NCBI GenBank assembly: GCA_013115125.1 | Contig: JABANN010000266.1 | Location: 1-45,160, forward strand | Source of the DNA: Perkinsus olseni | Lineage: Eukaryota | DNA length: 45,160 nt | Direction of reading: 5' to 3' | In this document: positions 1 to 45,160 of the stretch, piece by piece | Layout: each line of letters begins with the position of its first letter | Position numbering within the stretch: the stretch's first letter is position 1 | The notes under the pieces: generated by a model | Seen by the model: the letters and a program-made list of their open reading frames with translations, nothing else | What the model was told of the DNA's origin: nothing | Database searches by the model: none | Program-made: the position numbers and the translations under genes

Positions 1-635
1 CCTGGGAAGGCAGAGACCTACCGAGCAGGTCATGACAGATGGGGCAGAGGTCCGTTGTGGGCTCGATCTCTCTACGCTTCACTGAGCCATCTCCCACAGA
101 GGTGGGGGCGCTTAAGGCCTTGCCTGAGCCAGCGAGGATGCAACGAGTCTGTGACGGTCCTTACTCTTTGACGAACAGGCAGAAGGAGCATTTCGGACGG
201 AGAGGATATCCTCGACTTCCCTGTCGCACAGTGCAAGCTGCCACAACAAAGGGTCCTCGGCGCTGAGGCGTAGCACTTTATGCAGGACGAACCTGCAACC
301 ATCGCGTCTTCAGGGAGCACTGCCTTGACGACTCACAGGACGTGTGGGCAGTACTCTTCGTTCGTTCGGTCACCCTTCCTCCCCTGGCCACTGCAGGAGC
401 AAGCGTGTGTGTTACTTATCTTAACCCGGAACTTCGCTGACGGCGCCGTGGACTCGTCGAGATTTCGTACCACCTAAGGCAGATCGCCTACAAGTGGTGG
501 TACACTCCCCTGCTGCCCCACAAAGCACGCCGGGCCGATCGTCTGGACGACGCCAAATCGAACTGTCTGTGCTTGCTCTAGAGCTTCCTTGAATGTCAGC
601 GACGGCGATCTACGGTACGGCGCCGAACGAGACAT
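1..635 (-). CDS. ZSWIM2/MEX-like SWIM-finger + RING E3 ubiquitin ligase, 5' part; multi-exon, runs off the window start
   Basis: Spliced reading: MSRSAPYRRSPSLTFKEALEQAQTVRFGVVQTIGPACF|VVRNLDESTAPSAKFRVKISNTHACSCSGQGRKGDRTNEEYCPHVL|FVLHKVLRLSAEDPLLWQLALCDREVEDIL...VKRREIEPTTDLCPICHDLL. A SWIM CxC...CxH motif is followed by a RING start, the same layout as the ZSWIM2 N-terminus. Introns are GT-AG. Confidence 0.8.
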
Positions 636-1137
636 TAGTGGCGGTGAATCGGCCTCGCCGACTTGAAACTCGAGCCGTGACTCGCAACACAACAACATCG
701 ATGAGTTGAAGGCCCCTTCGAAGAGCAGCAGCCCTTCGTGAAAAAAATCTCAGCGTAGATCCTGCGCTCAAAGTCTCAAGTAGTAGTAATAGAAGTGTCG
801 TTAACGGCTTCACAACAGGGCAGGGCCACTGCCGCACCTATGTACACTGCAATGGTACAGGAGCCCGAGTGGCGTACTGCGATCGATATACCCCTCATGG
901 CGTATACCACGACAAGCATCACAGGCGACAGTGGCAGCAGCAACAGACAACCGATACACTTTAGAAGCCGGAGGTCAGCAGGAGGGGCCGAGAGGGAGAG
1001 GTCACTTCAGAGACGATCAGATGACAGACAAGAGTGGGGAAAAACTGCTCTGGATGAGCCTTGGCAGTGGCAGCCTGTTCGGGTGACACTCGACAACGCC
1101 ACCTGCGCTGTGCATTGCCTTGTTGGACGATGATAGA

Positions 1138-2647
1138 TCAGAGCTCGACAGGTCCTTCAGTGGGGCTTGGAGTACTGCTGCCCATGATGAGGAATCTCTT
1201 GGCACACTGGGCGAATTCCTCAGGCGAGACGAACAGATGCCATTCTGAAAGAAGGAGCAGTTAAGGTATCATTCAGAGACAACACGGAAATAAGAGATTC
1301 GTGCCAAAGTGGTTGGTTGGCCCAATGCTGTGCCATCGAAGCGAGCATCTCAGTAAGGGAAACAATAGGTCACCCCAGGAGCTTCGCTCCGCCTACCTAT
1401 AAGTTGCAAAAAAGTTGCCTCCATACAATTAAGCTCGGCTACCCTGACGCCACCAACATGGGCGTAGTACTTGTTGTCATAGTACAGATCGTCGAAGTAC
1501 TTCACTGCTATTACAAGTGCAGTGAGGAAAAATCTGAGGGAATGACCGCTGACTGTCTTCGCCGTGACCAGCGGCTCACTTGTGGATGCTCCTCCTAGTG
1601 ATTCGGAATTGACAGTCGCAACTCTCTGACAAACGATCGAGGTAGATAAGAGCAATCAGATAACACTCGCGGGAGCACTGAAAAACAGCGTAAAAACAAG
1701 GGCGGAGGGAAGCAAGCGATGTACCCACCATGAAGTGCTTCTCGAAGCGTTTGAGATATGCATGGACCGAGATGCTTGGTGCTCGGAGAGAATAAAATCG
1801 GGTGACTCCCCGGAGCTGTGGCGGTAGATCTGCCGAGGAAAGTTACTGACGATTTTTTTATTAATTCCAGATGACAGCATGAGCGTGTTGTGGAGGCCGT
1901 ATTGAGTATTTCAGGTGTCCTCCCAGTTACCAGGAAAAGAGACCATTTCGTTGGGAGATATCCTATCGAGCAGTGACTTGGTCATAGTACCAACAAAATC
2001 GACCTGAAAACCACACACCTCTGGAGCGGCAGCGTCACCACCTTAGAGCCCACCTGAAACGCCGAGCTGCCAAAGACAAACTCCTGCAAGAACTTCTCTT
2101 CGCCGTCGAGAGGTGTGGATACACTTGCATCACAGCACAAGTGCTGGTCATGCTGCTCATCACTCGTGACCATAGCAACCAAGCTTGCCTGGCTCTCGCT
2201 CTGCGGGACGCCGCTGGTTAGAGTACTGTCGCTGACGTCCGCTGTGGTACTGAGGGCTGCCAAAGCACTTTCCGTATCAGTAGACGTAGTGGGAGTGTCC
2301 TTATTAGCCCTGTCTATGTCTTTTGGCGGGGAGCTCCAGGATGGCTTGGCGGGAAAATCGGCCACATCAGAAAAATTCCGGGGCCTCGACAGGACCTCGG
2401 ACGCTGTTTGGTTCTTATTCAGCGTCGCGAGGTAGATTGCTGCATCGCTACTGTTGCATCTGCAAACGCGCCGCAAGAACTGCTGCATTTGGCGGTTGGG
2501 GTCGTCAAGCGGAGAGTCGTCCCTTATTATCGAGACTGTCGGTCGGGGCCTGGACGGCGATAGACTCGGTGACGAGGGAGGTGCTATAAGAGTAGTGCAA
2601 GTGGAGCATGACGTGGGCAGAGATGATGTGGCGGCTACTGACAGCAT
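1138..2647 (-). CDS. PHO80/PCL/CYCU-type cyclin (paralogue 1) with long Ser/Thr-rich N-terminus; multi-exon
   Basis: Exons join to VTRFYSLRAPSISVHAYLKRFEKHFM|CSRECYLIALIYLDRL...ITRRSIHK|FFLTALVIAVKYFDDLYYDNKYYAHVGGVRVAELNCMEATFLQLI|EWHLFVSPEEF, with stop at 1138. Typical P-type cyclin box (K-F/Y-xDDxYY.N..YA.VGG...ELN.LE..FL). Confidence 0.9.
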
Positions 2648-4218
2648 TTTCTACGCAAAAACAAACAACATCCTACTTAAACAGTCCCCAAGAGCTGCCC
2701 TCGTGACTAAAGATGCGGTGAGCTATTGCGGAAAGGCAATATGTTCCATAGTCATCTGGTAGTACATAGTCTAAGGACAGGCCTTCCAACACATGATCGG
2801 ACAACGATCGAACGATCGAGTATTCGTGTTACTAATCTTAACTGGGTACTGATATTCTGACACTTCTAGCTTTAACATTGCTACTTGATAACACATGAGA
2901 TACAACGGAATAAGTTAACTGTACAGACCATGATCGTAACGCATGGTCGGGAGGGGTCGAACCCCATGGAATGAGGAAACTACAAAGGACTGGTCACTCG
3001 AGAATGCAGTCTTCTTCGCTTCAATCTCTTCTGAAGGAGATATGGCAGAAGCCTCTTAGCACTGATACGATGAAGCCAGCATAAGGTGACAGGTACGATA
3101 ACAACAGAAATACAAGGGGGTTACTGGGAGTCGTGGTTGTAGTAGCACATGACTAGTGAGACCAATGGACTTTGTCGATAACGATGATAATAGTAATAGT
3201 TGGGTCGATAGTAATCGAGGGAGTAGCAGCAGCAGCAGCAGTCGAGGGTACTTCACATAACGGAGCTGAGAGAGGCCTAGACGAACCTAGGGAGGCCGCG
3301 AAGTTGGTAAACTGAGATGAACTGCTTTCTCGGGTAGCAGATAAGCAGTTTGCGGTATAGCCTTGATGATACTCCATAAGGGTAACGGCATCAGGTTCAC
3401 CCCGAGCGGGGGAAAGAGTGAATGCGCTCACAGAGTAATCATCACACTCGTGGATGGAGTTGTGCGGAAGTCACAGCCAACATATGGATCGGTATCCCTC
3501 GTGTGCTCTGATGATGATGACGACGACGACGATTCGGTGACGGTATTGACGCTACTTATAGTAGCTACGGATGATGCTCGGGCCTGAACAAGAGTAAAAT
3601 AATACCAAATTTCGTTCACTTCATGGGAGATCTGGGCATCGCTGTGAAAAGACACAGTACTGGAAACATTCAGAAAAACTACGCTCCTTGAGATCACATT
3701 AATGGCTTCATCAGATGAAAAATAGTGCTGCATGACTGTGGCCCAGTGTCGTAAGCCGAAACATGATGGTAACAAAGCCATCGTCGCCACAGCGAAGCTG
3801 CAGCATCGTCAAGTGGGGGTGACGAGTATGGGAGGGAATGTTTCTTGGCCCACCGGTTTGCTACGATTTACAACGGCACCACCTGGCTCGGCCCATTCCC
3901 CTCTAGAAGTGGCGAGAGTGAACTCGTGACCAGAACGATTGAAGAAGACGCCACTAATGCAGCCGAGAGCCTACAGAAGTGTCTCTGATGGTGGCAGACC
4001 GCTGTGGATCGGCTAACAGTGGTAAGATGAGGAGCCGGTCTGTGTGGGCGTGGCTGCGGCGGCTCCTGTATTCGTAATTGGCGCATCTTAACTCGAAGAT
4101 GATAGTGGGCACAAAGACAGTGACTTTACTTATCATGTTATACGTTACAGTATGGACACACAGCGACCGTAGTCACGACGACGATGACGACACAGAACAA
4201 TTTAAGACAAGATAGCGA

Positions 4219-4952
4219 CTATTTCCGCGGAAGCGAAAAGACAATGCTAGACTGAGTCCGCCGTCTGCTGGCGGTCGCTCCGCCATTGAGAACGCTCATA
4301 GTTTCGGTGGTCAGCAGCAGCCGTACGTTACCCCAATGAGGTTGATGATCAACTCTTGTGGAGTAGACAGCGGCGGCGGCGTGAGTGGCGGCGTGAGCTC
4401 CGATGGCGCCGACGTCCAAACGCTCATCCTGTAGGCTTCATACTCCTCTGGGAATGTATGAAGATTCCAGTCTGAGACAGCAACACTTGACACAGGAAGA
4501 TCGCCGTCCATCTTGTGTACTGATAAGCCGAAGAAAGTCCGCCTCCAATGCGTTCAGCTCCTTCGTCCGTACGCCACCAACAGCAGCGTAGAACCTGTTG
4601 CTGTAGTAACGGTCGTCGAAGAACTTCGCCGCCAGTACGACCGATGTGAGGATGACTCTGAAGTGACGAGGTAAGTAGAGGACTGTTGAGCACAGACTGT
4701 TTACCGGTGAATGGCGCACATAGTAACAACAAAGTTGGGGCCTTGAGTCTTCAGTAGCCGATCAATATAGATGAGGGCGATGACAAAGCATTCCGAAGAG
4801 CACTGAAGTATGGTAAAGATGTGGATGCTACAACAGCGACCACAACCTACTCTGAAGTGTGATTCCACTCGTCTGAGGTAGTGATAGATCGAAATGGAAG
4901 GAGGGCTTACACCGTGGAACCTGGTACGTGTCCCCGGGCCTGAGCACAACTG

Positions 4953-4988
<36 letters not shown>

Positions 4989-5201
4989 AGAGGAACGCTC
5001 AACTTACAATCAACTCCATCTAATGAAGCTACTAAGACAATATGCTCTAGAAGGTTTGATAAAGCCCGCAGGAAGCCATCCTAAAAGAAGGCGCGGGTTC
5101 GAATCCCGGCTGGGCACAGGCTAACTCACCATTGGCGGGGAACATATCTGTTGGCTGTTGCTGCCACCAGCAACCCCTTTCTGCGAGAGCTGATCGCCCA
5201 T
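4219..5201 (-). CDS. PHO80/PCL/CYCU-type cyclin (paralogue 2); multi-exon, ends approximate
   Basis: MGDQLSQKG...[18 protein letters not shown]...|[46 protein letters not shown]...[60 protein letters not shown]. Core intron positions match paralogues 1 and 3. Confidence 0.9.
4954..4986. repeat. (CTG)11 / (CAG)11 microsatellite inside a cyclin intron
   Basis: Perfect trinucleotide run seen directly. Confidence 0.95.
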
Positions 5202-8200
5202 AAATGGAGTAGAAAGGCTACGTAAGGCCGCTGCACGCCCGGGGGTTCACGGGTCAACACAATGGGATTCAACGACGGAAATGGTTTCAGTAAACCAATG
5301 CCCACTTGCTAGTGGGCCCCCAAGCTGATCAGAGCTCATCACAAACCGGGGCAAAGCAATGACCAATGACCGATATTGCCACCTCCCGGTCGGGTCGGAC
5401 TGGGATCGGCAGTCCAGCTCCCCCCTCGCTCGCGGCTAAGGTTGATAGAAAAGAGCATGTAAACCTAACCCGATGTAATCTGCAGCTTGGGGATGGTAGG
5501 CCGAAATGTGTGTGCCAGAGGCGTGAATACAGGCCAGTTGAAGGAACTCCCCCGTCGCGAAGAAGTTCGACACTGAGAGCGCATGGACCACTGACCTTAG
5601 AAACGAGGAAACGTCAGCAAGTAAGCAACGAGTCGCTGCTTACTGCTTGGGAAGGGGTGATGGCGTTGAAGAGCCGATCATACACGGAGGACTCGAGTTT
5701 AGGTGAGGGCGGTCTACGCGAAACGGCAGGTACCCGCTCTTGTACGTCGCAGTTGCGCCCACAATGGCGCTTCATGGTCACGCAGATACCAGACGGCCAC
5801 CGGCGAACGTAACCAAAAAGTGAAAAATGAAAGTTAATAGACCTTAATTCAATCTGGGGTTAAGGGAAACGACACGCCGAAAGACGATGGGTGATGATGG
5901 GGAGTAGACCACGAAGCAAGATGGCAGAGCAGATGAAGAGATTGAGGCAACGATCCATCTGATGTCCATCGATGTCAAGCCAATCACGGACAACACTCGC
6001 CAGCACCCTTGCTGTCTCCTAGACGACTCTTGACGGCGTCCAAGATAGCTGCAATATGACTGCCGAGGAAGATCAGAGCAGGCCGAGATACTGGGGCAGA
6101 TGATTCTGCTCAGCGAAGTTTCTTTCTTCTAGTATCCTCCTTGGACGGGGCAAACGCCGCTTTGCACGCAACCTGTTGTGAGCTCGCGGCTGACTCGACC
6201 CCTATGAGAAAGACACCTGAAGGACACAGGCAAGACGGTGGCGTCGTTTGGTAGACAAGGAGAAGCTTGTTGAGAACAACCGGGTATGCTCGACTAGGAA
6301 GCCTGTGCCTTGAGCTGGAGCATGAAGGAAAATCTTAAATTGGAAATCTAAGGCATACGATTGGAAACGTAGTGAGGTAAGAACTCAAGGTGATGATGGT
6401 CGTGAAACAGATGAATGGAGTCAGATGAGGAGCTATTACTACCACTCCAACAACAACAACTCTTCAAAGCAATGTCCACATCTCGCTGCAGGCAGCAGGT
6501 TGTGGTCACTATCTTAGGCAACTAGCAGAGATCTCAAGGTACTGCTCCTACTACGACTATTACTCATGTGTAATGGATGGAAACGGGCCAGCGACACCGT
6601 TATGCAATACTCTGATAAGAAGTGATAATGATAATAATAGTATCACTACAACCAGTAGTGGTGGTAGCAACAACAGCAACATCGCTGTTGCTGTTGCTGT
6701 TGCTGATGATGATGATTGTGGCTGCTGCTGCTTGATACCATATAGCGGACTTCGAATGAGTGGTGATGATGGTGATGTTAATAACGCGGCCTGTAACTCG
6801 TTGGGTAGAAGCCGAAAAATTACGAGCATACGCCTCAAACGGTAGTCTCGTATGAAGGAGGATCCCGCCAATGTTTCAAAGCACTACGATGACAACAGCG
6901 ACGACATCTCTGATAATAATAAGTCATAGGCATAAAAAAGACGATCATACAGGTGAAGGGTCAAATAATTGACCCCGGTATATTACAGAGAAAGAAAAGA
7001 TGAAGAGGGAGGTGTAAATGATGTTGAGCCTTAGCTCTAACAGTTGTAGAAATAAAAAGCATCTGCATCTGGAAGGCAGACAGACAAGAGAGACGATCGA
7101 CATGCTGAAACATAGTTATATTATTCTCCCACGTCTCCTAAGACATATATTATCTCTATGAGCAGCAACGATCGGATGAGAAAAGAAGACAAGTGAGGGC
7201 AGATGTGGATGAACGAGACGCTACCATCCTAAGCTCGAATAAAACTGCCACACCTGGTGGCGGCGGTCAATCACTGAGAGACTATATTGAACTTAAGGAG
7301 GTGACTAACGTTATGCCAGAGAATAATAATGACGACGACGACTGGGCAGTGGGGTAAAGGACTCGGTTAAAGCCCCTAGGAAGGCTTACAAGAATGAGTC
7401 CGATACCAATGCGGCATTGGCAATGCCTTGAAAGAAGTCCAGTGAAAAGGTTATGCGTGATGGAGTAGAGGAATGATACAGTAGTGATAATGATAGTAAT
7501 GCAATCAATGGGCTGGTACAGTACAATATCTTCTTCATGCCGACACTCAACGGGTTCAATTCAATGGGGTGGATAAGTCTGGCTCTCTCTATAAGGACAA
7601 GAATTCTGACATCACTAATGCTGCTTCTGCTGCAGTGGCTTACGCTGTTAATTTCGGTGGTGCAGCACAATCAGCGATGTGGCTGCTTTGACCCAGATGG
7701 TAGTGAGTCCCATCTCGGTCACAAAAACTTGCAGTCTCGGTCCAGGAGCGTAGTAGCGAATGCAGCTACAAGGGCAGTAGTGCCAAAGGCAGCAACAGCA
7801 GCAGCAACAGCAACAATGAGAATCCAGGATGTGAGGGTCTGCACCGGAAAACCGGCGGCAAGAAAGTCTAGTACGAAATTCTAAAAAAATTCTTGAAATT
7901 CTAGTAAAAAGTTACAATTCTACACTGCCAGCATCATAAGTGGCAGAGCATCATAATCATCATTAACGTCAACTACAATGACGGCGTCGGCGGGCAAGTC
8001 CTGCTGGTACCACCAGCCTAGTAGCACTCCCGCTTCATAAATACTGGCCGCTACTTTCATCGTAGATCGACGGAGTACCATCAAAATTGCAAAGCTCTTA
8101 CATAAAGTCCACGGTAATTGGCTAGTGGAGCGAAATCTGAAACCACGAGGGAGGCTTTTGCGGGAGGCCTTGCAACCCCCCTACGGCAAGTTCGACTTGG

Positions 8201-8470
8201 ACCCTTCGATCGCTTACCCAATCCGGTCGATTCATGTCCAGCTGTGGCGGCGCTGCAATGGTGGTCAGGGAAGCGACAACTGGTTGGTGGGCAGCAGAGA
8301 CCTGAGCGTCGATCGTGTCTCTGAGAGATCGTGTCTCTGCATAAACACTCACACCTTGACACTCACCAACGACAATAGCAGCAGGGCCACTAGAACGCCG
8401 GTAATAAGGGACGGGTGTTCTACTACTCTCCTCACGGACTGAGTGAGGCACTCCGGCCTTCGACAGATGA

Positions 8471-9575
8471 TCAGGTTGAACCTGTCCGCGAGACGATCCT
8501 TAGCAAGTTTCGAGTGCTTTCAGTGACTACTTTCATTAGAGCTGTTGCCTTGGTCTGAGTTGCGCTGAAGTTTTGTACGCTCAGCAGCGTCCGGTAAGTC
8601 TCGTACTGCTCAGGGGTGACCGTCAGGGACCAGTCTGAGCAGAGATTCTTTGAGAATGATGATTGACGAGCGTAGTGAGACGACCCTTCTTACTTATCAG
8701 CTTCAGAAAGCCCAACTCCAGAGAGTTGAGCTCGGATACCCGAACTCCACCAAATCTAGCATAGTCCGTGTTACTGTAATAACAATCATCATAGAACTTC
8801 GTAGACACCAGCAGTGCCGACAGGAGAACTCTGAAAGATGACAGCTGCTCGACGATCGACCAAAGGCAGGTGGGTACCTGTAGATGCTGTAGGAGTTGAT
8901 CCTGAATGTTCCCCCACGGCACATGTTCACTCGGTCGATGTAGATGAGGGCTACGACGAAGCAAGAGTTGGAACACTGAAAGGGGCAAGCGGAGCACGGT
9001 GAGAAACAGCAGAAGGGATAGGATCCTCACGTTGAACTTCCTCGCGAGACGCTTGAGGTAAACTTCGAGTGGTATGGCCGGCACACGGACAGCGTGAAAG
9101 CGTGTAAGCTCTCCTGGACCCAAGGACTCTGAGCAGCAGACACCACACAGGTAACGAGAGAGAGAGGGGGCCATCCGCCTACCAGTAGCGGCATCACCCA
9201 GTTCCACGAATCTCTTGAGGATCGCGGTCATAGAGGGTAAGAATTCGACCTGCAGCGTCAAAGGCATGCACGAACGATACTCCAATAGACGCTTCCTACC
9301 AGGGTCGTAGGTTTAGCCAGCGAATCATAGCCGTCTTTCAAATGCTGACAGCCGCTAAAGTCTTGTCGCTGCTGCTGTTGCCGCTGAGTATGTTCCATTC
9401 CGTCGAACGGAGACACCGGCGTCGCGGATTGGAAGCCCCCTTCTCCTCGACGGATAAGCTTCCGCTCGTAAGTGAGCGGAACGTCCACTCTTACTGTCTC
9501 ATCGCAAGTCGTTGAGGCGTCTGAGACGACGGACTTGCTGGATGACGGCGAGGTAGAGACCTCAGAAAATGTCAT
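8471..9575 (-). CDS. PHO80/PCL/CYCU-type cyclin (paralogue 3); multi-exon
   Basis: MTFSEVST...|VEFLPSMTAILKRFVEL...|ELTRFHAVRVPAIPLEVYLKRLARKFN|CSNSCFVVALIYIDRV...SIYR|VLLSALLVSTKFYDDCYYSNTDYARFGGVRVSELNSLELGFLKLI|...WSLTVTPEQYETY, with stop at 8471. Confidence 0.9.
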
Positions 9576-9731
9576 AGCCGATCAAGGGACAAGACTAAAA
9601 AGGAAGTTGATTCAGCGAGCACCTTCCCTCACGTACTTGACAGCCTACCCGGAAATCTGCCCCCTCCAAGACACCCTCCCAACTCGACCCACCACAAGCG
9701 AGTACTAAGTGTACACAGGCCTCACGCATCA

Positions 9732-12590
9732 CTACCATTTAGGTGAAAACCTGAAGCCTACCCGCGTCCGGTGAGCAGGCCCTCTTGGGCGTAGGGGTCG
9801 GATGCTCGAGATAGCTCTTCGATAAAGTGGAGCCCTCCTCGTTCTCCCTTCTTTAACCGGGTAACCACAGCCTCCCTTCGAACGCGTAGCCGGAGAGGGA
9901 GCCACCGAAGTCTCAGCAACAACTTCACTTCGAAGATGGACTACACTGTCGGGCGGTCGATGGTCTGCGGATAGCTCGCTGAGATCCTCATCACACTTCT
10001 GTCGTACCGAGAGTAGCATGCTTTCCGACTGTACCACCAAGGGCATTGCCCAAGGACGGTTACCCGGTGCGGCCTCCAGCGTGTGCCTCCAAGGGTGATG
10101 CTGCCCAGGCCGTGATGACTCTCGTTGCTGCTGCTGCTGTTCCAGTCGACGCCGTGCCGCCATCAGCAGCAGAAGTCGCAGATGGCTCGGCCGAGGAGGG
10201 TCCGTCTGGCAGGCTACATTCTGCCGCTGGTCGACCTGCGACGGGGTGGAACCGAGGCCGGATCCAGATGGTGCGCGACTGATGCTGCACTGAATGCCAA
10301 CGCTTGCTGGTGACGAGTGCATCACGCCATCAGACGCTTCTTCGCATGCATCGATATCATATACGTGGAAGAAGCCAGGATCAACAACCAAAGATACGCT
10401 AATACGCAGCAGCAAGGTATCCAGGATGGATCGCGCTACAAGCCGGCACATGCACCTTGAAGTCAGATCTCTGACGAACAAGTCCGCAGCCTCTTCGGCG
10501 CTACGATACTCATCATCAGTAGGGCCAAGTCGACCCTCCGAGTGGAGGTCATCAGGCACACTCCCTCCTGAGGACCCAGCACCGCTCCAGGCAATCCTAC
10601 TCGCAGGCGTAGGAGCTCCTCCATCCTCCGTAGTCCCAGAGGGGAAAAATGACACCTCCGTGACGGCATTTCTCACTTCGCCATCTTGCTGTCCCTGGGC
10701 AAGAGCCTCATGACGATCAGCCGGTGGTCGACGATCGGCATCCTCGCCCTTCACAAGTTGCCAAGTTCCCTCGGTCCTCCCGGTCAGAGCAGGCCCATCC
10801 ACCACACTCTTCCACCGCGCATCGTTGCCGTGCGCTGGCTCTCTATAGACAATGCTTTCCCGGTCAACCCTGCTGCGCACGGCTTCCGAGACCCTCCGCC
10901 GTGGCAGCGCCATCCTTTGTGGACCGGCTAGCTCGTCTACTGACAAGCGGTCCCGCGGTGATGCCTGGCAAGCGACTGTTCTCTGCATGCTCCAATTCCG
11001 GTTGATAGAAAAGTACGCGGGGCGACGAGGAGGGGCCACACGGATGCACCCCCACCGGCCCTGTTCCAAGGCCTGGATGATCTCAACCACGAAGTAGATG
11101 TCGCGTAGCACGTACCGAGCGAGCAAGTGAGAGCTCGACTCCAGAGGCGGAGGGGCCGACGGGGCACAGCCGAAGGCACGGGACCTTCTCTCAACCATCC
11201 CTCCGTCGATAGGAAACTGTCCCTGACCACGGCCAGGCTCTATCGCAGGTTTGCAGCTCTGCCCCGGATAGTGTGTCATACTATTTACACTGGAGTTGGG
11301 CCGCTGTGGGAAGCGCGGGGACGGCAGCAGCAGGGCCTGCTGCGTGTAGGGCAGAGTCTGGCAGCGTCGAGAAGGTTTCGAGTTCCCACTCCACGCGACC
11401 AAGGACCTCTCCACACGAGGTTGTCTCCGCGGCTTCTGTCTTCGCTCGAGTGACGCCAGGAACTCCTCCTCCACCATTAGACGATCAAATGCGGTGATGA
11501 GTCCGAGGTAGTCCATGGGCAGCCGCTTCCCCTCGTTTAAGCGGGAGGTGTTCGGTGGAGGAGGACACCTTGCAGCAGCGCGGTCCCCAACCGAGGCATG
11601 GTCGCGGAGGCTGTTCAGCGTGCGAAGAGCCACATGCTCCGCGAGCAAAGCCTCGTCTATAGTAAAAATAATATCGTCATGAATGGAACGAACATCGGGG
11701 GTGGTAAGGACGGCCGAGGAAGCACTGCAGTCATAAACGGAAGGCGTTCCCCCTCCAGGCACCTCGCTTACCCCCTCACTGACCTTATAGTCATCACCGT
11801 CCTTAACGGAGTCCATCTCCATCGGTTGCTCCGCCGACGACGGGCTGGAACCGCGAGACGACCCTCGACGGCTGAGTGTAGCCACTTCGAGTTGGGCGAG
11901 CTGGGATGGCAGAGACGCTGCTGTGATTCGGACCAGACTCGTCATCTGGCAGAAGCAACACGGACGCCATCCCCCTGAGGGAAGAAGCAAAGTCAAGCAC
12001 AGCCCTGGACGCGTCGTCTCACCCTTCCACGGTCCTGTGACACTCCTAGCCAGCCCACAGCACGGCGCCTCGCTCCGGGCAACAGCAGCATAGACACCAA
12101 ACAGGCATACGCTCGCCACCGCGGAGGCAGGCATGGAGCCCATCCGACCGACAGCCGAGTCGTAGACTGGCGTGATGAGCTCTTGAACCGGCAGAGGCTC
12201 CGAGGGATCCTCGAGGTGGTGGGCAGTGGACGTACTACTAGCCCATGAACTCCAACTACACTGGACCGACGGTTCGGGTTGGCAGACCAGCACTGGCGGA
12301 GGGAGACCGATCCTCTCCGTTAGGGTATTGGGGAGGGTGTCCAAAAGGACGGAAGTCTCCTCTGACCAGGTAGGCTCAGGGCTGGGCACTCCGCTGGAGG
12401 GAGAAGAGGTGGTCTGATGCGGCGAAGGAGTGGTAGTAGCGGCGCCACCGTCGTCTGCAGCACCAATATCGTCGTGGCTTCTACGGGTGGCCTCCGCTGA
12501 TGCCCGTGCACTCAAGTCGGCGAGATACCGGCGAGTGACCCGACCGGGGCAGCCCGAGGGGCCATCCGCCGACGAGGGAGGGCGTGTCAT
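9732..12590 (-). CDS. Hypothetical large, mostly disordered Ser/Pro/Arg-rich protein
   Basis: The ~3 kb ORF is open from 12716 (TTG); the first ATG is at 12590. No recognisable domain. May hide an in-frame intron near 11980-12110 (pyrimidine tract + CAG). Confidence 0.6.
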   Translation of the reverse strand: MTRPPSSADGPSGCPGRVTRRYLADLSARASAEATRRSHDDIGAADDGGAATTTPSPHQTTSSPSSGVPSPEPTWSEETSVLLDTLPNTLTERIGLPPPVLVCQPEPSVQCSWSSWASSTSTAHHLEDPSEPLPVQELITPVYDSAVGRMGSMPASAVASVCLFGVYAAVARSEAPCCGLARSVTGPWKGETTRPGLCLTLLLPSGGWRPCCFCQMTSLVRITAASLPSQLAQLEVATLSRRGSSRGSSPSSAEQPMEMDSVKDGDDYKVSEGVSEVPGGGTPSVYDCSASSAVLTTPDVRSIHDDIIFTIDEALLAEHVALRTLNSLRDHASVGDRAAARCPPPPNTSRLNEGKRLPMDYLGLITAFDRLMVEEEFLASLERRQKPRRQPRVERSLVAWSGNSKPSRRCQTLPYTQQALLLPSPRFPQRPNSSVNSMTHYPGQSCKPAIEPGRGQGQFPIDGGMVERRSRAFGCAPSAPPPLESSSHLLARYVLRDIYFVVEIIQALEQGRWGCIRVAPPRRPAYFSINRNWSMQRTVACQASPRDRLSVDELAGPQRMALPRRRVSEAVRSRVDRESIVYREPAHGNDARWKSVVDGPALTGRTEGTWQLVKGEDADRRPPADRHEALAQGQQDGEVRNAVTEVSFFPSGTTEDGGAPTPASRIAWSGAGSSGGSVPDDLHSEGRLGPTDDEYRSAEEAADLFVRDLTSRCMCRLVARSILDTLLLRISVSLVVDPGFFHVYDIDACEEASDGVMHSSPASVGIQCSISRAPSGSGLGSTPSQVDQRQNVACQTDPPRPSHLRLLLLMAARRRLEQQQQQRESSRPGQHHPWRHTLEAAPGNRPWAMPLVVQSESMLLSVRQKCDEDLSELSADHRPPDSVVHLRSEVVAETSVAPSPATRSKGGCGYPVKEGRTRRAPLYRRAISSIRPLRPRGPAHRTRVGFRFSPKW

Positions 12591-12883
12591 CGTGCATTGA
12601 GGAGGGAAGCAGCAAACATCATGAAGCTGAGAGGGTTGCAAGCGACCTCGAAGATACGCCTCAAGCAACCCAGCAGGGAACTCCGGCGTGTGATAGCGGT
12701 TGAAACGATGAATCAAGAACGATGGTGGTGTTGCTGCGATCAGCAGGATGCTTCAATAAAGGCGTCACTCAGCTAAGTAAGGATGATGATGATGATGGTG
12801 ATGAAAGGTGTCGAAGAATGAATGCTACAGAGGGGGGGGGGCACTAAGCCCCTCCTGAACCCTCGAGGGGGACACAACTACTG

Positions 12884-15580
12884 CTATGAAAATATGAAAT
12901 GGCTGATGAGCGGCGGACCTACAAGACTGCAGACCATCCCGGCCAGCATGACCGCCATACACGACTTCAACCACACCCCACGCCCGAGGGCCTTCTTGGC
13001 TCGAGGAGTGAACGCCTCATGAGTAGCCAAGACTGCCATGCCGTATAGTGAGGCGAAGGACATTGGGCCTAGGTCGTGGAAGCATAGAAGGCTGAGAGGG
13101 GTATCATCACTTTGGAGACCATAGACGAGGCTGGACCCCAGCATGTAGCCGAGGACAGCCGCCATGCCCGCCTGGCCCTGCATCTCGCGACAGAACAGGT
13201 TGCCCAGGACGGAGCCTATCAGGTAGAGCCAGACCGCTTGGATGCCCACCGCTGGGAAGAGGCTCGGGAGGGCTATTGTGCTGAGTACCCATTCTTGCAG
13301 TGACGGGAATGACAGCGAAGCAGGGAGGCCACTGCGGCGGGACATGGAGGTGAGGGCCACTATGATGACGTAGTCATCCACTGGCCACTCCCCGTACAGC
13401 GTTCTAGGGATCTTGAACCATGCCCCGAGTACACCTAGCCAGAGGCCTTGTCCAGAGCACCACCCCAGTGATAAGAGACCACAGGTAAGGACAGAGGCCT
13501 GCGCTGCCAACCTTGAAGGCAGCATCTCCACAGAAGGGACGGTGACGGACATCAGGGCGAGGACCGCGGACCACTTGATGAGAGAGGCTACACGAGAGGC
13601 CAGCTGGTCCAGGGCTGGGTAGGCCCTCCAGGACTCAGCAACCTCAGTGTTGCGCATTTCGATGTAGGAAGCCAGGTGGTCTACAGGGACAGCCGCGGCC
13701 GACCCGACAGCGTCAATGACGGTCCGACAGGGCGGTGGAGGGACCCTCACCGCCAGGGCCTCACACCCCTCCTCGGTAGAGCGCTTCCAGGCGAACGCAT
13801 CAGCACCATAGGTAGGGGCCTGGGCCGGGCGCGAGCCGCGGGTCGACCAACGCAGCCACTGAGCATGCGCCCACACACCCGGTCTGAGTAGACGTAGGAG
13901 GTCTTGCACACCCGCGATGAGATCAGCGAGGCGAAGGGCCGCGTAGTCCGAGTAGTTCGTAAGAGGGGTGAGGGCCTCCCTAGGGGGCAAGCGACAGCGC
14001 TGGGGCTGATGCAGCAGAGCCCAACTCAGAAGATCTAGGGAGCACCTAACCCTGTCAGGCAGCGGATATGATGCTGCGAGATATCGAGGGCCCATGTAGA
14101 CCCTACCATCCTCGATACCTCTGGCGAGCCTTTCTACCAAGACTGTGTACTTGCTGGGCTCCCTTTCCTTCCATTGTTGGCATCTGAGGGGACCGGTGGT
14201 GTCAGCAAAGGCCACAGCCAGTCTCGAGAGCGGCACCCAAGGGTCTCTCTCGAAGCGGTGAGAGAAGGGGGTCGCCCCAGGGTCCAGCTGAAGCGGTGAG
14301 GACTGGAAGGCGGGCCAGGGGGTGTCCATCGCCGAAGACACGATCATAGCGGCCACCTCCTGGGCCATCGAGCTCACATCATCGTTGTTCATGTTGAGCA
14401 TCTCCGGGCCTTCCACCAGCAGCACCCTGGCCGCAGTAGCCGCACGCGCCACCGCCAGCCCCGGACACTCACCAGCGACGGCGACCGCGCGCCCCGAAAT
14501 ATGCTTGTCGCCGAGGAGATCTCTCAAGGCATTAATGTCCCGTACAAAGACGACCTGTGCCATGATGTAGAGCTTCTCGAAGGGCCCAAGCCACCTTGCG
14601 GAAGGCCAGGCGTCCTTGGGGAAGCGATCAATAAGCTTGCGGTCTATCAGTTTCCTCCTGTACCTCTCCTTAACCCTAGGGTCAGCTTCCACCAACTGAT
14701 GGTACTTGAGGCGAACCAGCAAGGCTTGCAGATGGGCCAGCTTAGCCCCTCCAGCGAGTACTGGCATCATCGCCCTGCACAGCGTGGCTTGGGACCGAGC
14801 CATAGCAAGCAATGCCAGAGGGATGCTGTTGGTCGGTCTGACCATGATGGGGTACTCTACATCAACCTTAGGACGAACAAGACTGAGCCAGTGGGCATCA
14901 TGGACCACCGAGGGAGCGATAGACAGGACATAGACCGGGTCCTTGAGGACCTCCCTCACCGCATCAACGACCTCCACCGCCTCCACCGGGCTCATCGACC
15001 AGCACTGCCAGAAATCACACAGCTCGCTCTCGTCGATAGTATCATAATCATGACCATGCGGCGCGACGAACCTTTCCTTCTCCACTGGCTTCGCCTTGAA
15101 CATCCCCTTCACGTCCTCCCGCATCGGCCCGAAGAGTTCGATCTCCCACAAGTTCCAGTCCACCGGAGCTCCCTCGGGTGGCGGGCTCGGGTCCATAAAG
15201 AAGCCTTCCATATCGAAGTCAGCGAACTTCATAACATAGCCATCACTCTCCTCACCATCCGCGAACATACGCCCCATGTCGAAATCCGCCGGGTCAAGCC
15301 GCCACGTGCGGCCCCCTTTGGTCGAGTCCTCGGCAGCCCTCATCCGGCTGTAGACCCTCTTGCCAATCTCCTTCCTCAACGCCTCAACAGCCATCTCGTG
15401 AGTGAACTCCAACCCCCAGAAAGGGTCGCTGGAGTCCAGTCGCCCTCTGAAGCCGGGTGTGAGGTCCCCTACGGTACTCGGAGTCCCAGCGCCGCTCAGG
15501 ATAGAATCAGCGCGTTGGACCTTTTTCACTTCTTCTACGAAGGCCGACCCTTCGTGCTTAGACGTTTTAATAGTCGCCAT
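12884..15580 (-). CDS. Hypothetical 898-aa intronless protein with C-terminal multi-pass membrane region
   Basis: Uninterrupted ATG-initiated ORF with GC-rich third codon positions and several hydrophobic helices in the last ~230 aa. Family not recognised. Confidence 0.75.
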   Translation of the reverse strand: MATIKTSKHEGSAFVEEVKKVQRADSILSGAGTPSTVGDLTPGFRGRLDSSDPFWGLEFTHEMAVEALRKEIGKRVYSRMRAAEDSTKGGRTWRLDPADFDMGRMFADGEESDGYVMKFADFDMEGFFMDPSPPPEGAPVDWNLWEIELFGPMREDVKGMFKAKPVEKERFVAPHGHDYDTIDESELCDFWQCWSMSPVEAVEVVDAVREVLKDPVYVLSIAPSVVHDAHWLSLVRPKVDVEYPIMVRPTNSIPLALLAMARSQATLCRAMMPVLAGGAKLAHLQALLVRLKYHQLVEADPRVKERYRRKLIDRKLIDRFPKDAWPSARWLGPFEKLYIMAQVVFVRDINALRDLLGDKHISGRAVAVAGECPGLAVARAATAARVLLVEGPEMLNMNNDDVSSMAQEVAAMIVSSAMDTPWPAFQSSPLQLDPGATPFSHRFERDPWVPLSRLAVAFADTTGPLRCQQWKEREPSKYTVLVERLARGIEDGRVYMGPRYLAASYPLPDRVRCSLDLLSWALLHQPQRCRLPPREALTPLTNYSDYAALRLADLIAGVQDLLRLLRPGVWAHAQWLRWSTRGSRPAQAPTYGADAFAWKRSTEEGCEALAVRVPPPPCRTVIDAVGSAAAVPVDHLASYIEMRNTEVAESWRAYPALDQLASRVASLIKWSAVLALMSVTVPSVEMLPSRLAAQASVLTCGLLSLGWCSGQGLWLGVLGAWFKIPRTLYGEWPVDDYVIIVALTSMSRRSGLPASLSFPSLQEWVLSTIALPSLFPAVGIQAVWLYLIGSVLGNLFCREMQGQAGMAAVLGYMLGSSLVYGLQSDDTPLSLLCFHDLGPMSFASLYGMAVLATHEAFTPRAKKALGRGVWLKSCMAVMLAGMVCSLVGPPLISHFIFS

Positions 15581-15726
15581 TCATACGAGGGAATGATATC
15601 ACATAACCCTGAGACGAGCAATTTCGCGACTGCCTAGCTTCAACCAAAGATTCCTTTCACCTTGGAAGCAGAGGACACGTTGGTAACCAGAGGAAGTAAC
15701 AATACTGACAGTGTTCGGAAGGAAAG

Positions 15727-18000
15727 TTAATACGGCGAAGACGCTGCGGCACCACGAGGACTCCTTCTTGCAATGGGCCTGGTCTGCAAAGAGATATGAG
15801 TTGGGCAAGAGATGGTATGACAACAGGGTAGTACATCTTTCAACTCGTTGGACTCTTCAGCATGTGGCCCCCATCGGACAACTGCGCCGTCCTCACCTCC
15901 AGTAAAGACCGATCCACGCGTGGTATCCTGAGGTAGAAGCTTGCTCATCACAGAATAGCCTGAATATCTCCGCCTACCAGCACTGCAGATCTGACAACCC
16001 CTTCATGACCCTCATCCCCCAGCCCGGTGTGGAATACCCCATGAGTTGCCAAAGTTGCGGTATCAAGCAGTTCGCAGCACACTACGTTACCATTAGTCGA
16101 ACCACCAACAACGTATCTACACCCTAATCAATACCACTCCTCCCCCAACTCTTCAGACCCTCACAGTCGGTTATTCGCAGCATCGTACTGGACATCTATT
16201 ATATACCCAAGCTGCACGTCCTCTTCCGTAGACCCAACAGCCCGCAGCAGTGGATGCTCCCGAATCCCGCTGGTCTCAAGGCACCTGCCGTCCAACTATC
16301 ACCCGCAGTATCGAGAAGAAGGCGTTGACCCCGGCCGTTCATACGGTGGGATAATCATCAGAGCGAACCCTTCGCAGGTGCCAGAAGGAACTGCTGCCCC
16401 CTCAGAGAAGATACCCAGTTTTAGCGCCACCGCAAATCCATGATGCTGATAACAATCATTACCGTTGAGCCGTCCCGGCGTTCCACACTTGCAGCTTCTC
16501 AGTGCAGGTTGACGCGACCAGAAGGTCTCCTGCCGGGCCCGCCGCGCCCACAGACCGAACCTGAGGGCCCGCTAACCCCCCCTACACGCCACGAAATTCT
16601 ACCGAGTCCTCCGCGCTGATGGTGACCTTAGGGGCTTGGCCGTCGTCTTCATTGTCGAGATCGGTAACATCGAGTACGTTGATGAGGGTATCCTCTCCTG
16701 ACCACAGCCGTCAGAAGCAACGGGAATGGCAACTCGGACGTACCTCCAGTCATGCACAGATTCGTCCGAGTTGGATGGAACTTGACGCAGTTGACGATAT
16801 CCATGTGGGCGTCGGTGTAGGTAAAGTATGGCCCCTTCTTGCCAGAGTTGATGTCGTACAACAGCACCTCCGACTCCACACCAACCTGATGACAAGTCTG
16901 ACGGAGGGCCGACGAAGGTTCCAAGGCGGCCATTCTCCCCATCGAACGCTCCAGTCGAGATACCCGAAATCCCCTCACATTTTATAGTTCAACCCTTGGC
17001 AATGTTGGGATGCCAAGAAGACGAGACAGTCCACGAAGGAGTCCAATAATATACTGTTCGAACAGCTGTAATCATTAACAACAGCAGGGTCGTCACTGAT
17101 CTTGAATGCATCCCCTCTCCTCAGAGAACGATTAGCCCCCAGCGTCTCCAAGAGGAGAGCTAACTCAATGTCCAACGACACTGAGCCTACGAGCCAATGG
17201 AGACGTGTAGCTGATTGAGGTGGATGCTTTTGATAATACAGATAGCTGCCTTGGAACCCTCTACGATAGCGTAGTGGACGGTCATACACTACGAAAGGAT
17301 CTTTACCGAAAGGTCATTATAATATGTTATGAAAGTTGTCTTATGTATCCAGATCATATAAACCTATTACTAACATTGAGAACGAGCTGATATCATGCTG
17401 TTAGTTTTGTTCACATTCTATAAAAGAGCATCTAGGTCACTGGGACTACTCCTCATCAATTCACGTGAGAATGTGAAGTAAACTGCGGCACCTCCCCCGC
17501 CCCGTTACAGCGAGGGTGTTATCAGCATTGACGCTGGCGCCGAAGATCTGAGCATCCTTCTTGTTGTTGCTGGCTGTTATAGTCACTACTGGCTGCCCTC
17601 CTGATGATCGGAGATCCCATAACTTGGCGGTGCCGTCTCGAGAACAGGATACTCTGAAGGAATCTTAGCTTCAAGCTGGGTAGATACAGAATAACCTACA
17701 GCCCCTGTCCTTGAGAGCCTGGAATGACCTGGAGGTCTGTGATGGGCTGGTCATGGCAGGCGGGAAGGAGGGATATCTTAAAACATACCATGGACCATTG
17801 AAAACGACGACCGACCTTACCTCCGCCAGAGTGGCCTCATCGAGCACCCGAATGACGCTGTTAATCCTCGCCCCCACCCTCTGTTGCGATGCTACAGCGA
17901 TCGATGATGGCAGAAGGCAAATTCGGAATACGTACCTAGTGGTGACAGTAGTGGTGACACGCCCCATCCCAACCGTACTACCCTCCCTTCTTGTCCGCAT
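15727..18000 (-). CDS. WD40-repeat protein, WDR89-like; multi-exon
   Basis: Exons encode SCSRDGTAKLWDLR, VLLYDI...AHMDIVNCVKFHPTRTNLCMTG|GEDTLINVLD, HEGVVRS and VFTGGEDGAVVRW, ending ..SSPY*. This motif series resembles WDR89. Confidence 0.75.
16914..17261. mobile_element. Candidate MITE-like element within a 623-nt intron (16886-17508) of the WD40 gene
   Basis: Imperfect 20-bp inverted repeats GAAGGTTCCAAGGCGGCCAT (16914-16933) and ATAGCTGCCTTGGAACCCTC (17242-17261), 17/20 match, around a non-coding interior. No clear TSD. Confidence 0.4.
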
Positions 18001-18459
18001 GCCGTGACAACGGTAGGAATTGGACGGGCTGACCGGCCGCCATTCTAGTGGATGATAAAACTGATAAATGGATACGATGACGAATTTCCTCTTTTTCCAT
18101 CAGTTGTCGTCACTCCGTTCATCCGGCGTCACCTCCCTTGTCGATAAGCGCTAGTTTTGAGAGCACCAAAACAGCAATAAGTTTCGGATGTTATGGTATG
18201 GCATGAGAACTGCATGTCTCTGCGTGGAAATCGAGGAAGCGCGAAAAACAGTTCCAGCGCATATTGGCACGCACGAGGATGGCAAGGAGGATTGGGCATT
18301 GAGGAACCGTAAGGTAGGAAGATTTCAAGTTGACCACCTCACCCTGGCCGTTTGATAGTCCCTTCGGCTGGGTATCCAAAGTCGAAGCTGGCACTTCGCA
18401 GATACACCCGATAAGACCTCAATTCAGTTGATTTGTCCTGTCCGTTTAGTAAGGTCGCA

Positions 18460-20848
18460 ATGGACTCAACCTCTTTTTCCACAGCCGAGGACTTTCGAAA
18501 GGACGGCAACGCTAAACTGAAGGTACGTCGGTGGTGGGCGGGGACTCGGGGCCGCCACGATTGGTGATGGATCAGGCGAAGGACGTGAAGGGAGCCATCG
18601 AGAGCTATACTAAAGCTATCCACATGAAGCCTGAAGATCATCTTGCATGGTAGGGAGTATCTTTTGGCTTCGTGGCGAGCATGCTTGTGGCAGGTCAAAT
18701 AGATCCGCAGCGTTCTCGGTGGATGGGTCTTATGATAAGGCACTTGCAGATGGCTTGAAGTGCGTTGAGTTGGCCCCGTTGTGGAGCAAGGGCCACCATC
18801 GTGTTGGGTCGGCACTGCAGGCTATGGGCAGGTAGTAGCTGTCCGTAGTAGTAGTAGAAGTAGGAGGGGCCTCTCGAGTAGGTATCAGGAAGCCATTGAC
18901 CATTTGAACAAGGCCATAGCGACCTGTACAGAGGTAGTGGTATTGGAAAGTTAGTTTTGTTGAGAAAGTTTTGGTATTAGGGAGATATATCGAATTTGAA
19001 GGCGTTGCGTGATGCTTGCAATACACTAGCGATTGAAAAGAAGCTTCTTGGTTCGTGGAAGGGTACTGTAACTGAGCAGCTCGGTGGATACTCTCAAGTA
19101 GGATGGCACTCAACTTGACCTATTTTGTATCTTGCATGCATCAACCTTATAGGTCATGCAGTTTGAAGAGGGACATAAGATGCACGTGATGGTAATGGGG
19201 CAGTCTCAAGAGGCCAGCTACATGGTGGATGGTGCGAAGGACCCCATTCTCCTCAACATTCACCTCGCCATTGATGGCAACCAAGGCCCTAATGTCCCGT
19301 AATAATCATGGGGGCTCCACCGGGGAACAGTGGATGACGGCGTAGCGGGGGGTCGTAGAGACTGCGGTTCTCACGGTAGCAGACAATATCAGGATAGGAT
19401 AGAGTTACGGTCATGGTAGGCCCTAGTGGGGCCGCCCTACCCGGTAGGGCGGTATTATTGTACGTTCTCCACAGAATTTATTAGATGTGCGGAATATTGT
19501 CGGCTGTTGCTATCGCATCGCCAATCGACCTATCTGTAGGTACATTATTCGCTTCACTGATGACAGTACTTTAGAGATGTGTTGTCCTTATTTAACTCCT
19601 GAGATTCCTACCAAGTTTGAAGGGCCGGGCCTGGTGGCCATGAAGAAGGTACGCCCCTGCTCTTGGATGCTTCGACTTCCCACCGACCCTTCAGCTCCCC
19701 GACGGCGAAAAGGTTGATGTCGATGAGAACAAGTGGATCGACTCCCCGGAGTTGGAGGAAATCAAGAAGCTTGATGAGCGGACCAAGGTGATGGAAAGAA
19801 ATAGTTTTGCTGTTCTCAACTGTGATGAGAAGGTCCTCCGATACATGAGAGAGTTCAGCGACGTTCTCATCAAGGCCAAGGATCAGACAGATGATGGTGA
19901 TGATGATGTAGACGAGGGAGGGCCCGGCGACGGCGGTGTGTGATGGTGTTGTTTGGCGTAGTTGCCGCCTAGCACGGGTACGACTGAGGAGGAGATCAGA
20001 GCCAACAAGCAGGTGCTGAAGATGATGTCTGTGAATGTGAAGGTGGGTAGAGGTCGACTTGCCTGAGTAATCAATTCAACTTCAGATCAACGCAGTAGAG
20101 GCCCGCTACGGCAGTCCGGTGGCCCAGGCGGCTTTCCTGTTGGTAGCGCAGTGCCAGACTCCGAAGGTGAGGCCAAGGGGGGGCCATTGTTGGTGGTTGA
20201 GGGATGTGATCAGGACCAAGAGTTGGAGAAGGCTTCGGATGAGTTGCGTGGTCTGATGCTTGAGATTGGCCTGATTGATGAAGCCAGTCTGGAGGAGACT
20301 AGGAAGAAGTTTAAGGAAGCGAACAAAGTAGGGAGGGGAGGGGGGATGGTGGTTTTGATGGCCCCTGTCAGTTTATGCAGGAGCAGACGACAGCGGCATC
20401 GACCGGCATGCAGGCGCCTTCGGATGGCCGGACGGAGGCGACCAGGGCGAGGCTGCAGAAGAAGCTCGAGACTCGGCAAGCTGAGAAGGCAGCTGCCGCT
20501 GAGAGTGCGGAGAACAGTCCTGCTGCTACTGGTAGTTGGGGGAGGGAGGGTGGCGGTGAGAGTCTGTGTGGTGTAGGCAAGAAGGCGGGTAAGAGGAAGA
20601 ATAGTAGGAAATCTGATACGAGTAGCGAAAGGAGTGGTAAGGAGGAGGAGAAGGCTAGCGAATGTCCACCAGAAGAGGAGGTGCGTGGAGGAAACTCAAG
20701 TGAGGACGAGAAAGCAAGATTGAATGAAGAATCCGGCGTTGAGGAGTCGATCAACTACGACAAACTTTTAACTGTCGGTCTGGCCGTCACCGCGGCCGCT
20801 GTTGGAGGCATCTTCCTCTACCGCAAATACTTCAATAAGAAGGATTGA
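18460..20848 (+). CDS. TPR (STI1/SGT-type clamp) protein with central beta-barrel-like domain and C-terminal tail anchor; multi-exon
   Basis: MDSTSFSTAEDFRKDGNAKLK|AKDVKGAIESYTKAIHMKPEDHLAW|SNRSAAF...YDKALADGLKCVELAPLWSKGHHRVGSAL gives 3 TPRs. The last exon ends LLTVGLAVTAAAVGGIFLYRKYFNKKD* (single TM plus short basic tail). Confidence 0.8.
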
Positions 20849-21033
20849 TTTTCGGTTGCCGATTGGGTCCAAATCTTGCTCTCTTGCATTTTCCTAACGC
20901 TCGTCTCCTCACGTTCCTCTACCAACTGAAGATATGCTGTTCCTTGTCGTATACTTACAAAGACTTCACCAGCCAGTCCGGCGTCTTGACTTGATAAATT
21001 CGTGGCGCAGCGGTCAGGGTTGATCTTAAATGC

Positions 21034-22575
21034 ATGGGTGTCAATGGCCTCTGGGCTGCCCTCTCCAAAGGCCATCCGGGAGTCTTCACCCGCATCCCTC
21101 TGCCGCCCTATGCCGTCAGTAACATCACTCGCAGCACCCTGCTGGAGGGCCGCCAGCTCTATGTTGATGCTACTATGTTTTTGTACCGATTTACTTCGTC
21201 GTCGCATCGGCTGTCGATGAACCAAGTGATGGATCGGTTCAGTCGTCTCAGCTTCGCCCTCAAGCTGCTCTCCGGACGCCGCCCGATATTTGTCTTTGAC
21301 GCGAAGCCATCGAAGATAAAGCAACGCCATTGCCTCAATCAGCGATGGGCGCTTCGGACGGCATATGCCGCCGCGGCGCTGGCAAAGGTTGAGAAGGAGT
21401 ACAGCGACGAGGAGGAGGTCACTGCAGTGCCTCCGCCAAGGCTTGCCCCAGCTCATGCAGATCTGCGTCTGGGTGTGTGGTGGTCCTGCATGTGGCGGAA
21501 CTTCTTCGTCCGAGGTCTGTCTCTAGTGAGGGCCCCCGATGGTTGGGATGCCGAAGCGGTCTGTGCCAAACTGGCAGCAAGGTGTGATGGTGTCGTTGTG
21601 AGTGAGGACGGCGACGCCCTGGCCTTCGGGGCGCCTGCCATTCTCCGCAACGTCTGGCGGTATCGGGTAGTAGACGATGATGATCAGCCAGCGGCGGAGC
21701 TGGTCGACAGGGCGGCGGTGGAGGGAGCTCTGGGCGTGTCCCCTCGGGAGTTCGTAGAAGTCTGTGTCCTGGCTGGATGTGACTTTGCCTCTCACCTGCC
21801 GAACCTGGGCTTCACTGTGGCCTCGAGAGCTGTGAGGGAGCACGGCGGCATAGGGGAGTACCTGCGCCATCGTGAGCTCAACGATAGTGACTTTAAATTA
21901 ATAAAGTTGTTTGCTTTGGCGTTCGACTGGAAGGCGGCGGTCGAGTGCTTCGATCGAGAATTGAGCGAGGATGAGGTGAAGTCCCTGGTCAGGACGGACC
22001 ACGACCGCGCTATAGTGGCGACTTGTCTACTTTATGGCGCGAGAGATTCCTTACAGACGGGAATGGACCGAATTAGTTCAACATTGAACTTGTGCAAGGG
22101 CGCAATTTCGCGGCGCGTGACGAATGTTTTGGAGCCGACGTTGGACCCGGAGGCGTTCTTCGCGGATTGTCCTTGGCGGCAGCAGTTTGGTTACTTGACG
22201 TACTCTCACGTATGCCGGAAGAATGCCATCAAAAATGGTATTTTTGCGGCGCGTGACGGTCTCGGAATGAGACGATATGTTGGTGGGAAGGGGAGGGTGT
22301 TTGAGAGAGCACGAAGGAGGAGACCGGAAAATTTCATGCAGATCGAAAATTGGCGGATGACGAGGATCTTTGAGCCGAGCTTGAGCTTGGAAGATATGCC
22401 ATCTTTGGTGTTGTTATTGGGGCCGTGGCGGTACCGGATGGCCCATGTTGCACGGCAAGAAGTTCAGACCACTCAGGGTATCTTATCGACCGTGCAAGAT
22501 ACAAATGAGGTCAGGTTGAGCCTCGTAGTGCAAGAAGGGGCTACGGCTCCTGCAGAACAGAGATGTACTGACTAG
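21034..22575 (+). CDS. XPG/Rad2 (FEN1/GEN1/EXO1 family) structure-specific nuclease, intronless
   Basis: MGVNGLW start, LYVDAT, PIFVFD, DAEAVCAKL, VVSEDGDALAFGA and LAGCDF..LPNLG (H3TH) motifs. The C-terminal ~190 aa are unrecognised. Confidence 0.88.
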   Translation: MGVNGLWAALSKGHPGVFTRIPLPPYAVSNITRSTLLEGRQLYVDATMFLYRFTSSSHRLSMNQVMDRFSRLSFALKLLSGRRPIFVFDAKPSKIKQRHCLNQRWALRTAYAAAALAKVEKEYSDEEEVTAVPPPRLAPAHADLRLGVWWSCMWRNFFVRGLSLVRAPDGWDAEAVCAKLAARCDGVVVSEDGDALAFGAPAILRNVWRYRVVDDDDQPAAELVDRAAVEGALGVSPREFVEVCVLAGCDFASHLPNLGFTVASRAVREHGGIGEYLRHRELNDSDFKLIKLFALAFDWKAAVECFDRELSEDEVKSLVRTDHDRAIVATCLLYGARDSLQTGMDRISSTLNLCKGAISRRVTNVLEPTLDPEAFFADCPWRQQFGYLTYSHVCRKNAIKNGIFAARDGLGMRRYVGGKGRVFERARRRRPENFMQIENWRMTRIFEPSLSLEDMPSLVLLLGPWRYRMAHVARQEVQTTQGILSTVQDTNEVRLSLVVQEGATAPAEQRCTD

Positions 22576-22943
22576 CCTTGTTCATGGTGTGCCAAGCAAC
22601 AGGTAGGGTCCTGACACGTTACCTAGAGTAAGTTCATTTTCGTTCAGACGGTAAACACCGAGAGGCCCGCCGGTTCCCGAAGGCTGTTGTTGTCTAATTT
22701 AACATTGAGTTTCGTGACTACCACCTGACCAGTTGTCGTGTTGTCATATTCATTAATGTGGATGTACCGGGGCTGGGGATCGAACCTGGGACCTTCGGGG
22801 TACTATCTTGCCCCCACTGTTTTATCGCTGCTCGCTCTCCCGTGTGACCACATAAGACAGATTCATCGAATTCTGAGTGCCCTTGCGCCGTCCTCACAAA
22901 CCGCTTACAGTGGTTGTCCTCGTTTAAAATACCACCCCCCTAG

Positions 22944-25900
22944 ATGCCCACCAGAAGCGTCGGTACCCATACGGCGAGGTCCATCGTGGACCTCTTCGGT
23001 AACCCGCAACCGCCGCCGCTTGCTATCCCCACAGCAATGCTCCACAGGGACCTTCGACGACGTCCCCCACTGGACGACCGAGGGAGTGCGGTTCTCGTCA
23101 TCGGCGGCTGCGGTGGACGCAAGACGAGAGGCTGATGGCTCCAAGGGAATCGCAGACTCGTATGTCTTCTCTGTGGCACACTCTCTCAGTTTTAGACGGA
23201 GATTGAGGTCCGTTGACTGCCGATGTGCGTGACCGCGCCACGAAGTTGCGTCAAGGTACATTCTGTCCTGCTGCCAGCCGTCCCAGTGGATTCTGTTAGC
23301 CCTGCTGGGCTTCGTAACAGCTCTTGTGGCGTTCACTATTGAACTATCTGTGACAAAGATGTGGGACTGGTTTCATACGGACGCATGATTCACCAGCATC
23401 GACCTAAGATACGAGCTTCGAGCGGAGTATCTTCCAGTATGGGCATGGTTACTAACAGCAGCTGTCCTCGCATTATTCTCAGTGTTTTGCGTGTAAGTTC
23501 CGTTTGGAGTGGTATCATCCTCTCTACAGGATCTCTTCAGACACGTCGGTTCGCCGGCAGCAGCAGGGTCGGGCATTCCCGAGATGAAGGTCACCCTCAC
23601 GGGCGAGGACGTCGACAACTTCCTCTCATTCCGTCGGTGCTCGTCGGCTCACCCATCACCATCATCATCCTTCCCCTAGGTACTCTGATCGCCAAGTCTG
23701 TCGGTCTCGTGGCTGTCCAGGCCGCCGGGCTGTCTCTAGGCAGCGAAGGGCCTTTTGTAGAGTTCCCAGAGTCTCGCGCATGTCCATACCACTCCTTCCC
23801 AGATTCAGGTTGCAGGCTGCCTCGCAGTAGCGCTGTGCACCTACCTCCCACAGACGTGGTTTTTCAAGTCGGGTTCAGGCCGTGGGACGCATCTTGAAAT
23901 CTTCGCTGTGCGCAGATACATCAGCGTCGAGACATATCGATTACAGCTGCTGGCGGTGGCCGTCAGTGCGGGCGTCACTGCGACTTTCGGAGCCCCGGTG
24001 GGGGGTGTCTTATTCTCAATAGAAGTACTACCGACCGCCCCCTCCATCACCCTCACCTCCACCAGCAGGTCACCGCGACCTTCTTCTTCGTGTCTTCGCT
24101 CTGGAAGGGCTTCTACACAGCGATAGCTTGTATGGTGGTCTTCAGGCTAGCGAGATTACTGGTGACACTGTGGTGACACTAACTAGGAATCAAGAGCTTT
24201 CTGCTCAGCCCCTGGTGGAGCTGTTCCAAGTAGAAGATTTGCCTCCGTTGACCATCACCCTCGAGACCTTCGCCTTCATCATCCTTGCCATCCTCTGCGG
24301 GGTCCTGTCGGGCATCATAGTGTGAGCGGCCGGCAGGACGAGCGTCGACGGAGCGAAGGTTCCTTCGATAGGTTTTTCGTCGGAGTGCTCAACTCCATCA
24401 CAAAGAGGTTCCCCATCCCAGTCCGCTACGCCTGGGCAGCCGGTGTGGCCCTGATCGACGCGGGGGTCGCATACGCGTAGGGTGGCGGAGGGTGCTGCTG
24501 CTGGCGGCTGCCGTATGGGTGCTTTAGCTCCCCTCTGTTGTGGCAGCTGGACAAGGGTCTCCTAGAGGACATGCTCAACGTGTCCCATCACGAGGCAGCC
24601 AGTGATGTTATTAACAAAGCGGGAGATCTGGCGGTGAGTGGACTGTGACGCACTGTGACGGGGAATCCTCGCTGTGCGTTTTCAGATAGTTTTTGTTGCT
24701 AAGATATGTCTTATGATTCTGTCCATGAGCTGTAGTGACCTCTGATGGACCTGCCCTCCCGTAGCAGTCCCGTTGTCAGGTTGGGTACCAGCAGGCCTTT
24801 TCCTTCCAGTATTTACGATTGGTGCGGTATCGGGACGGCTGTATGGCCTGCTAGTTCACGAGTTGCTGGCTGACAACTACGCCTTTGCCCCTCCTGCAGT
24901 GTAGCTCGCTGCTATCCATCATCACCCTGCCCACCCAGGTCCCTAGATACGCCCTGGTCGGCGCGATCTGCCTCACTGCGGGGGCTACTCGGACGATCTC
25001 GGTGGCTGTGATCGCCTTTGAGCTCACCGGCCACATACATCAGATGGCTGTTATCGTCATAAGTCAGCACCCACCACGCACTACCGCTTTAGCGGCTGCG
25101 CTCAGCAGGTACGGTGGTGTCCTACGCGGTCGCCTCCCTCTTCACTACGTCCATCTACGATGTCCTTCTTCATTTAAAGGAGCTACCATATGTACCGCAC
25201 TTGCGCCGTCCAGAACTGTGAGTGCTTGACGGCTGCTGCTGCTGATCTCACCGACGTAGCAGGTACCATCATCCTATTGGGGATATAGTTCATCGACTGC
25301 CCAACACGGCTTGTATATTTCTCCCGGAAGGAATAGATGATACCACTCCATCCCAAACTCAGCCGACTTTATGGAATGCCTACACAGCTTTAAGGTAATA
25401 CTTCTACAGTGGTGCGACAGCTAGCTCGCCTCAGTAACCTGCCTCATTCATGCCCGATGATACCAATAGTCACGCGCCACGAAAATGGTGGTCTCATGCT
25501 AGCTGGTAGTATTCGAAGGGCAATTAAAACGAGTGGTAGTAGTAAGCTGCAACAGGCACGATACCCACCCACCACGTCCAGGCTGAGCTTGAATCGATCA
25601 TGAGGGGCTTGGCTCCGGCTGCGGTGGTAGTGACTGACGAGACCATCATCTCAGAGAACAGCCAGATGCTGTCCCAGATGGAGCTCACGCTTTCACGTAA
25701 GTAGTATCATGAAAGGGGTTGATGTAGGTATGCTGACGATCAGGCGAAGGCACACCAATAGGACGAGCTGTGGACTGGAACCCTCTCACTGTACCTCACA
25801 CGATGCCGACAGCTCGAGTGCAGTAAGTCCATCATGGGAGAGCCATTTAACGGTATTTTACGATCGTCTTGTCCCCGTCAACACAACAGCTTGGGGTTCA

Positions 25901-28900
25901 AATGAAATCGTACGGTAAACAGAAATGCCGGCGGGAACTGTACGGCGGCCAGCCTATACCACAATCAGAACTAACACGATGGACAAGAATTAAAACAGAG
26001 CGTGAGGACCATCTTGGGTGTCTACCAACTATAGTAGAGTTACGGTGGTTGCAACAGGACATGGATAATCACTGTGAAATACTCTGTTCACAGATTGATG
26101 GACTAGCCAAGTGACTTGGCCCAAGTCTGATAGAGAAAGGGTAAAACAATACGCTCGCATGAGCAAGCAGTAAACCCTTCACATAGAGTGACAGGATTAG
26201 TTCTTGACGTTGACACCACCCCCATCTTCGATAGTCTCACTTCCGCCTGATTTCACAGGCACCTCGCCGGTTGCCTGAGGCGAGCCTCGTCTCCGTCTGA
26301 AGAGGGGCCAAAAACAGATGATAGCCTTGGGGATGCTCGTGTCACCAGACTTGTCGATCCGCTCATTCTCCTCTTCAAGCTTCTCACGTTTGCCATTACC
26401 ATGACGGAAGATAACAACACCGCTCATGATAACGACCAAAGAGACCCACTCGAACCAAGTGACGGTATCAGCGCCAATTAAAGGCCAGCTGATGAGGGAC
26501 ATGAAGGCAGACAGAGGGACTGTAATCTTAAGACTTACGAAAGTCAGTAAACTGGAACCATAGGATACAAGTAGGTAGATGGTGATGTTGAAGCAAACGT
26601 TGATGATCATGTAGACCACGAAAGAGGACATGGCACCGTGTGCAGTGAGCAGGGTCTCGAACCCGGCGGCCATCACGTCCAACACGTTCTCGTTAGTGCG
26701 GGCCATTTCCACCAGCATGGACACTGGGAAGACCCAGATGATACCGAAAGTGTGGTTTGAACTGCTCACAGCGAAGACGTCCAAGTTGGTCTGCTTGTAG
26801 CCGTGCTTCTCGGCGAAGGCGGTGTAGTCACGGAACATGTACTCCTTGATAACGAAACCGAGGGCCTGGAACATAGTGGACATGAGGCAGAGGATGGACA
26901 TACCGATACTGCTGGAGCCCTCACTAGTAGAGGACGTGACGGCAGAGGCGATGGTCATGGCCACGACCAAGGACACACCGAATAGCTCTTGTAAGGTGTA
27001 TCGTGCTGCCAGGATGAGGCAAGACCAGATCAGTGTGAAAGGGACCATGCCTTGCTGCAGTAGATTGAAGACGATGATAGACAGATAGGGCTGAGTCATG
27101 AACATTAAATTGTCGCCCATAACGTCACTAATTGATGAGAAGAAGGTGTACTTAACTCCCGGGAGGCGGGCCCACCAGCGCCGTAGACCGCGCTTGGAGG
27201 GATCGATGTCCTCGTCCTTGCGAGGGGTCCAAACCCACAGGAACTCCTCCTTAGTAACATAACCGAGGAGAGCCTTGCCGCCGAGGATAGACCAGTAAAC
27301 CGTGAAGTAAACAAACTGTCCGATGATGCTCGTGACGAAGCCCGAGTACTCACCCAAAGGCTCCGACCGAATCTTACCGGCAACGGTGTTGAACGTACCA
27401 GTGATGACCAACATTAAGATGAGGAATGGTACCAGCCATTTCCCAAATCGTTCCTTGAAGGTTGGCTTAGAGACCTTCTCCTCTGTGTCTAGGCGTGTGA
27501 GCTCTGTAGGCGTTGAAGCTTTCGTCATGGGGGGCCACACTTAGTGAGTAAAGTAATAGACCTTAAAGCAACACAAAGGTTCAAATCCGTTATTATCCCC
27601 ACATGCAAGAATACATTATAGCGTGGCCGGGACACTAGCTGATGCAGTCCTGACACAAAACGGTAGGCTAGCCAACTAGCTCCCGATGAAGGATACTTTG
27701 CCGTTTCGGTTTTCTCTGAATCGATCAGTTTGGTAGTTTTAACCACGGGCATGGCTTGCCGGAATCCGGCAGCCGGATGCCCAAGGGTGTTGTGAGAATG
27801 CACTTCCGGAACGGAGCAGTCTTGTAAGGAATGATTGAGGGCATCATCCGCCCTAGCTAGACGTGCGTATCTTGCACACAGAATCTTGAGTAATCGCGTA
27901 AGACAAGATAGTCCCGTGAACCCAGCAGGATGGACTGTGATGATACACTGATGCACTCGTTACACTGAAGTGTAACGGCAACCCCAAGACGACTTGTTCG
28001 ACCACTTTTTCGGACTGGAAGACTCCACATACGAGAGAATGTGGACAGTCGCCCGACTACCTAACAACACAACGCTTTATTTGTGCACTGATGCTGGGCT
28101 TCTGTAATGCCCACAGAATTGCCGACACCTACGGCTTGCAACAGGAAAAGGAGCAGCAACGCGGGGACGGTAAAGGCACATAGACGACGCCCAAGAAATA
28201 TAGGGAGAAACACTTTGATTATTGATGGTGATGGGAGTGGTGAAAGGGCAATTGTTGAACCTATGGACAGAATTGGTTTAGAAATATTCGGTTCATTGCT
28301 CCTTCCAGTGAGGCATGACAATAGTCTATCGTCTCAAACACCAATAGTATGATCAGCTGCCACGAGGAATCCCATCAAAACCGATGGGTCATGTTGGTGA
28401 TGTTGAGGGGCGAATCATAACAGTAGCGCGTTGGCAGTCTTCTTGGACAATGCAGCTGGTTGAAATCGAATAGTAGTGATAGTATATGCTTGACAATAGG
28501 GCAACCTCGCGCTCACAGCGCAGTAGGGTCGGGGATCAGCAACGATGCAGCTAACCCTTGCTGGGGAGTGTCACTTAGAAGGCGCTTCCATAGTCTTCTC
28601 GCCGCTCTCGATGTCTGTTGTCTCGGACGTCACATCACTGGTCGATGCAGAACCCTTCCGGAAGAGAAACCGCGGCCAGCAGAAGGAGGTGTTAATAGCA
28701 ACACCGCGGTTAGGGTCAGCGTTGTCCTTGGCGGGCTTCCGATGCCGGAATATGGGCCAGAAGCAGATGATAGCCTTCGGGATGGTCTCGTCGTGCGTCT
28801 CGTCTAGCCGCTCATTCTCGGCCTCGAGCTTGTCCCTGACGCCATTACCGTGCCGGAAGATGATGACACCAGCGAGGATGACGACCAGGCAAACCCACTC

Positions 28901-31147
28901 GAACCAGGTGATGGTATCAGCACCAATCAGCGGCCAACTGATAAGCGACATGAAGGCTGATAATGGTACTGTAAGTTTTAGACTCACGAATGTTAGCAAA
29001 CTCGAACCGTAGCAGACGAGGAGGTAGATGGTGATGTTGAAGCAGACGTTGATGATCATGAAGACAACGAAGGCGGGCATAGCACCTTGGGCGTGGAGGA
29101 GAGTCTGGAAACCGCCTGCCATGACGTCGAGTACATTCTCAGAGGTCCTTGATAGTTCTACCAAAATTGATATCGGGAAGACCCAAATGATACCAAAGGT
29201 ATGGTTGGAGCTGCTCACAGCGAAGACGTTGAGGTTTTTGTTCTTATATCCGTGTTCCTCGGCATACTCAGAGTAATCATGAAACATAGCCTCCCTGATA
29301 ACCTGGCCTAGAGCCTGGAAGAGGGTAGACAACAGACAGAGGATGGACATACCGATACTGCTAGAACCACCAGATGCCGAGGAGAGAACGGCAGAGGCGA
29401 TGGTCATCGCAACGACCAACGCTACTCCCAATAGCTCTTCGGATATGTACCGGGCACCGAGCAGGATGCACGACCACATCAGCGTGAAGGGGACCATTCC
29501 CTGTTGAAGTAAGTTAAATAGGATAATCGATAAGAATGGTTGGGTCAGAAACATGAGGTTATCTCCGAGTACATCAGCAATAGAAGAGAAGAAGGTATAC
29601 TTGACGCCAGGCAGTCTAGCCCACCACCGCCGGAAGCCCTTTTTAGACTTATCCACATCCTTGCGCGGGGTCCATACCCAAAGGAACTCCTCCTTGGTCA
29701 TGATGTCCTTATGCGTGAGCTTGCTCACAACCCACAGAAGAATTAAGATGCACCAGTAGGTGGTGAAGTAGACGAATTGACTGATGATACTGGTAACGTA
29801 GCCGGAGGCGTCCCCGAGCGGCTGGGAACGGATCTTGCCCGCAATAGTATTGAGCGTTCCGGTAACAACAAGAATAACAATCAGTGTCGGTATCAGCAAC
29901 TTGTGCCATGTAAACCGGTCTCCCCACGAAGTATGGGGTTTCTCCGTTGGCGCCTTCTCGGCGCTGCTGCTGCTGCTCGTCGCTGGTTCGGAGGTCACTT
30001 CAGAAAACGACATTCCCGAGTGCCGAAAGAAATAAAATCTGAAGCACGTGCCTCTTTGCCCAAAACTCCGACAATTATGAATGGTCATTGAACAGAAAGA
30101 TAAGCAGCACGCCGCCGCCCTTCGGAGTTCCTCCTGGGCCCTATTGCTAGTTTAGCTGTGTGCTGCTGTCCCCCTCTCCGGTCCATCGCTAGAAGCCCTC
30201 TCACGCCTACGATGTCAAACCTGCTGGGAAAGTGTGTGACCCCTGGGAGGCTGCGAAGCCCTTCTTGTCGTGCGGCGTCTTCTATGAGGTGTAGAGAGGC
30301 TGCCTATGGCCTTGGACACAACTGGTAGTTGTCTCCGCCGGAACGAAACTTAATGTCACAAAAAAGGGGACAGGCGGTGTGCAAGATGCCACCATCGACC
30401 TCGGATACTTCCACGCTCAGTCCTCTTGTGCAGGGTCAGCTGATTGCAAAATCCCGTATCTCACCGGTGTTCTCAGGTACCTATTCACAATGCTAAGGCT
30501 GCATTGTCTTTTTGTACTTGACGGAACGACTCACGCCTTGCTTGGCGTTGTCACTAAGGTGGGACTAGCCTTGCATGCCCTCGATAGAACTCCCTCAGGC
30601 CTCCTTTGATACGCCTGGAGACCCGCTCCTCCCTAGCAGGTCTTCAACAAGCACCAGGTCTTCAAGGAAGCCTCCGACCGGGAACGATATGGTGAGATTG
30701 ACAGACCCCAATTGGGAATAGTGAAAGTAGCGCCTAGTACGACTCGCCGCCGGTGGCCTGGTCTGACCCATGATCCTCTAGTTTTCTCAACTAGTAGTCT
30801 TGCGTTGCTCCAGTATTGTTACCTCTGAATGGTGTCGTTCCCAGGCCTTTGGTGAGCCGCCGGACGTCCGGAGACACTCCCTAGGCGGCACCGTGGCCAG
30901 TCTGCTGCCCTTGTCCTTCCTGTTCACCAGCCATCCTGGGGAGAGTACCGCCACGGTTCGCGTGAGTCGAACGAGCGCCCCGTCGAATCCCGAGAACCCT
31001 GGCTTCTGTCAGTCTGTGACATCCGTGGGTACCTCAACTGCTACCGACGTGGGAGAAGGGGCAGCAATGGTAGTAACGGAGAGAAGGGGTGAGCTCGGCG
31101 AGTGCTCGCCTCAGGCGGCTCACCGTGCTGTGTCCAGCCGATTTTGA
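22944..31147 (+). CDS. CLC chloride channel with two CBS domains (paralogue 1); many short introns plus one 4.65-kb intron; 3' end approximate
   Basis: MPTRSV...DLF|GTFDDVPH; GSGIPEMK; GSEGPF; FGAPVGGVLFSIE|VT; VPAGLFLPVF; TRTISVAVIAFELTG; SIYDVLLHLKELPY; CBS ...DWNPLTVPHTMPTARVQ|(25823-30476)|YLFTMLRLHCLFVLDGTTHALLGVVTK|ASFD, then a Ser-rich tail to 31147. Confidence 0.85.
26197..27528 (-). CDS. CRT-like (chloroquine resistance transporter / CLT family, DMT superfamily) transporter, copy 1; intronless, nested in CLC intron
   Basis: About 10 hydrophobic helices. Motifs NLLQQGMVPFTLIWSCLIL.ARY..QELFG, VIKEYMF and INVCFNITIYLLVSYGSSLL resemble CRT/CLT proteins. ATG at 27528 (the ORF track starts at an upstream GTG). 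Confidence 0.82.
   Translation of the reverse strand: MTKASTPTELTRLDTEEKVSKPTFKERFGKWLVPFLILMLVITGTFNTVAGKIRSEPLGEYSGFVTSIIGQFVYFTVYWSILGGKALLGYVTKEEFLWVWTPRKDEDIDPSKRGLRRWWARLPGVKYTFFSSISDVMGDNLMFMTQPYLSIIVFNLLQQGMVPFTLIWSCLILAARYTLQELFGVSLVVAMTIASAVTSSTSEGSSSIGMSILCLMSTMFQALGFVIKEYMFRDYTAFAEKHGYKQTNLDVFAVSSSNHTFGIIWVFPVSMLVEMARTNENVLDVMAAGFETLLTAHGAMSSFVVYMIINVCFNITIYLLVSYGSSLLTFVSLKITVPLSAFMSLISWPLIGADTVTWFEWVSLVVIMSGVVIFRHGNGKREKLEEENERIDKSGDTSIPKAIICFWPLFRRRRGSPQATGEVPVKSGGSETIEDGGGVNVKN
28571..30013 (-). CDS. CRT-like transporter, copy 2; intronless tandem paralogue, nested in CLC intron
   Basis: Colinear with and very similar to copy 1 (e.g. KEEFLWVWTPRKD, RRWWARLPGVKYTFFSSI, FAVSSSNHTFGIIWVFP). 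Likely start MSFSEV at 30013; the ORF is open to 30088. Confidence 0.82.
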   Translation of the reverse strand: MSFSEVTSEPATSSSSSAEKAPTEKPHTSWGDRFTWHKLLIPTLIVILVVTGTLNTIAGKIRSQPLGDASGYVTSIISQFVYFTTYWCILILLWVVSKLTHKDIMTKEEFLWVWTPRKDVDKSKKGFRRWWARLPGVKYTFFSSIADVLGDNLMFLTQPFLSIILFNLLQQGMVPFTLMWSCILLGARYISEELLGVALVVAMTIASAVLSSASGGSSSIGMSILCLLSTLFQALGQVIREAMFHDYSEYAEEHGYKNKNLNVFAVSSSNHTFGIIWVFPISILVELSRTSENVLDVMAGGFQTLLHAQGAMPAFVVFMIINVCFNITIYLLVCYGSSLLTFVSLKLTVPLSAFMSLISWPLIGADTITWFEWVCLVVILAGVIIFRHGNGVRDKLEAENERLDETHDETIPKAIICFWPIFRHRKPAKDNADPNRGVAINTSFCWPRFLFRKGSASTSDVTSETTDIESGEKTMEAPSK

Positions 31148-31417
31148 CGCCTGTGAATCACAGGCTATGGTTGTACCATCGCGTGGCATTGTTATCAGAG
31201 TTAAGTCAGAGCATCTTTCTATTAAAAAATCGATAAGGTTTTGTGATTTGTTATCATCATCGGCTTCTCGCCACCTTCGTCTTAAAACTTGTCAACGAGG
31301 TCCAGCTGTTGAGCTCAGTGAAGGCGAAGGTCGTGGGTTCAATTCCCGGGTGGGGCAGCTCACTAGAGTTTAAAGATACACGTAACCCCCAGCTTGCTTG
31401 TTTTCACCTCTTCAAAA

Positions 31418-34400
31418 ATGCCGAGCGACGCCCCTTGGAGCCGCGGAGGGCACAATGCGATGGCCATAACCGATCTCTTTGGTAGTAGCACCAGTTGACG
31501 GGTGGGTGGCAGCGTTGCCCGTAAAGGTACCTTTGACGATGTACCCCACAGTGCTCGACTAGGGTTGGGTGCTGCTATGCGGGACAAGGGCTCACTATTC
31601 GCCATGTCCTCCCGGAGGCTCAGCTTTAGACGGCGCTTTGGGTTCACCCTTTCGACCATCCGACTGTCGCAGTGGGCGCTGCTCACCCTCTTGGGTGCCA
31701 TCACAGCGCTCGTGGCCATCGGGGTGGAGTACTGCGTCGTGAATATGTAATTCCAACGGCATTGGGTCGAGCGACTCGCGATCACTTTCAGTTTCAATTC
31801 GAGGATGGACGCAGCGCTGTGGGTATATTTTTTAACCGGCCCCATCCTGGCCATGGCTGCCGTTGCCTGCGTGTGGGTGTGGCCCACTCCCTTCTCCATC
31901 CAGCAGCTGTTGTCTTGTTTCAGGCAGTTCGGTTCCCCGGCAGCAGTGGGCTCGGGTGTGCCTCAGATGAAAGTGACGCTTGTCGGCGAGGAGATCCCCA
32001 ACCTCCTCACGCTCCGTAATAAACCGGCTGGAGGGGGTCGATGGACGAAGCTGTGCTGCTCCCATCATGGCTCCACCCCGGGGGTGCCCCCGAAGGCCGT
32101 GGGCGGACTTAGTAGAATTTCGTATCTGAGCTCGAAGACGGTCCGATACAGTCAGGCTGGTGTGCCAGAGCTGTCGAGTCCACCGTGTCAGGTACTCTGA
32201 TATCGAAGGTGATTGGCCTGGGCTGCGGCCTGGCTGCTGGCCTGGTTATCGGCAGTGAGGGGCCCTTCGTAAGCCGCTCCTCTCTCGAGTATCTTACCTC
32301 GACCATGGCTCTCCAAAAGGTCCACATATCCGGCTGCATCGCCAACGCCCTCAGCAGATACCTACCCGAGAAGCAGTTCCGCCGGTAGCCTTTTTTGGTG
32401 ATTCTGTCATCTGCCAGCTCGACCTCTAGATACTACACCTATGAGACTTTCCGCCTGCAGCTGCTAGCGGTGGCCGTCAGCACCGGTGTGACCGCCACCT
32501 TCGGGGCTCCAGTAGGTGGTGTCATATTTGCTGTGGAGGTGAGCGGTGGCGGTGAGACTTGAGTACGGCACAGGGCCGTGGCGAACCGAACTTTCAGGAG
32601 GGCTCCCAGGATTGAATTTAGCGTTTAGAAAGGGGATCTGGGAGCGGTGTGTTGAACTGTTGCCTTACCTCAGGTCACAGCCGTGTACTTCTTCGTTTCT
32701 AACCTGCCCAGGGCCTTCTATTCCTCCATCTGCTGCGTCCTGGTCTACCGTGTCACCAGGGAATCCGTAATGAGACGAGGTTCCCGCTGACCGTTGGACA
32801 CTCTCTCTTGGTAGGGCCTCGTGGACCTGTTCGAGGTTGAAGATATGCCGGACTGGTCGCTCCACTGGGAGTTGGCGATTTTCTGTATCCTCGCCGCCGT
32901 CTGTGGTGTCGTGGCGGGGTTGCTGGTGTAAGCCCTCTCCCAGCGCTCTCCCTTTCCTTTCCAGTCCTCCTCGCCAGGCACTGCATCGGGTATATCAATC
33001 GGTACACCACGAAGCTGCCGCCGGTGTGGCGATTCTTCTGGGCGGCTTCTGTGGTCTCCGCCATAGCCGGGATCTCGTGTGGGTAAGGGTTCGTCTATCT
33101 TGTTAGCAGCTGAGATGGTGAAGGCAGGTTGCCGATACTTAAGCGTCTCGACAAGAAGCTCCTCACCTTGTTGTTCGCCCCTGATGACGACCCTTCTCGT
33201 GAATACAATGACACCATGCACAGCGTGGGGGAATTGGCGGTAGGCTGAGCATAGACCACCACAATCGGGCTGGACATAGCAATCCTTCAGGCGCTCCTCG
33301 GTGTCAAGTGCGCGACCTTCATCCTCAGTCTCAGCTGTGAGATAGTCCGCTCATCATCACCCTGCTAGTTCTCCCACCCTCCGCAGGTTCTATACCGGCT
33401 GGTGTCTTCACCCCCACCTTCGTCATTGGAGCGCTCTGCGGTCGCTTCACGGGTGTCGCCATGCATCAGCTCCTCCCTGATGCCGACCTAGCATCACCAG
33501 CCTTGTAGGTGCCCCCCACGACCATGGCCATCCCTCCCTTGTCGGTATCAGGTACTCCCTGATAGGTGCTGTGTCCGTGACCGCCGGGGTCACAAGGACC
33601 GTCTCAGTGGCAGTGATCGCCTTCGAGCTCACAGCCCAGATACACAACATGACACCGATCCTCCTATGTAGCCACCAGAGGCCTGCCAGTTCATCCAGCG
33701 CCCTTTTCGAGGCACTCTGATATCGTATACTGTCTCTGCCATGCTCACTATCTCCATCTACGACGTCCTCCTGCACCTCCGCAATTTGCCGTATTTGCCC
33801 CACCTTCGGAGGAGCGATCTGTGAGCTGGCGGGCCGCCGTCTTCTCCTCGTCAGTTGCCTCCTGAGTGGCAGATACCATCAGACGTGCCGGGGTCTTATC
33901 ATCCCAATTAACCGCAGCTTCTGCATCGCTGAGAGCGTGCATGGTGGGTTGGGTGCTTCGACGGGCCATAATGGTTCATGGTCAATTTTATGCTACCCGC
34001 ACGACTTTAACTTGCTGGTATATCCACAGCTGTGCAGTGGTCGCTTCCGCCCAGGTATGGATGCTTCGTTGAGCGACGGTTACGATGCGGCATTGCGCCT
34101 CCCGAAGGGCTGCGATAAAGTGCCTGTCGTCAGCTATGGCGTAGATGGGACAGTGATTTATCTAAAAGGCAAGCTGCTGCTGGTCTGTGCTGATAGAGTT
34201 ACCCCTTTCGCTAGGTGTGGTGCCAGCGTCCGACATCATCAGCGAGGTACGGAAGGCTCTAGAGGAGAGTCACATCCCTGAGGACATGCCCGATAGCGAG
34301 GTTAGGGATATCCTGTCCTTGAGACCACTGGAGCTGGATAGTAAGCTATCAACCTCTCCCCACAACGCTAGGTCGGCCGTGACTCAGGTCTTCTCACGAA

Positions 34401-35187
34401 AGTCGGTAAGGCGACGGACTGGTCTCCAGTAGTGGTACCGGAAACGCTACCAGTGGCCAGAGTGCAGTACCTCTTCACCATGCTTCGCCTCAAGTCCGTA
34501 TTCATCACGCAGGCCGGTACGAACAGCCTCGTCGGTGTGGTTACAAAGGTGAGGATTCTGGTGCTCCGCTCCGCCTTGTAACGGAGTCTGTTAGGAGTGC
34601 TTCGATGCCTCCGCTGAGGAGCTTATCGAGTGGGGTGAAGGGAGGCCTCAGGAGGGCAGCAGCAGCAGCAGCTACCGGCCGCCGCCAAGGCCCGGCTCCT
34701 ACTCGGTAGGCCACTCGGACTGCTGCCGGTGCATCGGAAGTTGTTCTCCTCAGCGGTCCTGGGCGGAGGATTGGCAGTTGTCCTACGGCCCCAGTAGCCA
34801 GCCGAGCAGCGATGGACACTCTGCGCCTGCAGCCATTGGTGAGGACCCGCAGCGATGGGCCCCTCCCGGAGACATAGAGGCACCAGTCACCATAGACACG
34901 GTCGTCTGGGAGGAGAGCAGCAGCGATGCACCCTCCGATACGAAGCCTCCATTCAACCTCAACTGTAAGACCTCCACGGGTGTATGCCCGTACCACCGTT
35001 TCTTTGGTCAGACTCTAACCAGGATACCAGCGCGACTCGTCACGGCGAGTACACTGGGGACCTCTCGTCACCACAATCGCCCTCGGATGGCCAGGACGAT
35101 CGCTTCACGAGACGCGTCGCAGCAGCAGCAGCAGCAGGGGCTGACCCTAGCCCATCAACCTCGGTATCTTCTAAGAATACCTCTTGA
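31418..35187 (+). CDS. CLC chloride channel with two CBS domains (paralogue 2); multi-exon, 3' end approximate
   Basis: MPSDAPW...TDLF|GTFDDVPH; GSGVPQMK; GSEGPF; FGAPVGGVIFAVE|VT; IPAGVFTPTF; SIYDVLLHLRNLPYLP; DWSPVVVPETLPVARVQYLFTMLRLKSVF...VGVVTK|ECFD. Most intron positions are shared with paralogue 1. Confidence 0.88.
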
Positions 35188-35474
35188 ACCATTCTAATGT
35201 CTCATTTTTGTTCATCTTGCACCGCCACACAGTGAAGAAGAGTATCTTTCGACTTTTATATATCCTCTGCACTCGGAGCTCATTAGCTCCTCTGCAGTCG
35301 TCTGATGGGAGTATCTTTCCTCGCGCCACCAGTCTAACGTCTACTATTCTCTCCTATTCTTTTCAATCTCCCATCAGCCTCGTCTTCGTCACAATAATAT
35401 CTTTTGCTGCGCGGAAGCGTCGTCTTGCTAAGTGTTACGAAGTGTGGGTTCAATTCCTCATCACTGGCAGAGTA

Positions 35475-37290
35475 ATGATAGCTCCCTCGCTACTGGTCAC
35501 TGGTGGCCTGGGTCCGTCGGCAGCCCAAGCACAGGGTCGATCAGGCCGCCAGCTGCTCCGTGCTGCTCGGTTGCTTTCTCGGGAGTCGGAGATCTCGCCG
35601 CTACGGTGGCTCGAGGTCAGCGATGGCACTCTGGACCTCGTCAAGCGGCGGACCGGTATCCGACTGGTAGAGGCACTAGAGGTAGGCCGGAGTGCTCCAC
35701 TGCTCTCGGAAGAATCTTTGGTCGATCAGCGGCTCGAACGAAAATAGCTCCTCTGTTGCAGGTTGGTCGTCTGATGGCCCTGTCGAACGTAGCAGACACT
35801 AGTCTGAAGTCAGCCCTGTCTGAGTGGGTCGCTGAGGACCGAGACGAGGTGACCCCCTCCTCGCCGTGGGCTCGACTGTCCTCGATGTTGTAGGATATCG
35901 TTGGGACCGAAACTGTGCTACAGGAAGCTCGTCTAGCGATGGAGGTCCTCGGCACGGATGACCCGGCCTGCAGGAAAGCCTGCAGGAGAATTCTTCGGCG
36001 TGCGAAGGATATGAACCCTGGAGACCTGGTCAGTGCAGCGAGCAGGGTATCTTCGACCTTTGGTGGTCTAGGTGGTGGCGTGGTCGTTGCTGAGCGAGGC
36101 TAGCCTATCATATAGGGAGTGGTCCCTGTTGCTTCTATCGACGTTATCCCGAGTGCAGCCCATGACCTTCATACAGGTCACATCGAGGGGATTGCTTCTT
36201 GTGCCGGATCGTCTCCTGTCGCAGGCGGCCCAAATAGCGACGGTGCTGGCGGAGACACGCTCGCAGGAGTGGCAGCAGCAGGTTGACAACGCTGACCTCG
36301 TTATCACTCTCAATAGCGTAGCTCAGCCGTGATTCCGTCACGCGCCACGAAATTATCGTCGTCAGATTTTGGCCAGTCACCAGGCATCTCTGTGTGACTC
36401 CTTGCCCCTGCCTTCCCTCCTGAGGGTGCTCGAGACGATGGCTGCGGTAGAGGCCGCCCCCAGTGAGTTCCGCAACCAGCAGCGGCTGCTAGAGCAGGCC
36501 CTGTTAGAGAGGATAAGAGGCTGGCAGGGCGGTGAGACGTGTGAGGGAGTCTTCCAGTTGATACGCGAGCGATCTCAGATCTTCCGAGGCGACTGGACTG
36601 CGGGGCACTCGTCCGATTGCTCGGTCGGTATCTTGAGAAGAGCCACTTGGAGCGGATAGCTCAGTGGGCGGCCCTCAACGCTAAGAGACGCTCGATGATG
36701 ACGGCTGAGGATCTTCTGGTCATACGGGACAAGTGCATGGAGGTGAGTCCAGCAGCACCCACTGTTGCATCCTCCGGTGACCTCAGGTTGGGTTGGAGGA
36801 CATGAGCATCATCGATGAGGCCCTCCGGTGGTGGCTGTGCTTCAAGTGGAAGTACGACGCAGCTGGAAAGCATGCTGCTGATGACGATGGCGACGTGTCA
36901 CGAGATGTTTCTGCCTACCAAGGGCGTTCTGTGTTCGTCTTGTCATCGTTCTCTGCAGCGTCGCCGGTCTTTGCTGATGAGTCTAATCCTGTCGGTCAGC
37001 GTACAAGCGCAGCCTCCAGTCTGCACTCGGCTCTTCCTTAAGATGTTCGGCGACGAAATGCTGCAGCATCCGGACTACGCTGAGGGGCAGCTGATAACAG
37101 TAGGGCAGCTGAGCGCAAGACCGGCGTGAATGGGGACGGTCAGGTGCTGTTGGAGACGCGAGAGGCGATGACGGTGGTGTCCCAGACGACCAAGCGGATT
37201 TTGGAAGAGATCGATAGAATGACGGCCGAGGCTGTGAGAGTGCAGCTATCAATCGACGCTCTAGCGATACATGCTCTCCGGTCGAAATAA
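35475..37290 (+). CDS. Hypothetical helical protein; multi-exon, possibly organelle-targeted
   Basis: Series of open segments separated by ~45-nt GT-AG introns (e.g. ...LVEALE|VGRLMAL...DRDE|DIVGTE...). Arg/Leu/Ser-rich N-terminus. No domain recognised. Confidence 0.6.
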
Positions 37291-38614
37291 GTTATCCAAA
37301 ATGACTCATAGAGCTGATCCACAGTTACAGATCGTTCTGATTTAATGGGCGCAGTGATAGCTAACCGAACGGGGAGAGATCAACTTGATTGGCGGACGTT
37401 TCGAGTCCTGGAGATGATGCTTGTCGTGGCACACCGGGGCGAGGCTTGTGTGACGGTCGTAGGCACAGCGCCGCGGATGTGTAAGCAGATCCTGCCAGGA
37501 GGGAAGAAAGCTTATCTGGTTGAATGTACCCCTACGTAAAGCGTCTTGAAAATCTGTCTGATTGCACTGAATTTCCATGCTACAGAATGTCTCCAACTGA
37601 TCACATCGGCTTCGAGTCTAACTAAGCCGGAATCGCAAGCGTTGGACTATAAACTCACATACACATGGGCGCAGTCTCTCAGCAGTATTCAGGGCTTAAA
37701 TTGTTCAGATCAGCTCCGGAGAACTTTTCTCGACCTGACTGTGATGATCGATCAATACAGTACTCCAAAATGATAATTCGGAATCTAGTCTAAAAAACTT
37801 AATTTAGCCTCAACTGCTGAGAGTTTGGACGGTCGAAATTGAACCGTTTTCATCGACACACTATTCGTTATGACGTTGTTTTCAATTCCCGGTTTCCAAT
37901 CATCATTAATTGCCGAGTGACGAGAACTTCGAGCTGCGGAGGGAGCTGTGTGTCGGAGAGACTGGAGTGGCAGGTACCACTGATCGAGAAGGAACTGGGA
38001 GATGTTAAATTCCTTTTCGTCGACCCGTCCACTCTGCGGCTGTGAGTCGGACGCTGCACCTAGGTGTGAACAGCGTCGCGTGGCAGGTGTGAGAGCTCAG
38101 GTGAAGAGGTCAGCTCGCTGGACTTCGACCCTTTCGATGAGCGACTCACCCGCAAACTCGGATTCTCAGTGGTCGAACTTGGCTGCTGCAGGGCCTTGGC
38201 GGTACCACGGCATGGTACCAGCGACCCATCATTCCCTCCTCCCAGGCACCTGGCTTTGGAGCTCGTCTGCAGGTGGCATACTTCTTACTGTATGGTCACC
38301 CGATTGAGACGGCTCATATAGTTCCGACTCTAAGGCGGGCCTTCGAGCCTCCTCCGGGATTCAGTTTTTGAGCTATTCCGAGTGGGCATTGAGTTGAGTG
38401 CTGCCTTGCAGCGGTGAGCTCGCGTCCGCTGTTCGAATGTGCTCCGCTGAGCCACAGCAGGCTGTATCACAGGGTGCTGTAGTAAACCTGTCCGAACGTT
38501 GAATCACTTGTGGAAGTCAAACGTGCCAATTATCATTGTGAGTGATTTTGAAGTCCAACGTCGACATACTGTACAGCTAAGGTGGACGAGCATTGGAGTT
38601 GCGCCCGTGTTGTG

Positions 38615-38740
38615 TAAAACGCGGGTGTTTCATGCGTTGCGAAAAACGCAACGCGTTATGAGCATAAACTTAGAGTATAACGCGCAAAGCGTGAAATGGG
38701 CTCATAACGCGATATGTATAACGCGTGATGATAACGTCGA
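38615..38740. repeat. Cluster of short AACGCG motifs with nested inverted repeats
   Basis: AACGCG at 38618, 38650, 38679, 38706 and 38720. GCGTTGCG-AAAAA-CGCAACGC hairpin at 38634-38654. 12-bp inverted repeat CGCGTTATGAGC / GCTCATAACGCG. Confidence 0.7.
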
Positions 38741-39445
38741 GCGTAGTGTTGGCTAGAGCCAAGCTTGTTCGGGAGGCAGTTAGGCTCCCGCTGCGGCGAG
38801 ATCGATAGACTATGAGACTGACAAGAGGTGGGCATCGACCCCACTGGGGTTACCCTAATCATAAGGGGAGTTATAACAGGAACTGCATGCAGATTTAGGA
38901 CTTTGATGAGTAGAATTCCATGGATTCCATCAAATCGCGAGAGACAAAAGTATTTCTCTTCTAAGGCAGATGCTCCTTCTTGCATAGGTTGCAAGGAATG
39001 CATTCCCCAAACTCCGGGGGAACTGGCGTGTATGAAGCCGCTGCTTCCTTTGTGTACTCGTGGACAGGAAGCCTCGGGAATTCACCATGTGCAATGAGTT
39101 CGGTCTCCCACTGAGCAACGCAAACGGAAGGACTCGGGTGAAACCAGACAAACTGGTGTCGGCTGATGACGAATCACTTAAGCCAGTGTCTTCTCGCTAC
39201 GACGAATTAGTGTTTTGATATGAACGTCATAGTAAGCATGCCGATTGACTGTCCATGGCATCGACTCGATGCACTGACAGTTCTCTGTCTGAGTCTGCTT
39301 GAACCTCAGAGCTATCAAAAAACACAGAGCTTAAATGAGTTCCACCGTTGTAATGTCGAGATCGCCCTGCTGTGGTAGCACTACAGAAGCCGCAGAGAAA
39401 CAAAGAACAAAATGTTCATGAGACAGGCCGTTGTCGCGCACTCGA

Positions 39446-40243
39446 CTATTGGTGTGCCGCACCCTCGAGCGTAGTTGTAACCTTGTTATGGGTAGCATGA
39501 AGCATGTACAAGAAGTCGTCCGGGTGCAGATTTTTGCCGCACACTTGTCCCACTTTGTAGATGAAGGATTGCCAGTATTCCAGCTCTCAGTCCTCACCAA
39601 CGATGTACTCTACAAACGGGAAGTCGTATTCCTCACGGAGGAGCTCCAGGGAACCAAATCTCATAGTGGTCCCCTTGCAAGTGAAGACATGCTCGGCATT
39701 CCCATAGTAAGACAGAGGGGAGTACTCCTCGTCGGACCAGGTCTTACTAGGACCTCGCTTCGGCGTGCGATCATAAGTAAACTGGATTATGTCGACATGC
39801 ATGTCATCAGAACGATAACGAAATGCGGAGGCAAAGTTGGCGTCAACCCTCTCCAACGGCGTCAGCTTGTTCTCTATACGAGTGCTCAGGATACCATCCG
39901 AGTTTTTCTTGAGTGTGAGAAGGTCACCATCAGCGAGAGCCACCGAGATTGAACATAACTCTCGGATCTCAGTATGCAACCTAGCGGCACTGCCGACGTC
40001 GATGATGTACTCGTTTGAGTCGGAGCCAGGCCTCAGGGGAAATGGTACAGCGACTCCGCCATAATCTTGATCGCAGCGATATATCACATCCACAGTTTGA
40101 ACCCCGTTTAAGCTGTTCACAATGAACACCACCATGAAATCCTCAGAGTTAATATCAGATGCATATTTGCCATCCAAGATGCGTTTTGAGAATGCCGCAG
40201 GGACGAGTAGAGCCGAAATCAGGCACTTCAGGATGAAAGCCAT
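39446..40243 (-). pseudogene. Secreted two-repeat protein gene, interrupted by an in-frame TGA at 39587-39589 (pseudogene or truncated allele)
   Basis: Signal peptide MAFILKCLISALLVPAAFS. Sequence after the TGA continues in frame as ELEYWQSFIYKVGQVCGKNLHPDDFLYMLHATHNKVTTTLEG, paralleling repeat 1 (ARLHTEIRELCSISVALADGDLLTLKKNSDGILSTRIEN). Confidence 0.55.
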
Positions 40244-41406
40244 AGTGCAAAGAATAGACTATCCACGGTGTTTGCCATGAGTCAACCCGATGATGCTTGC
40301 ACCCGATAAAGGCAAAAAAGGAGTCCAGCTAAAGTTTTGCCTGGTTGTTCCCTCGCTGCCCTTCAGAGTGAACCCATTACCATCTGCTTCTGAGCGCAGC
40401 TTGAAGGGAGTAAGCTGTGCATGGCGTGCACGGCACGCGCGCATGGAAGATGCTATCGCTGTATGATGAGTTCTCTCTCATTCGCTGGTTCACATCGTCA
40501 CATCTCCTCGGTCGTTGGTGTGACATCATTATCGATCGATAAATTCTATACCCGGAGACTAAGGTGCTGCTGATCACCCATGCCATCGGCGCCTCGTCCG
40601 CAACATGCCTGCGTGCTGGCTAGTGTCTATAGCTTTACGCTGTGCGACCCAAGTCGCACGTATGAGCTCGGTTGTTCTCGTCCCTAGCAGAACACTTACA
40701 AGCCCTTCGAGAAAGCATACAAGCGTGCCCACGCTGTGCCGAAAGCAATGAGCGCGCCGATTTTGGCTCACTTGTACCCGAGCAAGCTGAGAGATGCCTC
40801 ATTCACCAGCTGACAGCCGGGAGACAGGAGGGGGCAGCAATCAGGGCCTAGAATGATGATTATATTCCGATTTTTCTTCAGTAGGAGTTTCCAGACCATA
40901 TCTAGGTTCGAGGAAAGGCAGAATCGTGAGAGGCCGAATCCCTGGCGATCACTTCTCTACTGGAGGGCCTCCAGGATACTCTCCTCTCCTGTCGAGCTGC
41001 ATCGCTAGTTCACCTCGATGGTGTGTCTCCCTCCTCATCGCTAGAGAAGGCCTCACCCAGTGTAGGTGCCACCTACACTGGGTGACGTCTTTTCTAGGTG
41101 GAAAAGGTCGCCTACTAAGCGGACTAGCTCGTGACTCTGGGTGTAGATTCGCCTTGCGAGAATGACCAGACGGCCAGGATATGAATTTTTCTCCATGCTT
41201 AGTGCGAGGGATTGCCTAGGCTTCCCTGCGCAACTATCAGGTGTCTTCATTGGAATGTAATAAATGGCGTACTGGAGGGCCAGACACTCGAGGCCAGCCG
41301 TGTTCTTGACAAAGGTGATGATTGTTGGGAGCTTCCGGTTCATTCCCAGTGGTTTTTCGTTGAGTGCCGTGGGGCAGCTGTATAATGGGCAGCGTAAGTT
41401 CCCTTA

Positions 41407-44098
41407 ATGATTGTATTGCGTCACTGCGGGGTCTTCTGTCTGGTGGCCAGCGTCGGGTCACTGGGGCCAGACATCTCCGCCGTGGAGTGTTGGGTCGGCG
41501 GCTTTACTGCTGATCACTGCTGCCGAGCTGACGTGTCTGATAGGCCCGAGTGTTGGAGTGGTGGTATCAACTACGATGACTGCTGCCCCAATGCCGAATG
41601 CTGGTCATCCGGCTACACCTACAGTACATGTTGTAACGAGACCCTCTACGGGCGGCAAGGCAACCCTCTGTGTTGGGATGGCGACCTCTTCACCCCAGAG
41701 AGCTGCTGTGAGATGAAGGAGGCTCCTCTCTCGTGGTATGAGGCGCTGTTCTTGCCTTTTCCCATGGATGAGATATACACCCTGTCAGAGTTCTACACCG
41801 ACTCCCAGTACGGTCCTGACTTTGGGTATTATTCTCGAGGAAGGGTCATCTCACAGGCCAAGATCGACCTCAATGGTTCAACAACGGAGGAGTTCTCCCA
41901 CTTCACGACCTACCCCATGGCCCTTTCGCCCCACTTCGCGTTTGTTATCTGCCGTAAGCTCTTCGTGATGTGGATGGTCGCTGGTATGCCCGACTATTTC
42001 CCAATAATAGAGTTCGGTGCCGGGAGCGGTCAGCTTGCGTCGGACATACTAAGGTGCTTAGCCGACCCGCCGTTCGACACTGATGGCCTTGCATCCCGAT
42101 GGGCTTCGTCCAGTCAGTACTTCACCGTGGAGCGCTCGCCAGCATTGGCAGCACGACAGAGGAAGCGAGGGCTCAGCGTGGTGGAGGCCGATGCTCAGTC
42201 AGCTCAGACTGCTTGCCCTCGGGTTCGAGACCATCTACGCTACCAGAGGTTCGGTGCTGGCGTGGCCCTCAGCAACGAGCTGCTAGATGCCTTCGCCCCG
42301 GCCAAGCTGCGCCTTTCTGTCTTCGCGACCAACGTAACAGCATGTTCGTCATGGCAGGAGGTGCGAATAGCTCATGTTATCAGCTACGATGATTTGCTCA
42401 GCACTTACAGCATGCTCGGGGTCAGCCCAGCAGCCGCCCAGGAGTACGTCGCACAGCTAGATGGACAGAGCCGGGCGTCCTCGTGCTCGGTAGCTGAGTC
42501 GTCTGTTGGTCGTGCTGCCATGGAGGCGCTCAACAAGACAGATTGTTCAGAAGAGGCCAAGAACGACTGTATTGCCGTCGTTTTCGCGCTGTCAAGGCTG
42601 ATAGATTACACTGACCTCCAACTACCACATGCAGCTCACAACATGCGTATTCGCCTTCGTAACGACCCCCAGCTCCGCAGTCGTCTCATGACCATCGTCG
42701 AGGAAGAGCATCAGCTACTCACTGCCAAGGCCCCTAGACCGGTGCTGGTCGGCAAGCATGTCTATAGGGAGCTGAGGCATCTGATGCGGGACCATGAGGC
42801 CGCCGAGATTCAGCTGGTCCACCTCATGACCACAAGACGCTTGAGCGTTGCCTTGAACCCGCGGACCTGTCTGCTGTTCACACCCTGGATGAGGCGCAAC
42901 TCGAAGTCGATTATGAAAATAGCTGCTCGATATCGCCAAATGGGTCATGTGTCAGTGGCCTTCTCAGTGAGGCATGGCGAGGAGGAGTACATAAAACTAG
43001 TCGACTGCATCCTGGGCGGTCGCGGCTTCATTCTATCAATCGACTACGGTGCCTCGTTCGAGCCTTTAGCGCACAGTGTGTCTTCCAGTCCCTTCGAGGA
43101 CGGTGTCGCGGTCCCTCCCATTCCCCCTTCTAGCATAGCGGCGGGCCTGCCTGAGGACTGTCAGGCTAACTGGATGAGGTGCCCCGGCTTTGTGGACCTG
43201 ACCAGCTTCGTCGACTTCACCAACGTTGCTCGAACAGGCGAGGAGCTTGGGTGGGATACGATTCTGCATGGACCTCAGAATCTGCTGGAAAAGCTAACAC
43301 CATCGCCGCGGTCATCATCATCCAGCGGCAGCGTCGTCCCTGGCGTGTACGCCATCCACGAGCATATGCCGCCCGAGCATCCAGCAGCTCGCCATATGCG
43401 GTCATGGTATGGACATGATGACCTCGAGGGGGTCCAGCGATGGACGGGGTTCAAAGTGTTAGTGCAAAGTAAAGGCATCGCGGCCGAGTATGAGGAGATG
43501 GTCAGAGAAGGGGCAGTCAGCTGGCACCTGAGCAGCGAAGAGAAGGACAAATGCTGGAGAGTTGACATCACCGAAGTGAGACTAGCTCTGAGAGTCATTA
43601 TAATGACAAAGCATCTAGGACGTTTTCATTCTCCTTCCTTCTGCCATGGGGAGCATACGCACAGCAGTTGTCGTTGTTTCCGCTGCGAGTCTGGCTCCTC
43701 GTGTAGCCCATGCTGGGTCTGAGCGGACACCACACGAGGCTGAGGTTCCAGCTGAGCAGCCACAGTGGTATTGCATTGATGGTCAGGTCCCACAAGCTGA
43801 CGTCGTCGATCGTCTAGGGATTCTCACTCTGTTCGAACACGATCACGATGCCACTGCTGGGGAATACGCCAGAGGCTATGAGAACTCACAGCTGAGCGTG
43901 CAGCTCGTCGACATAGTGGAATCTGGCAATAGCAGCGAACATTTCATAACGTGGGAGCGCATGTGGGGAGTGCAGAGAGTTTCGACTGTTCTTCGGAAGA
44001 CCTTGGAGGTGATGGGCATGACGCCTCCGATGAACAGAAGTTTAGAACCCTTCCAGTGTTTGGCAATTCGAAAGGCGAAGAAGCGGCAATCATCATGA
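41407..44098 (+). CDS. Signal peptide + four CWxxG...CC repeats + MidA/NDUFAF7 (DUF185)-type SAM-dependent methyltransferase
   Basis: YGPDFGYY, FTTYPMALSPHF, IIEFGAGSGQLASDIL, VERSPAL, SNELLDAF, LSIDYG and DLTSFVDF are the MidA motif series. A probable short intron near 43576-43620 links to ORF 43646-44098. Confidence 0.85.
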
Positions 44099-44188
44099 TC
44101 TACGTAATGTACAGTGACTAATAAGGCTAGTCTGTTGAGTCGTACTCTGTAGGAAGGTCGGTGTTTTCGCTGGCTTCAAGGGAACGCC

Positions 44189-45160
44189 TCAAGTGCTATT
44201 CACACAGTATGAGACAGTCCCAGTAGCCCTCAGCGACTCAACCCAATGCCCTATTAGGCGAAGTATGATGGGTTCAATACCCGTCATAGACTGGTGAACC
44301 TTCAAGGTAAGGACATAGACTATCTCGCACAGTACTTTCGGCATATCTAATATAGAACCGGCAGTCGCGATTCTGGATTGCCGATTCGCCAGCCTCAGCG
44401 GTTTTTTCCCGGCGTTGAACCGCTCGGGTTTTGGCCTGTACTGAATACAACTTGCGCAAATATGTTTTTGAAAAGTATCACAACGCAACTTGGAGGAGTT
44501 CATGAAAATTTGGAAATCCATGAAAATCCAGCGTAACAGGTAAGTGTGTTTTTGTATCTTCACAGAAGGACAGATAGGTCGAACTTCTTTCAAAGAAGTA
44601 CTTGACGGAAATATTACCAGATTGGCCACTCAGACTCAGAATAACACTACAGCAAGAGCGACAGCGACAGCAACAACACCTACCACAAAGTCATCATTAT
44701 CATGTTTCTACTCTATCTGAGACTCCATCTTATCATTCATCTATGAGGCATCTATCATAGCTTCCGCACATGCTTTCCAGCGGCACCGCGAACTATCTTG
44801 GCAGTTTTGTCATAATCGACGCATAAATCGTCGAAAGTGGGGTATCGTTTCTTAAGAACAGTCATAGCAGCAGAGCAGACTTGTCGGTGGTCTTGATCAC
44901 CTCCAACATATCATTGTCATTATTTTTCCTGGCCTCCGCAACATCACTCAAAGTGATCATGAAACGATCTTCTAGGTGAGGCTTCTCACCAATTGGATAG
45001 AGCCGGCTGATAGCATCACCAGCATCCCATATCAAGGCCCGCAGAGGGTCCTGACGGATGCTGGAAGGTAGGTCGGCGAGTAGAAAGCTACACCATTTCC
45101 AGACCTACTTAGTAAAACCCTAGACCAAATTAGTAAATCCCCAGAGCAATTTAATAAAGC
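44189..45160 (-). other. Possible degraded coding sequence
   Basis: Protein-like frames broken by stops (e.g. ...KYFFERSSTYLSFCEDTK...LQVAL*YFSKTYLRKLY...). Not identifiable. Confidence 0.2.

What the first reader, a model, noticed from the sequence alone, without database searches (positions are those of the whole stretch)
25823..30476. Two intact antisense CRT-like transporter genes nested in a 4.65-kb intron that splits a CBS domain of a CLC channel
Seen: CLC1 reads ...DWNPLTVPHTMPTARVQ and breaks at CA|GTAAGT (25823). It resumes in the same phase at TTCTCAG|G TAC (30477) as YLFTMLRLHCLFVLDGTTHALLGVVTK, followed by an intron at the same place as in CLC2. The neighbouring paralogue has this segment contiguous (DWSPVVVPETLPVARVQYLFTMLRLKSVFITQAGTNSLVGVVTK). 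The intron is about 100 times the local ~45-nt norm and holds two intronless CRT-like ORFs on the opposite strand. Known: CRT/CLT carriers and many CLCs act on vacuolar, lysosomal or plastid membranes. Inference: a gene-within-gene transporter module (CLC[CRT,CRT]-CLC) with possible antisense interference or co-regulation, which gene predictors would probably split.
Basis: partly seen in the sequence, partly recalled or inferred. Interest (0 to 1): 0.85.

Follow-up and report, generated by a model that had tools for sequence, protein, structure and literature searches.

The report
Two transporter genes inside Perkinsus intron
In a shellfish parasite whose introns are normally about 48 bases long, one chloride-channel gene has a real, spliced 4.65-kb intron that holds two working transporter genes on the other strand, an ordinary kind of gene nesting that public annotations of this gene have cut in two.

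Summary
CLC1 (+ strand) stops at 25822 (donor GTAAGT) and resumes in phase at 30477. The neighbouring paralogue CLC2 has the same stretch in one exon.

Assembled contigs of 2 of 4 laid public runs, from two studies, carry the joint 25822->30477 (GT..AG, skips 4654). In one run it sits in a single 2476-nt contig with the other CLC1 joints and a spliced-leader tail. So the intron is real. My CLC1 model has 786 aa and 24 introns, median 48 nt.

Both minus-strand ORFs pass Pfam's CRT-like threshold. They appear as unspliced mRNA-like contigs, and CRT2 carries the Perkinsus spliced leader.

The order "3' CLC1 exons, CRT2, CRT1" recurs in another P. olseni isolate and in P. chesapeaki. Public models split the host gene, ending at ...ARVQ or starting as orphan "hypothetical proteins".

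Nested intronic genes are well known, including in dinoflagellates (PMC7245778). This is a new member of a known kind plus an annotation correction. No evidence bears on antisense interference or a functional CLC-CRT module. Whether the intron was gained, and whether P. marinus shares the nesting, remains open.

The parts
22909..25822 (+). CLC1 exons 1-20. Spliced-leader acceptor AG at 22909-22910, ATG at 22944; exon 20 is 25744-25822 and ends inside codon Q660.
   Evidence: joints in X7 and X9, and loose end CTTGGCTCA before 22909; gene model; 658 of 658 aligned residues identical to public P. olseni model P0041.
25823..30476 (+). Intron 20 of CLC1: 4654 nt, GTAAGT...TCTCAG, phase 2.
   Evidence: sequence. 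table 5: joint 25822->30477 in X7 (depth 96.2, side 27) and X9 (depth 59.7, side 79); no terminal inverted or direct repeat above shuffled controls; no significant Rfam match (one row at E 0.92, far below threshold) and no tRNA.
26197..27528 (-). CRT1 coding sequence: 443 aa plus stop, intronless, CRT-like transporter. The mRNA-like contig spans 25929-27564.
   Evidence: PF08627 at 50.3 bits. X8 contig 25929-27564 is colinear with no other letters; translation equals stored protein P0031; 97% identity to P. olseni P0007, 88% to P. chesapeaki P0009.
28571..30013 (-). CRT2 coding sequence: 480 aa plus stop, intronless, CRT-like transporter. The mRNA-like contig spans 28366-30040, with the spliced-leader acceptor AG at 30040-30039.
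   Evidence: PF08627 at 41.6 bits. X8 contig 28366-30040 with loose end TGAGCCAAG behind 30040; this matches the 3' end of PmaSL1; translation equals stored protein P0035.
30477..31147 (+). CLC1 exons 21-25: 30477-30558, 30599-30691, 30845-30961, 31013-31069 and 31115-31147 (stop TGA). They encode the second half of CBS2 and a C-terminal tail. The X9 contig runs on to about 31218.
   Evidence: joints 30556->30597, 30690->30844, 30961->31013 and 31068->31114..
34388..34548 (+). CLC2 exon that holds, uninterrupted, the stretch split in CLC1. The CLC2 leader acceptor is at 31391.
   Evidence: loose end CTTGGCTCA before 31391.

Best explanation
The window comes from Perkinsus olseni or a very close relative. 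CLC1 is a 25-exon chloride-channel-family gene. Its 20th intron (25823-30476) is a genuine cis-spliced GT..AG intron of 4654 nt, lying in the first helix of the last CBS motif.

The intron is long only because it contains two old paralogous, intronless CRT-like (drug/metabolite-transporter superfamily) genes on the opposite strand. Each is expressed as its own mRNA; a spliced leader is shown for CRT2.

Shown:
- the splice
- the separate CRT mRNAs
- the conserved gene order in a second P. olseni isolate and in P. chesapeaki
- purifying selection on both CRT copies

Inferred:
- The host pre-mRNA is transcribed through both nested genes and spliced normally, giving a 786-aa protein with a complete CBS pair.
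- Failure to splice would give a 660-aa protein that lacks half of CBS2.
- The nesting itself has no demonstrated function. It is ordinary nested gene organisation that happens to stand out in a genome with 48-nt introns.
For: Splice:
-, table 5: joint 25822->30477 (skips 4654, GT..AG) in 2 of 4 laid runs (X7, X9; studies P3, P5).
- In X9 all 15 listed CLC1 joints carry the same contig depth (59.7). The listed pieces of a 2476-nt contig begin 98 letters in at 23047, with CTTGGCTCA loose before 22909.
- Intron bins have depth 0-2.3 in X9, against 25-45 in the CLC1 exon bins (22934-25971 and 30312-31179).

Spliced leader:
- CTTGGCTCA plus genomic AG equals the last 11 nt of PmaSL1, ACCGTAGCCATCTTGGCTCAAG (PMC3101222, passage read).

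Nested mRNAs:
- X8 contigs 25929-27564 and 28366-30040 are colinear with no other letters. The second carries the leader's reverse complement behind 30040.

Families:
- PF08627 above threshold.
- A profile of 10 Perkinsus CRT-likes hits PfCRT 6ukj at E 5e-08 as the only significant chain.
- PF00654 in P. olseni orthologues P0021 and P0004.

Selection:
- CRT1 versus CRT2: pN 0.20, pS 0.74 (saturated), dN/dS about 0.07.

Synteny:
- P. chesapeaki FOL47_003982 (a 125-aa piece starting MLRLHCLF, matching CLC1 residues 665-785), 003983 (CRT2-like) and 003984 (CRT1-like). Tags and accessions are consecutive and all three report a 129437-nt contig.
- P. olseni, 91631-nt contig: CLC2, orphan 3' piece FOZ60_003955, CRT2 FOZ60_003956 and CRT1 FOZ60_003957, with consecutive accessions.
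- Both intron borders recur on small contigs of other isolates. P0020 or P0045 (both ending ARVQ) lie next to CRT1, and CRT2 lies next to an orphan piece.
- The DNA-like run X12 (about 5% divergent) has depth in all 30 bins, and one contig runs 30443-31488 across the acceptor.
Against: - All RNA evidence is from assembled contigs of runs whose type is only guessed ('RNA?', '?'). No single molecule or raw read was seen, and no record spans the whole intron.
- X7 also has a contig that runs unspliced from 25796 into the intron (to 26653, depth 10.3), with depth 3-10 across the intron. So unspliced RNA or DNA is present there.
- In X8 the only piece at the acceptor (30408-30558, depth 2) is unspliced, and the joint is absent from that run.
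- A leader tail for CRT1 is not among the listed loose ends (12 rows were not shown). Its contig merely starts at an AAG.
- In P. marinus the CRT pair (PMAR006624 and PMAR006625) reports a 306309-nt record. The only CLC1 C-terminal model (PMAR006782, junction joined) reports a 537928-nt record. Nesting may therefore not hold across the genus.
- CBS assignment is below Pfam's threshold (18.9 and 20.8 bits against 24).
Confidence: 0.88

Rival explanations
1. CLC1 was truncated by insertion of the CRT pair. The gene now ends at the TAA after 25822, and the downstream exons are orphan remnants or a separate small gene, as the public models have it.
For: - Public models P0041 (658 aa), P0045, P0021 and P0020 end at ...ARVQ.
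- Orphan models P0022, P0028, P0029 and P0024 start after or inside the intron.
- X7 and X8 hold some unspliced pieces at the borders.
Against: - The joint 25822->30477 is present at the same contig depth as the other CLC1 joints in X9 (59.7), and in X7 (96.2).
- The reading frame and the homology to CLC2, Chromera CLC and P. marinus run straight across the junction.
- The 3' exons are conserved in P. chesapeaki (60 of 116 aligned residues identical).
Confidence: 0.03
2. Misassembly: the 4.65-kb segment does not lie between exons 20 and 21 in the real chromosome.
For: - No laid record spans the whole intron.
- The six runs holding 99-100% of the words may be the source of the DNA, so they are not independent.
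Against: - Both borders are bridged by contigs of other runs: X7 25796-26653, X8 30408-30558 and X12 30443-31488.
- The same gene order appears on a 91631-nt contig of another isolate and a 129437-nt contig of P. chesapeaki. Border pairs also occur on several small contigs.
Confidence: 0.02
3. The two CLC1 halves are transcribed separately and joined in trans, in an organism that already trans-splices leaders, rather than by cis-splicing of a 4.65-kb intron.
For: - Perkinsus has active trans-splicing machinery (PMC3101222).
- Contigs cannot tell cis from trans.
- Introns in 104 P. marinus genes were 39-1622 bp (PMC3101222, passage), so 4654 nt is outside what was reported there.
Against: - Both halves lie on the same strand, in order, with canonical GTAAGT and polypyrimidine-AG sites.
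- X7 holds RNA or DNA through the whole intron.
- No leader-type loose end is listed at 30477 (listed rows only).
Confidence: 0.04
4. The nesting is regulatory. Transcription of CLC1 through the antisense CRT genes, or the reverse, makes their expression mutually exclusive or coupled, forming a CLC/CRT vacuolar transport switch.
For: - The arrangement is kept in two species.
- Weak hint only: in X8 the CRT contigs have depth 24.6 and 13.5 against about 2 for CLC1 pieces. In X7 and X9 the CLC1 contigs are at about 60, against 10 or less for the CRT region. The tool warns that contig depth cannot rank genes.
- Nested genes are reported to diverge in expression through transcriptional interference in Drosophila (PMC5174743, abstract seen in the listing).
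Against: - No strand-specific or quantitative data were seen.
- The runs were chosen by how many words of this stretch they hold, which biases such ratios.
- Mature mRNAs do not overlap.
- Conserved order is expected for any nested pair, because moving out needs a precise rearrangement.
- In P. marinus the pair may lie elsewhere.
Confidence: 0.12

Closest known systems
Nested (intronic) protein-coding genes of eukaryotes, e.g. in the dinoflagellate Polarella glacialis, where 6.5-8.4% of predicted genes lie in introns of multi-exon genes (PMC7245778, passage read), and in Drosophila (PMC5174743, abstract in the listing)
   Same: - Complete genes with their own transcripts lie inside an intron of a host gene that is still spliced across them.
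- The nested genes are single-exon.
- Transcript evidence validates the structure.
   Different: - The host genome's introns are about 48 nt (22 of 24 in this gene are 40-52 nt), so the intron is long only because of its cargo.
- The cargo is an old paralogous pair (synonymous sites saturated) kept in two species. It is not the young duplicates inserted into already long introns that the Drosophila abstract describes.
- The intron has no counterpart in the tandem paralogue.
PfCRT and CRT-like transporters (Pfam PF08627; structure 6ukj)
   Same: - Both ORFs pass the Pfam threshold.
- The family profile finds 6ukj at E 5e-08 over positions 135-403.
   Different: - A single-sequence search finds no solved relative.
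- Only profile positions 76-335 of the Pfam model are matched.
- Perkinsus has several paralogues, often in adjacent pairs.
- Substrate and membrane are unknown.
Eukaryotic CLC channels and exchangers with a C-terminal CBS pair (CmCLC 3org; ClC-2, ClC-1, ClC-3)
   Same: - PF00654 in the P. olseni orthologues.
- The best solved relatives are CmCLC (E 6.5e-55), then ClC-2 and ClC-1.
- The interrupted stretch aligns to CmCLC residues 573-617 and to the C-terminal end of ClC-3.
   Different: - CBS matches are below Pfam's cut-off.
- There is a long, poorly conserved linker and a C-terminal tail.
- Channel or exchanger was not tested.
Perkinsus spliced-leader trans-splicing (PmaSL1/PmaSL2; PMC3101222)
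   Same: Nine-letter tails plus the genomic AG reproduce the last 11 nt of PmaSL1 at four mRNA 5' ends.
   Different: Only the last 9 letters are visible in contigs. P. olseni's own leader sequence was not looked up.

Membership tests
Nested intronic gene (host/nested pair) | Host exons on both sides are joined in mature RNA. | tested here: met
   joint 25822->30477 in contigs of X7 and X9 (2 of 4 runs, 2 studies).
Nested intronic gene (host/nested pair) | The nested gene lies wholly inside the intron and has its own transcript. | tested here: met
   X8 contigs 25929-27564 and 28366-30040 lie inside 25823-30476. A leader tail is seen on CRT2 but not among the listed rows for CRT1.
CRT-like transporter (PF08627) | Score above Pfam's gathering threshold. 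| tested here: met
   50.3 and 41.6 bits against 26.9; profile hit to PfCRT 6ukj at E 5e-08.
CRT-like transporter (PF08627) | Ten-helix drug/metabolite-transporter fold and transport activity. | not tested
   No fold or helix prediction was run for the CRT proteins. Activity is not testable with these tools.
CLC (PF00654 Voltage_CLC) | Pfam match to the membrane domain. | tested here: met
   P0021 E 4.1e-32 and P0004 E 7.2e-63. P0021 belongs to the same 90%-identity cluster as P0041, and P0041 is identical over 658 of 658 aligned residues to my CLC1 model. The spliced window protein itself was not submitted, because joined sequence is not typed into tools.
CBS domain (PF00571) at the junction | Pfam match above threshold, or a beta-alpha-beta-beta-alpha fold. 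| tested here: inconclusive
   - 18.9 bits (P0006 residues 76-117) and 20.8 bits (P0004 residues 508-549), both under the cut-off of 24.
- aligns to CmCLC 573-617.
- model has pLDDT about 76 over residues 81-120, with helix 86-95 spanning Q90|Y91 and strands 100-104 and 111-116.
- no Foldseek hit at E <= 0.001. The top rows are ClC-5, ClC-3 and IMPDH CBS domains over 41-43 columns at rmsd 1.4-1.8.
Transposon- or introner-borne intron | Terminal inverted repeats or a target-site duplication at the intron ends. | tested here: not met
   best inverted match scores 17 (200 shuffles: mean 16.4, maximum 25). Only GTA is shared at the two borders; no repeat at the ends.
Spliced-leader trans-spliced mRNA | Non-genomic leader sequence at the 5' end, joined at an AG. 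| tested here: met
   met for CLC1 (22909), CRT2 (30040, minus strand), CLC2 (31391) and a gene at 35469. Not shown for CRT1.

The most novel reading that the evidence does not exclude
The intron did not exist before the CRT genes arrived. After the CLC1/CLC2 duplication, an already old CRT pair was relocated into the CBS2-coding exon of CLC1 (or into a minimal new intron there), creating a cargo-bearing intron in a genome of 48-nt introns.

Points in favour:
- CLC2 lacks any intron at this site, while 14 of 17 comparable introns are shared in position and phase.
- In P. marinus the CRT pair appears to lie on another record than the joined CLC1 C-terminus.

If so, the event is datable within the genus. 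It may also be coupled to reciprocal expression of host and nested genes, for which one search gives only a weak depth hint.
Probability: 0.15. Interest if true: 0.55.

Novelty: new member of a known kind. Interest (0 to 1): 0.3.

Why it matters
**Annotation.** It corrects a gene model. The public P. olseni and P. chesapeaki annotations give a CLC1 that lacks half of its last CBS motif, plus a spurious "hypothetical protein". The RNA-supported protein has 786 aa.

**Splicing capacity.** A perkinsid spliceosome that normally handles 40-52-nt introns can remove one of 4.65 kb. This is about three times the longest intron reported among 104 P. marinus genes (1622 bp; PMC3101222).

**Gene prediction.** Predictors tuned to tiny introns will miss such cases.

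**Intron evolution.** Together with P. marinus and outgroups, the locus offers a clean test of intron gain versus loss.

It does not by itself reveal new biology of CLC or CRT transporters.

Tried and rejected
- No whole genome is held for the window, so genome-wide intron statistics and a search for other long introns could not be done.
- Earlier findings of this scan: nothing near this place and nothing relevant by words.
- Rfam at E <= 1 gave only one chance-level row (CrcZ, E 0.92). There are no tRNAs, so no RNA gene explains the intron.
- No transposon-like ends.
- A single-sequence PDB search with CRT1 relative P0007 found nothing. The profile search did.
- tblastn for exon mapping was too noisy. 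I replaced it with k-mer blocks and splice-site scoring. A brute-force intron enumeration gave thousands of paths and was dropped.
- The metagenome scan for CRT relatives matched 102 pattern stretches, none confirmed. It was not repeated.
- Foldseek on the low-confidence P0006 model gave no match at E <= 0.001.
- Parts without cover: X8 has no depth over most of CLC1 and CLC2, and X9 has almost none over the CRT genes. I draw no conclusion from these gaps.
- Literature: 'Perkinsus' plus 'nested gene' returned 1 paper, a gene-prediction tool paper by its title and abstract, which I did not read. 'Perkinsus olseni' plus 'genome assembly' plus 'intron' returned 7 host or other-organism papers by title. 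One search returned 4 papers, none on gene structure by title. I found no description of this locus in these three searches.
- Supplementary tables of PMC3101222 (intron lists) could not be seen.
Full report
**1. Observation**

- CLC1 reads ...DWNPLTVPHTMPTARVQ and its exon ends at 25822. GTAAGT follows, and TAA (25824-25826) is in frame.
- After ...GTGTTCTCAG (ending at 30476) the frame resumes at 30477 as YLFTMLRLHCLFVLDGTTHALLGVVTK.
- A tblastx comparison of the two CLC regions shows the CLC2 stretch 34384-34551 is uninterrupted. It matches CLC1 25740-25823 and 30472-30561.
- Between the two CLC1 pieces lie two minus-strand ORFs, 26197-27540 and 28571-30151 stop to stop.
- Both ORFs pass Pfam's threshold for CRT-like PF08627, at 50.3 and 41.6 bits against 26.9. 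They are 75% identical over 397 residues.

**2. Is the intron real?**

No genome is held for the window, so I used public runs. Twenty runs hold part of 23000-31000. I laid four of them on 22500-35500:
- X7: 'RNA?'
- X8: '?'
- X9: '?'
- X12: 'DNA?', about 5% divergent

Findings:
- The joint 25822->30477 (skips 4654, GT..AG) is in one contig each of X7 (depth 96.2, 27 letters on the short side) and X9 (depth 59.7, 79 letters, which is the whole of exon 20). These runs come from two studies.
- In X9 all 15 listed CLC1 joints have the same contig depth. The listed pieces of a 2476-nt contig start at record position 99 at 23047.
- Nine loose letters, CTTGGCTCA, precede 22909. With the genomic AG they give the last 11 nt of the P. 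marinus spliced leader PmaSL1, ACCGTAGCCATCTTGGCTCAAG (PMC3101222, passages read; genome check).
- Intron-free contigs with a leader tail, and depth of 0-2.3 over the long intron in X9, show that this is processed RNA.

Against a clean picture:
- X7 also has a contig running unspliced from 25796 to 26653 (depth 10.3), with depth 3-10 through the intron.
- X8 lacks the joint, and its only piece at the acceptor (30408-30558, depth 2) is unspliced.
- X12 shows none of the 15 listed joints.
- Only 15 of 47 joints are listed.
- All evidence is from contigs, not reads.

**3. Gene models**

I built the CLC1 model from three sources:
- 15 listed joints
- one joint inferred from X9 side lengths (23756->23803)
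- eight joints inferred from GT..AG plus a match to P. olseni protein P0021

The resulting model:
- 25 exons and 24 introns, with ATG at 22944 and stop at 31147, giving 786 aa.
- Intron lengths: 22 of 24 are 40-52 nt, one is 153 and one is 4654. The median is 48.
- The long intron is in phase 2 inside codon Q660.
- The model up to Q660 is identical over 658 of 658 aligned residues to public P. olseni model P0041. They differ only in one acceptor choice, which accounts for two residues.

For the nested genes, CRT1 (26197-27528, 443 aa) and CRT2 (28571-30013, 480 aa) translate exactly to stored proteins P0031 and P0035.

A CLC2 model guided by P0004 lets me compare intron sites:
- Of the 17 CLC1 introns in the part aligned to CLC2, 14 coincide in position and phase.
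- Two lie in the poorly aligned linker.
- The 4654-nt intron has no partner, although the flanking protein is well conserved.

**4. The nested genes**

- X8 holds colinear contigs 25929-27564 and 28366-30040 with no other letters, so both mRNAs are unspliced.
- The second contig ends with TAGCCAAG-type leader complement (TGAGCCAAG) behind 30040. This fixes the strand and the 5' end, and makes M47 of the ORF the start. That agrees with public models.
- The CRT1 contig begins at an AAG, but no leader tail is among the listed rows.
- The mRNA ends lie 106 nt from the CLC1 donor and 436 nt from the acceptor. The mature RNAs therefore do not overlap CLC1 exons.
- CRT1 versus CRT2: pN 0.20, pS 0.74 (saturated), dN/dS about 0.07. 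This is an old duplication with both copies under purifying selection.
- A profile of 10 Perkinsus homologues finds PfCRT (6ukj) at E 5e-08 as the only significant solved chain. A single sequence finds none.

**5. Organism and conservation**

Best protein matches:
- P. olseni at 93-97% identity.
- P. chesapeaki at 88% (CRT1 orthologue) and 70% (CRT2 orthologue).
- P. marinus at 57-69%.

Exact look-ups give the following gene orders:
- *P. chesapeaki:* FOL47_003982 (125 aa, starting MLRLHCLF, aligned to CLC1 residues 665-785), 003983 (CRT2-like) and 003984 (CRT1-like). Accessions are consecutive and all report a 129437-nt contig.
- *Another P. olseni isolate (91631-nt contig):* CLC2, FOZ60_003955 (orphan 3' piece), FOZ60_003956 (CRT2) and FOZ60_003957 (CRT1), with consecutive accessions.
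- *Small contigs of other isolates:* a CLC1 model ending ARVQ pairs with CRT1, and CRT2 pairs with an orphan 3' piece.

This is the window's order read backwards, so the nesting predates the split of these two species.

P. marinus is unclear:
- PMAR006782 (185 aa) has the junction joined (...TARVQYLFTMLRLHC...).
- It reports a 537928-nt record, whereas the adjacent CRT pair PMAR006624 and PMAR006625 reports a 306309-nt record.
- I could not read those records.

**6. Public models**

- P0041 (658 aa), P0045 (644 aa), P0021 and P0020 all end at ...TMPTARVQ.
- P0028 and P0024 start at the first Met after the junction. P0022 and P0029 start inside the intron.

**7. CBS**

- Pfam CBS matches span the junction but fall below the cut-off of 24 bits: P0006 residues 76-117 at 18.9 bits, and P0004 residues 508-549 at 20.8 bits.
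- The same stretch aligns to CmCLC residues 573-617. The ClC-3 alignments run to within 20 residues of that chain's end.
- An AlphaFold model of P0006 is poor overall (pLDDT 55.9). Over residues 81-120 pLDDT is about 76, with helix 86-95 across Q90|Y91 and strands 100-104 and 111-116.
- Foldseek has no hit at E <= 0.001. Its top rows are CBS domains of ClC-5, ClC-3, IMPDH and Snf4, over 41-43 columns at rmsd 1.4-1.8.
- I take it as CBS2, on concordant but individually weak evidence.

**8. Origin**

- The intron ends carry no inverted or direct repeats above shuffled controls. Only GTA is shared at the borders.
- There is no significant RNA gene inside.
- CLC2's exon has the same nucleotides, GAGTGCAGTACCT, at the site.
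- The possible scenarios are that CLC2 lost a small ancestral intron, or that CLC1 gained one together with, or before, the CRT pair.
- P. marinus and outgroup gene structures would decide between these.

**9. Comparison and verdict**

- Nested genes in introns are common in eukaryotes (PMC5174743, abstract).
- In the dinoflagellate Polarella, 6.5-8.4% of genes are nested and transcript-validated (PMC7245778, passage read).
- Reported P. marinus introns span 39-1622 bp, mostly under 100 bp (PMC3101222, passage read). A 4654-nt intron is therefore an outlier for the genus, but not a new kind of thing.
- Three literature searches found no description of this locus.
- Verdict: a real, conserved host/nested gene arrangement and a worthwhile annotation correction. 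The proposed regulatory or functional coupling is untested. Interest 0.3.

Noticed in passing
window 22909, 31391 and 35469 (+); 30040 (-): Contig tails CTTGGCTCA (or the reverse complement) followed by genomic AG mark spliced-leader acceptor sites. They give the exact 5' ends of the CLC1, CLC2, CRT2 and one downstream mRNA.
   Followed up: partly
window 23757-23802: The X7 contig keeps this 46-nt CLC1 intron (piece 23680-23867 is continuous), while X9 side lengths imply it is spliced out. Retention would shift the frame. The public model P0041 uses a different acceptor (23808) here.
   Followed up: partly
window 30845-31218: In X7 the contig over the last CLC1 exons (joints 30961->31013 and 31068->31114) has depth 231, against 96 for the contig upstream. 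The preceding intron is unusually long (153 nt). This could be a second transcript or an internal leader acceptor at 30845; it was not resolved.
   Followed up: no
window 25230, 34655, 35119: Long loose ends in X7 and X9 start at CTG/CAG-repeat stretches. They are probably assembly chimeras at low-complexity words rather than alternative exons.
   Followed up: no
window 24000-24090 (CLC1) and 32520-32690 (CLC2): Both CLCs read FSIEVT / FAVEVT, with valine where, as I recall, exchanger-type CLCs have the 'proton glutamate' and channel-type ClC-0/1/2 have valine. After CmCLC, the best solved relatives are the ClC-2 and ClC-1 channels. The motif reading is recalled, not tested.
   Followed up: no
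window 32016-32191, 32539-32673, 33944-34054: CLC2 appears to have introns of 176, 135 and 111 nt. These were inferred from a public protein model and not shown by listed joints. The 'about 45 nt' norm therefore has moderate exceptions nearby.
   Followed up: no
window 27501 and 32592-32624: The divergent DNA-like run X12 has loose ends here, upstream of CRT1 and in a CLC2 intron. This suggests indels or rearranged spacers in that relative.
   Followed up: no
window 20998-22575 (+), 41398-43722 (+), 8623-9312 (-), 9732-12752 (-), 12884-15580 (-): Other long open frames in the window:
- an XPG-type nuclease (PF00867/PF00752)
- a Methyltransf_28 protein
- a cyclin-domain piece
- two frames of 1006 and 898 aa with no Pfam match
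   Followed up: partly
P. chesapeaki FOL47_002191/002192; P. marinus PMAR006624/006625: CRT-like paralogues repeatedly occur as adjacent pairs in Perkinsus. Some tiny records labelled P. marinus (P0037, P0043, P0044) sit in 90%-identity clusters with P. olseni proteins, which is odd given the 57-69% identity of the other P. marinus models.
   Followed up: no
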